Shown here piece by piece: positions 1 through 64,000 of a stretch of 64,000 nucleotides of DNA. How positions within the stretch are numbered: the stretch's first letter is position 1; each line of letters starts with the position of its first letter. Under the pieces are notes generated by a model, which was not told the DNA's origin, did not search any database, and saw only the letters and a program-made list of their open reading frames with translations. The translations under genes were made by a program, and so were the position numbers. Origin of the DNA: Patescibacteria group bacterium (GTDB taxonomy: Bacteria; Patescibacteriota; Minisyncoccia; Minisyncoccales; JAHCRE01); contig JAHCRF010000001.1 in NCBI GenBank assembly GCA_020148055.1, positions 71,257 to 135,256 on the forward strand. Reading direction: 5' to 3'.

Positions 1-1356
1 AGCGCAAGCGATCGGCCAATCTAGGGTTGCAAATGGCCAGAGAGCTGAGGAGAACCAGGTATCCAGAACATCTTTCATTCCTTTAAGCGGTATTTTATGG
101 CCCCACCAGATTTGACGAGAAACACACCAATCTCTTATATTTTTTAACCAGTTAAAATAAATTTTCTCGAAGCTTTTTGGAACAAATTTAATTTTCCTAG
201 TTTTTACCGCCAAAATTGCCAGCCTGGCTAAATCATTCATTTTTAGAAACCACTGCCAGGAAGGGATTAGTTCAATTGTAGTTTTACATCGATAGCATTG
301 AGGAACTTGATGGACATAATCTTCAATTTTTTCTAAAAAACCTTGGTTTTTTAAATCTTTAACAATCTTTTTTCTAGCTTCCGAAGAAGCCAATCCTCGA
401 TAAGGCAGAGGGACTTCTTTGGTCATTTCCCCATTCTTATCGATAACCTGGATAATTTTTAGATTGTGCAAAAGTCCAATTTCATAATCTGTCATATCAT
501 GGGCTGGGGTTATCTTTACTGCTCCTGTCCCAAATTTTAGATCAACTAATTTATCTTTAATGATGGAGATTTCTCGGCCAACCAAAGGTAAGATAACTTT
601 TTTACCAATTAAATTTTTATATCGTTTATCTTTGGGATTTACTGCCACCGCCATATCTCCAAGCATTGTCTCCGGCCTGGTCGTAGCGACAGTAATAAAT
701 TTTTGACTTTTGACTTTCGACTTTTGATTTTTGATCGGATATTTGATATACCATAATTTTCCCTCCTTTTCTTTATATTCCAGTTCTAAATCTGACAGAC
801 TGGTCTGGCATCTCGGGCACCAATTTATTACTTTTTTCCCTCGATAAATCCAACCTTTTTTATAATAATGTAAGAATGCTTTTTCTATTGCTTGGCAATA
901 TTTCTCATCCATGGTAAATCGAGTTCTTGACCAATCGCAGGAAGCCCCTAATTTCTTCAACTGATCTAAAATGACATTTCCATATTTTTTCTTCCATTGC
1001 CAAACTCTTTTTAAAAATTTTTCTCGCCCTAAATCAAAACGAGTTTTTTGTTCTTTTTTTAACTCTTTTTCTACTCTCGCCTGGGTGGCAATACCAGCAT
1101 GATCGATCCCCGGGAGCCAGAGGGTTCTAAAACCTTGAAGACGTTTCCAACGGATTAAGATATCCTGGACAAGGGTATTTAGAGCGTGACCCATATGAAG
1201 AGAACCAGTAATATTTGGCGGAGGAATCAAAATTGTGTAAGATTTTTTTCTTTCCCCCGGTAGATTATCAGGATTAAAAAAACCAGATCTCAGCCAGAGA
1301 TTATAGATTTGACCCTCTACTTTTTTTGGAGCATAGACTTTTGCTAACTTTTTCAT
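1..1356 (-). CDS. valS: valyl-tRNA synthetase, N-terminal part (gene runs off the window start)
   Basis: Absent from the ORF track because there is no stop in the window. Reverse translation from ATG at 1356 gives MKKLAKVYAPKKVEGQIYNLWLRSGFFNP...PPPNITGSLHMGHALN (HIGH motif)...DVLDTWFSSALWPFATLDWP. Confidence 0.85.
   Translation of the reverse strand, partial: MKKLAKVYAPKKVEGQIYNLWLRSGFFNPDNLPGERKKSYTILIPPPNITGSLHMGHALNTLVQDILIRWKRLQGFRTLWLPGIDHAGIATQARVEKELKKEQKTRFDLGREKFLKRVWQWKKKYGNVILDQLKKLGASCDWSRTRFTMDEKYCQAIEKAFLHYYKKGWIYRGKKVINWCPRCQTSLSDLELEYKEKEGKLWYIKYPIKNQKSKVKSQKFITVATTRPETMLGDMAVAVNPKDKRYKNLIGKKVILPLVGREISIIKDKLVDLKFGTGAVKITPAHDMTDYEIGLLHNLKIIQVIDKNGEMTKEVPLPYRGLASSEARKKIVKDLKNQGFLEKIEDYVHQVPQCYRCKTTIELIPSWQWFLKMNDLARLAILAVKTRKIKFVPKSFEKIYFNWLKNIRDWCVSRQIWWGHKIPLKGMKDVLDTWFSSALWPFATLDWPIACA
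701..735. repeat. five-heptamer array (ttttgac ttttgac tttcgac ttttgat ttttgat) inside valS
   Basis: Direct reading. Translated on the minus strand as ...KNQKSKVKSQKF... just before the conserved ATTRPETMLGD. Confidence 0.85.
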
Positions 1357-1425
1357 GCTCAATTATTATACCACGCAATAATCTCAAAACTTAAATATTC
1401 AATTTGAAGATAAAAATTTTTAAAT

Positions 1426-2694
1426 TTAACTTATTCTTAAATTCGCATCAGCTTCAATATCAGGGGCCCGCCAAAGGCGGGAAGGTGGTCGGGACGCGAG
1501 GCCTTCTCGTGAAACGGGAGGCCCCGTCCTTGGGCGGGTCGGAGTCCAGGCCTTAGTTTCTTTTCTGAGATAACGAAAATAAGCAGCTACTGCCACCATA
1601 ACGGCATTATCAGTACATAAAATTTTTGGTGGAACCAAAAATTTAATCGTTAATCGCTGGTTTTTAATTGCTAATTGAAATTGTTTTCTTAATTCATTAT
1701 TGGCAGCCACCCCTCCACCAAGGATAATCATTCCGGCTTTATATTTTCTTGCTGCCTGGATGGTTTTATGAATTAAAACGTCAACTATTGCCTGTTGGAC
1801 CTCGGTAGACATTTCCTGGATAAATTTTTGCTTTTTGCGTTCTGTTTTCTGTTTTTTGATTTTATATAAGACCGCGGTTTTCAGACCAGAAAAACTGAAA
1901 TCAAAATTTTTTTGGTGAATCATTGGCCTCGGTAATTGAATATTGAATATTGAATATTGAATATTGGATTTTAATTGAGCGGCAAGCCGTTCAATGGCCG
2001 GTCCTCCTGGGTAATCCATTCCTAAAATTCTGGCTACTTTGTCAAAACATTCACCAGCAGCATCATCTCGAGTTTCACCAAGGATTTTGTATTCTCCGTA
2101 ATTTTTCATTAAAATTAACTGGGTATGACCGCCGCTTACCACTAAACAAACTGCCGGAAACGAAAACTTTAAACTTGAACCAACCAAGTTGGCGAAAATG
2201 TGAGCTTCGATATGGTTTACTGGGATTATTGGTAGTTCCCAAGAAAAAGCTAAAGCTTTGGCAAAATTTACCCCTACCCACAAGCAAGGTTCTAACCCTG
2301 GCCCCATAGTCACGGCAATTAGATCAATTTTTGGTTTCCTGTAATTTCTTAAGAATTCTTTTAACTCCTTTAAAAGATATTCTTCTCGTTTGAATATTTC
2401 TTCTAATACTGGATACTTGATACTTAATAGTTGATGCTTATCATTTTTTTTAAGCGATTTTGCTTTTTTTAACGCCCTTTTTAAAACAGGAATCAAATTT
2501 CGTTGGTGCTCTCTTTTAGCTAAGGTTGGATAGACTCCTCCATATTTTCTGTGAATTTTTATCTGAGAAGAGATAATATCAGACAGAATATTAATTTTCA
2601 TCCGTCTAAATCCGCGTTGTAATCTACCTTTATCTACTTCTACAATCGCTATACAGGTATCGTCACATGATGTTTCGACAGCAAGAATAATCAT
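1426..2694 (-). CDS. tsaD: tRNA N6-adenosine threonylcarbamoyltransferase TsaD (Kae1/Gcp family)
   Basis: MIILAVETSCDDT, NHIEAHI, VSGGHTQL, LCTDNAVM motifs. At 422 aa it is longer than usual because of repeat inserts at 1463-1547 and 1935-1969. Confidence 0.9.
   Translation of the reverse strand: MIILAVETSCDDTCIAIVEVDKGRLQRGFRRMKINILSDIISSQIKIHRKYGGVYPTLAKREHQRNLIPVLKRALKKAKSLKKNDKHQLLSIKYPVLEEIFKREEYLLKELKEFLRNYRKPKIDLIAVTMGPGLEPCLWVGVNFAKALAFSWELPIIPVNHIEAHIFANLVGSSLKFSFPAVCLVVSGGHTQLILMKNYGEYKILGETRDDAAGECFDKVARILGMDYPGGPAIERLAAQLKSNIQYSIFNIQLPRPMIHQKNFDFSFSGLKTAVLYKIKKQKTERKKQKFIQEMSTEVQQAIVDVLIHKTIQAARKYKAGMIILGGGVAANNELRKQFQLAIKNQRLTIKFLVPPKILCTDNAVMVAVAAYFRYLRKETKAWTPTRPRTGPPVSREGLASRPPSRLWRAPDIEADANLRIS
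1463..1547 (+). repeat. GC-rich hairpin element family A, copy 1 (in frame near the 3' end of tsaD, antisense to the host)
   Basis: 85 nt, about 87% identical by eye to 28032-28115. It is a GC island in AT-rich DNA and encodes ...TPTRPRTGPPVSREGLASRPPSRLWRAP... of TsaD. Confidence 0.9.
1935..1969. repeat. five-heptamer array (attgaat x4 + attggat) inside tsaD
   Basis: Direct reading. Encodes ...SNIQYSIFNIQ... upstream of the conserved FDFSFSGLKTAV. Confidence 0.85.
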
Positions 2695-2780
2695 AGAACT
2701 ATGAATTAAGAATAATGAATCATGAATAATAAAGAAAATAAGTTTCTCGCATAATTCATAATTCCTAATTCCTGATTCAT
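2693..2780. repeat. composite palindrome: inverted heptamer arrays (..tatgaat taagaat aatgaat catgaat / ataattc ataattc ctaattc ctgattc) around a short core
   Basis: Direct reading. Lies in the tsaD / tRNA-Glu spacer. Same 'gaat/attc' word family as 30476-30556, 37402-37510 and 48315-48401. Confidence 0.75.
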
Positions 2781-2833
2781 TTTAACGTTTGTCTTGCCTT
2801 TTTTCAATTTTTTAATTAAAATGATGATAGTTT

Positions 2834-2905
2834 GGCCTCGTCGTCTAGTGGTTAGGACAAGGGGCTTTCAATCCCTAAACACGGGTTCGATTCCCGTCGA
2901 GGCCA
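2834..2905 (+). tRNA. tRNA-Glu (anticodon UUC)
   Basis: Cloverleaf by hand: acceptor ggcctcg/cgaggcc, anticodon loop cuUUCaa, T-loop ttcgatt. No encoded CCA. Track ORF 2794 reads through it. Confidence 0.85.
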
Positions 2906-2913
2906 CTATTTTT

Positions 2914-4488
2914 ATGAAGGATTATTATCTTAAAGTTAACAAGGCTTCTGATCTTAAAGATAAACAAGAAAGAATAATTTTTCGTATTTTAGAGATTTTG
3001 CCTGGTTTTTTAAGCTGGGCAATTTTACTTTTAGTTATCATTTTATCTTGGCAAAAGCCGATTTTGGTAGCTGTCTTTATCATCTTTTTTGTAATTTTTT
3101 GGTTATTTAGAACAATCTACTTTTCATTTCATCTCCGGGCTGGCTATCAAAAAATGAAAGAACACGAAAATATTGATTGGCTAGCAAAGCTTAATCAACT
3201 GAGAGATAGAAACTGGAAAGATATCTATCATTTAATAGTCTTACCAATGTATAAAGAGCCTTTAGGAATTATTAAGGAAACCTTTAAAGCCTTAGAAAAT
3301 ACTGATTATCCTAAAGATAAAATGATTGTAGTTTTAGCTTGTGAGGAAAGAGCTGGAGAGGAAGCAAAAGAAACTGCCAGGATTATTGAAAAAGAATTTG
3401 CCAATAAATTTTTCAAATTTTTAATCACTTTTCATCCTCCAGATTTACCCGGAGAGATTGCTGCTAAAAGCTCAAATGAGACCTTTGGGGTAAAAAAAGC
3501 CAAGGAATTGATTATTGATCCATTTAAAATTCCTTATCAAAATATAATTTTTTCTTCTTTAGATGCCGATACTAAAATTTTTCCAAGATATTTTAGTTGT
3601 CTTACTTATCATTATTTAACCTCAAAAAACCCAACTAGAACTAGTTTTCAACCCATCCCTCTTTTTATTAATAATATCTGGCAGGCCCCTGGTATTTCTC
3701 GAGTTTTTTCCTTTTCCTCAACCTTTTGGCATACTATTAATCAGCAAAGGCCAGAAAAATTGATTACTTTCTCTTCCCATTCAATGAGTTTTTTAGCCTT
3801 AGTTGATACTGGATTCAAACAGACCAATGTAGTTTCTGATGACTCCAGAATTTTTTGGCAATGTTTTTTAAAATACAACGGAGACTATAAGGTTCAGCCT
3901 ATTTTTTATCCGGTTTCAATGGATGCTAATGTTTCTCGGAGTTTCTTTAGAACCTTAATCAATATCTACAAACAACAAAGAAGGTGGGCTTATGGAGTAG
4001 GGGATATCCCTTATTTTCTTTTTGGTTTTTTTAAAAATAAAAAAATCCCAATCTCAAAAAAATTTTCTTTAGGATTTGAGTTAATTGAAGGACACTTGTC
4101 TTGGGCTACTGCCTCGTTTTTAATTTTTCTATTAGGCTGGGTACCTTTAGTTTTAGGAGGAGAGGAGTTTAACCAGACCCTAATTTCTTATAATTTACCC
4201 TTGATAACCAGAAATATTTTAACTTTAGCAATGGTAGGCCTAACCGGATCTATCTATTTTAGTCTTAATTTACTCCCTCCTAAACCCCCTGAATATGGTC
4301 GGCTTAAATATTTATTTTTTGCTTTTCAATGGTTTTTAATTCCCTTAACAATGATATTTTTTGTTTCCCTACCAGCTTTAGATGCTCAGACGAGATTGAT
4401 GTTAGGGAAATATATGGGTTTTTGGCCGACTGAGAAAATTCGAAGGAATCTTACAAATTACGAATTTCCTCGAATTACGAATTCGTAA
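2914..4488 (+). CDS. membrane-embedded processive family-2 glycosyltransferase (cellulose/chitin-synthase-like)
   Basis: Start moved to ATG 2914, downstream of the tRNA. Has N- and C-terminal TM segments, VLPMYKEP, SSLDADT and QQRRW (QxxRW) motifs. Confidence 0.7.
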   Translation: MKDYYLKVNKASDLKDKQERIIFRILEILPGFLSWAILLLVIILSWQKPILVAVFIIFFVIFWLFRTIYFSFHLRAGYQKMKEHENIDWLAKLNQLRDRNWKDIYHLIVLPMYKEPLGIIKETFKALENTDYPKDKMIVVLACEERAGEEAKETARIIEKEFANKFFKFLITFHPPDLPGEIAAKSSNETFGVKKAKELIIDPFKIPYQNIIFSSLDADTKIFPRYFSCLTYHYLTSKNPTRTSFQPIPLFINNIWQAPGISRVFSFSSTFWHTINQQRPEKLITFSSHSMSFLALVDTGFKQTNVVSDDSRIFWQCFLKYNGDYKVQPIFYPVSMDANVSRSFFRTLINIYKQQRRWAYGVGDIPYFLFGFFKNKKIPISKKFSLGFELIEGHLSWATASFLIFLLGWVPLVLGGEEFNQTLISYNLPLITRNILTLAMVGLTGSIYFSLNLLPPKPPEYGRLKYLFFAFQWFLIPLTMIFFVSLPALDAQTRLMLGKYMGFWPTEKIRRNLTNYEFPRITNS

Positions 4489-4512
4489 TTAGTTTAGATT
4501 CGTAATTCGTAG
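4455..4512. repeat. 'cgaat/attcg' word palindrome; perfect 18-nt palindrome aattacgaattcgtaatt at 4473-4490
   Basis: Direct reading. Overlaps the last codons and stop of the GT gene (peptide ..YEFPRITNS*). Sits between convergent GT and recG, so it is a likely bidirectional terminator. Related to 52212-52278. Confidence 0.75.
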
Positions 4513-4515
4513 AGG

Positions 4516-6711
4516 TTATTCTAAATGGATTCTTTCTCGAAACTTCTCTACTCTTCCCCTTAATAAGGGATATTTTTTTAATTCAGGGTCCTCTTCTAAA
4601 ATTTCTTTAGCCGCCTTTCTAGTTTTCTCAACTAAGAATATATCTTTCAAAGCTGACATTGCTAAATCAGGAATTCCCCATTGTCTTTGACCAAAAAAAT
4701 CACCAGGGCCTCGAATTCCCAAATCTTTTTCAGCTAACTCAAAACCATTTTCAGAAGAAATCAAAGCTTTCAATCGTTGATGAGTTTTCTTAGCTGGAGA
4801 GTCAGTGAATAAAAAGCAAAAAGATTGATATTTTGATCTTCCTACTCTTCCCCGAAATTGATGGAGCTGCGCTAGCCCAAATCTTTCTGCTCCCTCAATC
4901 ATCATTACCGTGGCATTAGGAACATCGATCCCCACTTCAATTACTGAGGTTGAGACTAAAATGTCAATCTTTTTACCCCTTCCGGTTTGTGCAGAAAAAT
5001 GTTTCATTATCTTCTCTTTTTCTTTTGTAGTCATTTTCCCGTGTAACATTCCAACTTTTAAATCAGGGAAAACAATTTTTGATAGTTTTTGATATTCTTC
5101 TTTTACTGCCCTTACCTCAGCCCAGCTTGAAATTTCTTTTTCTATTTTTTCCTTATCACTAGGTTCAATCCTTGGGCAAATAACAAAAACCTGTCTTCCT
5201 TTTTTAACAACAGAGCGTATAAAATTATAAGCAGCCTTACGATTTCCCGGGGCAATCACCTTAGTGACGATTTTTTTCCTTCCCTTCGGCAATTCATTAA
5301 TTAAAGAAAGATCAAGATCACCGTAAATAGTAAGAGCCAAAGTCCTTGGAATTGGGGTAGCGGTCATTGATAATAAATGGGGAATTATTCTTGTTGCTTG
5401 CCCGCCTGCCGGCGAGGCTGGTTGCTGGTTGCTAGTTGCTAACTTTGCCCTTTGTTCCACTCCAAACCGATGCTGCTCATCCAGGATAACCAGAGCCAAT
5501 TTTCCAAAGCGCACTTTTTCTTGAATTAAGGCGTGAGTACCAATTAAAAGATCAATCTCTTCTTTTTTTAATTTTTCTAAAAGTTTTTCTCGAGAAATTT
5601 TGATAACTTTATTTTTTCTGTCGCCGAAAGCGACTCCCCGGAGGGTTGCTCTTTTAGAAAAAATTCTATTTTCTTTCCCGGTTAAAAGACCAATATTTAA
5701 ATTAAATTTTTTTAAAAGTTTTGAAATCTCCTGAAAATGTTGCTTAGCTAGGATTTCAGTTGGAGCCATAAAAGCCACTTGGAAACCTTGTTTTATTACA
5801 TTTAAAGCAGCTAATACAGCCACCACTGTTTTCCCTGAACCAACATCGCCTTCTAAAAGTCTGTTCATCGGTCTTGGTTTTTCGAGGTCTTTTAGAATCT
5901 GCCAGGCTGATTTTTTTTGGGCATTAGTTAATTTGAAAGGTAAGCTTTTAACAAAATTCTTAATTAACTGGGGATGAAAAGGGATTGGAATTGCTCTTTC
6001 TTTTGAGATTTTTAATTTCTCTCTTAAAACAAAAAGAGAAATAAAAAAAAGCTCCTCAAAAGAAAATCTTTTCTGAGCCTTTTTGGCTAAGGTTAAGGAA
6101 TCTGGGAAATGAATCTGCCAGATAGCTCTTTGGATTGGCAAAATTCGAGAATCTCTAATTACTTTTCCTGGTAGGGGTTCGCGAATTTTCTTTTTAAACT
6201 CAACCAAAAGGGGTCTTAGAATAAATCTTAACCATCTTGAAGACAATCCTTCAGTTTCGGGATAAACAGGGACAATTCTTCCGGTATGAATTAGACTTGT
6301 AGTTTGACTGATTTTCTCATGAGCTGGATTTGATAGATAAAGTCCTTTGTCTCCGAGAGTTATTTTTCCAGCTAAACATAAATTATCTCCTGATTTTAAA
6401 ACTTTTATTAAATAAGGTTGGTTAAACCAGATTACCTTTATTGCTCCTGATTTGTCTTTGACTATTGCCTGGGTTAAAATCATTCTTTTTTTCCAGGTTC
6501 TGATGTTTTCAATTTCTAGAATTTTTACCTTAATACAACAGGTTTCATTAAGTTTTACTTGAGATATCGGAATTATATTTGAAAAATCCTCATAGCGATG
6601 AGGAAAATGATAGAGAAGATCCCTGATTGTCTTTATTCCCAATTTCTTCAACCTCTTTTGGTAGCTGAGACCTACTCGAGGCAGACTCTCAATTGGAGTA
6701 GAAAGATTCAT
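4516..6711 (-). CDS. recG: ATP-dependent DNA helicase RecG
   Basis: Start moved to ATG 6711 (MNLSTPIESLPRVG), below the tRNA. Has DVGSGKT Walker A, LDEQHRFG, MTATPIPRTL and QFRGRVGRS. Contains inserts B and E. Confidence 0.9.
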   Translation of the reverse strand: MNLSTPIESLPRVGLSYQKRLKKLGIKTIRDLLYHFPHRYEDFSNIIPISQVKLNETCCIKVKILEIENIRTWKKRMILTQAIVKDKSGAIKVIWFNQPYLIKVLKSGDNLCLAGKITLGDKGLYLSNPAHEKISQTTSLIHTGRIVPVYPETEGLSSRWLRFILRPLLVEFKKKIREPLPGKVIRDSRILPIQRAIWQIHFPDSLTLAKKAQKRFSFEELFFISLFVLREKLKISKERAIPIPFHPQLIKNFVKSLPFKLTNAQKKSAWQILKDLEKPRPMNRLLEGDVGSGKTVVAVLAALNVIKQGFQVAFMAPTEILAKQHFQEISKLLKKFNLNIGLLTGKENRIFSKRATLRGVAFGDRKNKVIKISREKLLEKLKKEEIDLLIGTHALIQEKVRFGKLALVILDEQHRFGVEQRAKLATSNQQPASPAGGQATRIIPHLLSMTATPIPRTLALTIYGDLDLSLINELPKGRKKIVTKVIAPGNRKAAYNFIRSVVKKGRQVFVICPRIEPSDKEKIEKEISSWAEVRAVKEEYQKLSKIVFPDLKVGMLHGKMTTKEKEKIMKHFSAQTGRGKKIDILVSTSVIEVGIDVPNATVMMIEGAERFGLAQLHQFRGRVGRSKYQSFCFLFTDSPAKKTHQRLKALISSENGFELAEKDLGIRGPGDFFGQRQWGIPDLAMSALKDIFLVEKTRKAAKEILEEDPELKKYPLLRGRVEKFRERIHLE
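5383..5439 (-). repeat. element family B, copy 1 (gcaacNN heptamers + GC hairpin), in frame in recG
   Basis: Sense strand gcaactagcaaccagcaaccagcctcgccggcaggcgggcaagcaacaagaataatt is about 90% identical to 50750-50807. Encodes ATSNQQPASPAGGQATR. Confidence 0.9.
5620..5649 (+). repeat. element family E, copy 1 (gtcgccgaaagcgactcc hairpin), in frame in recG
   Basis: The gtcgc/gcgac stem with its flank resembles 48138-48156 (gtcgccgtaaggcgactcc). Encodes ..TLRGVAFGDRK... Confidence 0.7.
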
Positions 6712-6722
6712 AAGAATTGTGA

Positions 6723-6794
6723 TGCCCTCGAGAGGAGTCGAACCTCTATTTGAAGCTCCGCAAGCTCCTGTTTTATCCATTAAACTACGAGGGC
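6723..6794 (-). tRNA. tRNA-Arg (anticodon GCG)
   Basis: Hand fold: acceptor gccctcg/cgagggc, anticodon stem ggagc/gcttc, loop uuGCGga, T-loop ttcgact. No CCA encoded. Confidence 0.75.
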
Positions 6795-6870
6795 AAGCTT
6801 TTTAAATTTAACATAAATTTTTCTTTACTTCAAGTTGACTTAATTAATTTTATCCATTAAAATTAAAAGA

Positions 6871-6958
6871 GGAGGAGTACTCAAATGGTTACGAGAACAG
6901 TTTGCTAAACTGTAACCGTCTAAACAGCGGTTTGTGGGTTCGAGTCCCACCTCCTCCG
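6871..6958 (+). tRNA. tRNA-Ser (anticodon GCU), long variable arm
   Basis: Acceptor ggaggag/ctcctcc, anticodon loop uuGCUaa, long extra arm, T-loop ttcgagt. Confidence 0.85.
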
Positions 6959-6963
6959 CCTGA

Positions 6964-7051
6964 GGTGGGCTGTGCCGAATTTGGTCAAGGCACCAGTCTT
7001 GAAAACTGGGGTCCCGAAAGGGACGTGCAGGTTCGAGTCCTGCGCCCACCG
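6964..7051 (+). tRNA. tRNA-Ser (anticodon UGA), long variable arm
   Basis: Acceptor ggtgggc/gcccacc, anticodon loop cuUGAaa, extra arm ggtcccgaaagggac, T-loop ttcgagt. Confidence 0.85.
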
Positions 7052-7060
7052 CAATTTTTT

Positions 7061-7084
7061 AAAAACCGGCGAAGCCGGTTTTTT
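7061..7084. terminator. bidirectional intrinsic terminator (aaaaa-ccggc-gaa-gccgg-tttttt)
   Basis: 5-bp GC stem flanked by an A-run and a T-run, between the tRNA-Ser pair (+) and comF (-). Confidence 0.7.
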
Positions 7085-7115
7085 ATTCCTAATTCTGGAT
7101 TCATAATTCTTAATT
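7081..7115. repeat. five-heptamer half-element (ttttatt cctaatt ctggatt cataatt cttaatt)
   Basis: Direct reading. Same unit family as the right arm at 37476-37510. Abuts the terminator hairpin. Confidence 0.7.
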
Positions 7116-7119
7116 TTAA

Positions 7120-7842
7120 TTATTCTCTTGCTACTACTACCCCCTGGATTTCTTTAGCTCCTGATTTTTTTAAAACTCGAGCAGCCTCTTCCATAGTCGC
7201 CCCACTTGTATAAATATCATCAACTAATAAAATTCTCTTCTCAAAAATCTTATTTTGGTTCTGGCAAGAAAATGTTTCTTTAACATTTTCTTTTCTTTCC
7301 CTTTCTGAAAGTTTGACCTGAGGTAAAGTTTCTTTTATTTTTATCAAGCAATTTAAAACTAAAGGAATCTCTAAAATTTTTGAAAGTTCTTTACTAATCT
7401 CAGTTGTCTGGTTAAATCCTCGCCATCTTAACCTCTTTTCATTTAGAGGAATAGGGATTAAAATAAAGTTGGAGAAATTTGGTTTGTTGTTAAGTAATTG
7501 AAAATGAGTTATTATTAAAGAAGCTAAAGGTTTTGCCAGCTCTTTTATAAAAGGATTATATTTAAATTTCTGGATTAATTCTTTTATCAATGGATTTTGG
7601 TAGGAGAGAGCAAAATAGAGAGTACTGAGAATTTTTGGTTGACATTCAGGACACTTCTCTCCTTCTAGTAATCTTTTTGGCTTCTTGCAAAGGCAATATT
7701 GATATTGAGAAATTTCCAGGATAGATTGACAATCTTCACAAAGATAGCTTCCCCCCCGGCCGCAACTAAAACAAGATCTAGGGAAAAGGATATCTAATAA
7801 AAATTTTTTAATTTTTTCCATCATATTTACAGTTCTTTCCAA
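7120..7842 (-). CDS. comF: ComF-family competence protein / phosphoribosyltransferase-fold
   Basis: N-terminal Cys-rich zinc ribbons (CFSCG...CEDC, CPEC) and a C-terminal PRTase motif LLVDDIYTSGATM. Confidence 0.75.
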   Translation of the reverse strand: MERTVNMMEKIKKFLLDILFPRSCFSCGRGGSYLCEDCQSILEISQYQYCLCKKPKRLLEGEKCPECQPKILSTLYFALSYQNPLIKELIQKFKYNPFIKELAKPLASLIITHFQLLNNKPNFSNFILIPIPLNEKRLRWRGFNQTTEISKELSKILEIPLVLNCLIKIKETLPQVKLSERERKENVKETFSCQNQNKIFEKRILLVDDIYTSGATMEEAARVLKKSGAKEIQGVVVARE

Positions 7843-7899
7843 ATTGAGTTATAATTAACTTAGAGATTGTTTTTTAGTCTAAAGGTGTTATTATAAAAG

Positions 7900-9015
7900 A
7901 TGGTCCGATTTCCTTTTAAAATAGGTCTTAAGAGTTGCCTAGGGATAGATATTGGGACTTCCGGGATAAAAATTGTTCAATTATCACTCCAAAGAGAAAG
8001 AATAAAATTAGAAAAATATGGTGAGGCAACTGCTCGAATTTTTTATGAGAAACCTTTCAGAACTTTTGAGAAAAGTACCCTTTTACTATCTAATCAAGAT
8101 ATCGCTCGGGCAATTTTAGCTATTTGTAAAGAGGCAAAAATTTCTGAAAGGAAAGCCATTTTTGCAATCCCTGATTTTTCAAGTTTTTTTACCAGTTTTA
8201 ATCTACCGGCAATGACCAGAGAAGAGGTTTCTCAGGCAGTCAGATTTGAAGCTCGTCATCATATTCCCTTACCCTTAGCTGAAGTGAGTTTAGATTGGTC
8301 AATAATTGAAGGAGAATTAAGTGATCGAAAAAAAGTTCCTCTAAAGATCCTATTGGCGGCTGTACCTAACAATGTTATTAATCAATATCGCCAAATAGTT
8401 GTTTTGTCAAATCTTGAACTTAAGGCTTTAGAAGCTGAAGTATTTGGGCTATTAAGATCTTTGATTGGAGATGATAAGAGAGTGATTATCTTGTTAGATA
8501 TTGGAGCTCAAAGCACAAGCTGCAATATTATTGATCAGGGAATTTTAAAAGTCAGTCATAGTTTTGATGTAGCTGGAAATGAATTAACTCAAGTTTTAGC
8601 CAAGGCATTAAATGTTGATTATTTAACAGCGGAAAATTTAAAAAAAATTCATGGCCTAAAATTTTTGGTTTCCGGTGTACCTCCTATTGAAAAGAATCAA
8701 GAGATTCCCTTAATGACCAAGAAGGTTGGAGAGATTTTAAGACCTTTAATTGACCTAATTTTAACTGAAACAAAAAAGACTTCCCGAAGTTTTTATCAAA
8801 CTAAAGGGAAAAAAGTTCAAAAAGTGATTATTGCCGGCGGTTCGGCCTTACTCCCTGGTCTTAAAGAATATTTTTTCAAATCCCTTAAACAAGAAGTAGA
8901 GATTGCCAATCCTTTTTCTGACATTTTATATTCTCCAATTCTTGAAGAGACTTTGAAAAAAATGGGACCCTCTTATGCCATAGCCGTAGGTATGGCCCTG
9001 AGGGGACTCGAATAA
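7900..9015 (+). CDS. pilM: type IV pilus assembly protein PilM (actin-like ATPase fold)
   Basis: GIDIGTSGIKIVQL, DIGAQST and IIAGGSALLPGL motifs. First gene of the pilMNO order. Confidence 0.85.
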   Translation: MVRFPFKIGLKSCLGIDIGTSGIKIVQLSLQRERIKLEKYGEATARIFYEKPFRTFEKSTLLLSNQDIARAILAICKEAKISERKAIFAIPDFSSFFTSFNLPAMTREEVSQAVRFEARHHIPLPLAEVSLDWSIIEGELSDRKKVPLKILLAAVPNNVINQYRQIVVLSNLELKALEAEVFGLLRSLIGDDKRVIILLDIGAQSTSCNIIDQGILKVSHSFDVAGNELTQVLAKALNVDYLTAENLKKIHGLKFLVSGVPPIEKNQEIPLMTKKVGEILRPLIDLILTETKKTSRSFYQTKGKKVQKVIIAGGSALLPGLKEYFFKSLKQEVEIANPFSDILYSPILEETLKKMGPSYAIAVGMALRGLE

Positions 9016-9016
9016 A

Positions 9017-9544
9017 ATGGCAATAGAAATTATTCCAAAAAAAGTAGTTGGACCTTCCCCTTGGCAAAATACCTTGCTTTATTTTTTCATTTCTTTACTT
9101 TTGGTTTCCATTTTGGGTTACTTTGCCTTAGATTATTTTGTCAAAGAAGCTGATCGGACTCTTCTGGAGTTGAAAGAGGAGTTAATTGAAGCAAGATCTC
9201 CTCAACAAGTTGCCTTGGAAAAAGAAATTTCGGATTATCGAGAAAAAATCGAAGATTTCTCTTCTTTACTTGCTAGCCACCAAAAGAGTTCAAATTTTTT
9301 TGATTTCCTTGAGGAAATTACCCATCCTAAGGTTTTCTTTTCTGAGCTAAATTTGGATACTAAAGGAAATCGAGTTAGACTTTATGGTCAGGCTGATAGT
9401 TTTCAGACCCTGGGCCAACAATTGCTGATTTTTCAAAACTCTGAATTTATTCGGAATTTAAGTTTACCAGAAATTAGAATTAGAGAAGAGGGAAAAATCG
9501 GATTCATTTTTGATTTTTCTCTTAATCAAGAATTGTTTCAATAA
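9017..9544 (+). CDS. pilN: PilN-like pilus assembly protein (single N-terminal TM)
   Basis: 175 aa, one TM then a coiled coil. Called on position after pilM. Confidence 0.6.
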   Translation: MAIEIIPKKVVGPSPWQNTLLYFFISLLLVSILGYFALDYFVKEADRTLLELKEELIEARSPQQVALEKEISDYREKIEDFSSLLASHQKSSNFFDFLEEITHPKVFFSELNLDTKGNRVRLYGQADSFQTLGQQLLIFQNSEFIRNLSLPEIRIREEGKIGFIFDFSLNQELFQ

Positions 9545-9547
9545 ATT

Positions 9548-10105
9548 ATGTCTCGATTAACTTTAATTATTATTTGTTTTTTCCTCATTTTATTAATAGG
9601 CCTTTTCTTAATCTGGCCAAAATATCAAAACTTGGGAGCTCTTAAACTTGAAATTGAAGGAAAGGAAATTGAATTACAATACTTGGAAGAATATTTTCAA
9701 AGGCTCGATCAGCTTTCCCAAGAGCTTAAAAAATATGAGGCTCAACTTTCAAAGATTGATTTTGCCCTTCCCTCTGATTCTTCTTTAACTTTGCTTTCTT
9801 TAATAAATTTCCTTCAAAAAGCGAGCTCCCAAAATGGTTTAGTTTTTAAAGAATTGGGATCGTTTTCAATAATCTTACCGAAACCACCAGCCGAAGCTTC
9901 TGGTCTTCAGGAATCTCAACTTTCTTCTAAAATCAAAGAGATCTATCTTGGCTTTGAAGTTGCTGGTTCTTATTCTGCTTTGAAAAATTTCCTTAATACC
10001 TTGGAAAAAAGTGCCAAACTTATCGAAGTAGAAGAGGTTTCTTTTTCTTTTGAAGAGGAGGAGATTTTTTCTTTTATTTTTAAAATAAAAACTCATTCTT
10101 ATTAA
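9548..10105 (+). CDS. pilO: PilO-like pilus assembly protein
   Basis: 185 aa, N-terminal TM plus coiled coil. Called on position after pilN. Confidence 0.6.
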   Translation: MSRLTLIIICFFLILLIGLFLIWPKYQNLGALKLEIEGKEIELQYLEEYFQRLDQLSQELKKYEAQLSKIDFALPSDSSLTLLSLINFLQKASSQNGLVFKELGSFSIILPKPPAEASGLQESQLSSKIKEIYLGFEVAGSYSALKNFLNTLEKSAKLIEVEEVSFSFEEEEIFSFIFKIKTHSY

Positions 10106-10111
10106 AGATCT

Positions 10112-10378
10112 ATGGCTGTTACTTTTATTGAATCAAGAAAAAGGCAGAAATATCTAATTTTTATCTTAGTTGTGGTGATTTTTGGAATTGCTTTCCTAAT
10201 CTGGAATTATTTTTCAGCAAAACCAAAGCTTCCCTTCTTTAAACCTCTGCCGCCACCTGAAATAAAAATAAATTTTGAAATATTAAAAAGTCCAACTTTG
10301 GACGAACTTCAGTTATTTGAAGAGATTTTACCCTTTGAAGAGGAAATTGGTCGAGAAAATCCCTTTACTCCCTATTAG
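10112..10378 (+). CDS. small single-TM protein of the pilus locus (function unknown)
   Basis: 88 aa ORF packed tightly between pilO and pilB. One hydrophobic helix (YLIFILVVVIFGIAFLIW). Confidence 0.5.
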   Translation: MAVTFIESRKRQKYLIFILVVVIFGIAFLIWNYFSAKPKLPFFKPLPPPEIKINFEILKSPTLDELQLFEEILPFEEEIGRENPFTPY

Positions 10379-10432
10379 GTCTTGAGAAAAATCTTCATCT
10401 AATATCTATTACCTAATATCTAAATTTAGATT

Positions 10433-12160
10433 ATGACGTTAGTTCGCCAATTGATTCAAAAAAAGATCTTAAATAAAGAAAAAGCCACTTCTCTAGAATT
10501 TGAAATTAAAAGCTCGGGAAGAAAAGAGGAAGAGGTGATTTTAGAGAAAAAAATAGTTTCTGAAAGTTTTTTATTTAAGTTAAAGAGCGAAAATCTTAAA
10601 ATACCTTTGAAAGAAGTTCTTCCTGAAGATGTAATTTTCAAGGTTTTGGAGCGCATTCCTGAGGAATCAGCCAAGTATTACAAGATGATACCAATCCGTC
10701 AAAGAGACGATCTGTTGGAAGTCGGAATGGTCTATCCAGAGGATTTAAAAGCTCAAGAAGCTCTCAAATTCTTAACTCGTCAGGAAAAATTGTCTTATGA
10801 AGTCTTTTTGATTACCCCTACTACTTTTAATAATCTCTTGAAGAAATACCGAACTTTGAAAAAAGAAGTCACTAAGGCTTTAGAGGAGTTAGAAGAAGAA
10901 ATAAAGGTAGAGAAAGTTAAAGCTAGGCCTTTGGCTCCTGCTGAATTCGAAAGATTGGTTGAAGAGGCTCCAATTTCTAAAGTAGTGGCCGTGATGTTGA
11001 GGCACGCAGTAGAAGGAGATGCTTCTGATATTCATATCGAACCAACCAGAGATAAATTAAAAGTTCGATTCCGGTTAGATGGAGTTTTACATTCTTCTCT
11101 CCTCTTACCTATTAGAATCCATCAAGCTGTGGTAGCCAGAGTTAAAATTCTATCTAATCTTAAGATTGATGAAATGAGAGTGCCTCAAGACGGTAGATTT
11201 TCGACTAGAATAGATGGTCAAGACATTGATTTCCGGGTTTCCACTTTTCCGACTACCGAAGGAGAAAAAGTGGCAATCAGAGTTTTAGACCCTTCAAAAG
11301 GAATGTTGAGCTTGGAAGAATTGGGGATGGTTGGTAGAAATCTCGAGGTGATAAAGGAAGCGATAAAAAAACCCTATGGGATGATTTTAGCTACTGGTCC
11401 CACCGGGACAGGGAAAACCACTACCTTGTACGCTATTTTAAAAATTTTAAATCAGGAAGGAGTAAATATTGTTGCTTTAGAAGATCCGGTTGAATATTAT
11501 ATTGGAGGGATTAATCAGTCCCAGATGAGACCGGATATCGGTTATACTTTTGCCACCGGTTTGCGGCATGTTGTCAGACAGGATCCTGATATCATTATGG
11601 TTGGAGAGATTCGAGATGAGGAAACAGCTTCCTTAGCTACCCATGCTGCCTTAACTGGCCATGTTGTTTTATCTACCTTGCATACTACCAATGCCTTAGG
11701 AACAATCCCTCGACTTATTGATTTAGGAATTCAACCTTATTTAATTCCCCCCACTATAAGTATCTCTTTAGCCCAGAGATTGGTTAGGAGATTGTGTCCA
11801 GAATGTAAAAAGAAAGTCAAACCAAAATTAAAAATCAGAGATTTAATTTTGAAAGAAACTGAAGCTCTTTCTCTAACAGCTAAAAAAGATCTTAAGATCT
11901 CGAAAAGCTTCTCAATTTTTGAGCCTAAGGGTTGTAAAAAATGTCGTTTTGAAGGTTATTCTGGTCGAATTGGGCTTTTTGAAGTTTTAGTAATGACCGA
12001 TGAACTTTCTGAGCTAATCTTGAAGGAACCTTCAGAAGTTAAGATTGCTGAGGAGGCCGAAAACCAGGGAATGATTACAATGAAACAAGACGGTATTTTA
12101 AAAGTTTTAGATGGCATCACTTCAATTGAAGAAGTTTTGAGAGTGGCTGAGGAGAAATAA
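10433..12160 (+). CDS. pilB: type IV pilus assembly (extension) ATPase PilB/GspE family
   Basis: N-terminal GSPII-type domain, Walker A GPTGTGKTTT, Asp/His boxes and a tetracysteine CPEC...CKKC. Confidence 0.9.
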   Translation: MTLVRQLIQKKILNKEKATSLEFEIKSSGRKEEEVILEKKIVSESFLFKLKSENLKIPLKEVLPEDVIFKVLERIPEESAKYYKMIPIRQRDDLLEVGMVYPEDLKAQEALKFLTRQEKLSYEVFLITPTTFNNLLKKYRTLKKEVTKALEELEEEIKVEKVKARPLAPAEFERLVEEAPISKVVAVMLRHAVEGDASDIHIEPTRDKLKVRFRLDGVLHSSLLLPIRIHQAVVARVKILSNLKIDEMRVPQDGRFSTRIDGQDIDFRVSTFPTTEGEKVAIRVLDPSKGMLSLEELGMVGRNLEVIKEAIKKPYGMILATGPTGTGKTTTLYAILKILNQEGVNIVALEDPVEYYIGGINQSQMRPDIGYTFATGLRHVVRQDPDIIMVGEIRDEETASLATHAALTGHVVLSTLHTTNALGTIPRLIDLGIQPYLIPPTISISLAQRLVRRLCPECKKKVKPKLKIRDLILKETEALSLTAKKDLKISKSFSIFEPKGCKKCRFEGYSGRIGLFEVLVMTDELSELILKEPSEVKIAEEAENQGMITMKQDGILKVLDGITSIEEVLRVAEEK

Positions 12161-12166
12161 AATTAT

Positions 12167-12532
12167 ATGAGGTCAATTTTATTGGTTGAGGACGATCCTT
12201 TTATCATTGATATTTATACTACTAAATTGAAAGAGGCCGGATTTTTTATTGAGATAGCCGAAGATGGTGAAGAGGCCTTGAAAAAAATAAGAGAAAAAAA
12301 ACCCGACCTTTTAGTTTTAGATATTGTTCTGCCTAACATTGATGGATGGGAACTTCTTAAGAGAGTTAGAACCGAATTAGGTTGCGAAGATTTAAAAGTA
12401 GTTGTTTTTTCCAATCTCAGCCAAAAGGCAGACGTTGAAAAAAGTTTGGAATTTGGAGTAATAAAATATTTCATTAAAGCGGATTTTACTCCAAGTGAAG
12501 TGGTTGAAGAAATAAAGAAAATACTAAAATAA
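12167..12532 (+). CDS. stand-alone response-regulator receiver (CheY-like)
   Basis: 121 aa. Has the LLVEDD acidic pocket, phospho-acceptor context LLVLDIVLP, and S..K later. Confidence 0.85.
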   Translation: MRSILLVEDDPFIIDIYTTKLKEAGFFIEIAEDGEEALKKIREKKPDLLVLDIVLPNIDGWELLKRVRTELGCEDLKVVVFSNLSQKADVEKSLEFGVIKYFIKADFTPSEVVEEIKKILK

Positions 12533-12540
12533 TTTTAATT

Positions 12541-13608
12541 ATGGACTATTCTTCTCAACTTAGAGAATTATTGAATTTTACCATCCAAGAGAAAGCCTCT
12601 GATTTACATATTTCAGTTGGTCATCCTCCAGTTTTAAGGATAAGTGGTCGACTTATCCCCTTAATTAAATTCAAAAAAATTACTTCCGGAGACTCTCAGG
12701 GGTTAGCTTTTGAATTAATGACAGAGGAACAAAGAGAAAGATTTCTTCAGAAAAAAGAAATCGATTTTTCTTATAATTTTGAAGGAAGGGCAAGATTTAG
12801 AATCAATATTTTTTTTGCAAGTGGAAATATTTCCTCTGCTCTTCGTCTCATTCCAGCCAAAATTCCAACCATTGAAGAATTGAATCTTCCTCCAATTTTG
12901 CATCAATTTACCAAGCCTTCTCAGGGATTTGTTTTAGTTACTGGTCCCTCATCTCATGGAAAATCAACGACTCTAGCGGCTCTACTTGATGAGGTAAATC
13001 ATACCAGAAACGATCATATAATCACTATTGAGGATCCAATTGAATATGTTTTTGAGGACGATCGTTGTATTATTGACCAAAGGGAAGTTTATCAAGATAC
13101 AATCTCTTTTGCCCAAGCCCTAAGATCAACTTTCCGCCAAGACCCTGACGTAATTATGGTGGGAGAAATGAGAGATTTAGAAACCATGGCCACCGCTATT
13201 TCTGCTGCTGAAACCGGGCACTTGGTCTTCGCTACTTTACACACCAATTCAGCCTCCCAGAGTATCCATCGAATTGTTGATTCTTTTCCTCCTTTACAGC
13301 AAAGTCAAGTTAGAGCCCAATTATCAGGCTCTCTTTTAGGAGTAATTTCCCAGAGATTAATTCCTAGAATTAAAGGAGGCTTGATCCCTACTTGTGAAAT
13401 AATGATTAATACCTCGGCTGTGGCTAATTTAATTCGGGAAAACAAAATTCATGAATTACCCTTGGTTATTGAAACCTCAGCTGAAATCGGAATGGCTTCT
13501 TTAAATCGGTCTTTAGCCAATCTGGTTAGAGCAAAAGAAATTTCTTTAGAAAACGCCTTACTTTATTCTCTTAATCCAGTTGAACTAAAAAAACTTCTTA
13601 GATATTAA
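12541..13608 (+). CDS. pilT: twitching-motility (retraction) ATPase PilT
   Basis: 355 aa. Has Walker A GPSSHGKSTT, MVGEMRD and TGHLVFATLHT. Confidence 0.9.
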   Translation: MDYSSQLRELLNFTIQEKASDLHISVGHPPVLRISGRLIPLIKFKKITSGDSQGLAFELMTEEQRERFLQKKEIDFSYNFEGRARFRINIFFASGNISSALRLIPAKIPTIEELNLPPILHQFTKPSQGFVLVTGPSSHGKSTTLAALLDEVNHTRNDHIITIEDPIEYVFEDDRCIIDQREVYQDTISFAQALRSTFRQDPDVIMVGEMRDLETMATAISAAETGHLVFATLHTNSASQSIHRIVDSFPPLQQSQVRAQLSGSLLGVISQRLIPRIKGGLIPTCEIMINTSAVANLIRENKIHELPLVIETSAEIGMASLNRSLANLVRAKEISLENALLYSLNPVELKKLLRY

Positions 13609-13614
13609 AATAAA

Positions 13615-14826
13615 ATGAGATTTAATTATCAGGCCAGAACTAAAGCCGGTTCGCTTCAAAGCGGAACAGTTGAATCCTCTTCCCGAGAGGCAGCTTTAAC
13701 TCTTTTGGAAAAATATGGACTTTATGTCACTTCTTTAGAAAGGGCAGAAGTAATGCCAGTTTTTTTTAGAAAAATAAAGCTTTTCCAGAGAATCTCTAGT
13801 GGGGAGATAGTCAGTTTTTCAAGGCAATTGGCCATTATGTTTAAATCGAGAATTCCAATAGTGGAGATTTTTTATACTCTAGCCAAACAGACTAAAAATC
13901 CAAGTTTTAAAGAAAAAATTATTAAAATTGCTGAAGATGTAGAAGGGGGAGGTCCTCTTTCTTCTACCCTAGCTAAGCATCCGAGAATTTTTAGTCAATT
14001 CTATATCAGTATGGTCAAATCTGGCGAAGTTTCTGGAGAACTTTCAGAAGTTTTAGATTATTTAGCTGACCATTTGGAAAGGGAAAGGGATTTCCGTTCA
14101 AAAATGATTGGCGCAATGATTTATCCCGTCTTAGTTTTAATAGTTGTCTTAGTCGTAATTGTGGCAATGACCCTTTTTGTTATTCCCAAATTAGGTGACA
14201 TGATAAAAGAAATGGAGATGGAGACTCCTTTTATAACTGATCTTGTTTTAGGTTTTTCTGATCTTTTAAGAAAATGGGGAATATTTTTTATTGTTGGTGT
14301 TTTTATCTTAATGTTTGCCTTTTCCCGGTTCTTCAAGACCAAGCAGGGGAAAATAATTTTTGATAAATTTTCTTTGAAATTCCCTATAATTGGCGGTTTT
14401 TTACAAAAGCTTTATCTTACTCGTTTTGCCGAAAATTTGTCAACCTTAATTTCAGGAGGCTTGCCAATTGCCCGGGCTTTAGAAATCACCGCTGACATAG
14501 TTGGAAACGATGTTTACAAAAGCATCATTTTAACAGCTCGAGACGGGGTGAGAAGAGGAGAAACAATATCTTCTATTTTAGAAAAGTATCCTGAAGATGT
14601 CCCTCCTTTATTTACCCAGATGACCTTAGTTGGAGAGAGGGCTGGTCAAATAAGTCCAGCCCTAATGAATATCGTTGGTTTTTATCGAAAGGACGTTGAA
14701 AGAACTCTTGATAACTTTGTCAGTTTTCTTGAGCCACTTTTACTTATATTTTTAGGAGTAGTAGTTGCCGGATTAGTAGCCAGTGTTTTAATGCCAATCT
14801 ATCAGGTTGCCTTAGGAGGAATATAG
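13615..14826 (+). CDS. pilC: type IV pilus platform protein PilC (GspF family)
   Basis: 403 aa polytopic protein with duplicated T2SS-F-type domains. Confidence 0.85.
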   Translation: MRFNYQARTKAGSLQSGTVESSSREAALTLLEKYGLYVTSLERAEVMPVFFRKIKLFQRISSGEIVSFSRQLAIMFKSRIPIVEIFYTLAKQTKNPSFKEKIIKIAEDVEGGGPLSSTLAKHPRIFSQFYISMVKSGEVSGELSEVLDYLADHLERERDFRSKMIGAMIYPVLVLIVVLVVIVAMTLFVIPKLGDMIKEMEMETPFITDLVLGFSDLLRKWGIFFIVGVFILMFAFSRFFKTKQGKIIFDKFSLKFPIIGGFLQKLYLTRFAENLSTLISGGLPIARALEITADIVGNDVYKSIILTARDGVRRGETISSILEKYPEDVPPLFTQMTLVGERAGQISPALMNIVGFYRKDVERTLDNFVSFLEPLLLIFLGVVVAGLVASVLMPIYQVALGGI

Positions 14827-14856
14827 AAGTTTTCCACAGTTCGACTTATAAAGATT

Positions 14857-14865
14857 TGTTATAAT
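14857..14865 (+). promoter_or_regulatory. extended -10 (TGtTATAAT) upstream of the major pilin gene
   Basis: Motif read directly. No good -35 was seen. Confidence 0.35.
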
Positions 14866-14894
14866 AAAAATTGAGCCCTTCTAATGGAACTGAA

Positions 14895-14933
14895 TAAAAA
14901 ATCAAAAGGTCGAAAATCAAAAATTTCAAAAAT
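14895..14933. repeat. degenerate 'tcaaaag/tcgaaaa' word array in the pilin leader
   Basis: aatcaaaaggtcgaaaatcaaaaatttcaaaaa resembles the reverse complement of the valS array (701-735). Confidence 0.6.
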
Positions 14934-14951
14934 TAATGACTAATAATTAAA

Positions 14952-15449
14952 ATGGAAATTATGGTTAAGAAAAAAGGTTTTACCTTAATCGAGCTTCTAG
15001 TGGTAATTGCCATCATTGGAATTTTAGCTTCGATTGTTTTGGTCTCTTTAGGTGGAGCAAGGGCAAAAGCGAGAGATGCCAGGATTACAGGAGCTATGTC
15101 TCAGATTCGAACCAAGGCTGAATTGGTTAATGCAGCAGAAAATGCTTACACTCTTTTGGCCTGTGGTTATGATACTGAAATGACATCCCTTTGTAATGAC
15201 ATCGATAAACAGTGTCCTAGTGGAACATCAGGATGTGGAGCAGATGATGCAGACGGAGGAACTGAGGATGTAACAATTCAAGCGAGTGCTGATAAATACT
15301 GTGCCCATACCCCGCTGAATGTTCAATACGGTGGAGCTAACGATTACTATTGTGCAGATAGCACAGGAAGAGCCGGTAATACTACTACTGCACCCGGTGT
15401 CGCACCTTATTGCATTGCCCCAACTTACGTCTGTCCTGCTGTAAGATAG
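14952..15449 (+). CDS. type IV major pilin (Cys-rich C-terminal domain)
   Basis: Class III signal KKGFTLIELLVVIAIIGILA. C-terminal YC..TPLN..YYCADSTGRAG..YC...CP. Confidence 0.85.
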   Translation: MEIMVKKKGFTLIELLVVIAIIGILASIVLVSLGGARAKARDARITGAMSQIRTKAELVNAAENAYTLLACGYDTEMTSLCNDIDKQCPSGTSGCGADDADGGTEDVTIQASADKYCAHTPLNVQYGGANDYYCADSTGRAGNTTTAPGVAPYCIAPTYVCPAVR

Positions 15450-15541
15450 TTAATAATTGAAAAGCTTCTATTTGGTTTGATAATCCAAATGTGTTAGGGA
15501 CTCTGAAATTAAAGAGTATCAGAGTTATTTGATTTGAAATA

Positions 15542-16012
15542 ATGTTATTTTTCCTTAAGAAATCTAGAGGTTTTATTTTATTTAAAGATCAAAAATTTTC
15601 GGATGGTTTTACTTTGGTTGAACTCTTGGTAGTTATTGCTATTATCGGACTTTTAGCTTCGGTTGCTTCAGTTATTGCAATGGAGGCTCGAAAGCGAGGT
15701 AGAGATACAGGTATTCAGGCTAGTTTAGCCCAAGCAAGATTCGAAGCCGCCTTGATCCATAATAGCGATAAGTCTTATGTTGCTCTCTGTGATGCTAGTG
15801 ATACTCTTAATGATGCTAATGATAATCTCCGTATAATCGAGGATGGAGTTAGAAAATATGCCGGTGTTGACCCGATTTGTTATGCTGCTAAAGATACTTA
15901 TTGTGTTCAGTCTCCGTTAAATATAGGTGGTTATTATTGTTTAGACTCAACTGGATTTGCCGGGAAAATAACTGATTCCACTTATTGTCCAGCAAATACT
16001 CGTTGCCCCTGA
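15542..16012 (+). CDS. type IV pilin paralog with an unusually long leader peptide
   Basis: ...FSDG|FTLVELLVVIAIIGLLA about 22 aa from the start. Shares the YC.QSPLN..YYCLDSTGFAG..YC...CP tail with 14952-15449. Confidence 0.8.
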   Translation: MLFFLKKSRGFILFKDQKFSDGFTLVELLVVIAIIGLLASVASVIAMEARKRGRDTGIQASLAQARFEAALIHNSDKSYVALCDASDTLNDANDNLRIIEDGVRKYAGVDPICYAAKDTYCVQSPLNIGGYYCLDSTGFAGKITDSTYCPANTRCP

Positions 16013-16092
16013 TAAAAAGGTCAAATCTATTTTTTGTGGCGTAATAAAAAAATTTAATAAGATTGAGATAAATCCCGATGGATTTTTAAATT

Positions 16093-16123
16093 TGCTCCGG
16101 GCTTCGGCCGGGCAGATTTTTTT
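16093..16123 (+). terminator. probable intrinsic terminator after the pilin genes
   Basis: Imperfect GC hairpin gctccgggcttcggccgggcag followed by T7. Confidence 0.55.
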
Positions 16124-16161
16124 GTATTTCGATTTACTAACAGATTAGCTATAATAAAAAA

Positions 16162-16962
16162 ATGGAGTTGGTTTCCTTTTTCTCTCTTTTTATTTTCCTT
16201 TTTGGATTAGCAGTAGGTAGTTTTTTAAATTCAATAATTCACCGCTTACATACCGGCGAAAGTTTTCTATTTACTCATTCCTATTGTCCTCATTGTAAGC
16301 ACAAATTAAGCTGGCAAGATTTAATTCCTATTTTGAGTTTTCTAATTTTAAAAGGAAAATGCCGATATTGTAAAAAAAAGGTGTCCTTGCAATATCCCTT
16401 GGTTGAGTCAGCAACTGGAATTTTATTTATTTTAACTACCCATTACACACTACTTACTATAAGCTACGAAAGTTTACTGTTTACTGTTTACTGTTTACTG
16501 TTAAGTTGTTTCTTAATAATAATTTTCGTTTACGATTTAAAACACTATATTATTCCGGATAAAATAATTTATCCTGCAATAGGCATTGCCTTTATCTATA
16601 ATATTCTTTATTCATACTTCATAATTCATAATTCCTATTTCCTTGTAAATAGTTTATTAGCAGCCTTTACTGGAGGCCTCTCTTTTCTTTTTATTTTTCT
16701 CCTTTCGGGTGGCAAATGGATGGGTTTTGGTGATGTTAAGTTAGTTTTCTTTATGGGTCTTTTTTTGAGTTTTCCAGATATTTTGGTTGCTCTGTTTTTA
16801 GCCTTTTTAGTTGGTGCTATAATAGGGATAGGGTTGATTTCGGCTGGTAAAAAAACTCTTAAGAGTGAAGTTCCTTTTGGCCCTTTTCTGGTGACAGGAG
16901 CCTTTATCGCTTTCTGTTTCGGAAATCAAATAGTAAATTGGTATTTAAAAATTTTAAGATGA
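16162..16962 (+). CDS. pilD: prepilin peptidase PilD (A24 family) with N-terminal Cys4 domain
   Basis: CPHC...CRYC, multiple TMs and the GFGDVKL catalytic Asp context. TATAAT lies 6 nt upstream of the ATG. Carries two heptamer arrays. Confidence 0.85.
   Translation: MELVSFFSLFIFLFGLAVGSFLNSIIHRLHTGESFLFTHSYCPHCKHKLSWQDLIPILSFLILKGKCRYCKKKVSLQYPLVESATGILFILTTHYTLLTISYESLLFTVYCLLLSCFLIIIFVYDLKHYIIPDKIIYPAIGIAFIYNILYSYFIIHNSYFLVNSLLAAFTGGLSFLFIFLLSGGKWMGFGDVKLVFFMGLFLSFPDILVALFLAFLVGAIIGIGLISAGKKTLKSEVPFGPFLVTGAFIAFCFGNQIVNWYLKILR
16472..16506. repeat. five-heptamer array (gtttact x4 + gttaagt) inside pilD
   Basis: Direct reading. Encodes ..LLFTVYCLLLSC... Confidence 0.8.
16607..16641. repeat. 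five-heptamer array (tttattc atacttc ataattc ataattc ctatttc) inside pilD
   Basis: Contains the 18-mer attcatacttcataattc, which is identical to part of the rpoB-rpoC spacer arm (30522-30556). Confidence 0.8.
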
Positions 16963-17516
16963 AACAATTTAGCAATAAAAAGGGTTTTACCTTGGTTGAA
17001 ATTGTGGTCGTCTTTTTTATTATAATTTTGTTGTCGGCGATAATTCTTACTAATTATCAGGCAGGAGGACAACAATTTGCTCTTCAAAGATCAGCCAATA
17101 AATTATCCCAGGATATAAGAAGAGCTCAAGAAATGGCAATGTCAGTAAAAGAAGTTGGACCTTCCGGAGCAAAGATCGTGCCAGAAGGGGGATATGGTAT
17201 TTATTTTAAGACAAGTCCGCAAAAGATCATTATTTTTAATGACTGCAATAATAATCAACAATATACTCCAGGAAATGTTTGTGGTACCCCACCTGATAAA
17301 TTTCCTGAAAAAATTGAAGATATAAACTTAGAATCCGGTGTCCGGATAGAAAATCTTTCTCCTTCGACTCCTCTACACATTACTTTTAAACCCCCAGATC
17401 CTACTATCTCTATCTCTGACGGAGATCAAGCTATAATAACTCTCACCTTAGAAGCCGATCCATCAAAAACTAAAACAATAAAAGTAAATAAAGTCGGCCT
17501 GGTTGAGATAGAGTAA
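16959..17516 (+). CDS. minor (pseudo)pilin
   Basis: ATGA overlap with the pilD stop. MKQFSNKKGFTLVEIVVVFFII class III signal. Confidence 0.8.
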   Translation: MKQFSNKKGFTLVEIVVVFFIIILLSAIILTNYQAGGQQFALQRSANKLSQDIRRAQEMAMSVKEVGPSGAKIVPEGGYGIYFKTSPQKIIIFNDCNNNQQYTPGNVCGTPPDKFPEKIEDINLESGVRIENLSPSTPLHITFKPPDPTISISDGDQAIITLTLEADPSKTKTIKVNKVGLVEIE

Positions 17517-17568
17517 AAAAAGCTAACATCTAATTGTTAATAGATCAATTAACAATCAATAATCAACA

Positions 17569-18090
17569 ATGAATAATAAGAGTTTTACTTTATTGGAGGC
17601 AATCATAGCAATTTTTATAATTACAGTTGGAGTTGTTGGAGTCTTAGGTTTGGTTTCCCAGACAATTGGTTCTGTTATTGTTTCATCACAAAAACTAATT
17701 GCTGCCTATTTAGCTCAGGAAGGAATTGAAATTGTTAGAAATATCAGAGATACAAATTGGTTGGAGGGAGCGCCGAGTTGGGATGAAGGTTTAGGAGAAG
17801 ATGATTGGGAAGGAGATTATACAATGACTCAGAATTTGAATTTCTGTCTTTTTGCTTGTGGATATGATGATCTCAGTTTTCTTAAAATTGATGCTAATGG
17901 CTTTTATAGTTATTCTGCCGGAAATGATACAAAATTTAAAAGGAAAATTACCATCGCTGATAAAGAAGATTTGAGTGACCCCCCCGACGGTGTCTATGAT
18001 AAAATGACCGTTACAGTTGAAGTTTTTTGGCGAGAAAAAGGGAAAACCTACAACGTCTCTGCCCAGGAAAATTTATATAATTGGCGATAA
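17569..18090 (+). CDS. minor (pseudo)pilin
   Basis: MNNKSFTLLEAIIAIFIITVG prepilin-type N-terminus. Confidence 0.75.
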   Translation: MNNKSFTLLEAIIAIFIITVGVVGVLGLVSQTIGSVIVSSQKLIAAYLAQEGIEIVRNIRDTNWLEGAPSWDEGLGEDDWEGDYTMTQNLNFCLFACGYDDLSFLKIDANGFYSYSAGNDTKFKRKITIADKEDLSDPPDGVYDKMTVTVEVFWREKGKTYNVSAQENLYNWR

Positions 18091-18095
18091 TAACA

Positions 18096-18683
18096 ATGAA
18101 ACAGTTTAACAATTTAACAAAAGAATCTAAAGGTTTAACCTTAATTGAAATGCTGGTGGCGGTGACTATATTTGCTACGGTCGTAGGAGCCATTTCTGGA
18201 CTTTTTATTTCCGGTATTCGCTCTCAAGGGAGGGTTTTAGCCACTCAAGAGATTCTGGACCAAACAAGCTATGTCATGGAGTACATGAGTAGAGCTTTAA
18301 GAATGGCAAAGAAAGATTTAAATGGCGACTGTATTTCAGCTAAGTTAAATTATGAAAAAACTGGTTCAGGAACAGGCGGAATAAAATTTGAAAGTTATAG
18401 CGGCCCATGCCAAGAATTCTTCCGAGAATGGGACGCGATGGAGGGAGTTCATCGTCTAAAAGAAGCAAAAGCGGGGATTGAAAACTATTTAACTTCTCCT
18501 GATTTAGATGTGGTCTCCTTTAATATTGGACCCGACGCCAGTTGGGACCAAAATGATAATGACCAGCCACGAGTAACTATTTCTTTAGAAATGGAAAGTG
18601 GAAGGCCTGTAACAACAGGACCACCACCAAGAATCCAAATTCAAACCTCAATTTCTCAAAGAAACCTAGACGTCCAGTATTAA
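18096..18683 (+). CDS. minor (pseudo)pilin
   Basis: Start moved to ATG 18096. MKQFNNLTKESKGLTLIEMLVAVTIF. Confidence 0.75.
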   Translation: MKQFNNLTKESKGLTLIEMLVAVTIFATVVGAISGLFISGIRSQGRVLATQEILDQTSYVMEYMSRALRMAKKDLNGDCISAKLNYEKTGSGTGGIKFESYSGPCQEFFREWDAMEGVHRLKEAKAGIENYLTSPDLDVVSFNIGPDASWDQNDNDQPRVTISLEMESGRPVTTGPPPRIQIQTSISQRNLDVQY

Positions 18684-18684
18684 T

Positions 18685-19095
18685 ATGAAAATTGAAAAGC
18701 CAGAGTTCAAAATTCAAAATTCTAAGAAAGGTGTTTCTATTTATCTTGCCGTAATGATTATGTTTATTTTGTTAGCTATTGGTTTAGGAATGAGTGTGAT
18801 TATAGTTTCACAAATAAAAATGATAAGAGAAATGGGACATTCAGTAATTGCCTTTTATGCCGCCGATACCGGGATTGAGAAAGTTTTGTATAAAGATGAA
18901 GAGTGTCGCAGATCTGCTCCGAATTGTGATTTGTTAATTTGTGAAGCAGACTGCAGTAGACTTTCTGATCAAACCTTTCCAGAAGAAGCTATAGGTGGGG
19001 CAAGTTATATAGTAACAGTTTCTAATAATGCTACTTCTTTTGAATCAGTAGGGATTTATAAAGAAACTAAAAGGGCAATTGAAACCACAAGATAA
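18685..19095 (+). CDS. PilX-like pilus-associated membrane-anchored protein
   Basis: N-terminal hydrophobic anchor GVSIYLAVMIMFILLAIGLG without a G|F cleavage motif. Last gene of the pilin operon. Confidence 0.5.
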   Translation: MKIEKPEFKIQNSKKGVSIYLAVMIMFILLAIGLGMSVIIVSQIKMIREMGHSVIAFYAADTGIEKVLYKDEECRRSAPNCDLLICEADCSRLSDQTFPEEAIGGASYIVTVSNNATSFESVGIYKETKRAIETTR

Positions 19096-19107
19096 ATAAT
19101 CCAAAAA

Positions 19108-19137
19108 TAAAAAAATCCCTGATCAGGGATTTTTTTA
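19108..19137. terminator. bidirectional terminator (perfect palindrome atccctga|tcagggat with A-run and T-run)
   Basis: Direct reading between convergent genes. Confidence 0.8.
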
Positions 19138-19156
19138 TTTGTTTTAAGATTCTTTT

Positions 19157-19708
19157 TTACTCTCTAATTATTTTCCCTACCATCTCTAAAGCTTTTAATA
19201 TTATCATTGCTTTTGCCAGCCCCCTTTCTTTTTTTGGTGGAAAATGAAATCTTTTAACTAAAATTTTATCTCTTAATATTACTCCAATATCTACCTGACC
19301 TACTTTCTTCTCTGGAAATCTCAGGTCAGGTCTTGAAATTATTCCGGTAATTCCAATTCCAATATCGGAGCCTTTAATTTTTTTTACTGCTTTTTGGGCT
19401 AAAGCTTCAGCTATTTGAGTACTATAAACTGAATATTTTTTAATTAATTTTCTTGGGATTCCCAAAGCTATTTTTTCTTGCTTAGAATAAGGAACAAAAC
19501 CTCCTTTTATAATTTCTGAAGCGCCTGGGATATTTGTGATTGAATTTATCAAGCCCCCCCCCGTGCAAGATTCCATTGTAGCCAAAAACAATTTTTTCCT
19601 TTTTAAAGTGATTACTAAATTTTTAGCTAAAAATTTAATTTTTTTCTCAAGAATTCTCTTTTTAAATTTTTCTTTTCTTAAGTCAATTTCTTCAAAATTT
19701 TCTTTCAT
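19157..19708 (-). CDS. pncC: CinA-C/PncC-type nicotinamide-nucleotide amidohydrolase
   Basis: ATMESCTGGGLINSITNIPGAS...GGFVPYS motif region. Confidence 0.75.
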   Translation of the reverse strand: MKENFEEIDLRKEKFKKRILEKKIKFLAKNLVITLKRKKLFLATMESCTGGGLINSITNIPGASEIIKGGFVPYSKQEKIALGIPRKLIKKYSVYSTQIAEALAQKAVKKIKGSDIGIGITGIISRPDLRFPEKKVGQVDIGVILRDKILVKRFHFPPKKERGLAKAMIILKALEMVGKIIRE

Positions 19709-21225
19709 GATTTTAAAATGTAGGGTAAATTTCTTTTCCCTTTTGCCTTTTGATACTTTCTTAAAATCAAATCAATTTTTGATTTTTTTATTCTAAATTT
19801 CTTTTCAATTTCTTTTTTTGAAATTTTTAAATCCTCAATAGCAGATAAAACCGTGTCAATTTCCAAATAAAAGGCTCCGATTTCTCCTTCATCTGTCTGA
19901 CCTTTCCATAGTTCAGGAGAAGGAGCTCTTTTGAGAATTTCATCTGTAATTTCTCTAAAGAAATTGGCTATTTGATAAACTTGGATTTTATAAAGATTAT
20001 TTATCGGTTCAACTCCTGAAACTCTATCTCCACCGATTGTAAAATATCCCAACCTTTCTTCACTTTTATCTTCACTCCCAATAACAATAGCACGCTTGAC
20101 AGCTGATAAATCAAATAAAATCCCCATTCTTTCTCTTGCCATTAAATTTCCTTTTCTGATTTTTATGTTCCCACCTTTAAATTTTTTTAGAATTTTCCAG
20201 CTTAGATCAACCTGTTTATTTATTGGAATAGTAATTAAATTTTCTTTTGGCAATTTTAAATTTCTTGCCAATTTTTCAGCTAAAATTAGGCTTTCTTTTG
20301 AAGAAATTCCCAAGTAAGGCATTCTTAAAAAATAGACATTTTTTGGACCTAAAGCCTTAACTGCCAAAGTGGCAGCCAAGGCAGAGTCAATTCCTCCTGA
20401 TACTCCAATCACTGCTTTTTTGAAATGATATTTTTTAAAATAATTTCTTATCTCTTTAATTTTTTTCCCTGTAATCTCTCTGATTTTTTTCTGGGTAAAT
20501 CTTAAATGAGGAGGAATTTTTTCAAAATCAATGTAAGAAGCTCCTCTTGCTTCGTTCAAAAATCTCTCCTTCTTTAGAAAATAGGTTTTTCTTGGCATAT
20601 TTGGAGTAGTATATAATTTTTTTTCTTTAATATACTTTAGCACCTTTTCTGGCACCAAAGAAGTTAAATTTTTACCCTTCCTTATTCTTTCTCGAATTTT
20701 AGTAGCTGAAATCGGTATGTTTAAATTTACTTTTATTATCTTTTTAAAAGCTTTTTTTGATTTTTCTTTAAATTTTTTAGGAAGCTTTTTTAAATTAAAT
20801 TGGTGCCAAGATCTAGTAAAAACAATAAATTGAGCTAAATCTAAAATTTTTAAATCTCCTTTCCACTTCCCTTCAATAATTTCTCTTAAGGAATCTTCTC
20901 CAATTAACCAAAAAATTTGGCAGTTTCTCAACTTTTTTCTAAAAAATTTGAGTGTTTCAATAGTGAAACATTTTTTCTTTTTTCTTATCTCATAATCTGA
21001 AACTTCAAAATAAGGCCTTCTTTCAATTAAAAGCTTAGTCATCAAAAATCTATCTTTAGCTGAAGGCATTTTTTCTTTCTTCAAAGGAGGAACACCCGAA
21101 GGTAAAAAAATAATTTTTTCTAAATTAAGTTTCTTAAGGGCAGTTTCGGCTAAGATTAAATGGCCAAAATGGGGAGGATTGAGAGCTCCTCCTAATATCC
21201 CGATTTTTGAAATTTTTCTTTCCAT
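19705..21225 (-). CDS. fusion protein: nicotinate-nucleotide adenylyltransferase (NadD) + NH3-dependent NAD+ synthetase (NadE)
   Basis: N-terminal half has GILGGALNPPHFGHL and ISATKIRERI (NadD). C-terminal half has VIGVSGGIDSALAA (PP-loop NadE). Confidence 0.8.
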   Translation of the reverse strand: MERKISKIGILGGALNPPHFGHLILAETALKKLNLEKIIFLPSGVPPLKKEKMPSAKDRFLMTKLLIERRPYFEVSDYEIRKKKKCFTIETLKFFRKKLRNCQIFWLIGEDSLREIIEGKWKGDLKILDLAQFIVFTRSWHQFNLKKLPKKFKEKSKKAFKKIIKVNLNIPISATKIRERIRKGKNLTSLVPEKVLKYIKEKKLYTTPNMPRKTYFLKKERFLNEARGASYIDFEKIPPHLRFTQKKIREITGKKIKEIRNYFKKYHFKKAVIGVSGGIDSALAATLAVKALGPKNVYFLRMPYLGISSKESLILAEKLARNLKLPKENLITIPINKQVDLSWKILKKFKGGNIKIRKGNLMARERMGILFDLSAVKRAIVIGSEDKSEERLGYFTIGGDRVSGVEPINNLYKIQVYQIANFFREITDEILKRAPSPELWKGQTDEGEIGAFYLEIDTVLSAIEDLKISKKEIEKKFRIKKSKIDLILRKYQKAKGKRNLPYILKS

Positions 21226-21252
21226 TCTTTTATTATATAATAATTTATAGAT

Positions 21253-23283
21253 ATGGCTAAGAAATTATCGAAAACTGAGGCCAGAAAGAGGATAGAAAAA
21301 TTGAGAAAGGAGATTCAGCATCACGATTATTTATATTATGTTCTTAATAAACCTGAAATTTCAGATGCGGCTTACGATTCATTGAAGAGAGAATTAATCG
21401 AATTAGAAGAACAATTCCCTGAGTTTATTACCCCCGATTCCCCCACCCAAAGAGTTGGGGGAGCCCCTTTGGAGAAGTTTGAAAAAGTAAAACATAGAAT
21501 TCCAATGCTTACTCTACAGGATGCCATGGATGAAAAAGAATTACTTGATTGGCAGGGAAGGATTAAAAAATTGATGACTCCATCTGAAATTGAAAAATTA
21601 GATTATTTTGCTGAATTGAAAATGGACGGATTAGCTACTTCTTTAATTTACAAAAATGGAATGTTGTTTAGGGCAGCGACCAGGGGTGATGGCTTTACCG
21701 GAGAAGATATCACCCAAAATGTCAGAACAATAAAATGTATTCCCTTAAAATTGAGATTAGAAGAATTACCAAAAAAATATAAAATTCCAAAAGAGATTGA
21801 GATTCGTGGTGAAATTTATATGTCAAAAAAGGCCTTTTTGGAATTAAATAAGGAGCAAAAGAAAAAGGGACAAGGAACTTTTGCCAATCCTCGAAATGCT
21901 GCTGCTGGCTCAGCTAGGCAATTGAATCCCGAGGTTACAGCTGTTAGAAAATTAGGTTTTTCCGGCTATCAATTGGTAACAAATCTTGGTCAAAAAACTC
22001 ATCAGGAATCCCATCAATTAATCAGACTTTTAGGAATTCCCGAGAACCCTTTTAACAGATATTGTAGAAATTTAGGAGAGGTGATAAAACTCCACCAAAG
22101 AATTTCGAAAGAAAGAGATAAATTACCCTATGAGATTGATGGGATTGTTATCGATGTTAATAATGATAATTTATATAAAAAATTAGGAATAGTTGGGAGA
22201 ACTCCTCGAGGCGGAATAGCTTATAAATTCCCAGGGATAGAGGCTACGACTAAAGTTAAAGAAATCATCGTTCAAGTAGGAAGAACCGGAAAATTAACCC
22301 CGGTAGCTATTTTAAAACCAATCAAGCTGGGAGGAGTAACTATTTCCAGGGCTACTTTACATAATGCCGATGAAATTGAAAGATTAGGAGTAAAAATTGG
22401 AGACACGGTAATTATTCAACGGGCTGGAGATGTCATTCCCGAAGTGATTAGAGTTTTACCTTCTCTAAGAACTGGAAAAGAAAAAAGATTTAGAATGCCC
22501 CCAAAATGTCCATTTTGTGGAACAAAGATTATCAGAGAACCAGGAGAGGTTGATTATTATTGTCAAAATAAAAAATGCTTTGCTGCTATTAAAAGGTACT
22601 TTTACCATTTTGTTTCAAAGAAAGCCTTTGATATTGAACATTTGGGACCAAAAATTATAGATCAACTTTTAGACGAAGGTTTAATAAAAAGTCCTGCTGA
22701 TATATTCTTATTAGAAAAGGGAGACTTAATCCCTTTGGAAAGATTTGCTGAAAAATCTGCAAAAAATTTGATTGTAGCTATTCAGTCAAGAAAGGAAATT
22801 ACTTTAGCAAAATTCATTTATGCTTTGGGAATTAGAAATGTTGGAGAAGAAACCTCTCAAGATGTAGCAGAATATTTTGGAAGTTTAGAAGGCCTAAAGA
22901 ATGCTTCTTTAGAAGATTTGCAAGAGATTGCAGATATTGGCCCGGTGGTAGCTAAATCAATAAATCTGTGGTTTCGCCAGAAAAGAAATCTTAAATTTTT
23001 AGGAAAATTAGAGAAATCGGGAGTAAAAATTATTACTCAGAAAAAAACAAAATTCCAGCCCTTCAAAGGTAAAACTTTTATTTTAACTGGTGCTTTAGAA
23101 ACAATGACCAGAGATGAGGCTAAGGCAAAAATTAGATTGTTAGGAGGAAAAATTTCTGAATTAGTTTCAAGAAGAACCGATTTTGTTATAGTGGGCAAGG
23201 AACCCGGCTCAAAATATGAAATTGCTAAAAAGCTTGGCATAAAAATTGTCAAAGAAAAAGAATTTTTAGAAATGCTCAAATAA
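21253..23283 (+). CDS. ligA: NAD+-dependent DNA ligase
   Basis: AELKMDGLA adenylation site, OB fold, CPFCG zinc finger, HhH repeats and a C-terminal BRCT domain (FILTGAL..). Confidence 0.95.
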   Translation: MAKKLSKTEARKRIEKLRKEIQHHDYLYYVLNKPEISDAAYDSLKRELIELEEQFPEFITPDSPTQRVGGAPLEKFEKVKHRIPMLTLQDAMDEKELLDWQGRIKKLMTPSEIEKLDYFAELKMDGLATSLIYKNGMLFRAATRGDGFTGEDITQNVRTIKCIPLKLRLEELPKKYKIPKEIEIRGEIYMSKKAFLELNKEQKKKGQGTFANPRNAAAGSARQLNPEVTAVRKLGFSGYQLVTNLGQKTHQESHQLIRLLGIPENPFNRYCRNLGEVIKLHQRISKERDKLPYEIDGIVIDVNNDNLYKKLGIVGRTPRGGIAYKFPGIEATTKVKEIIVQVGRTGKLTPVAILKPIKLGGVTISRATLHNADEIERLGVKIGDTVIIQRAGDVIPEVIRVLPSLRTGKEKRFRMPPKCPFCGTKIIREPGEVDYYCQNKKCFAAIKRYFYHFVSKKAFDIEHLGPKIIDQLLDEGLIKSPADIFLLEKGDLIPLERFAEKSAKNLIVAIQSRKEITLAKFIYALGIRNVGEETSQDVAEYFGSLEGLKNASLEDLQEIADIGPVVAKSINLWFRQKRNLKFLGKLEKSGVKIITQKKTKFQPFKGKTFILTGALETMTRDEAKAKIRLLGGKISELVSRRTDFVIVGKEPGSKYEIAKKLGIKIVKEKEFLEMLK

Positions 23284-23338
23284 ACTTGTTTAAACTTACA
23301 CTCAAAAATCGCTTAAAATTGAATTTTTAACTTAGAGC

Positions 23339-24427
23339 ATGACCCTTCTTACCCATCTTAAAAGATTAGATTGGATTTTAATTATTACTGTATTTTTGTT
23401 AGTTGTGATTGGTCTTTTCTCTATTTATAGTTCTTCTTTAGCTAAGAGAGATTTTTTGAACTTGAAAAAACAAATTATTTTTTTGATAATTTCATTTTTT
23501 TTGATGATATTTTTTAGTTTTTTTGATTGGCGGATCTTTCGAGAAAATCCCTATTTAATTTTATTTCTTTATTTTTTTTGTTTGGCCAGTTTAATTGGTC
23601 TATTTTTTTTCGCTCCAGAGATTAAAGGGGCGAAGGGCTGGTATAAATTAGGCCCTGTTTCAATTGATCCAATCGAATTTACCAAAATTATTTTAATAAT
23701 TTTATTAGCTAAATATTTTTCAATGAGGCATGTCGAGATGTATCGAATAGGCCACATTTTGATTTCCGGATTTTATATGATAATTCCAGCTATCTTGATT
23801 TTCTTTCAGCCGGATTTAGGATCAGTTCTAATCTTAGTTATCTTATGGGTTGGAATTTTAATTATTTCTGGAATAAAAATTCGCCATTTTTTGATTCTCA
23901 GTCTTTTTTCTCTTTTAATTCTAATTTTAATTTGGTCTTTTTTCCTCAAGGATTATCAAAGACAAAGGATCATCAGCTTTTTCCAGCCGAGAATTGAGCC
24001 TTTAGGAACTAGCTGGAGCGGAATTCAGGCAAAAATTGCCATAGGAGCAGGTTCGATCTTTGGGCAAGGTATTGGTAAAGGTTCCCAAGTTCAACTGGGT
24101 TTTCTACCCGAACCTCAGACCGATTTTATTTTTTCAGCCATTGCTGAAGAAATGGGAATGCTTGGGATTGGATCTGCGTTTTTTTTATTTTCTTTTTTAG
24201 TTTGGCGAATTTTGAAAATTGCAATGTCTTCTCAATCTAATTTTTCTCGTCTTTTCGCCTCGGGTTTAGCTATTCTTTTAGTTTCTCAAATTTTCATTCA
24301 TATTGGCATGAATCTTGGAATTCTACCAATCATCGGTATTCCTTTACCCCTAATAAGCTATGGGGGAAGTAGCTTGATTAGTAATTTTATCAGTTTGGGT
24401 ATCTTGCAGAGTTTTAAGACTTATTAA
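23339..24427 (+). CDS. SEDS-family peptidoglycan polymerase (FtsW/RodA)
   Basis: About 10 TM segments. Has QPDLGS, PEPQTDFIFS and PLPLISYGGSS motifs. Confidence 0.85.
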   Translation: MTLLTHLKRLDWILIITVFLLVVIGLFSIYSSSLAKRDFLNLKKQIIFLIISFFLMIFFSFFDWRIFRENPYLILFLYFFCLASLIGLFFFAPEIKGAKGWYKLGPVSIDPIEFTKIILIILLAKYFSMRHVEMYRIGHILISGFYMIIPAILIFFQPDLGSVLILVILWVGILIISGIKIRHFLILSLFSLLILILIWSFFLKDYQRQRIISFFQPRIEPLGTSWSGIQAKIAIGAGSIFGQGIGKGSQVQLGFLPEPQTDFIFSAIAEEMGMLGIGSAFFLFSFLVWRILKIAMSSQSNFSRLFASGLAILLVSQIFIHIGMNLGILPIIGIPLPLISYGGSSLISNFISLGILQSFKTY

Positions 24428-24434
24428 AACCTAC

Positions 24435-24462
24435 TTGATTTAAAATTATAAATCGTTATAAT
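24435..24462 (+). promoter_or_regulatory. putative sigma-70 promoter (TTGATT-16-TATAAT)
   Basis: Motifs read directly upstream of 24542. Confidence 0.4.
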
Positions 24463-24487
24463 TTAATTAATTCTTAATTTTTTGATG

Positions 24488-24526
24488 GTTCGGCTTTGCT
24501 CACGATTAATCCTGAGCCTGCCGAAC
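24488..24526 (+). other. GC-rich nested hairpin in the 5' leader (gttcggc..gctca-N10-tgagc..gccgaac)
   Basis: 7-bp and 5-bp stems read directly. Track ORF 24482 translates through it, but the likely start is 24542. Confidence 0.55.
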
Positions 24527-24541
24527 GGATTGATTTTTAAT

Positions 24542-26866
24542 ATGAAGATTTCATTCAAAACTCGATCTATTAAAATAGCCAATCTTTGCCAAAAAATTAG
24601 CAAGATCATAATTTACTCTTTAACATTTCTATTGCCAATCTTTTTTTTACCTTTGACCTTAGATGTTCTTGATTTTAATAAACAAATATTGCTAATTATT
24701 TTGGTTTCTCTTGCTCTTTTGTTTTGGCTAGTAAAGATTTTAATCTCAGATAAAGTTGAGTTTAATTTTAGTTTTCTGAACGTCCCGGTTTTAATTTTTT
24801 TCCTAATCTACGGCTTTTCGACAATTTTTTCTCAATGGTCCTACGGGAGTTTTTGGGGTTGGCCGCTCAATATTAGTCAAGGTTTTTTAACCTTACTTTA
24901 TTTTCTGGTTTTCTATGTTTTGATTGCAAATATTTTTACTAAAAAAAGAGATATCTTCCGGCTTCTCTTTCTTTTTGTTATCTCCGGAGCTTTAGTGGCT
25001 TTATTCTCAATCTTCCAAATTTTTGGTAAATTCCTTCTGCCTTGGAATTTTGCTAAACTTACTTCTTTTAATACTATCGGAACCCTGAATTCCCTTTCAA
25101 TATTTATAGCTTTTCTTTTACCTTTAGCGATTTCCCTAACCTTTTTAGCTGAAAGACTAATTAAGCGAATATTAATAATTTCTCTCTTTATTTTCTTATT
25201 TTTGCTTATTTTGGTTAATTTTTGGACAGCCTGGATAGTTTTAATTTCAGGTACTTTAATTCTTTTTATTTTTGGTATTTTCAATCTTAGAGAAACCGGG
25301 CAGATTGATTTAATCTGGCTGCCAATGCTCCTTTTAATTATTAGCCTTTTCTTTTTAGTCTTTAGAATTTCTTTAGTTCAAATTCCAATTGAAATCTCAC
25401 CAACTCAGAGAACAGAATTGGGTATTGCCAAAAGTGTTTTGTCTAAAAATTTCTTTCTGGGAACAGGTCCTACGACCTTTATTTTTAGTTATTTAAAATT
25501 TAAGCCAATTGAGATAAACCAGACAGTTTTTTGGAACATTAGATTTACCAGTGGGGCGTCGGAAGTCCTTGATAAATTAATAACCACTGGAGTTTTAGGG
25601 ATTTCTGCTCTATTTTTTATTTTTGGAGTATTTTTTTGGTTAGGCTTGAGATATTTAAAGGGAAAAACCGCTTTTTCGAAAGGGGACAAAGATTCACTAC
25701 TTCCTTTAGGAGTTTTTTCCAGTTTCTTCGGTTTGGTTTTTAGCCAATTTCTTTATTCAGCCAATCTTACTTGGCTATTTTTCTTTTGGTTGTTATTGGG
25801 AGTTTTTATTGCCCTTTTTCCTAAAATAAAAAGCCGGGTTTTTAAATCTCTTCCTTTAGTTCTGGTAGGTCTTTGTGTGTTAATTTTTCTCTTAGGAATA
25901 GGACTTTCTTTTGTTGGGTTTGGGCATCATCTTGCTGAGATGAAATATCTTCAGGGGTTGAAAGCTTGGGAGCAGGGTCAGAGTGGACAAGCAATTGATT
26001 ATTTAAAAAAGGCAATTGATTTAAATCCTGGTTTAGATAGTTATTGGCGAGATCTCTCTCAGCTTTATTTAGTTAGACTAAATGAGATTTTACCCAAAGA
26101 AGATTTACCACCAGAGGCGATTGGAAATTTAATCAATAACCTTTTAGATTCTTCAAGAAAGGCGACTGAGCTTTCTCCAAAAAATGTGAGTAATTGGAAT
26201 GTCAGGGCATTTATCTATCAAAATTTGGCTGGTCTAGTTAAAGGAGCCGAAGATTGGGCTATTACTAATTATCAAAAAGCTGCAGACCTTGAGCCCAAAA
26301 ATCCCTATATTTTTACTGAGATTGGCAAAATTTATCTTAGTAAAGCAGATATTTCTGCCCAATTGGAAAATGAGGAGGAAATGACTAAAAATTTAGCTCA
26401 GGCCCAAGAGAATTTTCAAAAAGCTCTGGAATTAAAATCAGATTACGCCCCTGCCCATTTCCAAATCGCCATGATCTATGTTAGAGAGGGTAAAACAAGA
26501 GAGGCGATTGAGAAGTTAGAAGCAACAAAATTAGTTACTCCCTTTAATGACATCGGTTTGGCTTTCCAGCTTGGACTTTTATATTACAATGATAATCAGT
26601 CGAACAAAGCTTTGACCGAGTTTGAACGAGCAGTTAGTATTGATGAGAATTATTCCAATGCTCGTTATTTCTTAGGATTAATTCATGACCGGCAAGGAAA
26701 CCAAGATAAAGCCATTGAGCAATTTGAAAGAATTGAAGAATTAAATCCTGATAATCTGGCAGTGAAGAGGGTTTTAGCCAATTTAAGAGAGGGTTTACCG
26801 GCCCTAGAAGGAATTCAACCCCCAGAGCTACCAATTGAAGAAAGACCATCGGAGATAGAAAAATAA
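24542..26866 (+). CDS. O-antigen-ligase-like (Wzy_C) polytopic membrane protein fused to C-terminal TPR repeats
   Basis: More than 10 TM segments, followed by repeated TPR-like units (AIDYLKKAIDLNP, NYQKAADLEPKNP, FQKALELKSDYAPAH...). Confidence 0.7.
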   Translation: MKISFKTRSIKIANLCQKISKIIIYSLTFLLPIFFLPLTLDVLDFNKQILLIILVSLALLFWLVKILISDKVEFNFSFLNVPVLIFFLIYGFSTIFSQWSYGSFWGWPLNISQGFLTLLYFLVFYVLIANIFTKKRDIFRLLFLFVISGALVALFSIFQIFGKFLLPWNFAKLTSFNTIGTLNSLSIFIAFLLPLAISLTFLAERLIKRILIISLFIFLFLLILVNFWTAWIVLISGTLILFIFGIFNLRETGQIDLIWLPMLLLIISLFFLVFRISLVQIPIEISPTQRTELGIAKSVLSKNFFLGTGPTTFIFSYLKFKPIEINQTVFWNIRFTSGASEVLDKLITTGVLGISALFFIFGVFFWLGLRYLKGKTAFSKGDKDSLLPLGVFSSFFGLVFSQFLYSANLTWLFFFWLLLGVFIALFPKIKSRVFKSLPLVLVGLCVLIFLLGIGLSFVGFGHHLAEMKYLQGLKAWEQGQSGQAIDYLKKAIDLNPGLDSYWRDLSQLYLVRLNEILPKEDLPPEAIGNLINNLLDSSRKATELSPKNVSNWNVRAFIYQNLAGLVKGAEDWAITNYQKAADLEPKNPYIFTEIGKIYLSKADISAQLENEEEMTKNLAQAQENFQKALELKSDYAPAHFQIAMIYVREGKTREAIEKLEATKLVTPFNDIGLAFQLGLLYYNDNQSNKALTEFERAVSIDENYSNARYFLGLIHDRQGNQDKAIEQFERIEELNPDNLAVKRVLANLREGLPALEGIQPPELPIEERPSEIEK

Positions 26867-26876
26867 AAAGTTTAAA

Positions 26877-26903
26877 GTGGGGGCTTGACCCCCCACCTAT
26901 TTT
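26877..26903 (+). terminator. intrinsic terminator (gtggggg-cttgac-cccccac + ctatttt)
   Basis: 7-bp GC stem plus a T-rich tail, immediately after the stop at 26866. Confidence 0.7.
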
Positions 26904-26918
26904 GCCGTTTAATCTACT

Positions 26919-26987
26919 GGCGGCACACTAAACGAATAGTTTGTCCTCCTAGGGGAGGACTGGGCTATTCGCCCACCGTGTGCCGCC
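26919..26987 (+). other. 69-nt three-helix GC-rich hairpin (candidate small RNA or intergenic palindromic element)
   Basis: ggcggcacac/gtgtgccgcc (10 bp), cgaatag/ctattcg (7 bp), gtcctcc/ggaggac (7 bp), loop tagg. All perfect Watson-Crick. Confidence 0.6.
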
Positions 26988-27056
26988 TAAGTTAAACACA
27001 CTTTTTCGTCGTATTTCTATAAAAAGATGAGTTGAGAAACAAAATAGGTGGGAGGG

Positions 27057-27084
27057 TTGACAAATCTTTAATTAGGAGTAAAAT
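27057..27084 (+). promoter_or_regulatory. rpoB promoter: GGTGGGAGGG-TTGACA-16-TAAAAT
   Basis: Motifs read directly. The same module occurs at 51830-51857. Confidence 0.55.
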
Positions 27085-27177
27085 TAAAAATATCCAATTA
27101 AATTTTTTCTCATTTTTTTTAATTTTAATTTGCCCTAAGAATAAAATAGAGGGTGATTTTAAATTTAATTCCTGAAA

Positions 27178-30100
27178 ATGAAGTTTAAAGATTTTTCAAA
27201 ATCAAAAATTTCCCTACCCTTACCTTATTTACTCTCGATTCAAAGAGAAAGCTGGCAGAGATTTTGGGAAAGAGATTTAAAAGAACTCTTTTCAGAAATA
27301 TCGCCCATTCAAGATTATACCGGAAAGGAGTTAGAACTCTGGTTTTTAGACTATAAATTGGATGAGCCCAAATATAAAACTACCTTGGAAGCTAAGGAGA
27401 ATAATGATTCTTATGAAGCAGCCTTGCGGGCTAGAGTAAGATTAGTCAATCTCAAAACAAAAGAAATTAAAGAACAAGAAGTCTTTTTAACCGATTTCCC
27501 CTTAATGACCAAGAGAGGAACTTTTATTGTTAACGGGATAGAAAGAGTAGTTATTTCTCAGCTTATTCGTTCCCCCGGCGCCTTTTTTACTTCTCAGATA
27601 ATTAGAGGTGAAACTCATTTTGGAGCAAAAATTATTCCTAATCGGGGAGCTTGGCTTGAATTTGGAACTGAAGCCTCCGGTTTTATTGGAGTTAAGATTG
27701 ACCGAAAGAGAAAAGTAGCAGCTACTACTTTATTGAGAGCTTTCGGAATTGATCAAGATGAAAAAATTCTAGAGATCTTCCAAGATATTGATAACAATCC
27801 AGAAATTAACTATATTTCAGAGACAATAAAAAGAGACCCTACTAAAAATCAAGCCGAAGCCTTAATTGAAGTCTATCAGCATCTAAGACCAGGAGATTTA
27901 ACAACCGCTGAGACAGCTAGAGAGTTGATTGAAAACATGTTTTTTAATTTTGAAAGATATGATTTGTCAAAAGTAGGGAGATGGCGAATGTGGCAGAGAC
28001 TACCGGAATTGAAAAAATCCAAAATCCAAAAGGGGCCCACGAAAGTGGGAGGGCGGTCGGGACGCGAGGCCTTCCCGCGGAACGGGAGGCCCCGTCCTTG
28101 GGTGGGTTGGAGTCCAAAATCCAAAACTAAAAAGCCAAAGCTAGAAGAAGGAATCACCAGGTCAGATAGGGTTTTGCATCCCGAAGATATTGTGGCTGTT
28201 TTGAGAGAGATTATTAGATTAAATAATGACCCCGGGGGAAAACCCGATCAGATTGATCATTTGGGCAATCGGCGAGTAAGAACTTTAAATGAACTTTTAC
28301 AAAACCGATTAAGGGTAGGTTTAATGAGAATGGCCAGGATTATCAAAGACCGAATGGCTACTTTAGATATTTCCATCTTAACCCCGGTTCAATTGATTAA
28401 TTCCCGACCATTTATAGCGATAGTTAGGGAATTCTTTACCTCTTCTCAGCTTGCTCAGTTTATGGACAATGAGAATCCTCTTGCTGAATTAGAGCATAAA
28501 AGAAGACTATCAGCTACCGGACCAGGTGGTTTAACTCGAGAAAGAGCTGGGTTTGAGGTTAGAGATGTTCAACCATCCCATTATGGAAGGATTTGCCCTA
28601 TCCAAACTCCTGAAGGACCAAATGTTGGGTTAATTAATCATTTAGCTGGTTTTGCCCGAGTTAATCCTTATGGTTTTATTGAAACTCCTTATTTCAAGGT
28701 GAAAAATGGAAGGGTTACTTCAGAAATTTGTTATCTTAATGCCTATGAAGAAGAAAAGTATAATATTGCCCATGGAGGAGTACCAATCGATGAGAAAGGC
28801 AAAATTACCTCCAAAAAGGTTGAAGCTAGAGTAAAGGGTGAACCAGGAATAGTTGGTAGAGAAAAAGTTGATTTTTTCGACATCTCTCCTGCCCAATCAA
28901 TTTCTATCGCTACTTCTTGCATTCCTTTTTTACAAAATGATGATGCCAACCGAGCCTTAATGGGATCAAATATGCAAAGACAAGCTGTTCCTCTTCTCAG
29001 ACCAGGGGTTCCCCTAGTTATTACTGGAGCAGAAGAGAAGGTAGCTAGAGATTCTGGCCAGGAGATAATTGCCGAGGAAGAAGGGGTTGTTACCGAAGTC
29101 GATGCTAATCATATTAAAATTAGGGGTAAAAAGGGAGAAAAGAAATATCCTCTGCAAACTTTTATTCAGACCAATCAATTCACTTGTTTTCATCAAAGCC
29201 CCTTAGTTAAAAAAGGGAAGGTTGTTAAAAAAGGAGACATTTTAACTGATGGTGGAGGAATTTCTCAAGAACATTTAGCTTTAGGCCGAAATATTTTGGT
29301 TGCTTTTATGTCCTGGCGTGGAGGAACTTTTGAAGATGCAATTTTGATTTCTGAAAGATTGGTTAGAGATGATGCTTATACTTCAATTCATATTGAGGAT
29401 TTTAGTTGTGATGTTCGAGAAACCAAATTGGGACCGGAGATTACAACCTGTGATATTCCTAACGTTTCAGAAGAAAAATTGAGGAATTTAGATGAAGAAG
29501 GTTTAGTCAGAATTGGGGCTGAAGTTGGCCCAAATGATATCTTGGTTGGGAAGATTTCTCCAAAAGGAGAAGTTGATTTAACTGCTGAGGAAAGATTATT
29601 GAGAGCTATTTTTGGAGAGAAAGCTAGAGAAGTTAAAGATACCTCTTTATTAATGGAGCATGGTAAACAGGGGAGGGTAATTAATGTGAAGATTTTTTCT
29701 AGAGAATCGGGTCATAGACTTGACCCCGGAGTGATAAAAAGAATTGATGTTAAAGTAGCGGAGATTAGAAAAACTCAAGCCGGTGATAAATTAGCTGGTC
29801 GCCATGGGAATAAGGGAGTGATTTCTAAGGTTTTACCAATTGAAGATATGCCATTTTTAGAAGATGGAACTCCAGTCGATATTATTTTAAATCCTCTAAG
29901 CATTGCCTCGCGAATGAATATTGGTCAAGTTCTGGAAGCTCATTTAGGAAAAGCGGCCAAAAAATTGGGCTACATTGCTATTTCTCCGGCCTTAGCTGGA
30001 GTGACTGAGGAAGAGATTAAAGAAGAGCTTAGGAAGGCTGGATTACCAGAAGATGGAAAAGTCGCTCTTTATGATGGCCGAACCGGCCTACCTTTTTCCA

Positions 30101-30480
30101 AAAAAATTACTGTTGGCTATGTTTATATGATGAAATTAATTCATATGGTTACCGATAAAATCCACGCCAGATCAATTGGACCTTATTCTCTAATTACTCA
30201 ACAGCCCTTAGGAGGAAAGGCCCAATTTGGAGGTCAAAGATTCGGAGAAATGGAAGTTTGGGCTTTAGAAGGACATGGAGCAGCCCATAGTTTACAGGAA
30301 ATGTTAACTATTAAATCCGATGATGTCCAAGGTCGGGCAGCTGCTTATCAGGCCATCTTAAAAGGAGAGCCAATCAGAAATCCTAATGTTCCCGCGTCTT
30401 TAAATTTACTAATCAATGAATTAAAGGCTCTTGGGCTAAATGTTGAAATAAAAGAAAACCCCAAAGAACAAGAATCCTGA
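27178..30480 (+). CDS. rpoB: DNA-directed RNA polymerase beta subunit
   Basis: 1100 aa with canonical beta motifs (GRHGNKGV, FGEMEVWALE). Carries a 123-nt repeat insert at 28014-28136. Confidence 0.97.
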   Translation: MKFKDFSKSKISLPLPYLLSIQRESWQRFWERDLKELFSEISPIQDYTGKELELWFLDYKLDEPKYKTTLEAKENNDSYEAALRARVRLVNLKTKEIKEQEVFLTDFPLMTKRGTFIVNGIERVVISQLIRSPGAFFTSQIIRGETHFGAKIIPNRGAWLEFGTEASGFIGVKIDRKRKVAATTLLRAFGIDQDEKILEIFQDIDNNPEINYISETIKRDPTKNQAEALIEVYQHLRPGDLTTAETARELIENMFFNFERYDLSKVGRWRMWQRLPELKKSKIQKGPTKVGGRSGREAFPRNGRPRPWVGWSPKSKTKKPKLEEGITRSDRVLHPEDIVAVLREIIRLNNDPGGKPDQIDHLGNRRVRTLNELLQNRLRVGLMRMARIIKDRMATLDISILTPVQLINSRPFIAIVREFFTSSQLAQFMDNENPLAELEHKRRLSATGPGGLTRERAGFEVRDVQPSHYGRICPIQTPEGPNVGLINHLAGFARVNPYGFIETPYFKVKNGRVTSEICYLNAYEEEKYNIAHGGVPIDEKGKITSKKVEARVKGEPGIVGREKVDFFDISPAQSISIATSCIPFLQNDDANRALMGSNMQRQAVPLLRPGVPLVITGAEEKVARDSGQEIIAEEEGVVTEVDANHIKIRGKKGEKKYPLQTFIQTNQFTCFHQSPLVKKGKVVKKGDILTDGGGISQEHLALGRNILVAFMSWRGGTFEDAILISERLVRDDAYTSIHIEDFSCDVRETKLGPEITTCDIPNVSEEKLRNLDEEGLVRIGAEVGPNDILVGKISPKGEVDLTAEERLLRAIFGEKAREVKDTSLLMEHGKQGRVINVKIFSRESGHRLDPGVIKRIDVKVAEIRKTQAGDKLAGRHGNKGVISKVLPIEDMPFLEDGTPVDIILNPLSIASRMNIGQVLEAHLGKAAKKLGYIAISPALAGVTEEEIKEELRKAGLPEDGKVALYDGRTGLPFSKKITVGYVYMMKLIHMVTDKIHARSIGPYSLITQQPLGGKAQFGGQRFGEMEVWALEGHGAAHSLQEMLTIKSDDVQGRAAAYQAILKGEPIRNPNVPASLNLLINELKALGLNVEIKENPKEQES
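28014..28136 (+). repeat. nested insert in rpoB: 'aaaatcc' heptamer array interrupted by element A
   Basis: aaaatcc aaaatcc aaaa[84-nt A]aaaatcc aaaacta aaaagcc. The total of 123 nt equals 41 codons. Confidence 0.8.
28032..28115 (+). repeat. GC-rich hairpin element family A, copy 2 (in frame in rpoB, sense)
   Basis: 84 nt, about 87% identical to 1463-1547. Encodes ..GPTKVGGRSGREAFPRNGRPRPWVGWSP... Confidence 0.9.
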
Positions 30481-30556
30481 ATTATGAATTAGGAATCAAG
30501 AATAAAAAATAAGAAATAAAAATTCATAATTCATACTTCATAATTCGTAATTCTGA
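30476..30556. repeat. composite palindrome in the rpoB-rpoC spacer: 5x7 'NNNgaat' array, 11-nt core, 5x7 'attcNNN' array
   Basis: cctgaat tatgaat taggaat caagaat aaaaaat / attcata attcata cttcata attcgta attctga. The left arm overlaps the rpoB stop codon. Confidence 0.8.
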
Positions 30557-30560
30557 TATT

Positions 30561-33500
30561 ATGAGAGTAGCTGATCTTAAATCAATAAAAATTCGCTTAG
30601 CCTCACCAGAAGAAATTTTATCTTGGTCTCATGGCGAGATTACTAAACCTGAAACCATCAATTATCGAACTCAAAGAGCAGAAAAGGACGGTCTTTTTTG
30701 TGAAAGAATTTTCGGGCCAACTAAAGATTATCAATGCTATTGCGGTAAATATAAAAGAATTCGTTATAAAGGGATAACTTGCGATCGCTGTGGGGTAGAA
30801 GTGACAAAATCTTCGGTCAGACGAGAGAGGATGGGTCATATCAAATTGGCCTCACCGGTTTCTCATATTTGGTTCTTAAGAGGAGTACCGTCGCGAATGG
30901 GAATAATCTTAAATGTTTCTTTACCCAAATTGGAAAGGGTAATTTATTTTGCTGCTTACATTATCACAGAAGTTATAGAGGAGGCTAAGAAAAGAGTTTT
31001 AAAAGAGATTGAGAAAGAATACAGGTCAAAGGTAAAAACTCAAAAAGCTTCCCCAGCCCCACCCGCCACCCATCAAAGGAAAAAAACATCTAAGGCAAAA
31101 ACAAAAAGTAAAAATAAAATAAAACCCCAAGACCTGAAAGTAGCCAGAGATAAAGCTAAAGAGGAAGTGTTAGCTTTGAAACCTTTGAAAATTCTTTCTG
31201 AGGTGGAATATCACAATCTTTCTTTTAAATATGGAGAGGTTTTTACAGCGGGAACAGGAGCAGAAACTCTAAGGAAAATTTTTGAGAAGATAGATTTTAA
31301 AAAAGAAATTACCAAATTAAAAAAAGAAATTGAAAAAGCCTCACCGGTGAGTCGAAGAAAAATTTTAAGGAGATTGAAACTCTTCCAGTCGATGTCTAAC
31401 GCAAAACTGAGACCAGAGTGGATGTTTCTGAATGTTTTGCCGATTTTACCCCCAGATTTAAGACCAATGGTTCAGTTAGATGGTGGTCGTTATGCTTCCT
31501 CTGATTTAAATGATCTTTATAGAAGAGTAATTAATCGGAACAACCGTTTGAAATATCTTTTAGAAATTGCAGCTCCTGAAGTTATTGTTAGAAATGAGAA
31601 AAGAATGTTGCAGGAAGCAGTTGATGCTCTGATCGATAATGGAATGAGAAAGGGAGTAATTACCAGGGCGACCACTGGAGGAAGAAGGCTTTTGAAATCT
31701 TTAGCTGATATGTTGAAAGGAAAACAAGGGAGATTCAGGCAAAATCTTTTAGGTAAAAGAGTTGATTATTCGGGCAGATCGGTGATTGTCGTTGGACCAA
31801 AATTAAGACTTCATCAGTGTGGTCTTCCTAAAAAGATGGCCTTGGAATTATTTAAACCTTTTGTTATTAAAAGAATTTTAGATAAAGAATTGGCTTACAA
31901 TGTAAGGGCAGCTTCGAGGTTGATTGAGCAGGAAACCGAGGAAGTTTGGGCAATCTTAGAAGAAGTGGTTAAAGATAAATTGGTTTTATTAAATCGGGCT
32001 CCAACCTTACATCGATTAGGAATCCAGGCTTTCCAACTAATATTAATTGAGGGAGAAGCAATTCAAGTCCATCCTTTAGTTTGTAAAGCCTTTAATGCCG
32101 ATTTTGATGGGGATCAAATGGCTATCCATTTACCTTTATCAACTGAGGCCCAAAAAGAGGCTAAAGAAATAATGTTATCTACCTTAAATCTTTTGAAACC
32201 AGCCACTGGTATTCCAATTGTAACTCCTACTCAAGATATTATCCTTGGCTGCTATTTTTTAACCAAAATTAAAGAGAAAGCTAAAGGGGAAGGGAAGATC
32301 TTTGGAAATTTCCAAGAGACCGTTTTAGCTTATGAGTTTGGAGAGGTAGACTTAAAAGCCGGAATCAAGGTTAAAATAAAGAATTCGGAATTTTTAGAGA
32401 CTTCGGTTGGGCGAATTATTTTTAATGAGACTTTACCCGCAGGCTTCCGGTTTATTAATGAAGTGATAAATTCAAAGAAATTAGAAAAAGTGATAAGTGA
32501 AATTATTGAAAATTACGGAATAGAAAGATCGGTTGCTACCCTGGATAAAATTAAAGATTTGGGATTTGAATATGCCACTATTTCAGGTTTATCCTGGGGA
32601 ATGGATGATTTAGATATTCCTAAAGAAAAAGAAGAATTAATTAAAGGGGCAGAAACAGAAATAGAGATGATCGAAGAACACTTCAAAAAAGGGTTACTGA
32701 CTGAGGAAGAAAAATATCTAAAGACAATTGAAATTTGGCAAAAAATAAAATCAAAAATTGAAAAAATTGTTCCGAAGACATTACCATCTGAGAGTTCAGC
32801 ATTTTCAATTGTTGATTCCGGAGCGAAAGGCTCCTGGATCCAACCTGTGCAGATGTGTGGAATGAAGGGTTTAGTGATTAATCCAATGGGACAGATTATT
32901 GAACTTCCAATCAAAAGTTCTTATAAAGAAGGATTTAATGTTTTGGAATATTTCATTTCTACCCATGGAGCAAGAAAAGGAACAGTTGATACGGCTCTAC
33001 GTACCTCTACTGCTGGCTACTTAACCAGAAGACTTATTGATGTCGCCCATGAGGCAGTAATAACTGAGGAAGATTGTCATGACGAGAAAGGGATTGAAAT
33101 ATCCAGAGGGGATGCTGAAGAAATTGGCCAGAATTTTATCTTCAAGATTTTAGGGAGAGTAGTTATAGAAGATGTCAGAAATCCCGCCAGAGGCGAGGCT
33201 CGCCAAGGGCGGCAAAAAGCAAAAAGCAAAATTATCAAAAAAGGAGAAATAATTGATTGGAAAGCGGCTGAGGAAATAATTAAAGCTGGGGTTGAAAAAG
33301 TTCGAGTTCGTTCTCCCTTAACTTGTAAGTCAACCAGAGGAATTTGCCAGAAATGCTATGGCTGGGATTTAGGCTCAAATCAATTAGTTAAATTAGGGGA
33401 AGCGATGGGGATTGTTGCTGCCCAGGCGATTGGCGAGCCGGGAACTCAATTAACGATGAGAACTTTTCATACCGGTGGCGTGGCTGGAGGAGAAGATATA

Positions 33501-34205
33501 ACATTTGGATTACCGAGGGTTGAGGAAATTTTCGAAGCCAGAACATTAACTGAGAAAGGAGCAATTTCTCAAGCTGATGGAAAAGTGACTGAAATAACAA
33601 AAGAAAGGGTGATTAAAGTGAAACCTAAAAAGGGAAATCCTCGGCCAAAGAAAAAAGAGATTTTAGAATACAAAATTTCTCCCCGAATGGCTATTTGGGT
33701 TAAACCGGGCCAAGAGGTTAAGAAAGGTCAACAGCTCTCAGAAGGAAGATTGGATCTGAAGGAGCTATTTAAGCTTAGAGATAAAGAAGAAACCCAGAGA
33801 TATATTATTAAAGAAATTCAGAGAATCTATGTTTCCCAGGGAGCAATTATTCATGATAAGCATCTTGAGGTAATTGTTCGCCAAATGTTTTCCCGGCTAA
33901 GAATCCAAGAAGCAGGTGACAGCAATTTTGTTCCCGGCCAAATTATTGAAAGATCAAGATTTTTAGAAGGAAATAAAGTTTTAAGAAAGGAAAAGAAAAA
34001 GCAGGCTAAAGGAACGCCCATTTTGCTCGGAATGTCCCGAGTGGCTTTAACCGCGGATTCATTTTTATCAGCTGCTTCTTTTCAGGAGACTACTCGAGTT
34101 CTAATTAAAGCTGCTATCGAGGGGAAAGAAGATAGACTTGAAGGTTTAAAGGAAAATGTGATTATTGGAAAGTTGATTCCAGCCGGTACCGGTTTTCAAA
34201 AATAG
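30561..34205 (+). CDS. rpoC: DNA-directed RNA polymerase beta' subunit
   Basis: 1214 aa. Has the zinc-binding CYCGKY..CDRCG and the NADFDGDQM catalytic motif. Carries element C and a hairpin plus array insert. Confidence 0.97.
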   Translation: MRVADLKSIKIRLASPEEILSWSHGEITKPETINYRTQRAEKDGLFCERIFGPTKDYQCYCGKYKRIRYKGITCDRCGVEVTKSSVRRERMGHIKLASPVSHIWFLRGVPSRMGIILNVSLPKLERVIYFAAYIITEVIEEAKKRVLKEIEKEYRSKVKTQKASPAPPATHQRKKTSKAKTKSKNKIKPQDLKVARDKAKEEVLALKPLKILSEVEYHNLSFKYGEVFTAGTGAETLRKIFEKIDFKKEITKLKKEIEKASPVSRRKILRRLKLFQSMSNAKLRPEWMFLNVLPILPPDLRPMVQLDGGRYASSDLNDLYRRVINRNNRLKYLLEIAAPEVIVRNEKRMLQEAVDALIDNGMRKGVITRATTGGRRLLKSLADMLKGKQGRFRQNLLGKRVDYSGRSVIVVGPKLRLHQCGLPKKMALELFKPFVIKRILDKELAYNVRAASRLIEQETEEVWAILEEVVKDKLVLLNRAPTLHRLGIQAFQLILIEGEAIQVHPLVCKAFNADFDGDQMAIHLPLSTEAQKEAKEIMLSTLNLLKPATGIPIVTPTQDIILGCYFLTKIKEKAKGEGKIFGNFQETVLAYEFGEVDLKAGIKVKIKNSEFLETSVGRIIFNETLPAGFRFINEVINSKKLEKVISEIIENYGIERSVATLDKIKDLGFEYATISGLSWGMDDLDIPKEKEELIKGAETEIEMIEEHFKKGLLTEEEKYLKTIEIWQKIKSKIEKIVPKTLPSESSAFSIVDSGAKGSWIQPVQMCGMKGLVINPMGQIIELPIKSSYKEGFNVLEYFISTHGARKGTVDTALRTSTAGYLTRRLIDVAHEAVITEEDCHDEKGIEISRGDAEEIGQNFIFKILGRVVIEDVRNPARGEARQGRQKAKSKIIKKGEIIDWKAAEEIIKAGVEKVRVRSPLTCKSTRGICQKCYGWDLGSNQLVKLGEAMGIVAAQAIGEPGTQLTMRTFHTGGVAGGEDITFGLPRVEEIFEARTLTEKGAISQADGKVTEITKERVIKVKPKKGNPRPKKKEILEYKISPRMAIWVKPGQEVKKGQQLSEGRLDLKELFKLRDKEETQRYIIKEIQRIYVSQGAIIHDKHLEVIVRQMFSRLRIQEAGDSNFVPGQIIERSRFLEGNKVLRKEKKKQAKGTPILLGMSRVALTADSFLSAASFQETTRVLIKAAIEGKEDRLEGLKENVIIGKLIPAGTGFQK
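31037..31101 (+). repeat. element family C, copy 1 (C-rich 65-mer), in frame in rpoC
   Basis: Identical over 65 nt to 49629-49693. Encodes [21 protein letters not shown]. Confidence 0.95.
33184..33247 (+). repeat. GC nested hairpin (ccgcc-aga-ggcga-ggc-tcgcc-aag-ggcgg) followed by a 'caaaaag' heptamer array, in frame in rpoC
   Basis: Direct reading. Encodes ..PARGEARQGRQKAKSKIIKKG... The array family matches the uvrC array at 47531-47565 in reverse complement. Confidence 0.75.
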
Positions 34206-34232
34206 AAAAAATAATAGTATAATCAAGGATAG

Positions 34233-36302
34233 ATGGCTCAGAACCGAAAAAAAATAAAGAAAATTAATAAAACTCTTAGTAGGTCTTTAAAGATAAAGAG
34301 ATTGATTTTTGGGACTTTATTATTTTTAATCTCAATAGTCATTATTTTGAGTTTCTTCGATTTAGCCGGAGTTGGTGGCAGGATTTGTTTCAAAACCCTC
34401 ACTTTTTTATTTGGAAATACAGTTTTTTTAATCCCCTTATTTTTTGTGATTTTAGGCTGGGTACTTTTGAAGTCTGAATATCAAAAATTTTTCAAATCAT
34501 TGATTTTGACAATTTTGCTTTTACTTTTTGGAATTTCTGGAATTTTCGGAGCTTTGAATTCAACAAAACAGGGAGGATGGTTAGGTTATATTTTAAGTTG
34601 GCCTTTTTTAAGATTTTTTGGAATTTTGGTGACTCAAATAATATTTGGGGCCATGATTTTGACAGCTTTCTTAATTTTTTTGCAACTTTTTCAAAGACCT
34701 TCTTCCATTTCACCAATTTCAGAAACCAAGAAACCTTTGATCACCAGGATATTTAGGAAAATAAAGGAACCGAAATTGAAAATGAAGGAGATTACACCTG
34801 CTCCAAAACTTGAAATTAAAGAACCTTTAGAACTAAAAACCAAACCTATTTTAGAAAAAGAAGCCCCTCCTTTTTCTTATCAGCCCCCACCTCTTGATTT
34901 ACTCGAAGCTGATAAAGAAGTCCCTCATTCTGGCGACGTTCGAACTAATTCAGCTATTATTAAAAAAACTTTAGAAAATTTTGATATCAAGGTAGAGATG
35001 TCCGGAATCAATATCGGTTCCACCGTTACCCAATATACTTTAAAGCCAGCCGAGGGAATAAAGCTATCAAAAATCACTGCTCTTTCTAATAATCTGGCCT
35101 TAGCCTTAGCTTCTCATCCAATTCGAATCGAGGCTCCTATTCCAGGGAAATCTTTAGTAGGAATAGAAGTTCCAAATAAAGTCAGGGCTAAGGTAAGATT
35201 AAGGAATTTAATTGAACATCCAACTTTTCAGCAATCAGTATCGAATCTCACGCTTGTTTTAGGAAGAGATGTTTCTGGCTTTCCGGTTTTTGCCGACCTT
35301 GCTAAAATGCCCCATCTTTTAGTTGCCGGCTCAACCGGGACGGGTAAAACTATCTTTTTAAACAGTCTAATTTTAAGCCTTCTTTATCGAAACTCTCCCA
35401 GAATTTTAAAATTTATTTTGGTTGATCCTAAAAGAGTTGAATTTCCAGTTTATAATGACCTTCCTCATCTTTTATCTCCAGTTATTTTGGATGTTAATAG
35501 GACGATTAGTGTTTTGAAATGGTTAACTAAGGAAATGGAGAGAAGATTTGAAATTTTAGCTGGGGCCAGGGTTAGAGATATTAGAAGCTTCAATGAGATG
35601 GCTTTTAAAACTAAAACTGAGCCCTTGCCATATATTATCTTGATTATTGATGAGTTAGCTGATTTAATGGCTGCTAAAGGAAGGGAGATTGAGTCAGGTA
35701 TTGTTAGATTAGCTCAACTGGCCAGGGCCGTTGGTATTCATCTGGTAGTTGCCACCCAAAGACCATCGGTCGAGGTAATTACTGGTTTAATTAAAGCCAA
35801 TATTACCTCTCGGGTTACTTGTCAGGTGGCTTCCCAAATTGATTCAAGAACAGTTTTAGATATGGCCGGAGCAGAAAAACTCTTAGGTTTAGGGGATATG
35901 CTTTTTGTTTCAGCTGAAATTTTAAAGCCAAAGAGAATCCAAGGAGCCTATGTTTCCGAAAAAGAAGTAAAAAAGATAGTTAAGTGGATAAGGTCAAAAA
36001 TCCAAATAGAAACAATCGAAGATAAATTAGCTGAAGATTTAGAAAAGGATTTGACTTTCCAACCTAAGGAAGAATTAGGATTTCTAAAAATCGAGGAAGA
36101 TCCCTTATATGAAGAGGCAAAAAAAGTAGTAATTGAGGCCAGGAAGGCTTCAGCTTCCCTTCTGCAGAGGAAATTAAGAATTGGTTACGCCAGGGCGGCA
36201 AGACTTATAGATGTATTAGAGGAGAGGGGGATAGTTGGGCCTCTAAATGGAGCTAAGCCAAGAGATGTTTATATTTCAAGCGATAGCGAAGAAATATCCT
36301 GA
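34233..36302 (+). CDS. ftsK: DNA translocase FtsK/SpoIIIE
   Basis: N-terminal TM domain, VAGSTGTGKT Walker A, and a C-terminal gamma winged helix (LLQRKLRIGYARAARLIDVLE). Confidence 0.92.
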   Translation: MAQNRKKIKKINKTLSRSLKIKRLIFGTLLFLISIVIILSFFDLAGVGGRICFKTLTFLFGNTVFLIPLFFVILGWVLLKSEYQKFFKSLILTILLLLFGISGIFGALNSTKQGGWLGYILSWPFLRFFGILVTQIIFGAMILTAFLIFLQLFQRPSSISPISETKKPLITRIFRKIKEPKLKMKEITPAPKLEIKEPLELKTKPILEKEAPPFSYQPPPLDLLEADKEVPHSGDVRTNSAIIKKTLENFDIKVEMSGINIGSTVTQYTLKPAEGIKLSKITALSNNLALALASHPIRIEAPIPGKSLVGIEVPNKVRAKVRLRNLIEHPTFQQSVSNLTLVLGRDVSGFPVFADLAKMPHLLVAGSTGTGKTIFLNSLILSLLYRNSPRILKFILVDPKRVEFPVYNDLPHLLSPVILDVNRTISVLKWLTKEMERRFEILAGARVRDIRSFNEMAFKTKTEPLPYIILIIDELADLMAAKGREIESGIVRLAQLARAVGIHLVVATQRPSVEVITGLIKANITSRVTCQVASQIDSRTVLDMAGAEKLLGLGDMLFVSAEILKPKRIQGAYVSEKEVKKIVKWIRSKIQIETIEDKLAEDLEKDLTFQPKEELGFLKIEEDPLYEEAKKVVIEARKASASLLQRKLRIGYARAARLIDVLEERGIVGPLNGAKPRDVYISSDSEEIS

Positions 36303-36402
36303 AAGGTATTTCAGTAAACAGTGAACAATAAAACAATGTTTAAACCCCCACTTTTAACAGTGTTTTGACTTAATTTTTAAAGGGTTATATCATAAAGTTA
36401 AT

Positions 36403-37401
36403 ATGGCAAGACAGAAGAAAGAAAAAAAACTTGAAAAAAAGGATTTAGAAGGGGCAATAACCGAAATTAAACAGCGCTTCGGTGAAGGGTCAATCATGAA
36501 ATTAAAAGAAACCCGGCCAGTTGATGTTGATGTAATTCCTACTGGTTCAATTTCTTTAAATCTGGCTTTAGGAGTAGAAGGAATACCTCGGGGTAGAGTG
36601 ATTGAAGTTTTCGGACCAGAGGGAGGAGGAAAAACAACTTTGGCGCTTCATATTTTAGCTGAGGTTCAAAAAAGAGGAGGGGTGGCAGCTTTTGTTGATG
36701 CCGAGCATGCTTTAGATCCTGATTGGGCAAAAAGAATTGGAGTAAACGTCGATGATCTTTTAATTTCTCAACCCGATTCTGGAGAACAGGCATTAGAGAT
36801 CGTTGAGACTTTAGTTAGATCGGGCCAAATTGATGCTATAGTGATCGATTCAGTTGCTGCTTTGACCCCCCAAGCTGAAATTGAAGGCGAGATGGGAGAA
36901 TTTCAGATTGGCCTTCAGGCTCGTTTGATGTCGCAATGTTTACGAAAATTGTCGGGAATTGTTTCTAAAACTAAGACCTCGGTTATCTTTTTGAATCAGA
37001 CCAGGATGAAAATTGGTATTCGCTTTGGAAATCCTGAGACCACTCCTGGGGGTTTAGCTTTAAAATTTTATTCCTCGGTGAGAATTGCTTTAAGAAGAAT
37101 TGCTCAGATAAAACACGGGGAGGAAATTATCGGCAGTCGAATAAAGGCTAAAATTGTCAAAAATAAAGTAGCCGCTCCTTTTAAAACAGCTGAATTTGAT
37201 ATTTATTATAACGAAGGAATTTCTTATCTGGCCGACATTTTAAATACTGGAATTAAGTTAGAAGTTATTAAGAAAGCCGGAAGCTGGTTGAAATATGAGA
37301 ATATAAAATTAGGACAGGGCTTTGAGGCTAGTAAAAAATTCTTGAAAGAGAATCCAAAAATACTAAAGAAAGTAAAAGAAGCGATTGTAAACCAAGTTTA
37401 A
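36403..37401 (+). CDS. recA: recombinase RecA
   Basis: [12 protein letters not shown], the L1/L2 loop region and NQTRMKIG. Confidence 0.97.
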
Positions 37402-37510
37402 GAATCACGAATCACGAATTATGAATTATGAATAGAATAAAAACGGTAATTCAAAAACTGCCCCCAAGGGCAGTTTTTTATTCTTGATTCCTAATTCCTT
37501 ATTCTATTTA
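37402..37510. repeat. composite palindrome: 5x7 array (gaatcac gaatcac gaattat gaattat gaataga), terminator core, inverted 5x7 array (ttttatt cttgatt cctaatt ccttatt ctattta)
   Basis: Direct reading. Lies between convergent recA and rpsR. The right arm overlaps the rpsR stop. Confidence 0.8.
37453..37479. terminator. bidirectional intrinsic terminator core (aaaaa-ctgccc-ccaa-gggcag-tttttt)
   Basis: 6-bp GC stem, 4-nt loop, flanking A-run and T-run. Confidence 0.8.
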
Positions 37511-37701
37511 CTAGTATAAGATAACAATCCTAAAGACCTCGCCCTCTTAATCGCTTTGGCCAATTTCCTCTGATGCTTAGAACAAATCCCGGTTCTTTTT
37601 CTTGCCCTAATTTTTCCTAATCCAGAAATGAATTTTCGTAAAAGTTCAGTATCTTTGAAATCAATTTCTTTTATTCCTTTTTTACAAAAATAACAATCCA
37701 T
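37504..37701 (-). CDS. rpsR: 30S ribosomal protein S18
   Basis: 65 aa, [24 protein letters not shown]... Confidence 0.92.
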
Positions 37702-37704
37702 AAT

Positions 37705-37795
37705 CAGTATTTAGTATTTCGTATTAAGTATAAAGTATAAGAAAGAAAACCTCTGAGCTCGAACCTCAGATACTTTATACAGAATACTTGATACT

Positions 37796-37797
<2 letters not shown>
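37705..37797. repeat. composite palindrome of the 'agtatt/atact' family inside the rpsF-ssb-rpsR operon (ssb-rpsR spacer)
   Basis: cagtatt tagtatt tcgtatt aagtata aagtata, then core hairpin tctgag-ctcgaac-ctcaga (37752-37770), then atacttt atacaga atacttg atacttt. Confidence 0.8.
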
Positions 37798-38245
<448 letters not shown>

Positions 38246-38253
38246 TTATAGTA

Positions 38254-38661
38254 TTAGATTTCGCCTAAAATTTCTTCGAGTTTTTCTCCAATCTTTTCTA
38301 ATTCTACTTTTCGTTCCTTTTTTAACTTTTTAACTTTTACTTCAGGCGTGATTTTTGGAATCTCATTTTTTTTAGGCACTCTCTGTACTAAAATCAGGTA
38401 ACGGAGAATTGAGGATTCCTGTTTTAATTTCTTCTCCAAATTTCCCAGTTTTTCAGGTTCAAAATGAAAATCTAAGGTAGCTAAGTAGCCCCTCTCTCTT
38501 TCTTTAATCGGATATTCCAATTTTTTTTCAATTGGATTTTTAGATTTTTCCAATCTCCCCCCATCTTCTTTGACAAAGGAATTTATTTTTTCCTGAAAAA
38601 TTTTTAGTTCCTCTTCTGAAAGATCAGGAGAAAGTAGGTAGGTGAGCTCGTAGAATTTCAT
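38254..38661 (-). CDS. rpsF: 30S ribosomal protein S6 (with Lys/Glu-rich C-terminal extension)
   Basis: Start moved to MKFYELTYLLSP (ATG 38661). Confidence 0.85.
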   Translation of the reverse strand: MKFYELTYLLSPDLSEEELKIFQEKINSFVKEDGGRLEKSKNPIEKKLEYPIKERERGYLATLDFHFEPEKLGNLEKKLKQESSILRYLILVQRVPKKNEIPKITPEVKVKKLKKERKVELEKIGEKLEEILGEI

Positions 38662-38701
38662 AAAAACGATACTAACACGCAAATGATTATCAGCGTCGGG
38701 T

Positions 38702-39757
38702 CTATATCTTAAATTCTATTACCTCTCCGTCCTGGACAACATAATCTCTTCCAACTGTTCTGATCCATCCTTTTTTTTGGGCGCTGGTCCAAGACTCAGC
38801 TTCAATCAATTTCCGCCAATTAATTACTTCTGCCCGAATAAATTTTTTTTCAAAGTCAGAATGGACTTTTCCTCCAGCTCCTGGAGCGCTTATCCCTCTT
38901 TTAATTGTCCAGGCTCGACTTTCTTTCCCAGTGATGGTGAAAAAGGTAATTAAATCTAAGGTATTATAGCAAGCCAAAATTAGTTGGTCAAGAGAAGATT
39001 TAAGATTTAACTCTTTTATTTCCTTAGCTGAAAGTTCGGAGATTTCCTCTTCTAATTTAAGATTAAGTATTAGATATTGAGAACCGACCTTTAATTTTAA
39101 TTCCCCGCCAATTTCTAATTCCTCGGGTTTGTTGATATTAAATAGATAAATTATTGGTTTTTGGCTAAGGAATTGAAGCTCTCTAATTAATAGGTGTTCA
39201 GTTTCTGAGAGAGAAAGGTCAAGAACTCTTTTCCCACTCGAGAGACTTTCTTTAATTTTTTTTAAAAGATTTAATTTCTTAATCTTCTCTTTATCTCTTA
39301 ATTTTTTCTCTTTTTCTGATTTGATTAATATTTTCTCAACTGTCTCCAGATCTTTCATCAAAAGCTCGATTTCAATGATTTCTAGGTCTCTTTTGGGATT
39401 GACATCCTTTTCTAAATGTTCAACTTTCTCGTTTTCAAAAGCCCGAATTACTTCAACTATAGCATCACAATTTCTAATCTGGGCTAAGAATCGGTTTCCT
39501 AACCCTTCACCTTTGTGGGCTCCCTTAACTAAACCGGCAATATCAACAAACTCAATTGTCGTGGGAGTAATTTTTTCAGGTTTAATAACTTTGGTAATTT
39601 TTTCCAATCTTTCATCAGGAACGAAAACTCTACCGATATTAGGATTGATAGTGGTAAATGGATAACTAGCAATCTCAACACTCTTTTTAGTTATGGCTTT
39701 AAATAAAGTTGATTTACCTACATTAGGTAAACCAACAATTCCTACTGAAAAGCTCAT
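38702..39757 (-). CDS. ychF: redox-regulated ATPase YchF/OLA1
   Basis: GIVGLPNVGKSTLF, the TGS-like C-terminus and YVVQDGEVIEFKI. Confidence 0.9.
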   Translation of the reverse strand: MSFSVGIVGLPNVGKSTLFKAITKKSVEIASYPFTTINPNIGRVFVPDERLEKITKVIKPEKITPTTIEFVDIAGLVKGAHKGEGLGNRFLAQIRNCDAIVEVIRAFENEKVEHLEKDVNPKRDLEIIEIELLMKDLETVEKILIKSEKEKKLRDKEKIKKLNLLKKIKESLSSGKRVLDLSLSETEHLLIRELQFLSQKPIIYLFNINKPEELEIGGELKLKVGSQYLILNLKLEEEISELSAKEIKELNLKSSLDQLILACYNTLDLITFFTITGKESRAWTIKRGISAPGAGGKVHSDFEKKFIRAEVINWRKLIEAESWTSAQKKGWIRTVGRDYVVQDGEVIEFKI

Positions 39758-39781
39758 AAACTTATGTTATAATAAATCTGC

Positions 39782-41203
39782 ATGAAAATCAACCCAAATA
39801 TTTTCAGAGCTTATGATATTCGAGGGATTTATCCTGATGATTTGAACGAAATTGTGGTCTCTCAGATCGTTAAGGCTTTTTGTGTTTTTTACCCCAAAGC
39901 GCAAAAAATAGTTCTTTCTCGTGATCCTCGGTTGAGTTCTCCCTCTCTGTATAGGGCAGCGATTAATGCTTTAATTGCGGCTGGCAGAGAAGTAATTGAT
40001 ATTGGTGTAAGTTCTGACCCTCTATTTTATTTCTCAATTTTCCATTATCATTTCGATGGAGGAATAATGATTTCTGGCTCTCACAATCCGAAAGAATACA
40101 ATGGTCTCACCCTCCATATTAGAAAACCTGATAGAGAAATTTCAGAAGATGTCATTGGAAAGGATTTAGAAAAGATAAAGAAAATGGTTACAAAAGGAGA
40201 AAAAATTGATCTACCAGAGGCTTTTGGGCAGCGGGGGAAAATAACCATTCTTGATCCCGCCAGAGATTACATAAATTTCGTAACCGCTCGGATTGAATTG
40301 AAACGGCCTTTAAAAATTATTATTGATTCAGGTAATGGTGCTTGCGGATTTTTACCAGAAAAAGTTTTTAAAAAACTCGGTTGCCAGGTAGAAACCCTTT
40401 ATGGAGACTTTGATGGTAATTTTCCCCATCACCTACCTGATCCTTATCAGGAAAAAAACCTTTTAGATATACAGAAGAGGGTTTTGGAAAAGAAAGCTGA
40501 TTTAGGTCTCGCCTTCGACGCTGATGGTGATAGAGTCGCTCCAATTGATAATCAGGGGCGCAGGATATCTGGTGATTTTTGTCTTTTAATGTTAGCTCGC
40601 CAGATTCTCCAAAAGAAGAGAGGGCCAGTTGTTCACTGCATGAGAGTATCCAAAGCTTTCTTAGATGAGATGGAGAAAGAGGGGATAAAGACTTATTTTT
40701 CTGTTTCTCATCACAATGCGGTGATTGAAAAAATTATTGAAAAGGGAGCTGTTTTTGGAGGTGAGATTACTTATCATTTTTTATTTCCGCTCGATTATTA
40801 TCTTTGCGATGAGGCTATCTTTTCTTCTTTAAAATTAGCTGAAGTTGCTTCTAAAGTTAAGGATTTGGCTAACCACGTTGATAGTTTACCCCGTTACTAC
40901 GCTAGCCCAGAGGTATTTATTGATTCAACTGATGGAGAAAAGTTTAAAATCATTGAAAATTTAGAGAAATATCTCAGAGAAAGAAATTTCGATTTCATTG
41001 ATGTTGATGGAGCCCGAATTAATTTCTCCGGTGGTTGGGCTTTGGCCCGAGCCTCAAATACGGAGCCCAAGATTAAATGCCGTTTTGAAGGGGAGACTAA
41101 AGAAGATTTAATTAGAATTGAGAAAAAGGCTTTGGAAATTTTTAAAAAAGTGGAGATGCCAGTAACAGAAAAGACCTATTTGGAGTTAGGCCTTAAAGAG
41201 TAG
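39782..41203 (+). CDS. phosphomannomutase/phosphoglucomutase (alpha-D-phosphohexomutase family)
   Basis: ISGSHNPKEYNGL active-site Ser loop, the FDADGDR Mg site and RASNTEP. TGtTATAAT ends 8 nt upstream of the ATG. Confidence 0.88.
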   Translation: MKINPNIFRAYDIRGIYPDDLNEIVVSQIVKAFCVFYPKAQKIVLSRDPRLSSPSLYRAAINALIAAGREVIDIGVSSDPLFYFSIFHYHFDGGIMISGSHNPKEYNGLTLHIRKPDREISEDVIGKDLEKIKKMVTKGEKIDLPEAFGQRGKITILDPARDYINFVTARIELKRPLKIIIDSGNGACGFLPEKVFKKLGCQVETLYGDFDGNFPHHLPDPYQEKNLLDIQKRVLEKKADLGLAFDADGDRVAPIDNQGRRISGDFCLLMLARQILQKKRGPVVHCMRVSKAFLDEMEKEGIKTYFSVSHHNAVIEKIIEKGAVFGGEITYHFLFPLDYYLCDEAIFSSLKLAEVASKVKDLANHVDSLPRYYASPEVFIDSTDGEKFKIIENLEKYLRERNFDFIDVDGARINFSGGWALARASNTEPKIKCRFEGETKEDLIRIEKKALEIFKKVEMPVTEKTYLELGLKE

Positions 41204-41223
41204 TTAATGAGTTTTCGCCTTAA

Positions 41224-42201
41224 TTAAATAAGGCCCATTTTTTTTCTGACATCCTGCATCGTTGATTGGGCAATTATTCTTGCTTTTCGTGCTCCTTTGT
41301 GCAAAATTTCTTTAATATAGACTTCTCTTGATAGAAGTTCTTTTCTTTTTCTCCGGAAAGGTTCCAGAGAGTTTATTAAAAGCTTTATCAAGGATTTTTT
41401 AAATTTTTCATATCCTTGGTCTTTAAAATCTCTCTCTAATTCTTTGATAGATTTCTCACTAAAAAGAGAATAAATAGTTAAGAGATTGGAAATTCCCGGT
41501 TTTTTGATAAGATTATATTTTATTTTTCTCCCTGGATCAGTGACAGCAGCCATTATTTTTTTTCTGATTTCAGTGGGTTTGGCAAATAATTCAATGCATC
41601 CTTTAGGGTCATCAGTTTTTGACATTTTTTTTCTTGGGTTTTGTAAGGACATGATTTTTGCTCCCATTTTTGGAAGTAGAACCCTTGGCATCTTAAAGGT
41701 TTTGCCGAATCTTTGGTTAAAGTGCCTAGCAAGAGTTCTTGATAACTCAACATGTTGTTGTTGGTCTTTTCCAACTGGTACGATGTCTGTCTGGTAGATC
41801 AAAATATCAGCTGCCATTAAAACCGGATAATCCAAAAGTCCAGCATTTATATTTTTCTTAAACTGTTTTGATTTTTCTTTATATTGAGTCATTCTAGTTA
41901 GCTCACCAACCGGAGCTATTGTATTTAAGAGCCAAGTGAGTTCAGTGTGTTCTTTAATCTGAGATTGAACAAAAAAAATACATTTTTCGGGGTCTAAACC
42001 AGCTACTAAATAAACAATGGCTAATTTCATAATATTTTTTTCCAGCTCTTTTGGGCTATAAGGAGTAGTTATGGCATGCAAATCCACAATACAAAAAATA
42101 CACTCATTATTTTCTTGGAGCGGAATCCAATTCTTTATAGCTCCCAAATAATTCCCGATATGAATTTCGCCAGTTGGCCGAATGCCACTAAATATCCTCA
42201 T
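41224..42201 (-). CDS. trpS: tryptophanyl-tRNA synthetase
   Basis: SGIRPTGEIHIGNYLGA (HIGH-like) and KMSKT (KMSKS). Confidence 0.93.
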   Translation of the reverse strand: MRIFSGIRPTGEIHIGNYLGAIKNWIPLQENNECIFCIVDLHAITTPYSPKELEKNIMKLAIVYLVAGLDPEKCIFFVQSQIKEHTELTWLLNTIAPVGELTRMTQYKEKSKQFKKNINAGLLDYPVLMAADILIYQTDIVPVGKDQQQHVELSRTLARHFNQRFGKTFKMPRVLLPKMGAKIMSLQNPRKKMSKTDDPKGCIELFAKPTEIRKKIMAAVTDPGRKIKYNLIKKPGISNLLTIYSLFSEKSIKELERDFKDQGYEKFKKSLIKLLINSLEPFRRKRKELLSREVYIKEILHKGARKARIIAQSTMQDVRKKMGLI

Positions 42202-43916
42202 ACTTCTATTAGCACCGGAAGAATGATTGGACGTCGTTGAGTTTTAGTATATAAGAATTGGCCGATTTTATTTCTTATTTCATCTTTGACATAAGTCCAA
42301 TTAACTGCTCCTCCTGAGCCCGCAGTTCTATTTACAATACTGATTACTTTTTTCCTTGTATTTTTTAGTAATTCTTTTGATTCTCTAAGATAAACAAACC
42401 CTCTTGATATTATATCAGGCGAACCTTTAACTTTACCAGTCTGGCGATCTATTACTGCCACAATAACAAACATCCCATCTCGAGCCAGCATCTGGCGGTC
42501 TCTTAAAACCACTGCGCCAACGTCGCCAATACCTAAACCGTCAACCATGACATAACTTGAAGAAACCCTTGTTTTCTCAATAAAAATTTTTTTCTGAGTT
42601 AGGTTAATAACTTGACCATTCTCAGCCACTACCACATTTTTTTTAGGCACCCCTAAATCCTTAGCCAGTTCTCCATGGGAAACTAACATTGAATATTGGC
42701 CATGGATCGGTAAAAAGAATTTGGGTTTCATAATTTTTATCATTTCTTTTAGCTCCTCTTTCTGAGCATGACCACCGGCGTGAATATCCATCATTTTGTA
42801 GTGGAAAACCCTTGCCTTTTGTCTTAAAATGTCATCTTTCAAAATTTGGACCGTTCTCTCATTTCCAGGAATAACCGAGGAGGAAAGCACAACGGTGTCT
42901 CCTTCTTTAAAACGAATAAAGGGATGTTCTCTATTTGTAATTCTCATTAAGATAGCTGATCCCTCCCCTTGGGCACCGGTACAGAGAATAGTTATTTTTG
43001 AATTTGGATAATTTTCAACATCTTTTGCCCTAATAATCATTCCTTTTTTAAATTTGATATATCCTAAAATCTTTGAGATTTCAACATTAGTTTTCATCGA
43101 ATAACCTTCAATTACCACTTTCCTTTTGAATTTTTGTGATAAACTAATGATTTGCTGAATCCTATTTATTAAGGAGGCGAAAGTAGCGGCGATAATTCTA
43201 CCTTTCGCCTTTTTAAATATTTCTTCTAAATTTTGCAAAATTTCTCTTTCTGAAAGAGAGTGACCGATTTCTTCAGCTCCAGTGGAATCTGATATTAAAA
43301 GTAAAATTTTTCTTTTGGAAAAATTTCGAAGTTTCTGGAAATTGGTTGGTAAGTCGTTTATCGGAGTAGGATCAAACTTAAAATCAGAGGTATGCAAAAT
43401 ATTGCCGATTGGTGTTTCAATAAAAAGCCCCAGATTATCAGGAATGTTGTGATTGATACGAAAGAACTCAATTCTAAAAGGTCCTAGCTTAATTTTTGAA
43501 CCGTCTCTAACTTCATTAATTTGTAGTTTTGGTAGGTTCGGGAAATCTCCCTGTCTTTTTAGAATAATACCCCGAGTTAGAGGAGAGGCAAACATTTTCG
43601 GATTTTTTAATTTTTCAATCAGGTAAGGAATAGCCCCAATATGATCATAATGGCCATGGGTAAAGACTACGCCCAAAATATCTTTTTCTTTGCCCTTAAG
43701 GTAGTTGATATTGGGAATGATAAAATCTATCCCCGGCATATTCTCTTCAGGCAATCTAAAACCCATATCAATAATTAAAATCTTCTTTTTATATTTCGAG
43801 TGGGAACGAGAAATATCCCTAGAGGTATACTCAAGAAGCATCATATTTCGGCCAACCTCGCCTAAGCCTCCTAAAGGAATAACGCGTAAATTCTGCTGCT
43901 TTTTTGTTTTAGCCAT
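42198..43916 (-). CDS. rnj: ribonuclease J (metallo-beta-lactamase / beta-CASP)
   Basis: FTHGHYDHIGA motif and beta-CASP region, 572 aa. Has a 4-nt overlap with trpS. Confidence 0.9.
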   Translation of the reverse strand: MAKTKKQQNLRVIPLGGLGEVGRNMMLLEYTSRDISRSHSKYKKKILIIDMGFRLPEENMPGIDFIIPNINYLKGKEKDILGVVFTHGHYDHIGAIPYLIEKLKNPKMFASPLTRGIILKRQGDFPNLPKLQINEVRDGSKIKLGPFRIEFFRINHNIPDNLGLFIETPIGNILHTSDFKFDPTPINDLPTNFQKLRNFSKRKILLLISDSTGAEEIGHSLSEREILQNLEEIFKKAKGRIIAATFASLINRIQQIISLSQKFKRKVVIEGYSMKTNVEISKILGYIKFKKGMIIRAKDVENYPNSKITILCTGAQGEGSAILMRITNREHPFIRFKEGDTVVLSSSVIPGNERTVQILKDDILRQKARVFHYKMMDIHAGGHAQKEELKEMIKIMKPKFFLPIHGQYSMLVSHGELAKDLGVPKKNVVVAENGQVINLTQKKIFIEKTRVSSSYVMVDGLGIGDVGAVVLRDRQMLARDGMFVIVAVIDRQTGKVKGSPDIISRGFVYLRESKELLKNTRKKVISIVNRTAGSGGAVNWTYVKDEIRNKIGQFLYTKTQRRPIILPVLIEV

Positions 43917-43921
43917 GTTTT

Positions 43922-44010
43922 AAGTATTAGGTATTAAGTATAAAGTATCTAGTATTAAAAAAATAAAATTTAAAAATACTAAGCACTTAATACTAGATGC
44001 GAGATGCGTA
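43922..44010. repeat. composite palindrome, 'agtatt' family: 5x7 array, 19-nt A-rich core, inverted 5x7 array
   Basis: aagtatt aggtatt aagtata aagtatc tagtatt / atactaa gcactta atactag atgcgag atgcgta. Lies between the rnj start and tRNA-Leu. Confidence 0.8.
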
Positions 44011-44013
44011 ACT

Positions 44014-44102
44014 TGGTGCGGACGGAGAGAATCGAACTCTCACGGGGAAATCTCCCCCGATGATCCTGAATCATCGGCGTCTACCGGTTCCGCCACGTCC
44101 GC
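44014..44102 (-). tRNA. tRNA-Leu (anticodon CAG), long variable arm, CCA encoded
   Basis: Acceptor gcggacg/cgtccgc, anticodon loop uuCAGga, T-loop ttcgatt, 3' ACCA. Confidence 0.85.
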
Positions 44103-44694
44103 CTTTTAAAAAATCTAAATTTTTTGGCATTGATTTAAAAGGTTTTTCAAAACGAAGCTTTGGAACTTTAGTATAATTTTTGTTTTTCATCCAACCGGAT
44201 TGAGTATAAAAATAGCAAGCGCCTCCCATTTTTTCTATATCCCTATAAATATTTTTGGTTTTTTCTGAAACCCAGTTTCCTGTTTTTAGTACCCTTTTAG
44301 AGGGATTGATGGTAATTACTGCATAATCCGGAGGCACAACAACCCAATTTCCTGGTTTAGCTGTTGTTATTATAACATCTTTAACAATTTCGCCTTGAAC
44401 TTTTTGCATTAAAAAAATTGCTTCTCCCTTCAAAACAGTATAGAGCTCTTGATAACCTTCTGAATTACGGTTGCCTTTGGTTCTAACAAATTCTTTTCCT
44501 AACATCCTCGCAGGGATAACCGTGATATCATACCTTAAACCGTCTTTTTTTTTGATGCCTCGATACATATAATAAAGCTCCAAATTAGGGGCTGTTTTAA
44601 GCCATTCTTGATCATAAATAACCTTTCGCATATCGTTCAAACAGCGAATATCAGGCTTTCTGTTCTCTATTTCTTGTTTCTTGTTTTTTAACAT
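44071..44694 (-). CDS. cupin-fold protein homologous to archaeal-type glucose-6-phosphate isomerase (metal ligands apparently not conserved)
   Basis: GKEFVRTKGNRNSEGYQELYTVLKGEAIFLMQ aligns from memory with the Pyrococcus cPGI GKEFFFTKGHFHAKLDRAEVYVALKGKGGMLLQ. Start set at the TAATG overlap (44694). The 3' end overlaps the tRNA-Leu gene by about 32 nt. Confidence 0.6.
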   Translation of the reverse strand: MLKNKKQEIENRKPDIRCLNDMRKVIYDQEWLKTAPNLELYYMYRGIKKKDGLRYDITVIPARMLGKEFVRTKGNRNSEGYQELYTVLKGEAIFLMQKVQGEIVKDVIITTAKPGNWVVVPPDYAVITINPSKRVLKTGNWVSEKTKNIYRDIEKMGGACYFYTQSGWMKNKNYTKVPKLRFEKPFKSMPKNLDFLKGGRGGTGRRR

Positions 44695-46700
44695 TATTTC
44701 CAGACCCTTCGGGTTTTGATATACCAATTTTCAATTCCGGAAAATCTTTTGGAAGGATCAACGATTATTTTTGTTTCAATTCCTTTAACTTCTTTAGAGA
44801 CAAAATAAAGATAATTTGGATTACAAAGAAAAACTACTGGAGCATCAGCAATTAAAATATTCTGAAATTCTTCATAAATTTTAGCCCTTTCTTCAAAATT
44901 CTGCATTTTTCTTCCATCTTCGAGTAATTTGTCAACAGCTTTATTCTCGTATAAAGCCAAGTTTAATCCTGGATTTCTTTTTTGTAAAGAATGCCAGAAA
45001 GGAAAAGGGTCAGGGATTGAACCCAAGACTTGGCCAAATAAAAGGCTTTCGTAGTCTCTTGGCTTGATGACTTCTCTTTCCAGAGTTGAAATATCAAAGG
45101 TCTTAATTTCAATCTCAGCCCCTAAAACTTGCCATTGTTCTTTTAAGAGATTGGCAATTTCGATTAAAAATGATTGATCAACAGTAACCAAAGAAAAGGA
45201 AAGGGGTAAAATTTCAACCGGTTTCTCGAAACAGATCTCATTTAATTTAGCCCGAGTAGTTTTTCTCACCAAGCCCGTTCCCTTTTTAAATCCCCAGGGT
45301 TCTAAAATGTCTTTTGCATATTTCTCCTGGAATCTGATTACCGCCTCTTTTGTTAAATTTCCAAAGAAACCTGTAACTTTACCCTCGGGATAAATTTCTG
45401 GATCTTTGGCTAGGCATTTTTGGAGCTCTTCGACTTCTTTCCCTTGTGAATTTAACTTTAGATCACTTTTGAACTGAAATTCAGCCTCTTTTTTAATAGT
45501 CTTTTCCCTTTTGCCTATTTCTTTCTCTTTAAAATCAGCTCTGTCTAAAATTTCCTTAGCTTTCTCTAAATCAAATTGATAAATTTTAATTGGAGGTGAA
45601 AAATCATAAATGGTTGGTAAAATTGGAGAGTCAACGATTTCTCCTTGATTAGCCAGAACTTTTTCTAAAATTTCCTTTTTGTTAGTTCCATAATTTAAGG
45701 CCTCTCTAACTTCTTTTTCTGCCAGAACCTTGGATTTTTCTGGATTAAAAAATAGAGCAAAATATCTTGGCAAAGAAAGAGAATAATTACAAAACTCATT
45801 TTCTTTCAAAAATTTATAATATTCTGGATCAAGAATTGAAAAACCTTGGATTTCTTTTTCTTGAAAGGCCCAAATTAAATCCTCTTCTTTTTCAAAAAAT
45901 TTAAAGGAAATTTTAGATATATTAGGTTTTTTTCCAAAATAATCAGGATTGGCAATCAAGGTTAAAGAAGTTATTGAACCTGATTCATTTTTTTCCAATT
46001 CTTTAAATTGATAAGGACCTGATCCAATAGGTTTGAGATTATAGTCTGATAGACGAAAATTGGCAGCCGATATATTTTCCCAGATATGCTTTGGTAAGAT
46101 TTTTAAGGTTAGATTTTCCAGGAAAGGGGAGTAGGGATTCTTTAGTTTAAAACGAATTCCCAAATCAGAGATTTTTTCTATTTCCACTCCTAACCAGTTT
46201 ATTCTGAGAGGACTATTATATTCCGGATCTTGAATGATTTTAATAGTAAAAATTACATCATCAGCTGTTAATTTATTTCCATCGTGCCAAAAAATATTTT
46301 TTTTTAGATTGCATTCGTAAGTTTTTCCTGCTTCTTGAATTTGACAATTAGCCAAATCTGGGACAATTCCCCCTTTTTCGTTATATTGCATCAATCCGGA
46401 AAACAAGATCTCGGTTAAATCCTGATCAATATCCCTCAAAGGGGCATAAATAGGATTAATAAATCGAGGAAAATCAGTCTCACTCAATACTAATATTCCT
46501 TCTACGAAAATTCCTCCCAACGCTGGTTTAATTTCCGTATTTTTAAAATAAAAATTGGCAGATAGAAAAATAAAAGAACTCAAAGCTAAAGACAAAAAAA
46601 TAAAAAACAAAACTTTCTCTTTTTTGCTTAAAACCTTTAAAAATTGCCTCCATTGGTTTTTGGAAGGCCATTTTTTAATTCCCAAATTAAAGAGAGACAT
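44694..46700 (-). CDS. family-5 (peptide/nickel-type) ABC substrate-binding protein with an inserted peptidoglycan-binding domain
   Basis: SBP_bac_5-like N and C regions. The internal segment GKEVEELQKCLAKDPEIYPEGKVTGFFGNLTKEAVIRFQEKY matches the PG_binding_1 pattern. Start moved to MSLFNLG (46700). Confidence 0.7.
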   Translation of the reverse strand: MSLFNLGIKKWPSKNQWRQFLKVLSKKEKVLFFIFLSLALSSFIFLSANFYFKNTEIKPALGGIFVEGILVLSETDFPRFINPIYAPLRDIDQDLTEILFSGLMQYNEKGGIVPDLANCQIQEAGKTYECNLKKNIFWHDGNKLTADDVIFTIKIIQDPEYNSPLRINWLGVEIEKISDLGIRFKLKNPYSPFLENLTLKILPKHIWENISAANFRLSDYNLKPIGSGPYQFKELEKNESGSITSLTLIANPDYFGKKPNISKISFKFFEKEEDLIWAFQEKEIQGFSILDPEYYKFLKENEFCNYSLSLPRYFALFFNPEKSKVLAEKEVREALNYGTNKKEILEKVLANQGEIVDSPILPTIYDFSPPIKIYQFDLEKAKEILDRADFKEKEIGKREKTIKKEAEFQFKSDLKLNSQGKEVEELQKCLAKDPEIYPEGKVTGFFGNLTKEAVIRFQEKYAKDILEPWGFKKGTGLVRKTTRAKLNEICFEKPVEILPLSFSLVTVDQSFLIEIANLLKEQWQVLGAEIEIKTFDISTLEREVIKPRDYESLLFGQVLGSIPDPFPFWHSLQKRNPGLNLALYENKAVDKLLEDGRKMQNFEERAKIYEEFQNILIADAPVVFLCNPNYLYFVSKEVKGIETKIIVDPSKRFSGIENWYIKTRRVWK

Positions 46701-46705
46701 TGTAA

Positions 46706-46921
46706 TTAAAAAATCAAATTGAGGATGGCCAGAAGAATAAAAAGAATTCCAAAAATTATTGTTGCCCAAAAAACTTTTTTTTCAATTCCTCGCCGGGTAG
46801 CATAAAAACCACTGGTTCCGCCAAAAATTGAACCTAAAGCCCCTCCTCTTTGTTGTAAAAGAATGAACAAAATTAAAAAGATAGCAATAATAATTTGAGC
46901 AAAAGGTAAAAATGTTTTCAT
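46706..46921 (-). CDS. secG: preprotein translocase subunit SecG
   Basis: 71 aa, two TMs, LLQQRGGALGSIFGG motif. Confidence 0.8.
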   Translation of the reverse strand: MKTFLPFAQIIIAIFLILFILLQQRGGALGSIFGGTSGFYATRRGIEKKVFWATIIFGILFILLAILNLIF

Positions 46922-46958
46922 TGAAATTTTATTCGACCGGAGACCTTCTAACCCTAGG

Positions 46959-47306
46959 TCATTTTTTAGGAATAAAGAGAGGGAAGATAAGATTCAATCC
47001 CCAGATAATAACGCTAGTTAAAAAAAAGGGCAAAATTCCTGAAATTTTAAGTTTGGGAAAGATAAAAGTAACAATCCAGACCATTCCCATATTTATTACC
47101 AAACCAAAAAGGCCAAAGGTCAAAATTCTTAAAGGGAGAGTGATTATTTTCAAAATTGGTTTGATAAAAAAGTTAATTAAACCTAAAACTAGGCCAGCTA
47201 AAATTAAAATTTGCCAAGAATCGGCAAATTCCACCCCAGGTATGAACCGAATTGCTAGCCAGATTCCTAAGATGCCGGCAATAATTTGGAGGATTAAACG
47301 TTTCAC
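46959..47306 (-). CDS. 4-TM membrane protein of the 'phage holin family IV'/YvlD-like family
   Basis: 115 aa. LGLINFFIKPILKIITLPLRILTFGLFGLVIN is typical of the family. There is no phage context. Confidence 0.6.
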   Translation of the reverse strand: MKRLILQIIAGILGIWLAIRFIPGVEFADSWQILILAGLVLGLINFFIKPILKIITLPLRILTFGLFGLVINMGMVWIVTFIFPKLKISGILPFFLTSVIIWGLNLIFPLFIPKK

Positions 47307-47327
47307 AATATTGAAGATAGCAGATAT

Positions 47328-48803
47328 TTAATTCCTAGTCAACATTTTTTCCTTTCTCAATTTCCTATGATAAGAAATCGCAAATCGGTGAGCCTCGTCA
47401 CGTAATTGCAAAATTAAATTGAAAATTTCTCTTGGTAAGTTTTTCAGAAAAATCGGCCTTTTTCGATTCTCAATGTATAGTTTATTTCCCTTTTTAGCTA
47501 AACTTGCAACTATTATCTTTTTTTTGCTTTTTGCTTTTTGCTTTTTGATTTTGAGGGCAGCGTTAAGTTGCGTGATTCCCCCATCAATTAAGACCAAATC
47601 TGGCCAGCCCCATTCAGGATGTTGCAATCTCCGAGATAAAATTTCTTTTATCATTGCTATATCACTCGGTCTGCCAGAAATCTTGATTTTAAATTTTCGA
47701 TAAAATTCTTTAGCTGCCTGGCCTCTAATAAATGTCACCATGGCACCTACAGCTAATTTTCCAGAAATATTTGAAATATCATAGGCTTCAATTCTTTTTA
47801 TCTTCTTTTCGGTTTTTAAAATTTTCTTTAAAATTTTTTGAATTTGGGGCCAGTCCAAAATTTTTGCCTGCTTGCCAGGATCTGTGACTTCAAGCGCTGG
47901 CAGGCGGGCATTAAGGATTACCTTTTCTAAGGAAAATATTTTATCCCTAATTTTGGCTGCTTTTTCAAAATTTTGCAAATCAGCTGCTCTTTTCATTTCT
48001 TTTTTTAAATTTCTTAAGACCTGATTTCTTTTTCCTTGGAGAATTTTGAGAAGATTTCTGGCGTTCCTTTGACACTCCTTTTTAATTTTTTCTCTTAGCC
48101 CAGGAATTTGAGAACTAAGTTTTGCTCCCCCCCTAGGGTCGCCGTAAGGCGACTCCTTCAGGGATTTTAATAGGCAAGGAGCTGGACAACGACCCAATTG
48201 ATACCAGAGACAAGGTCTTTTTGGCAAGATTTTGCAGGTTCTGTAAGGGAGAGCTTTCCTTAAAATTTTTAGAGTTTGTTTTAAAGCTTTACCATCAACA
48301 AACGGACCAATAAACTGGAATTTAGAATTATGAATTATGAATGATGAATTATAAGGTTTTTTCTTTTTTGTTCTTGATTCTTGATTCCTGACTCTTGATT
48401 CCCAAAATGGTTGGTGGGTCAAGAATACTCTTGGAAAGCCCTCTTTAGCTATTCCAACATAAAAATAATTTTTGTCATCTCGCCAAACAACATTATATTT
48501 TGGTAGAAATTTTTTTATTAAATTTGCCTCCAGAATTAAAGCCTCGATTTCTGAATCAGCTTTGATAAAACCTATTTTTTTGGTTTTATCTAGAAAAATA
48601 CTTTCTTTGAAACCGGGTTGTTGAAAATGATTTTTAACTCGCTTTCGAATATTTGAAGCTTTGCCAATGTATAAAATTTTCCTTTCTTTGAAGCAATAAA
48701 CCCCCGGCTTTTTAGGAAGTTTTTTAACCCCCTCCTTTTTTAAAAATTTAAATTTTTTCACGTTCGGTAATCCGATTTTAACTTGAAATTGATAATTTTT
48801 CAA
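47328..48803 (-). CDS. uvrC: excinuclease ABC subunit C
   Basis: GIY-YIG N-terminus (PGVYCF..ILYIGKA..), UvrBC domain, RNase H-like endonuclease domain and a C-terminal HhH region. Interrupted in frame by four repeat inserts. Confidence 0.9.
   Translation of the reverse strand: MKNYQFQVKIGLPNVKKFKFLKKEGVKKLPKKPGVYCFKERKILYIGKASNIRKRVKNHFQQPGFKESIFLDKTKKIGFIKADSEIEALILEANLIKKFLPKYNVVWRDDKNYFYVGIAKEGFPRVFLTHQPFWESRVRNQESRTKKKKPYNSSFIIHNSKFQFIGPFVDGKALKQTLKILRKALPYRTCKILPKRPCLWYQLGRCPAPCLLKSLKESPYGDPRGGAKLSSQIPGLREKIKKECQRNARNLLKILQGKRNQVLRNLKKEMKRAADLQNFEKAAKIRDKIFSLEKVILNARLPALEVTDPGKQAKILDWPQIQKILKKILKTEKKIKRIEAYDISNISGKLAVGAMVTFIRGQAAKEFYRKFKIKISGRPSDIAMIKEILSRRLQHPEWGWPDLVLIDGGITQLNAALKIKKQKAKSKKKIIVASLAKKGNKLYIENRKRPIFLKNLPREIFNLILQLRDEAHRFAISYHRKLRKEKMLTRN
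47531..47565. repeat. five-heptamer array (tttttgc x3, tttttga, ttttgag) inside uvrC
   Basis: Direct reading. Encodes ..KIKKQKAKSKKKI... Reverse complement of the rpoC array family. Confidence 0.85.
47866..47909 (+). repeat. 13-bp GC hairpin insert in uvrC (gcctgcttgccag-N18-ctggcaggcgggc)
   Basis: Direct reading. Two of the 13 pairs are G:T, which is only tolerated if the plus strand folds. Shares caggcgggca with family B. Confidence 0.65.
48125..48163 (+). repeat. element family E, copy 2 (gtcgcc-gtaa-ggcgac hairpin at 48138-48153), in frame in uvrC
   Basis: Perfect 6-bp stem with a GNRA-type loop. Encodes ..KESPYGDPRGGAK... Related to 5620-5649. Confidence 0.7.
48315..48401. repeat. complete 87-nt composite palindrome ('gaat/attc' family) inserted in frame in uvrC
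   Basis: ctggaat ttagaat tatgaat tatgaat gatgaat, then a 17-nt core, then ttttgtt cttgatt cttgatt cctgact cttgatt. 35+17+35 = 87 nt = 29 codons (..ESRVRNQESRTKKKKPYNSSFIIHNSKFQ..). Confidence 0.85.
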
Positions 48804-48864
48804 CCAGATTTGTTAGATAGAGGGTTTGTTGAAATTCTTTGAAATTTTGGGTATAATAACTTTT

Positions 48865-49698
48865 ATGAAAGAAAAAGTTATTAAAATCCGTGGAGCCAAA
48901 GTTCACAATTTAAAAAATATTAATCTTGATATCCCAAAAAACAAACTGGTAGTGATTACTGGGATTTCAGGTTCAGGAAAATCATCTTTGGCCTTTGATA
49001 CATTATATGCTGAAGGACAAAGAAGATATGTTGAGAGTTTATCTGCTTATGCAAGGCAATTTTTAGGAGTGATGGATAAACCAGAGGTTGACAAAATTGA
49101 AGGAATTTCACCTGCAATTTCAATTGACCAAAGAAAAGCAGCTCACAATCCACGCTCCACTGTTGGAACCATTACTGAAATTGCAGATTACTTAAGATTA
49201 TTATTCGCTAGGATAGGGAAGCCCCATTGTCCAAAATGTAAAAAAACAGTTAGCCGTCAGACCATCGATCAAATTACTGATCAGGTTTTGAAATTGCCAA
49301 AAAGAACAGAAATTTCGATTTTGGGTCCAGTTGTTAGAGGTCGAAAAGGAGAGCATCGGGGAATTTTAGAAGAGATTCAAAGATCAGGATTTATCCGAGT
49401 GAGAATTGATGGGATTTTACACCGAATTGAAGACTACAACCCACCCACCATGTCCTCCCACTCGCTTCGCGAGCGGGCCCCTACTCTAGGGCTGAAGTTA
49501 GACCGAAAGAAAAAACACAATATTGAGGTTGTTGTTGATAGATTAATAATTGATAAAGACTTGGATAGATCAAGGTTGGTTGATTCTCTGGAAACAGGCC
49601 TAAAGTTGGGAAAAGGAATAGTAATAGTAACTCAAAAAGCTTCCCCAGCCCCACCCGCCACCCATCAAAGGAAAAAAACATCTAAGGCAAAAATCTAA
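48865..49698 (+). CDS. uvrA: excinuclease ABC subunit A, N-terminal fragment; the frame ends at TAA inside or just after repeat element C
   Basis: [47 protein letters not shown]... TATAAT (48852-48857) lies 7 nt upstream of the ATG. Confidence 0.85.
49435..49492 (+). repeat. GC-rich insert D in uvrA (hairpin cccactcgc-ttc-gcgagcggg at 49457-49477)
   Basis: GC island encoding ..[19 protein letters not shown].. between conserved RIDG and [13 protein letters not shown]. Shares gcgggcccct with the reverse complement of element A copy 1. Confidence 0.65.
49629..49693 (+). repeat. element family C, copy 2; coincides with the frame break in uvrA
   Basis: Identical over 65 nt to 31037-31101. Confidence 0.95.
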
Positions 49699-51799
49699 TG
49701 ACTTAATATTCAGCGAGTATTTTGCCTGCGAGGAATGTGGGATTTCTCTTCCAGAATTAGAGCCTCGGCTTTTTTCATTTAATTCTCCTTATGGGGCCTG
49801 TTCAGCCTGCCAGGGGCTTGGAGAAAAATTAGAAATCGATCCAAAATCAGTTTTACCCAATCCAAATTTATCGATTTCTGAAGGAGCAATTTTTCCCTGG
49901 GCTCATGCCTCTCATAAAGTTGGCAGGCAGGGTTATTTTTGGTGGCAGTTCACCCACTTGGCAGAAAAGTATAACTTCTCCTTAGATGTCCCGGTTAAAG
50001 AACTTCCCAAAAAGATCATTGATTTAATTTTATATGGTAATGGCCAATTTGAGGGAGTAGTTCCCAATTTGGAAAGGAGATATCACGAAACTGATTCAGA
50101 ATATACCCGTAAGGAAATTGAGCAGTATATGATAAAAAAGAGATGTGAAAAATGTCAGGGAAAAAGATTAAGGCCTGAAGCCTTGGCAGTGACTGTGATA
50201 AAAAAATCAATAAATGAAATCGTTGAAATTTCAATAGAAAAAGAAAAAAGATTTTTCGAGAATTTACTACTAAATCCTAAATCCTATAACCTAAATCCTA
50301 ATGACTACAAAATTGCCCAACCAATTGTTAAGGAAATCATTAAGCGATTACAATTTCTAATTGATGTTGGTTTAGATTATTTAACCTTAGATCGGAAGAC
50401 AGAAACTTTATCGGCTGGGGAAGAGCAGAGAATAAGATTGGCTACTCAGTTAGGTTCTCAATTAACCGGAGTTTTATACATTTTGGATGAACCTTCAATT
50501 GGTCTTCATGCTAGAGATCAGGGTAGGCTCATCGAAACCTTAAATAAGTTAAGGGATTTGGGCAATACCGTTATTGTTGTTGAACATGATCCTCAGACAA
50601 TCATGGCTGCTGACTGGGTGATCGATATAGGGCCAGGAGCGGGGAAACACGGTGGCAAAATTATATTTAAGGGAACACCAAAAGAATTACTGAGATCAAA
50701 GACACTTACTGGAGATTATTTAGCTGGAAGAAAGAAAGTTGAGATAAAAGCAACCAGCAACAAGCAACCTGCCTCGCCGACAGGCGGGCAAGCAACCAAG
50801 AATAATTATCTAATAATAAAGAAAGCGGCTGAGCACAATCTCAAAAATATTGATGTTAAAATTCCTTTGGGAAAATTTGTCTGCATTACTGGAGTTTCGG
50901 GTTCGGGCAAAAGTTCTCTAATGAATGATATTTTAGCTAAAGCCCTGATGAGGAAATTTTACAAAGCCAAAGAGGAACCGGGAGAATTTAAAGAATTAAT
51001 TGGAACAGAATTTTTGGATAAAGTGGTTTTAGTGGATCAGTCTCCAATTGGCCGAACCCCCAGATCAAATCCGGCAACTTATACCGGAGTTTTTTCTTAT
51101 ATCAGAGATCTTTTTTCAAAAACCAGAGAGGCCAGAATTAGGGGGTATCGGCCAGGACGTTTCAGTTTTAATGTTAAGGGAGGAAGATGTGAAGTATGTC
51201 AAGGTCAGGGTCAAATCAAAATCGAGATGTACTTTTTGCCTGATATTTATATTGAGTGCCAGGAATGTAAGGGGAAAAGGTTCAACAAAGAAACCTTGGC
51301 TATTGAATATAAAGGAAAGAATATTGCTGAGGTTTTAGAAATGACAGTTGAAGAAGCCCTAAAATTTTTCATAAATATTCCCGGTATCTATCATAAATTA
51401 AAAACTTTGTATGATGTTGGTTTAGGCTATATTCAATTGGGCCAGCCAGCCCCTTCTTTGTCTGGAGGGGAGGCCCAGAGAGTGAAATTAGCTACTGAAC
51501 TTTCTAAAAGGGCTACGGGAAAGACTTTATATATTTTAGATGAACCAACCACTGGTTTGCATCCCGATGATATTAAAAAATTAGTTTGGGTTTTGAGAAA
51601 TCTGGTAGATAAAGGAAATACGGTTTTATTAACTGAACATAACATCGATATCATCCGCAATTCAGATTGGATAATAGATTTAGGACCGGAAGGTGGAGAT
51701 GAAGGCGGCGATATTATTGCAATAGGTACTCCATTTGAAATTACAAAAAACAAAAAAAGTTATACCGGACACTATTTAAAACAAGTTTTTAAATCTTGA
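49631..51799 (+). CDS. uvrA: excinuclease ABC subunit A, remainder of the gene in the +1 frame (open from 49631; UvrA homology resumes about 49700)
   Basis: [41 protein letters not shown]... and a second ABC module, [10 protein letters not shown]...[12 protein letters not shown]...[12 protein letters not shown]. The track only lists it from 49958. Confidence 0.85.
50271..50305. repeat. five-heptamer array (taaatcc taaatcc tataacc taaatcc taatgac) inside uvrA
   Basis: Direct reading. Encodes ..[15 protein letters not shown]... Confidence 0.85.
50750..50807 (+). repeat. element family B, copy 2, in frame in uvrA
   Basis: gcaaccagcaacaagcaacctgcctcgccgacaggcgggcaagcaaccaagaataatt. Encodes [17 protein letters not shown]. 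Confidence 0.9.
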
Positions 51800-51829
51800 C
51801 CCCTACCACCAATTTTATTGGTGTGAGGG

Positions 51830-51857
51830 TTGACAAATGCTCTATATTTTCTAAAAT
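51830..51857 (+). promoter_or_regulatory. groESL promoter: GGTGTGAGGG-TTGACA-16-TAAAAT
   Basis: Same module as upstream of rpoB. The -10 is bracketed by the 9-bp inverted repeat tctatattt (51841-51849) / aaatataga (51860-51868). Confidence 0.55.
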
Positions 51858-51869
51858 CTAAATATAGAA

Positions 51870-51896
51870 TTAGCAATTAAAGATTAAAACTGCTAA
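51870..51896 (+). promoter_or_regulatory. degenerate CIRCE-like inverted repeat (TTAGCAatt-N9-aacTGCTAA)
   Basis: The outer hexamers and the 9-nt spacer match the HrcA operator consensus TTAGCACTC-N9-GAGTGCTAA. The inner triplets do not. Confidence 0.5.
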
Positions 51897-51919
51897 AACA
51901 GTTTATAGAAGCAAAACGT

Positions 51920-52210
51920 ATGAAAATAAAACCCTTATCTAATCACATTCTTATTGAGCCAATGAGGCAAGAGGAGAAAACTAAAACCGGAATTTTACTT
52001 CCGGAAACAGCTGAGAAGGAAAAACCAGAGCAAGGAAAAGTAATTGCTGTAGGGCCAGGAAGAAAAACGGATTCAGGTAAAATCATTCCTTTGGAAGTAA
52101 AAAAGGGGGATATTATCCTCTTTACTAAATACGGACCAACAGAAATCAAAATTAATGGTAAAGAATATTTAATTGCTAAGGAAGAAGATATCCTGGCAAT
52201 ACTTGAATAA
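51920..52210 (+). CDS. groES: co-chaperonin GroES
   Basis: 96 aa. [37 protein letters not shown]. Confidence 0.95.
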   Translation: [96 protein letters not shown]

Positions 52211-54010
<1,800 letters not shown>

Positions 54011-54033
54011 ACCCGCATATTATGTATCGGTTA

Positions 54034-54059
54034 AAAAGTGTCTAAAAGGGACACTTTTT
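54034..54059 (+). terminator. intrinsic terminator after groEL (aaaagtgtc-taaaagg-gacactttt)
   Basis: 9-bp stem including the A/T extension, plus a T-run. Confidence 0.7.
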
Positions 54060-54060
54060 A

Positions 54061-54089
54061 TTGCCAGGGGTAAGACTTTAATTTATAAT
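54061..54089 (+). promoter_or_regulatory. sigma-70-type promoter TTGCCA-17-TATAAT for lemA-htpX
   Basis: Motifs and spacing read directly. Confidence 0.55.
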
Positions 54090-54204
54090 AAAATAGTTAC
54101 CTGCTCGCTCCGCCTTGCCTGCCCGACATGACCAGTCTCTGGCAAATGAACGAAGCAAAGCGGGGCAAGGGGGGAAAGGTCGTAAAATTAAAGGAGTTAA
54201 AATT

Positions 54205-54759
54205 ATGATAAACCTAATTTATATCTTATTAATAATAGCAGCTTTTATCATTTTATGGCTGATTTTCACCTATAATCGTCTAATTACTTTAAAGAATCGA
54301 GCCAAAGAGGCCTGGGCCGATATTGATGTTCAATTAAAAAGAAGATATAATTTAATCCCCAATTTAGTTGAAACAGTTAAAGGTTATGCTGCTCATGAAA
54401 GAGCGGTTTTTGAAAAAGTGACTGAGGCAAGAGCAAGAGCAATGGGAGCTAAGACGGTGAAGGAGCATTCTGAAGCGGAAAATTTTCTTTCTGAAACATT
54501 AAAGACCCTTTTTGCGGTGGCTGAAAATTATCCTCAATTGCGGGCTTCAGAAAATTTTCTGGAATTGCAAAGAGAGCTAAGAGATACCGAAGATAAAATC
54601 CAGGCGGCTAGAAGATTTTATAATGGAAATGCTAGAGATTTAAATATTAAAATTGAAAGTTTCCCGGCCAATATTGTTGCTCAAATTTTTCGTTTTGCGA
54701 AAATGGATTTCTTTGAGATAGAGGGGGCGGCCAGAGAACCGGTATCTGTGAAGTTTTAA
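54205..54759 (+). CDS. lemA: LemA family membrane protein
   Basis: Start moved to ATG 54205 (AAAGGAG 8 nt upstream). One TM, then YNRLITLKNRAKEAWADIDVQLKRRYNLIPNLVE. Confidence 0.88.
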   Translation: MINLIYILLIIAAFIILWLIFTYNRLITLKNRAKEAWADIDVQLKRRYNLIPNLVETVKGYAAHERAVFEKVTEARARAMGAKTVKEHSEAENFLSETLKTLFAVAENYPQLRASENFLELQRELRDTEDKIQAARRFYNGNARDLNIKIESFPANIVAQIFRFAKMDFFEIEGAAREPVSVKF

Positions 54760-54827
54760 AAGTTGACTAAGAGTATCAAGAGATTAAGAAATAAACTTAA
54801 TCTCTCAATCAACTTAATATCTTAATA

Positions 54828-55733
54828 ATGACTCTCTATACTCTAGCTGAATCGAATATCCGGAAGACCTGGTTTTATTTAATGTTCTTTTTTTGTTTTA
54901 TTATTTTTCTTGGTTGGATTATTTCTTATTTTCTTCAAAATTGGGGAATTTTCTGGGTTGCTTTAATTCTTGGTATTCTGATGAACTTTGCCAGTTTCTG
55001 GTATTCTGACAAGATTGTTCTGGCAATGGCAAAAGCTAAAAAAATTGAGAAAAGAGATAACCCCGAGCTATATCGAATTGTTGAAAATCTTTGTATCACA
55101 GCTGGCTTGCCGTTACCTAAAATTTACATTATAAATGAGCAGCAACCAAATGCCTTTGCCACTGGCAGGGATCCAAAAAGGGCAGCAATCGCTGTGACTC
55201 AAGGACTAATTGATAAGTTAGATAGAGTGGAATTGGAAGGGGTTCTTGGTCATGAATTAGCCCATATCGGAAATCGAGATATGTTATTGGCAACTGCAAT
55301 TGTGGTTTTAGTTGGGATGGTAGTTTTGATGACTGATTTTTTCTTTCGGATTTCCTTTTGGGGAGGGGGTTCTCGGCGTCGGAGAGAAGGTCGGAGAGAA
55401 GGGGGCTCAATTTTAGGATTAATTGCCTTGATTTTGGCAATTTTTGCTCCTTTATTTGCTACTTTAATAAAACTGGCTATTTCCAGAAAAAGAGAATTTT
55501 TAGCTGATGTTTCAGGAGCCCTTTTAACCAGATATCCTGAAGGATTAGCTAGGGCTTTGGAAAAAATTTCTCGAGACCCGAGACCATTGAGAGCAGCTAA
55601 TGATGCAACTTGCCATTTATATATTGTTAATCCCTTTCGCAGTCAAGAAAGAAAATCCTGGCTTCATAAACTTTTTATGACCCATCCACCAGTTGAGGAA
55701 AGGATTCGGGCTTTGAGAGGAATGAGAATGTAA
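54828..55733 (+). CDS. htpX: M48-family zinc metalloprotease HtpX
   Basis: HELAHIGNRD (HExxH), 4 TMs, and a Gly/Arg-rich loop. Confidence 0.9.
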   Translation: MTLYTLAESNIRKTWFYLMFFFCFIIFLGWIISYFLQNWGIFWVALILGILMNFASFWYSDKIVLAMAKAKKIEKRDNPELYRIVENLCITAGLPLPKIYIINEQQPNAFATGRDPKRAAIAVTQGLIDKLDRVELEGVLGHELAHIGNRDMLLATAIVVLVGMVVLMTDFFFRISFWGGGSRRRREGRREGGSILGLIALILAIFAPLFATLIKLAISRKREFLADVSGALLTRYPEGLARALEKISRDPRPLRAANDATCHLYIVNPFRSQERKSWLHKLFMTHPPVEERIRALRGMRM

Positions 55734-55760
55734 TTTTAAATTTTTAAATTTTCAATCATC

Positions 55761-56291
55761 ATGCTTTGCCCTATTTGTAAAAAAGAATTGGAAGAGTCCA
55801 TTTTTTATAATGTTGAAGTTGATTATTGCCCAAATTGTCTTGGTCTTTGGTTTGAGGAAAATGAATTAAGATTAGCCAAAGATGAAAAGGATGAAAATCT
55901 AAAATGGTTAGATATTGATTTATGGAAAGATGGGAAAAGATTTAAAATTTATCTTGGAGAGAGACTTTGTCCTTTCTGTAGACTTCCTCTTTATGAAGTT
56001 TATTATGGTGATTCTCGGGTGATTGTTGATTTTTGTAGTTTATGCCGGGGAATTTGGTTGGATAGAGGAGAATTCAAAAGAATAATTAAATATTTAAAAG
56101 AGAAAGCTGATTTTGAAATTTTAAATAATTACGCTAAAAACTTACTTGAAGAGGCGGCCGAAATCTTTATTGGCTCAGAGACTTTACGAGAAGAAATTTT
56201 AGATTTCCTAACCATTTTAAAACTTCTGAATTATAAATTTGCTACTCAATATCCAACAATAACAAGGATGATTTCTAATTTACCCCGTTAG
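55761..56291 (+). CDS. zinc-ribbon (zf-TFIIB-like) protein with two CxxC...CxxC units
   Basis: CPICK..CPNCLGLWFEENEL and CPFCR..CSLCRGIWLDRGEF. Confidence 0.6.
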   Translation: MLCPICKKELEESIFYNVEVDYCPNCLGLWFEENELRLAKDEKDENLKWLDIDLWKDGKRFKIYLGERLCPFCRLPLYEVYYGDSRVIVDFCSLCRGIWLDRGEFKRIIKYLKEKADFEILNNYAKNLLEEAAEIFIGSETLREEILDFLTILKLLNYKFATQYPTITRMISNLPR

Positions 56292-56362
56292 AAATGTAGG
56301 AGAAAATAGACTAAAGGGAATACCCCATTGGAATTTCTAACGGGGTTTACCTAAATAAAAAA

Positions 56363-56448
56363 GGAGAGGTGCGCCGAATTGGTAAGGCACTGGTTTGGAG
56401 AACCAGCGGGCCGAAAGGCCCTTGCAGGTTCGAGTCCTGTCCTCTCCG
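56363..56448 (+). tRNA. tRNA-Ser (anticodon GGA), long variable arm
   Basis: Acceptor ggagagg/cctctcc, anticodon loop uuGGAga, extra arm cgggccgaaaggccc, T-loop ttcgagt. Confidence 0.85.
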
Positions 56449-56453
56449 CTTCC

Positions 56454-56945
56454 ATGACAGAAATTCAAAATAAAGAACTTCATCGGATTACCTCAACTGC
56501 CATTGTGCACAAAGACGGTAAATATTTATTATTACAGCGCAGTCCAAATAAAAAGGCCTTTCCGGGGAAATGGACGGTTCCCGGTGGAGGATTAGAGGTT
56601 TCAGATTACATTAACTTGCCAAAGACAACCTCTGACCATTGGTATTTTGCAATTGAAAATTCTTTAAGAAGAGAGATAAAAGAAGAGACTGGTTTGGAAG
56701 TTGGGGAATTGAAATATCTGTGCTCCATGACTTTTATTCGTCCTGATGGAATTCCAACTGTGATTTTAAGTTTCTACTGTGATTGGAAATCAGGTCTAGT
56801 TAAATTAGATGAAGATAATATAAATTATGCTTGGACCGCAGTTGAGGAAGCTAAAAATTATGATTTAGTTGAGGGCTTATTAGAAGAAATCAAAATGGTT
56901 GACCGCCGATACCATCCGCCCTCGGCGGAGATACGAGGCAAGTAA
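56454..56945 (+). CDS. NUDIX hydrolase
   Basis: Start moved to ATG 56454, after the tRNA. Nudix box GGGLEVSD...REIKEETGLEV. The C-terminal tail is encoded by a GC hairpin. Confidence 0.8.
   Translation: MTEIQNKELHRITSTAIVHKDGKYLLLQRSPNKKAFPGKWTVPGGGLEVSDYINLPKTTSDHWYFAIENSLRREIKEETGLEVGELKYLCSMTFIRPDGIPTVILSFYCDWKSGLVKLDEDNINYAWTAVEEAKNYDLVEGLLEEIKMVDRRYHPPSAEIRGK
56903..56928 (+). repeat. GC hairpin (ccgccg-N14-cggcgg) forming the 3' end of the NUDIX ORF
   Basis: Direct reading. Encodes ..DRRYHPPSAEIRGK*. Confidence 0.5.
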
Positions 56946-56957
56946 AATAATAAAATT

Positions 56958-58478
56958 ATGTCAGACTCAATTACTAAAAAACTCTCACTTTTTAAAAAAC
57001 CCTTAAAAGTTCTTTTTGTTGCTGCTGAAGTTCACCCTTACGCTACCATTGGCGGATTGGGAATGGTCGTTTTTTCACTCTCTCGAGCATTGAAGAAGTT
57101 GGGAGTGGATGTGAGGATTTTTATGCCAAAATATGCCTTAATTGACGAAAAAAAATATCGGTTGGAAATAATTTCTGAAGGATTGAGAGTCCCAACTGAT
57201 GAGACAGCCGAGGAAAAAAAGTTTTTGATTTGTAATGTTAAAAGATATCTTCCTACCGATCCTGATGTCCCGGTCTATTTTTTAGAAAATATGGAATATT
57301 ATGAAAAAAGGTCTAATGTCTATGGTTATTCCGATGATCCAATTCGTTTTACTCTTTTATCTCGAGGCGTCTTAGAATTCTTGCGGCAGTCCGATTGGGT
57401 TCCTGATATTATAAATTGTGCTGATTGGCATACAGGCGCTCTCCCAAATTATTTAAAGACTATCTATAACCAAGATCCGATTTTAACTAAAATTAAGACC
57501 GTTTTTTCAATTCACAATCTTTCTCATCAAGGGGTTTTTGACCATCGTTTTGTCTCAGAATTAGATTTTGATGATGGGAAATCACTAATTGCTCCATTTT
57601 TTTCGGAAAAACTTTCAAAACAAAATTTTATGAGAAGAGGAGTTATTTATTCTGATATTGTTAACACCGTTTCCGAAACCTATTCAAGGGAAATTTTGAC
57701 CAAAGAGTATGGTGAGAGATTAGATGATCTTTTAAAAGAGGTAAGGACAAAAGTTTTTGGAATTTTGAATGGTTTGGACTATCGGGAATTAAATCCAGCC
57801 ACTGATAAATTAATTCCTTTCAATTTTAGTATCTCAAATCTTAAAAGAAGAATTAAGAACAAAATTCATCTTCAGAAAGAATTTAATTTGGAGATTTCAT
57901 TAGATATCCCAATTTTGGGAATGGTGGGCAGGTTGAGCGGACAAAAGGGGATTGATCTCCTTTTTCCAATTTTGGAAACTTTAATTTCTGAGTTTAATAT
58001 TCAATTTGTTGCTGTCGGAGCAGGGGAAGCAAAATATCGAACTTTTTTTGAAGAGATTGCCAAAAAATTCCCTAAAAAAGTTGGTTGCCATTTAATGTTT
58101 GATTTTGTTTTAGCCAGGCGTGTTTTTACAGGTTGTGATTTGTTTTTAATACCATCTAAATTCGAACCCTGCGGGATTACCCAAATGGAGGCAATGAGAT
58201 ATGGAGCAATACCGGTCGTTAGAAAAACCGGGGGATTGGCTGATACGGTTGAAGATTTTGACCCAAAAAAGAATTCGGGGAACGGTTTTGTTTTTGAGGA
58301 TTTCAACGCCTATGCCTTTTTTGGAGCAATAGTCCGGGCTTTAGAAACTTATAAACACAAAAAAATCTGGCAAGAATTAATGAAGAGGGCAATGAAAGCT
58401 GATTTTTCTTGGGAGGTCTCAGCTAAAAAATATTTCGAACTCTATAAGAAAGCTCTTGTTTTTGTTTTTAAGAAATAA
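56958..58478 (+). CDS. glgA: glycogen/starch synthase (GT5), paralog 1
   Basis: VAAEVHPYATIGGLGMVV (KxGGL-like region), GRLSGQKGIDL and SKFEPCGITQMEAMRYG. Confidence 0.85.
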   Translation: MSDSITKKLSLFKKPLKVLFVAAEVHPYATIGGLGMVVFSLSRALKKLGVDVRIFMPKYALIDEKKYRLEIISEGLRVPTDETAEEKKFLICNVKRYLPTDPDVPVYFLENMEYYEKRSNVYGYSDDPIRFTLLSRGVLEFLRQSDWVPDIINCADWHTGALPNYLKTIYNQDPILTKIKTVFSIHNLSHQGVFDHRFVSELDFDDGKSLIAPFFSEKLSKQNFMRRGVIYSDIVNTVSETYSREILTKEYGERLDDLLKEVRTKVFGILNGLDYRELNPATDKLIPFNFSISNLKRRIKNKIHLQKEFNLEISLDIPILGMVGRLSGQKGIDLLFPILETLISEFNIQFVAVGAGEAKYRTFFEEIAKKFPKKVGCHLMFDFVLARRVFTGCDLFLIPSKFEPCGITQMEAMRYGAIPVVRKTGGLADTVEDFDPKKNSGNGFVFEDFNAYAFFGAIVRALETYKHKKIWQELMKRAMKADFSWEVSAKKYFELYKKALVFVFKK

Positions 58479-58479
58479 A

Positions 58480-58509
58480 TCCCGCACCTTGCTTGCAAGG
58501 TGCGGGATA
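58480..58509. terminator. strong GC hairpin (atcccgcaccttgc / gcaaggtgcgggat) between glgA-1 and the GH57 gene
   Basis: 14-nt perfect inverted arms. There is no clear T-run, so the terminator role is uncertain. Confidence 0.45.
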
Positions 58510-58516
58510 AAATCTT

Positions 58517-60010
58517 ATGATTTGGGCAAATTTTTTACATATTTATCAACCGGCTGAACAACAGCCGGATATTTTAGAGGCGATTGTTGTTCAAAGTTAT
58601 CGACCGATTTTAGAAGGATTTAAAAAACACAAAAAAGTAAGGCTTACTTTTAATGTTAATGGAGCCCTCCTGGAGCTGTTTGATAGATACAAATATTACG
58701 ACCTTATTGATATTTTAAGAGAACTGGGTCAAGAAGGAAGGATCGAATTTACTAGTTCGGCAAAATATCATGCCTTTTTACCTTTTTTGGAAGAAAAAGA
58801 GATTATTCGTCAAATTAAGATTAACGATGAAACAAACAAGTTTTTCTTAGGCAAAGCTTATAATCCCCAAGGTTTCTTCCCGCCTGAAATGGCTTATAAA
58901 GAAGAATTAGCAAAGATTATTGCCGATTTAGGATTTAAATGGATAATTTTAGATGAAATTGCTTGTGGGGGCGAGGTTGAAAAAGTGGATTATACAAAGA
59001 TTTATCAAATTAAAAATACCAAACTCAAAGTTTTTTTTAGGGAAAGGAGATTAAGCAACTTGATTATGTCAGCGGTTGTTCGTTCTCGAGAAACTTTGAT
59101 TGAGGCAATGAAAGAGGATTTAAAAACTAACCGTTATTTAATTACGGCTATGGATGGTGAGACTTTTGGCCATCACCGACCGGGATTGGAAAAATTACTT
59201 TTTGATGTCTTTGAAGTTCCAGATTTTGATTTAATCAAGATTTCAGAAATTCCGGATTTCTATAAAAAAGTCAAAATAGTAAAACCTGTTAAATCAACCT
59301 GGGCGAGTAGTAAAGAAGATATTGAAAAAAATATTCAATTTCTCTCCTGGTCTGATCCAGAAAATATTATTCATAAATGGCAATGGAGTTTTCTCAAGAT
59401 GGTTTTAAATGAATTTTATAGAATGGATAAAAATCACTCCCGGTATCAAATGATAAGAAAAAAAATTGACCTCTGTTTATCCAGTGATCAATTTTGGTGG
59501 GCATCAGCTAAACCCTGGTGGAGCTTAGAGATGATTGAAGATGGTGTCTATCGATTATTAGATGCCATTCGAAATATTCCCAATGTTTCAAAAGAGAAAT
59601 TGAGAAAAGCCAGGGATTTCTATGAAAATATTGTTTCAACTGCTTTTGAGTGGCAAAGGACTGGAAAAATTAGGAAAATGATGAAAGAGCAGGAATCCGT
59701 CTTAAGAATTCCCTTCAAAGATCGAACTATTGGAAAAGGGGGAGCTGAAAGAGGAGTTTATTATGCTTTCTTGCATATGATGAAAAATTCAGAAAAAAAA
59801 GCCGCCAAAAAGAGAGAATATGAAAAGGCAATTCTTTGGCGGGATGCAATTTATAAGCTGGAAAACAAACTGGATATTTACGATGCTCTAAACGCAATCG
59901 ATCTTTTACGAACAAAAATCCCTCATGACCAAATTGAAAAAACTATTAAGAAATATAAAGCAAAGTATCGGGAAATCCGAGGAGGTCAACCCGAACAAAG
60001 AGGGTCTTGA
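58517..60010 (+). CDS. glycoside hydrolase family 57 protein (alpha-glucan-active)
   Basis: FLHIYQP start and the DGETFGHH catalytic region typical of GH57. Confidence 0.75.
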   Translation: MIWANFLHIYQPAEQQPDILEAIVVQSYRPILEGFKKHKKVRLTFNVNGALLELFDRYKYYDLIDILRELGQEGRIEFTSSAKYHAFLPFLEEKEIIRQIKINDETNKFFLGKAYNPQGFFPPEMAYKEELAKIIADLGFKWIILDEIACGGEVEKVDYTKIYQIKNTKLKVFFRERRLSNLIMSAVVRSRETLIEAMKEDLKTNRYLITAMDGETFGHHRPGLEKLLFDVFEVPDFDLIKISEIPDFYKKVKIVKPVKSTWASSKEDIEKNIQFLSWSDPENIIHKWQWSFLKMVLNEFYRMDKNHSRYQMIRKKIDLCLSSDQFWWASAKPWWSLEMIEDGVYRLLDAIRNIPNVSKEKLRKARDFYENIVSTAFEWQRTGKIRKMMKEQESVLRIPFKDRTIGKGGAERGVYYAFLHMMKNSEKKAAKKREYEKAILWRDAIYKLENKLDIYDALNAIDLLRTKIPHDQIEKTIKKYKAKYREIRGGQPEQRGS

Positions 60011-61041
60011 GTTTTACCAAAGATAATATTGGAAAATATTTTAGGTTTCGTCTTAAAAAGAAGGCAGCCTACTAAAGACTGGGCAGCAATTCTTTTTCTT
60101 AAAATAATAAAATCTTTTCTTAAAATAGGATCTTTTAAAACTTTATTCCAATTTTGGCCAAAATATTCTTTAAGAAAAATTTTAGAGAAATCTTTAAGGT
60201 TATCTAAAGAAAACCTTTTAAGTAGCTGGCGATTTATTAAGTCTAATTGGCAAAGGAAAGTGAAAATATCAATAATTTTTCTGGAAAGACGGCTCTCACT
60301 AAAATCTAAGACCCAGACTTTTCTTCCCCCCAAAAATATATTCTTTGGGTGAAAATCGTGATGAGTAATAACCCTATCAGTACTTTTTCTATTTCGATTT
60401 TCCCAATCTACGATTTCATTAATAACTTTTTTCAGAAATTTTAATTTGCCCGGATAACCTTCCTTTAGAATTCGAAGTTGCTCCTGCCAGTAAGTCTGGC
60501 TATAAGAACCTCGCTTGGCGAGAACCTTGTTTTCTTGCTTCGCTCGAAAATAAGAAAGGGAAAAAACATCTTGAAAACGATAAGGTAAGGTTTTATGAAG
60601 TTTCTTTAGCCAACGGGCACTTTTTTTTAAGGCTGAGAAAATCTCTTGAAATGATTTTTTTTCCAAAATCTCAAAGAATGATTCTCCTTTAATTTCTCTA
60701 GTGATAACCATTGAATGTTTTTTTAAAAAAGCCAGTGGTTCGGGAATGGAGTAATTCCCAGAAGAAAAGTTCCTTTTCCACAAATAATCCATTACCCTCC
60801 AGGATTGGAATCTGGTTGGGTCAGGTGAAGAAAGGGCATGAAAGGCCAAAGTTTCCTTCTTACCATCAATTTTTTTGACCAAAACAGAATATCTAATATG
60901 ATAGCTTCGATCAAGAAAACCTCCTAATCTTTTTGCCTTTACCGAAAGAATCGTTTTTGCCCTTTTGTTAACTTTCTTTTTGTAAGGTAAAAAAAGGCGA
61001 CGACAATAATTTGGGTCAGAAATAAATCGAGGAGAATTCAT
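59986..61041 (-). CDS. APH/choline-kinase-fold kinase (possible sugar/maltose-type kinase)
   Basis: ITHHDFHPKNIF...VWVLDFSES (HxDxxxxN...D(F/L)). Start moved to MNSPRF (61041). Confidence 0.55.
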   Translation of the reverse strand: MNSPRFISDPNYCRRLFLPYKKKVNKRAKTILSVKAKRLGGFLDRSYHIRYSVLVKKIDGKKETLAFHALSSPDPTRFQSWRVMDYLWKRNFSSGNYSIPEPLAFLKKHSMVITREIKGESFFEILEKKSFQEIFSALKKSARWLKKLHKTLPYRFQDVFSLSYFRAKQENKVLAKRGSYSQTYWQEQLRILKEGYPGKLKFLKKVINEIVDWENRNRKSTDRVITHHDFHPKNIFLGGRKVWVLDFSESRLSRKIIDIFTFLCQLDLINRQLLKRFSLDNLKDFSKIFLKEYFGQNWNKVLKDPILRKDFIILRKRIAAQSLVGCLLFKTKPKIFSNIIFGKTQDPLCSG

Positions 61042-61063
61042 TATTTTAAATATAACATAAAAA

Positions 61064-62497
61064 ATGGGCAAAAAATATTTAAAAGTTTTATTTGTAGCGT
61101 CAGAATGCGCCCCAATAGCTAAAGTTGGGGGTTTGGGAGATGTTATAGGAAGTCTGCCAAAGGCCCTAAAGAAATTGAGGGTAGATCTTCGAATTGCTAT
61201 TCCAAAATATAAAGGTATAGATTTTAAGAAACACCTTTTTAAAATAATTGCTAAAAAAATTAAGGTTGGAAAAAGTTTTGTTAATATTTACCAAGGTTTT
61301 TTACCGGGAAGTAAAGTTATTTTATATCTTTTAGAAAATAAAAAATATTTTGGAGAAAATGGAATTTACTTTGAAAGGGGTGCCTTTGTTGGTTCTTTTA
61401 GAGAAATTCAGAGATTTTTGTTTTTTTCTCAGGCAATTTTAGAAATTTTTGAAAATTTAAATTGGTTTCCTCAAATTATTCATTGTCACGATTGGCATAC
61501 GGCAATTGCACCTTTGTTGCTAAAAATAAAAACAAAGAATAAAAAGCCAAAAACTTTACTTACTATTCATAACTTAGCCAATCAAGGAGAATGGAGGGCT
61601 AAAAAAATTTTGGATTTCTTGAATTTAAAAGGAGATGAAATAGATAGTTTAAAAATTAGGGATAAAAGGAAAAAATTAAATATTTTAGCCCAGGGAATTT
61701 TAAATACCGATTTCTTGAATACTGTCAGTAAAACTTATTCTCAGGAAATTTTAACTAAAAAATATGGTGAGGATTTAGAGAAAATACTTTCAAAAAGAAA
61801 AAAAGATCTCTTCGGAATTTTAAATGGCATTGATCAAGACCGGTTTAACCCAAAGGCCTGTCTTAATCTAAAGGTAAATTACTCCGTTTCAAACCTGAAT
61901 CAAAAAAGGGAGAACAAAATAGATCTCCAAAAAATTTTAAAACTTTCTCAAAATCAAAATTTTCCTTTATTTAGTCTTATTGGGCGTTTAACTTCTCAAA
62001 AAGGGATTGATTTAATTGCAAAAATTGTTCCTGATTTAGTAAATTCTGGTTGCCAATTAATAATTTTAGGAGTAGGGGAGCGGAAATATGAAAATAAGCT
62101 CTTAAAATTAGCAAAAAAATATCAAAGGAATGTTTCGGTTCAAATCAAATTTGATCCCGTTCTGGCTCAAAAAATTTACGCTGGCTCGGATTTCTTTTTG
62201 ATGCCTTCTCGTTTTGAGCCCTGTGGATTGGGTCAGTTAATCGCCCAAAGATATGGGACAATTCCAATTGGTAGAAAAACCGGAGGATTGGCCGATACAA
62301 TAGAGCAGGATAAAACCGGTTTTCTTTTTAAAGAATATAAAGCTGGAGCTTTTTTAAGAGTTATTAGAAAAGCTCTAAAATTTTATCAAAACGAAAAAGA
62401 ATGGAAAAAATTAATTAAAAGGGCAATGAAAAAGGATTTTTCCTGGAAAAAATCAGCCAAAGAATATCTAAAACTTTATAACAAGCTTATAGCTTGA
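61064..62497 (+). CDS. glgA: glycogen/starch synthase (GT5), paralog 2
   Basis: VASECAPIAKVGGLGDV (KVGGL), GRLTSQKGIDL and SRFEPCGLGQLIAQRYG. Confidence 0.88.
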   Translation: MGKKYLKVLFVASECAPIAKVGGLGDVIGSLPKALKKLRVDLRIAIPKYKGIDFKKHLFKIIAKKIKVGKSFVNIYQGFLPGSKVILYLLENKKYFGENGIYFERGAFVGSFREIQRFLFFSQAILEIFENLNWFPQIIHCHDWHTAIAPLLLKIKTKNKKPKTLLTIHNLANQGEWRAKKILDFLNLKGDEIDSLKIRDKRKKLNILAQGILNTDFLNTVSKTYSQEILTKKYGEDLEKILSKRKKDLFGILNGIDQDRFNPKACLNLKVNYSVSNLNQKRENKIDLQKILKLSQNQNFPLFSLIGRLTSQKGIDLIAKIVPDLVNSGCQLIILGVGERKYENKLLKLAKKYQRNVSVQIKFDPVLAQKIYAGSDFFLMPSRFEPCGLGQLIAQRYGTIPIGRKTGGLADTIEQDKTGFLFKEYKAGAFLRVIRKALKFYQNEKEWKKLIKRAMKKDFSWKKSAKEYLKLYNKLIA

Positions 62498-62574
62498 TAT
62501 ATCAAAGTGCTGCTTTGTTATAAAACTTTGGCCGTTGATTTACTATAAAATTTTGTTAAAATTAAGTTGCTTTT

Positions 62575-64000
62575 ATGTTTCTTTCTCCTATTGAGGAAAT
62601 CAAAAATCGTCTTGATATAGTAAAAGTAATCTCAAGTTATATTAAATTGAAAAAAGCAGGAGCGAATTATAAGGCTCTCTGTCCCTTTCATTCAGAGAAG
62701 AAACCCTCATTTTTTGTTTCTCCAGCTAGACAAATCTGGCATTGCTTCGGATGTTCCGCCGGAGGCGATATTTTTAAATTTGTAATGCAAATCGAAGGAG
62801 TAGAATTTGGAGACGCCTTAAAGATTTTAGCAAGAAGAGCCGGTGTAAAGTTAAAAAGAGAGGATCCAAAATTAAGAACTGAGAGACAAAGAACTTATGA
62901 AATTTGCGAGCTATCTTCCAGATTTTTCCAAAAACAATTGGAAGGAAGCAAAACCGGTTTGGAAGCTAAAAAATATCTTTTAGCTCGAGGAATTACTGAA
63001 GAATCAATTAAAAAATGGCAAATTGGTTATGCTCCTGATAGCTGGCGGGGATTATCTGATTTTTTGGTCTCTCAAGGATACACGCGGGAAGAAGTTGAAA
63101 AAGCCGGTCTAGCAATAAAAAATGAAAAAGGTAATTTTTATGATCGATTTCGGGGAAGAATAATTTTTCCAATTTTTGATTTAAATTCCCAGCCAATCGG
63201 TTTTGGAGGCCGAGTATTCAAAACAAGTCGCGAGCCACGGGTTATAAGGTCCCGGGCGAGCGACACCTTAAAGGAAGAGGGAGGCAGGGAGCAAGACGAC
63301 CGTCGGAAGGGAGAAACCTTGGTGTCTCCCTCCGAGCCTGCAAAATATATTAATACCCCCGGTACTTTGCTTTATGATAAAAGCCGGATTTTATATGGTT
63401 TAGATAAAGCCAAAATGGAAATTAGAAAAAGAGATTTTTCTATTTTAGTAGAGGGCTATATTGATGTCATTATGTCTCATCAGGTAGGTTTCAATAATGT
63501 GGTAGCTACTTCGGGAACTGCCTTAACGCCTTACCAATTAAAAATTTTGAAAAGGTATTCGGAGAATATTTTGACTGCTTTTGATATGGATATTGCTGGA
63601 GATTGGGCGACTAAAAGAGGAATAGATTTAGCTCAGGCCCAGGGATTTAATGTAAAAATAATTACTATGCCAGAAAGTTTAGACCCGGCTGATATTATTT
63701 CTCAAAATCAAAAAAAATGGAAAGAATTAGTGGAGAGTTCAAAATCAATTTTAGATTTTTATTTTGAAACTACTTTCTCTAAGTTTGATAGAAAAACTCC
63801 CCAGGGAAAGAAGGGGATTTCAAAAATTCTTTTGAAGGTGATAAAAAGAATTCCAAATAAAATTGAACAGTCCTATTGGATTCAGCAACTTTCAAAAAAC
63901 CTGGAAGTTAGAGAGGAAGATGTAATCGCTGAGCTTCGAAAGATAAAAATTGAAAAACCAGAAACTGAGGAGGTTGAGGAATTGCCTCCTCAGAAATCTC
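62575..64000 (+). CDS. dnaG: DNA primase (runs off the window end)
   Basis: Absent from the track because there is no stop. MFLSPIEEIKNRLDIVKVISSYIKLKKAGANYKALCPFHSEKKPSFFVSP..WHCFGCSAGGD zinc ribbon. Toprim EGYIDV..AFDMDIAGD. Contains a 117-nt GC insert. Confidence 0.9.
   Translation, partial: MFLSPIEEIKNRLDIVKVISSYIKLKKAGANYKALCPFHSEKKPSFFVSPARQIWHCFGCSAGGDIFKFVMQIEGVEFGDALKILARRAGVKLKREDPKLRTERQRTYEICELSSRFFQKQLEGSKTGLEAKKYLLARGITEESIKKWQIGYAPDSWRGLSDFLVSQGYTREEVEKAGLAIKNEKGNFYDRFRGRIIFPIFDLNSQPIGFGGRVFKTSREPRVIRSRASDTLKEEGGREQDDRRKGETLVSPSEPAKYINTPGTLLYDKSRILYGLDKAKMEIRKRDFSILVEGYIDVIMSHQVGFNNVVATSGTALTPYQLKILKRYSENILTAFDMDIAGDWATKRGIDLAQAQGFNVKIITMPESLDPADIISQNQKKWKELVESSKSILDFYFETTFSKFDRKTPQGKKGISKILLKVIKRIPNKIEQSYWIQQLSKNLEVREEDVIAELRKIKIEKPETEEVEELPPQKS
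63226..63342 (+). repeat. 117-nt GC-rich structured insert in frame in dnaG
   Basis: Lies between conserved GFGGRVF and (A)KYINTPGT. Hairpin gtcgc-GA-gcc-a-cggg...cccg-ggc-GA-gcgac, followed by a purine-rich segment with a gggaga/tctccc stem. Confidence 0.8.

Follow-up and report, generated by a model that had tools for sequence, protein, structure and literature searches.

A 21-nt GC-rich hairpin in heptamer linkers of recG and uvrA of a Patescibacteria genome, a candidate mobile unit read in frame

The genes recG and uvrA of a Patescibacteria group bacterium share a stretch of 57-58 nt, which a first, sequence-only reading took for one and the same insert in both genes (element B). Both lie in a stretch of 64,000 nt (contig JAHCRF010000001.1, positions 71,257 to 135,256), here called the window. 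The locus raises the question which part of the shared stretch is inserted, which part belongs to the host genes, and by which route the inserted part came to lie in both.

The stretch shared by recG and uvrA

The features of the two loci are:

4516..6711, minus strand: recG host gene (NCBIfam RecG equivalog NF008168, 833 bits)
5422..5439, minus strand: heptamer array GCAACTA GCAACCA GCAA(CCA), read as ATSNQQ; older linker, present in the hairpin-less genes of L012 and L015
5401..5421, minus strand: hairpin unit in recG, CCAGCCTCGCCGGCAGGCGGG, read as PASPAGG (RecG residues 431-437, counted from M24)
5396..5400, minus strand: CAAGC, part of the target side and not of the insert; already at the empty recG site of L015
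5383..5395, minus strand: tail (GC)AACAA GAATAAT T, read as (A)TRI-I; host linker into IPHLLSM, identical in L012 and L015
48826..51799, plus strand: uvrA host gene (NCBIfam UvrA, NF001503, matches on both ORFs)
50750..50767, plus strand: heptamer array GCAACCA GCAACAA GCAA(CCT), read as ATSNKQ (TRF period 7 at 50749-50769)
50768..50788, plus strand: hairpin unit in uvrA, CCTGCCTCGCCGACAGGCGGG, read as PASPTGG (exact core match)
50789..50793, plus strand: CAAGC adjoining the uvrA unit, as in other canonical copies
50794..50807, plus strand: tail AACCAAGAATAATT, read as (A)TKNN(Y); host linker leading into conserved UvrA sequence

On the sense strand of recG (5439 to 5383, minus) the shared stretch reads GCAACTAGCAACCAGCAACCAGCCTCGCCGGCAGGCGGGCAAGCAACAAGAATAATT, and in uvrA (50750-50807, plus) it reads GCAACCAGCAACAAGCAACCTGCCTCGCCGACAGGCGGGCAAGCAACCAAGAATAATT. 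Four mismatches and one single-base indel separate the two copies across 58 columns, and both are read in the same frame (one of the two peptides is ATSNQQPASPAGGQAT). The positions, the identity (about 90% at first, ~91% here) and the common frame reported earlier are thereby borne out. No inverted repeat of the window is longer than this pair (I1). Its similarity ends on both sides within the window, and the flanks beyond are unrelated. The 26-nt core has two exact occurrences in the 64 kb of the window and none in 100 dinucleotide-preserving shuffles. The recG copy carries the canonical G in the hairpin loop, the uvrA copy of the window an A.

The RecG protein is a 100% match to P0001 (731 aa). 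Its start is likely M24 (MNLSTPIE), since the longer ORF would overlap a tRNA-Arg gene (6721-6795). Orthologues of both RecG and UvrA that lack the insert, a comparison suggested at the outset, were found. In recG the unit is absent from L012 (89% aa identity), L015 and L014, and the boundaries of the 21 nt are exact (slashes mark junctions):

recG, window, filled: CAA / CCAGCCTCGCCGGCAGGCGGG / CAAGCAACAAGAATAATT
recG, outgroup L015, empty: ...AAACAA / CAAGCAACAAGAATAATT
recG, L012, empty: GCGACAAGCAACAAGCAA / CAAAAAACAAGAATAATT, with the junction AAGCAA / CAAAAAACAAGAATAATT

Among the 120 closest RecG sequences, PASPAGGQA occurs only in the RecG of the window. Hairpin-less orthologues already have the heptamers and the tail, and the 57-58 nt are therefore not one insert. 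We also considered that the whole 57 nt are the element and that the hairpin was lost in the relatives. This was rejected, because the outgroups L015, P0005 and P0008 keep the linker without the hairpin and because the 21-nt unit is found with other flanks elsewhere (LeuRS).

The tails tell the same story for both genes. IPHLLSM is invariant in 120 RecG sequences and the tail codons RI-IPHLLSM are conserved host codons; in UvrA relatives a motif N/Q-Y/F-L is conserved ahead of IIK.A.EHNLK, and the tail codons N-NYL belong to the host. The 1-nt indel ahead of AAGAATAATT is real, but the tail codons belong to the host and are kept in relatives, so that the reported change of the tail frame (KNN versus RII) merely marks where the likeness between two host linkers ends. 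Preservation of each host frame was claimed as well. This holds for element B but not for uvrA as a whole, which is split further upstream: its frame breaks at 49694-49698 (stop at 49696-49698), just past a different, unrelated 65-nt repeat (D11). Extension of the similarity into host sequence had been named as a sign of gene conversion or of an assembly artefact. Host linker does indeed make up some 36 of the 57 nt. The 21-nt unit, however, is also found between different flanks in unrelated genes of other genomes, so that neither pure conversion between recG and uvrA nor an assembly artefact suffices as the whole story.

In uvrA, hairpin-less orthologues already read (A/V)TS.QQP(A/T)T..YL, and the hairpin-less gene of L017 carries GTAACCA GTAGTCA GCAACCA GCAACCA. 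The relative L016 has the unit at the same uvrA site, with a 30-nt insert nested in the hairpin loop. The nested 30 nt are no copy of the 21-nt unit and have no second occurrence in the loci fetched; as aligned, it indicates that the unit can serve as a site for further insertion. The recG gene of the same genome (L012) is without the unit, though its uvrA has it. By this comparison the uvrA copy is the older one, since it is common to a relative at ~84% nucleotide identity, and recG acquired its copy once that relative had branched off.

Both inserts align to gaps against solved structures of RecG (9wm0, 1gm5) and UvrA (2r6f, 3ux8, 9gxk). In the AlphaFold2 model RecG residues 431-438 are predicted as coil with pLDDT < 50. 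The RecG loop lies between helicase motifs II and III, and the UvrA linker joins the two ABC halves. Mapping on structures, as had been proposed, places the inserts in loop or linker regions, and it is also borne out that variable parts of RecG and UvrA hold a discrete insert which is repeated and in frame.

The hairpin unit and its copies in other genomes

The discrete insert has exactly 21 nt, CC(T/A)GCCTCGCCG(G/A)CAGGCGGG, and encodes PASPAGG. It is predicted to form a hairpin with a GC stem of 7-8 bp, one bulged T and a 4-nt loop, (T)GCC.T.CGCC-GNCA-GGCG.GGC(A); the recG unit folds as a 7-bp bulged GC hairpin. The folding z-scores of the hairpin are modest (-1.6 to -2.4). Rfam gave only tRNAs at gathering thresholds over the whole window, and only noise at E <= 10 for both element regions. 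The unit is located directly 5' of CAAGC, which follows it in eight of eight canonical copies and pre-exists at empty sites (recG in L015, LeuRS in L020). Unit and CAAGC together make up 26 nt conserved between copies, and the copies are nearly invariant in sequence.

A second filled/empty pair comes from the LeuRS gene of another lineage:

LeuRS, L001, filled: ...CCTACAACCTACAACCTG / CCTGCCTCGCCGGCAGGCGGG / CAAGCTAAAAAG
LeuRS, L020, empty: ...CTTACAAGCTA / CAAGCCAAGAAG
LeuRS, L021, empty: ...GACCT / AAAAGCT

Again 21 nt stand 5' of CAAGC within heptamers, with the same junction as in recG. No target-site duplication was found at either of the two pairs. Such a duplication had been suspected from the flanking GCAAC repeats, but the empty sites have an equal number of heptamers.

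The exact 26-mer cctGCCTCGCCG[G/A]CAGGCGGGCAAGC occurs in at least five other low-GC genomes with unrelated flanks. Its sites are LeuRS (L001), a GT2 gene (L002), a GT1/GT4 gene (L008), a gene for a hypothetical protein (L006) and intergenic DNA (L005 and L009). The carriers are mostly Patescibacteria by record label, although taxon labels of MAGs are unreliable: L001 is titled Saccharibacteria, while its LeuRS is named Vogelbacteria. In public collections the exact core is rare, being found in four low-to-mid-GC representative genomes and two metagenome contigs. Core matches in high-GC genomes have C or T at N, are without CCT and do not exceed chance level. The exact core was not found in viral contigs, plasmids or phages, and the one plasmid match (E = 0.3) is high-GC; an origin from phage, plasmid or vector was dismissed on this ground.

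Variants share the termini CCTGCCTCG...AGGCGGGC around different interiors of 21, 33 and 51 nt. Further hairpins have the same termini, or GGCGGG at their end with CAAGC next to it. The intragenic copies and variants are without exception multiples of 3 nt (21, 30, 33, 48) and stop-free, and depending on the frame the residues PASPAGG or LPRRQAG are encoded. Six of the eight copies are intragenic and single at their location. All six have the sense orientation and use two reading frames, but this sample is small and the orientation could reflect selection on the peptide or the orientation of the heptamers. The 240 RecG/UvrA proteins from relatives contain sense-frame fragments only (12 versus 0). 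Replication strand gave no information on the cause of the orientation: the GC skew tracks the gene strand, and origin and terminus are not visible in 64 kb.

In the seven copies displayed the unit sits in a 7-nt register between heptamer-like units; the copy of L009 is too near the end of its locus. The flanking heptamers differ between sites (GCAACNN in recG and uvrA, CCTACAA in L001, CCAAATT in L009, GTCTTGN in L005), and the empty sites are likewise heptamer arrays. Period 7 is found in 34 of the 89 TRF rows of the window, among them an array at 5417-5440. GC islands touch period-7 arrays six times against 2.5 expected (P = 0.037). The joint occurrence of GC hairpins and heptamer arrays, which had been noticed before, is thus upheld. 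Indels of at least four codons between the window and relatives at 65-89% identity are mostly GC-rich patches or heptamer arrays, and in relatives the same linkers contain different hairpins, none, or decayed remnants (GSGGQAKL, RGSRQAGK).

Origin of the unit

Aligned filled and empty sites establish the exact boundaries of the unit and its presence or absence in close orthologues, and the identical unit is also seen in unrelated genes of other genomes. We consider it probable that element B combines an older heptamer linker with a very small, non-autonomous mobile hairpin, which is translated through as a tolerated loop. The first part would be a pre-existing, fast-evolving low-complexity linker of tandem heptamers (GCAACNN...GAATAAT), placed in a structurally permissive loop of RecG and in the UvrA linker. 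The second part, the 21-nt GC-rich imperfect hairpin, would have been inserted in such heptamer linkers 5' of an existing CAAGC without duplication. The 57-58-nt likeness of recG and uvrA would then arise because one unit sits in two similar GCAACNN linkers. The hairpin would be translated as seven extra residues in a disordered loop, and if this is so, the tryptic peptide LATSNQQPASPAGGQATR is predicted. It may persist owing to near-neutrality in the loop; in a gene-dense genome the surviving insertions would be those that are in frame and in permissive loops.

As to the movement of the unit, it may be copied in trans by a machinery that recognises the bulged hairpin together with the adjacent pentanucleotide. 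Read on the other strand, the arrangement GCTTG^hairpin is reminiscent of the target rule known for REP sequences and for single-strand HUH/Y1 transposases. Microhomology-guided template switching between heptamer arrays may be an alternative route. No mobilising enzyme was identified in the window: the 10 unannotated ORFs are all housekeeping genes, and neither among them nor among the annotated genes is there a RAYT, Y1 or HUH gene.

Ectopic gene conversion could do without any mobile element, if the hairpin had appeared once in uvrA and had been copied to recG via the similar GCAACNN linkers. The flanks of the hairpin are nearly identical in the two genes and in both predate the recG hairpin, and the greater age of the uvrA copy fits as well. 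Moreover, the first heptamer of both genes reads GCAAC in the window genome but GCGAC in the relative, a hint of concerted evolution. As the only process involved, conversion nevertheless seems unlikely, for the identical unit is present in LeuRS, two glycosyltransferases, a hypothetical gene and intergenic DNA with non-homologous flanks. The loop base also differs (G in recG, A in the uvrA of the window), and the array distance between the two genes within a genome (3-4/21 nt) is not below that between orthologues (4/21, counted manually). Homologous copying between recG and uvrA could be the immediate route by which recG gained its unit, the flanks being similar enough, but the family would be left unexplained. 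A selected cis-acting motif in mRNA or DNA, which would cause ribosome pausing at a domain boundary, affect mRNA stability or processing, or bind a protein, appears quite improbable to us. The presence or absence of the unit at the same site among close relatives speaks against it, and so do linkers with quite different hairpins, with none or with remnants, the lack of an Rfam match even at E <= 10, the modest z-scores and the functionally unrelated host genes. On the other hand, 26 nt are identical between distant lineages, the uvrA copies of the window and L016 differ at 1 of 26 positions versus a gene-wide identity of 83.5%, the intragenic copies are all on the sense strand, and they are positioned in inter-domain linkers. 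The identity across lineages could partly be due to selection on a function and not to recent spread.

GC-rich hairpins within an AT-rich genome also bring to mind an untranslated intervening sequence, which is cut out of the mRNA or skipped by the ribosome. There is a precedent in mitochondrial bypass elements, which are thought to be derived from GC clusters (PMC4464245), and D11 (65 nt) breaks the reading frame in the same uvrA. However, the genic copies and variants are all multiples of three, stop-free and placed in insertion-tolerant loops. Such lengths and freedom from stops are expected under selection on a translated sequence and would be needless if the sequence were skipped, and we regard this explanation as very improbable. 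An assembly or sequencing artefact or an adaptor chimera is scarcely credible. The one other record retrieved for the genome (L019) matches it at 100% over 21.8 kb, represents the same assembly and leaves room for such an error, but the unit recurs in assemblies made independently by several projects and pipelines (NCBI MAGs, JGI metagenomes), and a Logan assembly supplied the empty LeuRS site. Furthermore, the unit is always in frame, the orthologous uvrA copy of L016 has its own substitutions and a nested insert, and vector, plasmid or phage matches are lacking.

The proposal can be carried further, though in this wider form it is tentative and rather doubtful. The hairpin might be an active cross-lineage mobile element, among the smallest known, with a target rule of its own (5' of CAAGC in heptamer arrays, no duplication) and moved by a machinery based on single-strand DNA or on RNA. 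Throughout Patescibacteria it might colonise essential genes within their coding sequence and, together with the heptamer arrays, be a main driver of protein-linker evolution in these reduced genomes.

Comparison with known repeat systems

By analogy, the hairpin unit appears to work like the small dispersed repeats (SDR) of cyanobacteria, the Rickettsia palindromic elements (RPE) and the GC clusters of yeast mitochondria. The SDR of heterocyst-forming cyanobacteria, attributed to Elhai et al. 2008, reportedly have 21-27 nt, are predicted to form hairpins and often lie inside tandem heptamer repeats; nested insertions, presence or absence between relatives and the lack of an encoded protein are said to be typical as well. 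The 21-nt unit is similar in its size and hairpin, its place within heptamers, its presence or absence between relatives and in encoding no protein of its own. Differing from SDR, it is hosted by Patescibacteria and associated lineages, most of its copies are in frame inside conserved protein-coding genes, and the adjacent CAAGC is defined. Its sequence may well be unrelated. The families SDR1-8 are reportedly confined to a subgroup of cyanobacteria, and with a host among the Patescibacteria the unit is at most a functional analogue.

RPE (Ogata et al.) are likewise in-frame palindromic repeats in conserved genes of a reduced, AT-rich genome and give rise to a tolerated surface peptide. The unit lies in frame in RecG, UvrA, LeuRS and two glycosyltransferases, its translation being predicted from the reading frames. 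With ~105-146 bp according to PMC3184786, RPE have five to seven times the length of the unit; they are specific for Rickettsia and show no association with heptamer arrays. In yeast, short GC-rich palindromes are spread over an AT-rich genome, and their variants with internal indels follow a logic like that of the unit. PMC4464245 describes consensus classes, sub-classes defined by internal indels, tandem or nested arrays, positions that are seldom conserved between strains, and some clusters in rps3/VAR1 that alter protein size. In contrast to the unit, yeast clusters have 30-80 bp, are organellar and mostly intergenic, differ in sequence and are without heptamers; they are analogues and the unit is not a member of this group.

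Like REP/REPIN and IS200/IS605 sequences (PMC3116915, PMC3184786), the unit is an imperfect, bulged, GC-rich hairpin (~20-35 nt in those systems). A short conserved motif beside the hairpin (GCTTG on the opposite strand), the absence of target duplication and a strand-specific orientation are also shared. However, the extragenic location, great abundance, frequent REPIN pairing and linkage to RAYT known from REP were not seen for the unit, abundance and RAYT genes being judged on the 64 kb of the window. MITEs have terminal inverted repeats, a target-site duplication and typically >50 bp, whereas the unit has 21 nt and shows no duplication at either filled/empty pair; its intragenic copies and variants (21, 30, 33, 48 nt, stop-free) do not have the unconstrained length and stops of translational bypass elements. 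Heptamer direct-repeat arrays, mostly intergenic and of the one sequence TAACTGA, are described from Beggiatoaceae, cyanobacteria and Bacteroidetes in PMC4679880. They resemble the arrays of the window in that a short tandem repeat of 7 nt dominates and is patchy across lineages, whereas the window has many different heptamers, often within ORFs as protein linkers.

A limited literature search retrieved no paper describing such inserts in Patescibacteria, which is weak evidence for novelty. If the proposed origin is true, essential and highly conserved genes of uncultured Patescibacteria receive in-frame insertions of ultra-small hairpin repeats. With two filled/empty pairs and the CAAGC motif at hand, the insertion rule is specific enough to be tested. 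Inserts and heptamer arrays account for most of the length variation between orthologues here and would affect alignment, phylogenomics, gene calling (as in uvrA, which is split in the assembly) and structure prediction. They could also act as fine-scale strain markers.

Boundaries of the unit in recG and uvrA

Element B was found where the sequence-only reading had placed it, in recG (sense strand, 5439->5383) and in uvrA (plus strand, 50750-50807), and frame analysis of both copies bears out the claimed common reading frame. The copies (57 and 58 nt) differ by four mismatches and one 1-nt indel, and within the window their similarity stops sharply at both ends. No inverted repeat in the window is longer than the one they form, and the 26-nt core has two matches there versus none in 100 shuffles. 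The host genes are assigned to RecG and UvrA by NCBIfam equivalogs. The nearest named relatives of this Patescibacteria bacterium are Nealsonbacteria and Minisyncoccales, and the window has a GC content of 35%. The GC part of element B is predicted to fold into a hairpin with a 7-8 bp stem, in which one T is bulged, and a loop of 4 nt. The longest recG ORF (4516-6780) overlaps tRNA-Arg(gcg) (6721-6795) on the same strand; the true start is probably M24, as in the 731-aa database protein P0001.

For the RecG linker between DEQHRFG and TATPIPR, the comparison took in the 120 nearest RecG proteins. In P0002, which is the nearest relative (89% identity), the linker is KLATSNKQQKTRIIPHLLSM, with 'ATSN.QQ' and 'TRII' already present and only seven residues missing. 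The orthologous recG sites were aligned at the DNA level.

DNA alignment of the recG site (slashes mark junctions)
Relative L012 (GCA_020148025.1), empty: GCGACAAGCAACAAGCAA / CAAAAAACAAGAATAATT
Outgroup L015 (76% identity), empty: ...AAACAA / CAAGCAACAAGAATAATT
Window, filled: ...CAGCAA / CCAGCCTCGCCGGCAGGCGGG / CAAGCAACAAGAATAATT

The recG insert is exactly 21 nt long and lies directly 5' of a CAAGC which already exists at the empty site, with zero duplication. The whole 57-58 nt had been read as one insert. A discrete in-frame insert is indeed present, but it comprises only these 21 nt; the heptamers and the tail belong to the older recG linker, because they already exist in the hairpin-less L012 and L015. 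Element B proper is a 21-nt inserted hairpin repeat seated in pre-existing heptamer linkers. Hairpin-less UvrA relatives show VTSSQQPATSHYL or ATSNQQPTTSNKRNYL at the linker, and uvrA of the relative L017 has heptamers alone at the hairpin site. In GCA_020148025.1 (nucleotide identity to the window 87% in recG and 83.5% in uvrA) recG is without the hairpin, while uvrA (L016) carries the unit at the same position, plus 30 nt nested in the hairpin loop. Since unit and site are shared, the uvrA copy predates the split of these two genomes; the recG copy is a later gain. More distant relatives have remnants such as GSGGQAKL, RPASPKLQRGEGSGGQAKL and RGSRQAGK at the RecG site. One metagenome (L013, L019; ENA ERZ23498930, sample SAMN13740702) yielded both the window genome (scaffold_298) and a relative at ~85% nucleotide identity (scaffold_571), so the recG alleles with and without the hairpin come from sister species that occur together.

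Mapping onto structures places the inserts in a loop and a linker. The extra RecG residues align to a gap between helicase motifs II and III (9wm0, 1gm5), those of UvrA to a gap in the linker that joins its two ABC halves, directly ahead of the second 'L.V.GA.EHNLKN' (2r6f, 3ux8, 9gxk). When RecG is modelled with AlphaFold2 (mean pLDDT 74), residues 431-438 (PASPAGGQ) are coil with pLDDT < 50, flanked by a helix and the motif-III strand; residues 355-366, another GC-rich insert, also form a low-confidence loop.

Copies in other genomes

The hairpin core was scanned in one genome per species and in JGI metagenomes, and the matches fall into two classes. Those in high-GC genomes have a loop C or T, and their similarity goes no further; by our own estimate their count is about the chance expectation for so GC-rich a pattern. 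The low- and mid-GC contigs (L001, L002, L005, L006, L008, L009) all extend to the 26-mer cctGCCTCGCCG[G/A]CAGGCGGGCAAGC, with unrelated flanks. Two of these copies are intergenic. The other four sit within genes, in frame and in sense orientation; their hosts are LeuRS, a GT2 and a GT1/GT4 glycosyltransferase and a hypothetical protein, and they encode ASPAGGQA or LPRRQAGK. MAG taxon labels are unreliable: L001 is titled Saccharibacteria and its LeuRS is named Vogelbacteria.

A homologue search showed that the LeuRS with the unit reads ...TYNL[PASPAGG]QAKKLLKKWL versus ...TYKL/QAKKLLRKWL in its closest relative (78% identity). At the DNA level the junction matches that of recG, with 21 nt placed 5' of a pre-existing CAAGC within a heptamer linker.

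Heptamers in the LeuRS linker
L020 (without unit): ACAAGCT ACAAGCC
L021 (without unit): CTAAAAG repeats
L001 (with unit): CCTACAA repeats

The main argument for the 21-mer as a discrete inserted repeat is that two independent filled/empty pairs, from unrelated genes and lineages, have identical boundaries. It has fixed ends, no target duplication, CAAGC as fixed target-side neighbour and a preference for heptamer arrays. Intragenic copies are on the sense strand in six of six genes, and the insert lengths are stop-free multiples of three.

Possible routes of spread and related systems

The unit is probably a non-autonomous selfish repeat which is translated through and would persist where seven added flexible residues are harmless. 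Read on the opposite strand, the junction GCTTG^hairpin resembles the target rule of single-strand Y1/HUH (IS200/IS605) transposition and also recalls the conserved tetranucleotide beside REP hairpins; template switching between heptamer arrays, guided by microhomology, could be an alternative route. No candidate mobilising enzyme is encoded within the window. A type IV pilus cluster (7900-18683; PilM/PilO-like proteins, PilB/PilT ATPases, PilC and several prepilins with a GFTLIELLVV motif) adjoins ComF-like and CinA genes, and this competence-related machinery could permit DNA exchange among co-occurring lineages.

Homologous copying from uvrA to recG is possible for this pair, but it fails to account for the other host genes. 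Selection for a function in RNA or DNA would account for how strictly the hairpin is conserved, yet fits poorly with its presence/absence pattern and its decay in relatives. Bypass or excision of the hairpin instead of translation is unlikely, as intragenic copies are in frame and free of stops. So is an assembly artefact, given several independent assemblies with the unit and the diverged orthologous uvrA copy in L016.

In heterocystous cyanobacteria, small dispersed repeats take the form of hairpins of 21-27 nt that lie in heptamer repeats, are nested and are presumed mobile. They are the closest functional analogue, likened by these features and not by sequence, and we do not claim the unit as a member. 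Rickettsia palindromic elements have the in-frame lifestyle in common with the unit but differ in length (105-146 bp; PMC3184786). Yeast mitochondrial GC clusters are alike as GC palindromes in an AT genome, in their internal-indel classes and in the intragenic VAR1 case (PMC4464245). REP/REPIN sequences are alike in hairpin size and adjoining motif, but are extragenic and RAYT-linked (PMC3116915, PMC3184786). A literature search of limited scope turned up no report of inserts like these in Patescibacteria.

Heptamer arrays and other small inserts

Period-7 arrays account for 34 of the 89 TRF rows in the window, many of them inside ORFs. The proposed link between GC hairpins and heptamer arrays holds insofar as both occur together at the recG, uvrA and LeuRS sites; GC-rich islands touch period-7 arrays six times versus 2.5 under random placement (P = 0.037), which is supportive but modest. 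In a survey of every syntenic gene of the window against two relatives, indels of at least 4 codons mostly consist of heptamer arrays or of GC-rich patches coding for Pro/Ala/Arg/Gly; what one genome carries is missing from the next. A 33-nt uvrA hairpin in L016 and the relative L018 (10433-10465 in each) has the termini of element B, CCTGCCTCG...AGGCGGGC (the L018 hairpin reads GCCCGCCTCGACTCGCCGTCTTCGGCGAGGCGGGC), and is missing from the window (empty site ~49297) and L017, which suggests that the ends define a family and the interiors vary. Two variant hairpins have the GGCGGG end followed by CAAGC. A 48-nt GC-rich in-frame uvrA insert (49435-49482) with a heptamer-like run and the hairpin CCCACTCGC-TTCG-CGAGCGGG is specific to the window and missing from three relatives, and the GC-rich in-frame recG insert 5617-5646 (TLRGVAFGDR) is missing from recG of the relative L014. 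Heptamers of the hypervariable uvrA linker differ per genome; L018 has four AAATTCC, the heptamer flanking the core in L009. Element B is thus one family among many small hairpins and heptamer arrays that form a system with fast turnover.

GAATNNN arrays (2689-2780, 7085-7121, 16610-16634, 30464-30553, 37398-37433, 48325-48401) are mostly intergenic and often precede an inverted ATTCNNN array, giving long AT-rich inverted repeats; one (48363-48407) is an in-frame insert in uvrC, FWESRVRNQESRTKK, missing from relatives. D9 is a GC-rich structured repeat of ~95 nt (28025-28118 and 1451-1561, 85% identity) without an Rfam match. In rpoB it is in frame on the sense strand (KGPTKVGGRSGREAFPRNGRPRPWVGWSPK; RNA fold -49.6 kcal/mol, z = -2.4), flanked by the heptamers AAAATCC and AAAAGCC AAAACTA; the other copy lies in antisense orientation to tsaD, where it is read through as the C-terminal tail. 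Long GC-rich stretches after groEL (54094-54184) and near the window end (63226-63338), which lie outside ORFs or at their margins, have no Rfam match at gathering thresholds and may be structured RNAs or terminators. The repeat D11 (65 nt, 100% identical, rpoC 31037-31101 and uvrA 49629-49693) is in the same frame in both genes. Its length is not a multiple of three, and directly after it the uvrA frame shifts, with a stop at 49696-49698 before the downstream frame resumes; uvrA is therefore split into two ORFs, which may reflect a pseudogene, an assembly error or recoding. The uvrA genes of relatives are intact, and the heptamers or hairpins that they have at this linker are different ones.

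Follow-up and report, generated by a model that had tools for sequence, protein, structure and literature searches.

The question raised by this locus is why 18 nucleotides within a coding sequence, pilD, should recur exactly in the spacer between rpoB and rpoC. The window (the whole stretch of DNA analysed, 64,000 nucleotides) contains the 18-mer ATTCATACTTCATAATTC on the forward strand at 16610-16627, inside pilD, and at 30529-30546, inside the right arm of the rpoB-rpoC spacer palindrome, as the original prediction had stated. It was further proposed that pilD carries half of such a palindromic element. Is the pilD sequence then a piece of something mobile, or do both sites belong to a more general class of sequence? 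We favor the second answer, at a probability of about 0.58: the pilD array and the rpoB-rpoC arm are members of a genome-wide heptanucleotide SSR system, probably driven by slippage and filtered by selection. The features at the two sites are these.

16162-16962, forward strand: pilD, prepilin peptidase / N-methyltransferase family, host of two heptamer arrays
16472-16502, forward strand: second array of pilD, a perfect (GTTTACT)4.4, in frame in the linker between two domains, encoding SLLFTVYCLLL
16603-16643, forward strand: ATTC-core array of pilD, in frame, encoding YSYFIIHNSYFL, a single arm without an inverted partner
30471-30554, forward strand: rpoB-rpoC spacer palindrome, imperfect, folding at -16.7 kcal/mol (z -3.3)

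The ORF at 16162-16962 encodes a true prepilin peptidase, with Pfam matches to A24_N_bact (6.8e-33, residues 13-93) and Peptidase_A24 (2.6e-16, residues 112-223), and a protein identical to it carries the name prepilin peptidase [Patescibacteria group bacterium]. The units of its ATTC-core array are ATTCTTT, ATTCATA, CTTCATA, ATTCATA, ATTCCTA and TTTCCT, and TRF reports period 7 at 16610-16634 (3.6 copies, 88% matches). The copy of the 18-mer encodes ..LYSYFIIHNSYFL.. (residues 149-161). This array sits between the VYDLKHY and GFGD motifs, which we take to hold the two catalytic aspartates of prepilin peptidases. The second array (100% matches) is unrelated to it. The rpoB-rpoC spacer is 80 nt long (30481-30560). 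The left GAAT arm of its palindrome, at about 30478-30503, has the rpoB stop codon (30478-30480) as its first bases, the middle (30504-30520) consists of decayed A-rich heptamers, and the right ATTC arm (30521-30553, 4.7 copies by TRF) contains ATTCATACTTCATAATTC.

Low complexity alone, which had been named as the explanation that would undo the match, does not account for it. At up to two mismatches ATTCATACTTCATAATTC has 9 matches in the window, compared with 0.01 expected from dinucleotide-preserving shuffles of the window. The proper null is two arrays of one heptamer family, and under that null the match is unremarkable: when units were resampled from the family pool, 31% of trials gave a pilD-like arm a match of at least 18 nt, and 81% gave such a match to some arm pair. 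Among the 12 family arms of the window, 18-nt sharing is seen three times (pilD with the rpoB-rpoC right arm, pilD with the 2750 arm, and the recA left arm with the uvrC arm), and the longest exact string, 20 nt, is common to the rpoB-rpoC left arm and the recA right arm. The 18 nt that link pilD with the inverted pair at 2696-2778 read CATAATTCATAATTCCTA. Across the 12 arms the 4-nt core and the 7-nt spacing are kept, with drift at the other three positions of the unit. When arms are compared pair by pair, those from genes and those from spacers are interspersed, and all are tandem heptamers with an ATTC/GAAT core, which bears out the view that the arrays in ORFs and the arms of intergenic palindromes are one family. 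The 18-mer shows membership of that family; it does not show a special relationship of pilD to the spacer. In the explanation that we prefer, the two sites are identical over 18 nt because their units are shared, and not because half of a mobile element was inserted in pilD.

The period is specific. The triplet ATTC-N3-ATTC-N3-ATTC occurs 19 times in the window, compared with none at spacers of 0-2 and 4-8 nt, and triplets of ATTC, AGTA, TTAC, ATTG and TTGC are found almost exclusively at spacer 3 (the exceptions are one of ATTG at spacer 5 and one of TTGC at spacer 2). Strict period-7 arrays number 14 in the 64-kb window versus 0 in Markov shuffles, and other periods (4-13) are at 0-2, which is background. 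Relaxed period-7 arrays number 27, and 18 of these lie in ORFs. TRF assigns period 7 to the pilD and rpoB-rpoC arrays and to about 35 further loci, and our own scan agrees. The commonest unit family here is ATTCNTR (GAATNNN on the other strand), and AGTATNN, GCAAAAA, GTTTACT and more are also present. Outside the window, 706 kb of Patescibacteria pilD loci hold 34 ATTC triplets at spacer 3 and at most 2 at any other spacer, compared with 0 at spacer 3 in 823 kb of loci with more than 42% G+C, mostly from other phyla. A contig scan based on RpoC gave 80 loci, most of them from other phyla and few from close relatives, which served as controls. The effect is lineage-wide but graded, the ATTC family reaching about six times the density here that it has in the relatives of this genome. 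A literature search for reports of heptamers or SSRs in Patescibacteria/CPR found nothing relevant.

Two further explanations were rejected. A protein heptad repeat (coiled coil or helix packing) does not fit a period of 7 nt in DNA, read in three frames, rather than 21 nt, and a control region of the same pilD gene shows no periodicity. An assembly artefact does not fit the presence of the same arrays in an independent sample, at 99.9% and 100% identity, and of analogous arrays in many unrelated assemblies.

What happens at these sites in other lineages? For 84 pilD loci, 76 were parsed and 8 left unparsed by a parser that kept only in-frame genes. A 28-nt scan window with at least 80% lag-7 identity was found in 28 of the 76 orthologues at the inter-domain linker site (16472-16502) and in 35 of the 76 at the ATTC-array site (16610-16643); other lags gave 0-2 and the control region of the same genes gave 0. 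Both sites are heptamer-periodic in orthologues of 50-73% identity with quite different, lineage-specific units (TTTGGAA, GTATCTG, AATTTCC, TTACGAT and others), and many of these arrays are perfect repeats of 4-5 copies. Region lengths at the ATTC-array site peak at 50, 54, 56, 57 and 64 residues, which include a 7-residue series (50/57/64). In the four closest ATTC-bearing orthologues compared (L003, L004, L005 and L117) the register of the ATTC array is identical, so the array looks vertically inherited. The arrays of L002 and L005 homologous to 16472-16502 are NTTACYN and of equal length; that the (GTTTACT)4.4 of the window is perfect, and equal in length to diverged homologues, implies homogenisation without net length change. 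In the L138 orthologue the inter-domain linker, the first of the two array sites, is occupied by a complete ATTC/GAAT pair, and the counterpart of 16610-16643 bears another ATTC arm.

That a pilus gene should contain 4.4 perfect copies of a unit whose length is not a multiple of 3 brings to mind contingency loci, in which gain or loss of one 7-nt unit would shift the frame and switch the type IV pilus peptidase on and off (phase variation). Heptanucleotide SSRs do lead to phase variation in Haemophilus (PMC2651432, PMC8262952). For the pilD arrays, however, we find this hardly credible. Equivalent arrays lie in the essential single-copy genes rpoB, rpoC, tsaD, the valS-like gene and uvrC, where switching off would be lethal or pointless, the pilD ATTC array is imperfect, and the arrays are identical in the only other sample of this strain. 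Exact-protein look-ups (PilD, RecA) for strain-level length polymorphism found identical contigs alone. Each of the 76 parsed orthologues keeps its reading frame through the two array sites, a count of little weight given that the parser kept only in-frame genes and that 8 of the 84 loci were unparsed.

Heptamer arrays are also frequent between genes, where they are often paired.

2696-2778, forward strand: ATTC/GAAT inverted pair between tsaD (reverse strand) and tRNA-Glu (forward strand); fold -16.8 kcal/mol, z -2.3
7078-7119, forward strand: single ATTC arm directly 3' of a terminator hairpin (about 7060-7080), with tRNA-Ser on one side
37402-37510, forward strand: ATTC/GAAT inverted pair 3' of recA; fold -29.4 kcal/mol, z -5.05
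37706-37798, forward strand: AGTATNN ... NNATACT inverted pair in the ssb-rpsR spacer, enclosing a small hairpin; fold -23.2 kcal/mol, z -4.2
43920-43996, forward strand: second AGTAT/ATACT inverted pair, adjoining tRNA-Leu; fold -20.7 kcal/mol, z -2.9
52210-52279, forward strand: groES-groEL spacer, CGAAT/ATTCG inverted pair of period 7-8 that forms a strong hairpin; fold -33.3 kcal/mol, z -5.9

The gene beside the arm at 7078-7119 has Pribosyltran and double-zinc-ribbon domains, and we read it as comF-like; the gene after the 37706-37798 pair encodes S18. The intergenic pairs have more stable folds than their shuffled versions (z -2.3 to -5.9), whereas the uvrC coding pair described below and the single pilD arm (-1.9 kcal/mol, z -0.1) do not. 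In relatives, the rpoB-rpoC spacers of L007 and L083 fold (z -3.3 and -3.7), and those of L006, L034 and L015 have arrays with no significant hairpin. The arms at 37402-37510 flank a classical intrinsic terminator (37453-37478). The recA 3' region of L088 has a plain terminator without arms, so the recA palindrome of the window is lineage-specific. Intrinsic terminators are present only as separate hairpins enclosed by or beside arms (37453-37478 and about 7060-7080), and the rpoB-rpoC hairpin was rejected as a terminator, there being no terminator-like site in that spacer. With Rfam at gathering thresholds, the window gave tRNAs only and no other RNA family. Inspection of the palindromes showed no REP-type conserved unit beyond the heptamer cores and no conserved sequence in the loops, which range from an A-rich run to a complete terminator; no target-site duplications around them were seen by eye. 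All ATTC/GAAT pairs seen (five in the window by inspection, plus those of L087 and L138) run from a GAAT arm to an ATTC arm. A general 5'-purine polarity of inverted pairs was considered and rejected (11 versus 5, with redundancy), as it holds only for the ATTC/GAAT family.

Within genes other than pilD, the following arrays were found.

48318-48398, reverse strand: complete ATTC/GAAT inverted pair in uvrC, translated in frame (..ESRVRNQESRTKKKKPYNSSFIIHNSKF..) between the GIY-YIG and Cys-rich domains
47521-47552, reverse strand: (GCAAAAA)n, in frame in uvrC, encoding KIKKQKAKSKK
1935-1966, reverse strand: perfect (ATTCAAT)4.6, in frame in tsaD, encoding SNIQYSIFNIQL
1825-1863 in tsaD, 33212-33231 in rpoC and 19733-19752 in a NAD synthase-domain gene: (GCAAAAA)n family, sense orientation
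701-735, reverse strand: (GTCAAAA)n, in frame in a valS-like gene that runs off the left end, encoding IKNQKSKVKSQK

The last gene we read as valS-like from the HMGH and TTRPET motifs in its translation, by eye. The (GCAAAAA)n arrays of four ORFs are all in the A-rich sense orientation, and the ATTCATA run of pilD and uvrC is interrupted exactly where TAA would enter the frame (in pilD, ATTCATA is followed by a C, which gives TAC where a TAA would have been in frame). The uvrC pair folds weakly (-12.2 kcal/mol, z -1.6), with pairing limited to the GAAU/AUUC cores. It is common to three lineages, which are not each other's closest relatives, at identical length, and the sister of the window's lineage is without it. 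Its nucleotide identity is 84% (90% at third positions) compared with 68% and 52% for the host gene. Such conservation points to nucleotide-level constraint or transfer, and plain slippage would not predict it. In the closest uvrC orthologue the place of the window's ATTC/GAAT pair is taken by a perfect (GAGACAA)4, and most orthologues encode 7-residue-periodic peptides at this site (KLEIRNLKLEI, KLQTTNYKLQT); even the 'empty' orthologues bear other heptamer arrays, and no clean empty site was found.

Could the ATTC/GAAT palindromes then be a small non-autonomous mobile element, MITE-like or similar to the Rickettsia palindromic elements, whose terminal inverted repeats are heptamer arrays and of which the pilD copy is a decayed or truncated example? 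We consider this unlikely. Inverted arms of one family are found at about 10 places in 64 kb, sharing strings of up to 20 nt; GAAT...ATTC termini are present at 2696-2778, 30478-30553, 37402-37510 and 48318-48398; the order of units beside the loop is shared by the rpoB-rpoC left arm and the recA right arm (TTATTCTTGATTCCTAATTC); and the polarity is constant in all pairs seen. In-frame insertion is suggested by the whole pairs in uvrC of three lineages and in L138 pilD, and the uvrC copy has a patchy distribution over the gene tree and a much higher conservation than the gene around it. The sixfold density of the ATTC family here would fit a burst, and other small inserts (the 85-nt GC-rich and 65-nt exact repeats) do occur in essential genes. 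However, there is no conserved full-length consensus: the loops are unrelated, the arms share units but are not collinear copies, and the two arms of a pair are not mirror copies, being always complementary only in the 4-nt core. Target-site duplications were not seen by eye, and no transposase was noticed among the minority of window ORFs searched. Nor can one element explain why other lineages have arrays of quite different heptamers, many of them perfect, at these positions of pilD and uvrC, and some of the most frequent pilD region lengths step by 7 residues rather than by element-sized blocks. The term 'half-element' suits the shape of the pilD array; an origin as half of a discrete palindromic element is not supported. 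The gene holds two unrelated single arrays at sites that are both heptamer-periodic across orthologues, the ATTC array keeps its register in the four closest ATTC-bearing orthologues, and single arms are found between genes as well (7078-7119 and the L015 rpoB-rpoC spacer).

Another proposal is that the arrays are binding sites, with a protein or RNA-binding factor reading GAAT (GAAU) cores 7 nt apart and selection keeping the motif. The factor might be a nucleoid, termination or processing factor, or the arrays might be a DNA-uptake signal for competence pili, type IV pilus genes and the comF-like gene being present in the window. Constancy of the core and of the spacing while the three other positions drift, conservation of the uvrC element at synonymous positions, the symmetric, dimer-like pairs with fixed polarity, and arrays directly 5' of starts or 3' of stops in rpoB-rpoC spacers of several Patescibacteria are all consistent with it. 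We nevertheless regard it as a long shot. Orthologous sites have wholly different units and one genome has several unit families, which one factor cannot read; a 4-nt core offers little specificity; no candidate protein was identified; and an uptake sequence would be one specific, strongly over-represented motif of at least 9-12 nt, whereas constancy here is limited to the 4 nt of the core and different lineages have different units.

The heptanucleotide SSR system that we prefer could work as follows. We infer slipped-strand mispairing in a 7-nt register, at replication or repair, as the engine by which arrays would lengthen, shorten and homogenise, with selection then sorting the survivors. 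In coding sequence the frame would be kept only by changes of three units (21 nt, 7 codons), and an array read in all three frames would give a 7-residue-periodic peptide. The survivors would be stop-free unit variants only, in orientations whose peptide suits the protein: T-rich orientations may provide hydrophobic peptides in membrane proteins and A-rich orientations Lys-rich linkers. Such a filter on frame, stops and peptide would gather arrays at a few permissive linker sites, and hence at hot spots across orthologues. Spacer arrays would be free of the frame constraint. There, arrays of one family in opposite orientations may pair through their GAAU/AUUC cores, and so build or extend RNA hairpins around terminators and within operons (rpoB-rpoC, ssb-rpsR and groES-groEL). 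We infer for these hairpins, by analogy, a role that is plausibly like that of REP-type mRNA stabilising or processing structures.

Several observations sit badly with slippage. A de novo coding array needs a 21-nt step, which is hard to take from a single unit; all ATTC/GAAT pairs seen have the fixed GAAT to ATTC polarity; pairs also lie in frame within genes, where a hairpin role is not obvious; and no length polymorphism was seen between the two samples of this strain. Slippage also gives no reason for a unit length of 7 over others. As to precedent, many bacteria are reported to have an excess of heptameric SSRs, for which a connection with the stretch of DNA held by the polymerase active site has been suggested (Mrazek 2007, as cited in PMC4692102). 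A bolder idea, which we hold to be quite doubtful, is that a Patescibacteria process actively and lineage-specifically writes 7-nt repeats (21-nt in genes) and their inverted copies into permissive sites, for example a stuttering or template-switching polymerase, or a palindromic element that targets heptamer arrays. It would remodel linker and membrane segments of PilD, UvrC, RpoB/C, TsaD and the ValRS-like protein and build the spacer hairpins, and the uvrC palindrome would be its footprint.

How does the heptanucleotide SSR system compare with known repeats? The STRR (short tandemly repeated repetitive) heptanucleotide sequences of heterocystous cyanobacteria were reportedly described by Mazel in 1990. 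Strict STRR units are CCCCAGT, TTGGTCA and CAACAGT, are found in heterocystous cyanobacteria and are mainly intergenic. The arrays here resemble them in the 7-nt unit, the dispersed head-to-tail arrangement, the over-representation of period 7 and the several unit families per genome. They differ in the units themselves (ATTCNTR, AGTATNN, GCAAAAA, GTTTACT etc.) and in the phylum, Patescibacteria. The window arrays have just 3-6 units, which are degenerate outside a core of 4-5 nt; two thirds of the arrays counted lie in frame within genes, at hot spots common to orthologues, and inverted pairs are very often formed. Rickettsia palindromic elements (RPE) were reportedly described by Ogata and colleagues in 2000. 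RPE and REP each follow a consensus defined over their full length and are not known to have a 7-nt period inside; REP sequences are about 20-40 nt long with a conserved head motif, and in REPIN-RAYT systems they form inverted doublets and are accompanied by a RAYT gene. The palindromes here are similar to RPE in being about 75-110 nt long and in lying both between genes and in frame in essential genes, at permissive surface or linker positions, and the intra-operon hairpins are comparable to REP. In contrast to RPE and REP, their arms are heptamer arrays, their loops are not conserved, and neighbour lineages have other heptamers at the same sites; in contrast to REP/REPIN, they have no known transposase or RAYT as partner. 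Where Borg repeats lie within ORFs, their units are said to be multiples of 3. The window unit is 7, is read in all three frames and allows only 21-nt steps, but as in Borg tandem repeats (PMC9879509) fast-evolving repeats are tolerated in frame, adding new peptide segments or disordered regions.

The intergenic heptamer arrays of Xanthomonas (GGGAATC) and Nostoc (GGGGA(T/C)T) lie between the same genes in related species and vary in length and sequence, and some inverted pairs can form stem-loops (PMC4692102). The likeness to the Xanthomonas arrays extends to the inverted pairs and to the unit, which contains GAATC; however, the Xanthomonas and Nostoc repeats are G-rich and were studied as G-quadruplex formers, whereas the window arrays are A+T-rich, cannot form G4 and often lie in coding sequence. 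Marine Beggiatoaceae and some Cyanobacteria and Bacteroidetes have direct repeats of TAACTGA. Many loci carry 2-6 copies, for the most part a short way 5' of a start codon, a post-transcriptional role is suspected, and some are within ORFs and ribosomal-protein or RNA polymerase operons (PMC4679880). That system has one exact heptamer, almost always in direct repeats (with one inverted case), unlike the many degenerate units and common inverted pairs of the window. By this analogy, the arrays would be a heptanucleotide SSR system of a known kind, here found in uncultured Patescibacteria (CPR).

Ever since cyanobacterial STRRs became known, it has been a question what causes the excess of heptanucleotide repeats in bacteria and what role it has. 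The present genome and those of its relatives are an unusually clean system in which to pursue it: the genomes are small, dozens of lineages have arrays at two shared positions of a single gene while the units turn over, and a reading-frame filter appears to confine change to 21-nt steps and stop-free units. For annotation, low-complexity peptides such as FIIHNSKF, KQKAKSK and RIMNYEL in conserved proteins of these bacteria should be viewed as products of DNA-level repeats and not as protein motifs, and many spacer 'palindromes' as paired arrays rather than dedicated regulatory sites. Were the mobile-element explanation true after all, the Candidate Phyla Radiation would have a mobile element of the RPE kind that inserts in frame. 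As a separate observation, essential genes of the same genome also contain other small inserts, an 85-nt GC-rich repeat and a 65-nt exact repeat.

The 18-nt sequence ATTCATACTTCATAATTC is present exactly at 16610-16627 (+) in pilD and at 30529-30546 (+) in the rpoB-rpoC spacer, as the original prediction had it. The window holds 9 matches to it at two mismatches or fewer against 0.01 expected from dinucleotide-preserving shuffles, so low complexity alone does not account for the match. Both copies lie in tandem arrays with a 7-nt unit, composed of ATTCTTT, ATTCATA, CTTCATA, ATTCATA and ATTCCTA in pilD, and of ATTCATA, ATTCATA, CTTCATA, ATTCGTA and ATTCTGA in the right arm of the spacer. Twelve arms of the ATTC/GAAT family from the window (single arrays of ATTC or GAAT heptamers) were set in one orientation and their longest shared exact strings were measured. 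The longest, 20 nt, is common to the rpoBC left arm and the recA right arm; 18 nt are shared by three pairs (pilD and rpoBC right, pilD and 2750, recA left and uvrC) and 17 nt by two. When units were resampled from the family pool, a pilD-like arm shared an exact string of 18 nt or more with another arm in 31% of trials, and some pair of arms reached 18 nt in 81%. Strings of this length are ordinary among the arms, and the 18-mer therefore proves family membership and does not indicate a special link between pilD and the spacer. Coding and intergenic arms intermix in this comparison and are one sequence family, as had been proposed; the further proposal, that the pilD array originated as a half-element, was not established. 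The C of ATTCATA-C-TTCATA changes an in-frame TAA to TAC in pilD, and it recurs in the non-coding spacer, opposite a U in the predicted fold.

Period-7 arrays are the dominant repeat type in the window. A strict scan found 14 of them, against 0 in Markov shuffles and 0-2 for each other period from 4 to 13, and a relaxed scan found 27. The pattern ATTC-Nk-ATTC-Nk-ATTC occurs 19 times at k=3 and never at k=0-2 or 4-8; triplets of AGTA, TTAC, ATTG and TTGC are likewise nearly all at k=3, the only exceptions being one ATTG and one TTGC triplet. Several unit families stand side by side, namely ATTCNTR (GAATNNN on the other strand), AGTATNN, GCAAAAA, AGCAACC, GTTTACT and others. Two thirds of the arrays (18/27) are in frame within genes: three each in tsaD and uvrC, two each in pilD and uvrA, and single arrays in rpoB, rpoC, recG, the valS-like gene at the window's left edge and four further ORFs. 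The ATTCATA runs in pilD and uvrC are broken exactly where TAA would enter the frame, and the (GCAAAAA)n arrays listed below in ORFs all have the A-rich sense, which gives Lys-rich peptides of the KQKAKSK type.

In-frame A-rich and AGCAACC arrays (window coordinates).
1825-1863, (GCAAAAA)n in tsaD
19733-19752, (GCAAAAA)n in the NAD synthase-domain gene (19705-21225)
33212-33231, (GCAAAAA)n in rpoC
47521-47552, (GCAAAAA)n in uvrC
701-735, related A-rich array with other units, valS-like gene
44670-44686, related A-rich array with other units, ORF 44071-44727
5417-5441, AGCAACC array in recG, encoding ATSN(Q/K)QP
50749-50768, AGCAACC array in uvrA, encoding ATSN(Q/K)QP

The ORF at 16162-16962 is a prepilin peptidase gene (Pfam A24_N_bact, 6.8e-33; Peptidase_A24, 2.6e-16), and an identical protein is on record as 'prepilin peptidase [Patescibacteria group bacterium]'. 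Its ATTC array is translated as ..LYSYFIIHNSYFL.. and, as a single arm, gave no fold in RNA folding. When 24 orthologous proteins (61-73% identity) were aligned, YSxFIIHNSxF fell in a semi-conserved stretch whose length varies, and where two orthologues lack about 10 residues. Four pilD orthologues inspected for heptamer-periodic DNA had it at the inter-domain linker site (16472-16502 in the window), home of the (GTTTACT)4.4 array, in 4/4 and at the ATTC-array site (16610-16643) in 3/4, with differing units. Among 76 orthologues from metagenomes, lag-7 identity reached 80% or more over a 28-nt window at the linker site in 28 and at the ATTC-array site in 35; other lags within 4-11 gave 0-2 orthologues, and a control region of these pilD genes gave 0/76. 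The units vary by lineage (TTTGGAA, GTATCTG, AATTTCC, TTACGAT, GTTTCAA and others); numerous arrays are perfect repeats of 4-5 copies. Region lengths at the ATTC-array site peak at 50, 54, 56, 57 and 64 aa, of which 50, 57 and 64 form a 7-aa (three-unit) series. That the arrays are binding sites for a factor recognising GAAT at 7-nt intervals is improbable in view of this unit diversity from lineage to lineage, and phase variation of pilD is very improbable indeed, as essential genes hold equivalent arrays.

Of the ATTC-bearing orthologues compared, the four closest (loci L003, L004, L005 and L117 of other genomes) have the array in the same register (TATTC...), and its third-position identity to the window is 0.55-0.73 (n=11) vs 0.45-0.52 in the rest of pilD. 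This suggests an old pilD array passed down vertically rather than a recent insertion. In locus L138, from another Patescibacteria lineage, pilD carries (in the region 2785-2999) a whole in-frame ATTC/GAAT palindrome (GAATTAT, a T-rich loop, ATTCCTA) at the linker site and an extra ATTC arm at the site homologous to that of our array; in loci L092-L094 and L102, in-frame GTATCTG/ATACTAA inverted pairs occupy the latter site.

Intergenic arrays are often inverted pairs, a GAAT arm followed by an ATTC arm.

Inverted pairs and a single arm in the window.
2696-2778, GAAT/ATTC pair between tsaD and tRNA-Glu
30478-30553, GAAT/ATTC pair in the 80-nt rpoB-rpoC spacer
37402-37510, GAAT/ATTC pair 3' of recA, enclosing a classical terminator
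48318-48398, complete in-frame GAAT/ATTC pair in uvrC
52210-52279, CGAAT/ATTCG pair in the groES-groEL spacer
ssb-rpsR spacer and beside tRNA-Leu, AGTAT/ATACT pairs
7078-7119, single ATTC arm after a terminator

The intergenic pairs out-fold shuffles (z -2.3 to -5.9). The imperfect rpoB-rpoC palindrome, whose right arm holds the second 18-mer copy, folds at -16.7 kcal/mol (z -3.3), and the groES-groEL hairpin is very stable (-33.3 kcal/mol, z -5.9); the latter differs from CIRCE in both position and sequence. In every ATTC/GAAT pair seen, on either strand, the GAAT arm is 5' and the ATTC arm 3', and no pair of opposite polarity was present among the five in the window and those of other lineages at L087 3525-3609 and L138 2785-2880. 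The bias weakens to 11 vs 5 when pairs of every unit type are counted.

The uvrC pair is translated as ESRVRNQESRTKKKKPYNSSFIIHNSKF and folds weakly (z -1.6), with only the GAAU/AUUC cores pairing and 3x3 internal loops between them. The pair falls between the GIY-YIG domain and the Cys-rich domain, where most orthologues have peptides with a 7-aa period (KLEIRNLKLEI, KLQTTNYKLQT). Among the orthologues compared, only three carry the full palindrome, namely those of the window, P0128 and P0150; it has the same length in each (41 aa, THQ to GPFV), and in a neighbour-joining tree these carriers do not form a clade. Between the window and P0128 the element has 84% nucleotide and 90% third-position identity, the rest of the gene 68% and 52%. 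The sister orthologue P0122 (L086, ~450-500) has a perfect (GAGACAA)4 exactly at this site and 87% nucleotide identity elsewhere in uvrC, which shows whole replacement of the array. The uvrC data weigh most heavily against an origin by local slippage alone, and point to constraint at the nucleotide level, gene conversion or transfer, or a mobile element. The in-frame palindromes resemble Rickettsia palindromic elements (RPE) in outward form, and a MITE- or RPE-like palindromic element would fit these data as well as the fixed polarity and the unit order that arms share; we nevertheless consider it unlikely, given that the arms are not mirror copies, that there is no conserved loop or visible target duplication, and that unrelated heptamers occupy the same sites in other lineages.

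A heptanucleotide simple-sequence-repeat system is judged the best-supported account. Arrays would grow, shrink and become uniform in a 7-nt register, with slippage, the proposed cause of the general bacterial heptamer excess (PMC4692102), as the probable engine, and selection would sieve the products. In genes the survivors would be 21-nt steps, stop-free units and orientations giving tolerated peptides, so that arrays would gather at permissive linkers as lasting hot spots. In spacers, two arrays from one family lying in opposite orientation would pair through their cores and create or lengthen hairpins; for those within operons, a REP-like part in mRNA stability or processing is plausible. 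This account does not explain the choice of 7 as unit length, the GAAT-then-ATTC polarity, the in-frame inverted pairs, the conservation of the uvrC element, or why the perfect (GTTTACT)4.4 equals its diverged homologues in length.

Among the closest known phenomena are the cyanobacterial STRR heptamers, the Xanthomonas GGGAATC and Nostoc GGGGAYT repeats (PMC4692102) and the Beggiatoaceae TAACTGA repeats (PMC4679880). The literature searched yielded no account of such arrays from Patescibacteria/CPR, which does not prove that none exists. The system behind the 18-mer is a clean, apparently undescribed case of an unexplained bacterial heptamer-repeat phenomenon, notable for in-frame hot spots shared by orthologues of essential genes, 7-aa length steps and frequent inverted pairing.

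Heptamer arrays with other units also occur in rpoB-rpoC spacers of other Patescibacteria, including a lone arm, CATAATTCATAATTCATAATTC, in L015; hairpins there are significant in L007 and L083 and not in L006, L034 or L015. The ATTC/GAAT family is ~6x denser in the window genome than in relatives, the recA 3' palindrome is absent from the single relative checked, and loci above 42% G+C, mostly of other phyla, have no heptamer excess. The uvrA-uvrC divergent spacer of L088 (9735-9785) contains an 11-nt tandem repeat, CAACAGAGACC, in ~4.5 copies, so period 7 is not universal among the arrays of this clade.

Other inserts and structures were observed in the window. An 85-nt G+C-rich repeat (1464-1548 and 28032-28116, 85% identical; the genome has ~35% G+C) is in frame in two essential genes in opposite orientations, at the C-terminus of tsaD and in rpoB, where it reads GPTKVGGRSGREAFPRNGRPRPWVGWSP and is flanked by heptamer-coded Lys-rich segments. 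It looks like an RPE-like insert; it had no Rfam match, no copy in 169 fetched loci and no significant fold (z -1.7). The 311 nt upstream of rpoB (26867-27177) had no Rfam match at the gathering threshold, and its G+C-rich complementary blocks (gggggcttgacccccc; ggcggcacac...gtgtgccgcc) suggest a candidate structured leader RNA. The mechanical ORF 2794-4488 (TTG start, no Pfam match) overlaps tRNA-Glu (2834-2906), so its true start, should this be a gene at all, must be further downstream. Two copies of a 65-nt repeat, 100% identical, are present, one at 31037-31101, in frame in rpoC, and one at 49629-49693 in uvrA, where stop codons follow the repeat and the UvrA reading frame resumes in another frame; either a recent insert seems to have split or frameshifted uvrA, or the arrangement is an assembly chimera.

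Follow-up and report, generated by a model that had tools for sequence, protein, structure and literature searches.

Insertion-like palindromes at the -35 hexamers of the rpoBC and groES promoters of a patescibacterium

The region upstream of rpoB

The window, by which we mean the whole 64-kb stretch of DNA that was analysed, belongs to a patescibacterium of low GC content (35%) from the Paceibacteria/Nealsonbacteria group. It includes ftsW (23339-24427), a gene for a TPR protein (24482-26866), rpoB (27178-30480) and rpoC (30561-34205); the TPR gene is the upstream neighbour of rpoB, and the spacer between them is 311 nt long. The spacer has a 100% match in an independent metagenome assembly (ENA ERZ23498930, scaffold_1073), and its sole difference in a second sample (L172:295) is an extra T at the bulged U (26960/26961) of the hairpin described below, with the helices intact; it is therefore not an assembly artefact. 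For comparison we used 160 rpoB loci from relatives, which provide 128 non-redundant upstream regions, and we searched 69.5 kb of the genome itself (the window and 5.5 kb beyond it). Across RpoB residues 1-420 the best matches, taken from two public collections and a later search for close relatives, are about 70-76% identical.

The rpoBC promoter lies on the plus strand and has a TTGACA -35 hexamer (27057-27062) and a TAAAAT -10 hexamer (27079-27084) with a 16-nt spacer, matching 11 of 12 consensus positions, as was originally predicted. Promoters of the form TTGACA-16/17/18-TA(A/T)AAT are located 60-420 nt before rpoB in 119 of the 128 non-redundant relatives, with the consensus GGnC-TTGACA-AATTTTT..AAAA..-TAAAAT, and the recurrence of this form means that the promoter call is well supported. 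Downstream of the promoter, the rpoB 5' leader contains a hairpin followed by a U run (27130-27156 in the window), which is present at the same position in most of L001-L160, 20-90 nt before the rpoB start. Its usual form is (G)CCCUAA(A)-loop-(U)UUAGGG(U) and then UUUUU, and variants keep the pairing (CCCCAGA/UUUGGGG, CCCCA/UGGGG and CUCCC/GGGAG). The leader hairpin is weak in the window (UUGCCCU...AGGGUGA) and has no Rfam family match; it looks like either a conserved terminator in the rpoBC leader (an attenuator) or a hairpin to which a protein binds.

A terminator and an enclosing inverted repeat had been predicted upstream of this promoter, and both are present. The intrinsic terminator of the TPR gene (26877-26903, plus strand; -13.8 kcal/mol) is formed by pairing of GTGGGGG (26877-26883) with CCCCCAC (26890-26896) around a CTTGAC loop, and the GC-rich stem is followed directly by a U tract (tail CTATTTT, CTATTTTG). 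Within the loop is a plus-strand TTGAC (26885-26889) that resembles one copy of a target-site duplication, and the first five bases of the -35 hexamer constitute the right copy. Between the two copies is a foldback element with terminal inverted repeats of 16 nt (26889-26904 and 27040-27055) that are 94% complementary and separated by 135 nt. On the plus strand, the left arm (26889-26904; CCCCCCACCTATTTTG) belongs to the type that we refer to as class A, and the right arm extends from 27040 to 27056 (CAAAATAGGTGGGAGGG); arms of the same types recur at other loci and in other genomes, the left-arm type in L091, L026, L115, L082 and the groES copy of the window. The interior is occupied by a GC-rich, three-helix hairpin of 69 nt (26919-26987) and an AT-rich, featureless remainder (26988-27039). 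The string that had been noted as common to rpoB and groES, GGTG(G/T)GAGGG-TTGACA, is present as GGTGKGAGGGTTGACA in exactly two copies in the window, at 27047 and 51820; a motif search gave no further match there, and about 0.3 would be expected even with three mismatches.

We compared the site with those of the closest syntenic relatives, in which the same TPR gene is upstream. Four of these sites are empty (L099, L081, L084 and L089), and the TPR stop codon runs straight into the -35 hexamer; in L099 the stop codon is within it (TGA of TTGACA). The sites of L083, L082, L087, L091 and the window are filled, with a palindrome between two copies of (C)TTGAC, and in L082 there are two tandem hairpins. 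The leaders of L091 and L099 are almost identical, yet the first is filled and the second is empty. Insertion and loss are not separable at the rpoB site, since RpoB identity to the nearest relatives is only 73-75%. The empty sites suggest that the TPR terminator is a junction structure, in which native G-rich DNA would pair with the C-rich left end of the element and the left TTGAC would form the loop.

Palindromes at groES and other sites

The sister element before groES (51796-51834, plus strand) consists of TTGAC (51796-51800), a palindrome of 29 nt (51801-51829) and a second TTGAC, which is also the beginning of the -35 hexamer (51830-51835) of the groES promoter; the -10 hexamer is at 51852-51857. 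The shared string is the 3' arm of this hairpin and the 5' arm follows cTTGAC, in agreement with the original prediction. The window reads aaatcTTGAC[CCCTACC..GAGGGTTGAC]AAATGCTC (in full aaatcTTGAC[CCCTACCACCAATTTTATTGGTGTGAGGGTTGAC]AAATGCTCTATATTTTCTAAAAT), and the site in L168 and L169, whose GroES is 94% identical, reads aatagcTTGACAAATGCTT (also given as aatagcTTGACAAATGCTTTATATTTTCTAAAAT) with near-identical sequence downstream. Relative to these two, the window has 34 extra bases, corresponding to the 29-nt palindrome and the second TTGAC. The palindrome is likewise absent from L167 and L170, and a read across an empty site would show ..TTGACAAAT.. Because the groES promoter and CIRCE operator of the closest relatives are almost identical to those of the window and the palindrome is absent from them, it is by parsimony probably an insertion in the lineage of the window. 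The CIRCE-like operator (51870-51896; TTAGCAATT-N9-AACTGCTAA) is positioned between the groES promoter and the start codon and is kept in L167-L169; in L167 the CIRCE-like spacer carries an insertion of roughly 50 nt with an ATCAA direct repeat on either side.

The common string had been taken as a possible sign of a hairpin or UP-like module shared by the two promoters, that is, a transcription-factor palindrome or an upstream promoter element co-regulating rpoBC and groESL. The near-identical 16-nt string at both promoters could be read in this way, as could the frequency of G at -39 to -37 of the rpoB promoters of relatives (48%, 42% and 35%), but we consider such a module highly improbable and the comparisons among relatives speak against this part of the prediction. 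The closest relatives lack the palindrome at their groES promoter, and most rpoB promoters lack it too: of the 119 relatives in which an rpoB promoter is recognisable, only about 12-15 have a clear GC-capped palindrome adjoining the -35 hexamer. The spacing of the half-sites, 135 nt at rpoB and 3 nt at groES, does not allow for a single dimeric binding site, and groES already has the CIRCE-like operator downstream. A UP element would be conserved and A/T-rich at -40 to -60, whereas the sequence here is G-rich (GGTGGGAGGG) and absent from most orthologous promoters. Judging by these alignments, the shared string is most probably the right end of an inserted palindrome together with the duplicated TTGAC, and its two copies reflect common ancestry of sequence.

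Arms of at least two sequence classes are common to several genomes. Class A ends (CCC..CACC(T/A)A.. / ..T(A/T)GGTG..GGG) are found at three sites in the window (rpoB, groES and 58481-58506) and in L026, L082, L091, L115, L098, L022, L005 and L141; class B ends (CCCCGTTAGAA/TTCTAACGGGG) are found at 56279-56350 in the window and in L098, L129, L023, L002, L101, L156, L011 and L126. The class B element of the window (CCCCGTTAGAAAT ... ATTTCTAACGGGG, plus strand) has TTTAC on both flanks and ends 12 nt before tRNA-Ser(gga). The site at 58481-58506 is a class A-like, perfect 12-bp GC-rich palindrome (CCCGCACCTTGC/GCAAGGTGCGGG, plus strand) between two genes; it has a predicted energy of -25.3 kcal/mol (z = -7.3), is flanked by ATAAAT and ATAAAA, and is without a U tract. 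There are four elements in the 64 kb of the window. Only the 13-17 nt at each end of the elements are conserved, and the interiors vary from 0 to 135 nt and are unrelated, among the copies of the window and even among copies arranged in tandem within L098 or L129. Both strands of the elements fold equally well, which is more in keeping with a palindrome at the DNA level than with an RNA made from one strand.

The contexts of the elements are varied. They are located in the rpoB leader in L011 and L126, in the rpoB-rpoC spacer in L098, and in tandem arrays in L129 and L082. In L156 (3630-3679) a class B palindrome lies in frame inside rpoB, flanked by (GG)TAGA, where it adds about 20 residues (EEVDPVRGREGSQRAFASNG) that are absent in all other aligned relatives. 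Of the 31 non-redundant GC-capped inverted repeats, 13 are flanked by exact repeats of 5 nt or more in target-duplication register, compared with a mean of 1.6 and a maximum of 6 in 1000 permutations in a register-tolerant test; an earlier direct-repeat test with a fixed register gave no signal. The rpoB copy of the window contributes one more if a bulged A is allowed. The repeats vary by site, with TTGAC the commonest, followed by TTTAC, and with ATAAAT, GTTAA, CAAAG and GGTAGA also represented; since most are TTGAC or TTTAC, the repeat sequence is possibly part of the element. No transposase was identified among the 14 of 49 window ORFs scanned against Pfam, and a search for long elements in which these ends enclose a transposase found none. 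Class B arms matched two viral contigs, which is about the chance level among GC-clamped terminator stems.

An alternative explanation, which we regard as unlikely although far from negligible, is that these structures are immobile, promoter-coupled terminators or insulators that evolved in place, with a stem that adjoins or overlaps the -35 hexamer and a T-rich promoter spacer that acts as the terminator tail. A 2026 preprint describes widespread overlap of terminator stem-loops with -35 hexamers and T tracts just before the -10 hexamer (10.64898/2026.08.19.745784), and T makes up 62-84% at positions 3-7 of the spacer that follows the -35 in the relatives examined here. Pairing of UUGAC in RNA with GUUGA via G.U could draw the -35 into the stem, and every copy in the window comes directly after a stop codon. 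The geometry of promoter-coupled termination, within about 35 bp upstream of the next start, would fit the short form at groES, whose stem reaches to the -35; at rpoB about 155 nt separate the canonical terminator from the -35 downstream of it. In the short forms, however, 9-10 nt separate the U run from the stem, and the run is weak in the window (AATCTTTAAT); the TTGAC copies are unable to pair in GCTTGACA forms. Evolution in place also leaves unexplained the flanking direct repeats that vary by site, the identical 13-17-nt ends at unrelated loci in different genomes, the copies in coding regions, and the clean 34-nt difference at groES from the closest relatives.

We observed several additional repeats and inserts. 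A GC-rich repeat of ~82 nt is present inside rpoB (28032-28112) and, antisense, inside tsaD (1461-1545); the copies are 87% identical and are far more stable when folded on the plus strand (-46.6 and -44.9 versus -32.4 and -35.8 kcal/mol). The rpoB copy is in frame in a hypervariable linker with a 14-nt direct repeat (TCCAAAATCCAAAA; 28018-28031 and 28113-28126), a related copy in inverted orientation is present in the rpoB linkers of L106, L109 and L113, and the repeat, which has no Rfam match, is also at a contig end in another sample (L172). In L173 and L174 rpoB is called as two ORFs with the break at the hypervariable linker. L173 also has a 291-nt segment (3705-3995) between the leader hairpin and the rpoB start codon, with inverted repeats (CCCGCCAAAATTTTTA/TAAAAATTTAGGCGGG) and a 77-aa GIY-YIG ORF; these GC-capped repeats differ from class A and class B ends, and the segment is a lead for a transposase search only. 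A 65-nt exact repeat (AACTCAAAAAGCTTCCCCAGCCCCACCCGCC...) occurs in rpoC (31037-31101) and in uvrA (49629-49693); uvrA is present as two fragments (48826-49698 and 49958-51799), and the latter copy is located where the first of them ends. In L167-L170 uvrA is an intact, single gene of 980-1013 aa, and the repeat may be a mobile insert that splits uvrA or may reflect an assembly problem. Finally, AT-rich inverted repeats with GAATTATGAAT / ATTCATAATTC-like units are located in many spacers after genes (2695-2793, 7090-7119, 30481-60, 37402-60 and 52211-85 in the window, and L175:10408-81); they appear to be a second palindromic family and are possibly the usual terminators of this genome.

The 69-nt hairpin

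The hairpin at 26919-26987, within the rpoB element, is species-specific and single copy in the 69.5 kb searched, and its fold is as predicted. In the minimum free energy structure, three helices with 10, 7 and 7 Watson-Crick pairs lead up to a UAGG loop, and RNAfold adds three G.U pairs (UUU/GGG) to the middle helix. Its GC content is 61%, against 35% for the window; its energy is -44.3 kcal/mol (z = -7.1), with 0 of 200 shuffles folding as well, and the region ranks second in stability among 90-nt segments taken at 10-nt steps through the 64 kb. The minus strand is equally stable (-45.7 kcal/mol, z = -7.9), so that folding offers no clue to which strand is transcribed. No second copy was detected in the window (searched with a 21-mer and up to three mismatches) or in the 5.5 kb beyond, and no homolog in the 160 related rpoB loci, the new close-relative loci, viral contigs or about 1.3 Mb from relatives. 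Rfam searches gave tRNAs only for the whole window at the gathering threshold, chance-level matches only for 26800-27250 at E <= 10, and zero matches at threshold for 15 related loci; SRP RNA, 6S RNA, ribozymes and tmRNA have no support from Rfam or ARAGORN.

We considered whether the 69-nt hairpin, or the whole 176-nt foldback (26885-27060), could be a small RNA gene, either 6S-like, in which an internal bubble would separate the closing stem from the apical stem, or processed from the 3' UTR of the TPR mRNA. Its extreme stability and perfect helices would be in keeping with an RNA, the sole population variant hits the bulged base and not the stem, and the whole foldback is reminiscent of 6S RNA in size and outline. 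A weak TTGACC-17-TTTAAT would give a start at about 26920, but this candidate was discarded because its -10 lacks the key A at position 2, and a promoter scan of both strands yielded no consensus promoter for the hairpin. Nor does it resemble an intrinsic terminator, as no U tract adjoins the stem and the first five-U run starts 16 nt past it. Together with the equal folding of both strands, the canonical terminator just upstream, the Rfam result even at E <= 10 and the lack of a homolog in relatives, in which several orthologous sites are empty, this makes a small RNA gene, 6S-like or processed, improbable. For 6S RNA in particular, a covariance-model match and conservation would be expected, and the region is absent or unrelated in relatives.

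A further proposal was that the rpoB copy has been split by insertion of the 69-nt hairpin. The palindromic module as a whole does look inserted, and it is for the module that insertion is supported; for the hairpin itself insertion is only plausible. The arms at rpoB are 135 nt apart and the interior is far more structured (z = -6.0) than those of 12 other long elements (z = +1.25 to -2.9), as might be expected of an additional insert. These 12 rule out that interiors are generally structured foldbacks, and since they are not unusually structured the hairpin is not simply the tip of the foldback. On the other hand, the hairpin has no flanking direct repeat, second copy or homolog, and L091, with the same arms as the rpoB element, has a long (82 nt) but unrelated interior. 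Our simplest guess is a nested GC-rich palindromic insertion or a local expansion, because the genome carries other GC-rich repeats. Nothing indicates that the hairpin is a gene or regulator; when transcribed by read-through, its only effect would be to present a second structural barrier. The perfection of its stems in so AT-rich a genome points either to a very recent origin or to selection, and the insertion model does not account for it; the analysis narrows the options for the hairpin.

An insertion model and its relation to known systems

The rpoB and groES hairpins look like small GC-capped palindromic insertions on the TTGAC of the -35 hexamer and not like a shared regulatory module. 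On balance we favour, with some reserve, the interpretation that a MITE/REP-like foldback element of class A inserted exactly at the -35 of a conserved sigma-70-type rpoBC promoter and duplicated TTGAC. This is consistent with the presence of the promoter across relatives, with the presence or absence of the palindrome at orthologous sites, with short flanking repeats that vary by site, and with the same types of ends at other loci and in other genomes; the unrelated interiors of tandem copies, unlike those of ordinary copy-and-paste MITEs, count against it. Small foldback elements would insert with a short duplication and a preference for TT(G/T)AC. The right TTGAC copy and the next A would rebuild TTGACA, so that the insertion would be tolerated, and the G-rich end of the element resembles the native GG(G)C context upstream of the -35. 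The left TTGAC copy could then become the loop of a new hairpin as native G-rich DNA pairs with the C-rich end of the element, and the TATTTT of the element would act as the U tract of an intrinsic terminator for the TPR gene. Such an element may be selfish but harmless, and possibly useful as a terminator or insulator before rpoBC and groESL.

More tentatively, and as a proposal that we think has less than an even chance of being correct in full, the Paceibacteria/Nealsonbacteria may carry a new kind of tiny mobile palindrome, from ~28 nt upwards, with conserved GC-capped ends of 13-17 nt, ~5-bp duplications and a preference for TT(G/T)AC. Through this preference they would insert repeatedly at -35 hexamers and rebuild them, provide terminators or insulators before highly expressed operons (rpoBC and groESL), and occasionally enter essential genes in frame, as in rpoB, and the 69-nt hairpin would be cargo or a further nested family. 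If this is true, very streamlined bacterial genomes tolerate active or recently active selfish palindromes, and the place at which these are tolerated is the -35 box of strong promoters, where the 5-bp duplication restores the promoter and supplies an upstream terminator. The -35 box would be a neutral landing pad, and mobile DNA a source of transcription punctuation. It would also be a caution against taking strings shared before promoters as regulatory modules, and would account for local GC spikes, contig breaks and odd rpoB insertions in the annotation of uncultured bacteria.

Several known systems were set aside. Tn3-type elements have GGGG ends and a 5-bp duplication, and the polarity of the ends described here is opposite (5'-CCCC...GGGG-3'). 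Integron attC sites came into question because of GTTAGAA/TTCTAAC, but the core sites stand in reverse order and cassettes and an integrase are lacking; for DNA uptake sequences, the motif is too rare and is confined to inverted pairs.

The promoter-coupled terminators of Fletcher et al. (bioRxiv 10.64898/2026.08.19.745784) are dual-use DNA that evolved in place, with termination about 10 bp upstream of the start. The present hairpins are similar in that a stem-loop adjoins or overlaps the -35 between tandem genes and the spacer is T-rich, but they differ in that they look inserted and the U run is away from the stem.

REPs and REPINs, which are mobilised by RAYT transposases, have proposed roles in termination and mRNA stability (PMC3116915, PMC3733652, PMC2817692), and the defining mark of REPs is a conserved GTAG or CGTC tetranucleotide that heads the palindrome (PMC3733652). 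Like these, the present elements are GC-rich palindromes of 20-40 nt after genes, with inverted pairs around a spacer, a larger hairpin and tandem clusters. Their arms start with CCCC instead of GTAG or CGTC, they have flanking direct repeats, which REPs lack, their copy number is apparently low, and no RAYT gene was seen in the examined part of the genome.

Rickettsia palindromic elements insert in frame into protein-coding genes. They resemble the present elements in being palindromic repeats in a reduced genome with in-frame insertion into coding genes (PMC1779305), for which the counterparts here are the class B element in rpoB of L156 and, separately, the ~82-nt GC-rich repeat in rpoB and tsaD of the window, and differ from them in sequence, size and host phylum and from the copy upstream of rpoB in that the latter is intergenic.

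The organisation described here is likewise close to that of MITEs (miniature inverted-repeat transposable elements), such as the Correia elements of Neisseria. The present elements lack the full-length shared sequence of MITEs, as only ends of 13-17 nt are conserved; the smallest forms are 26-30 nt, and the apparent preferred target is the -35 hexamer (TTGAC/TTTAC). As in MITEs (features as given in PMC10969869 and PMC3184786), they are short, non-coding elements with terminal inverted repeats and short flanking direct repeats, there are both filled and empty orthologous sites, and TTGAC flanks the rpoB and groES elements in the manner of a target-site duplication. Like MITEs, they are intergenic, lie beside promoters and terminators, and would be able to supply or rebuild promoter and terminator signals.
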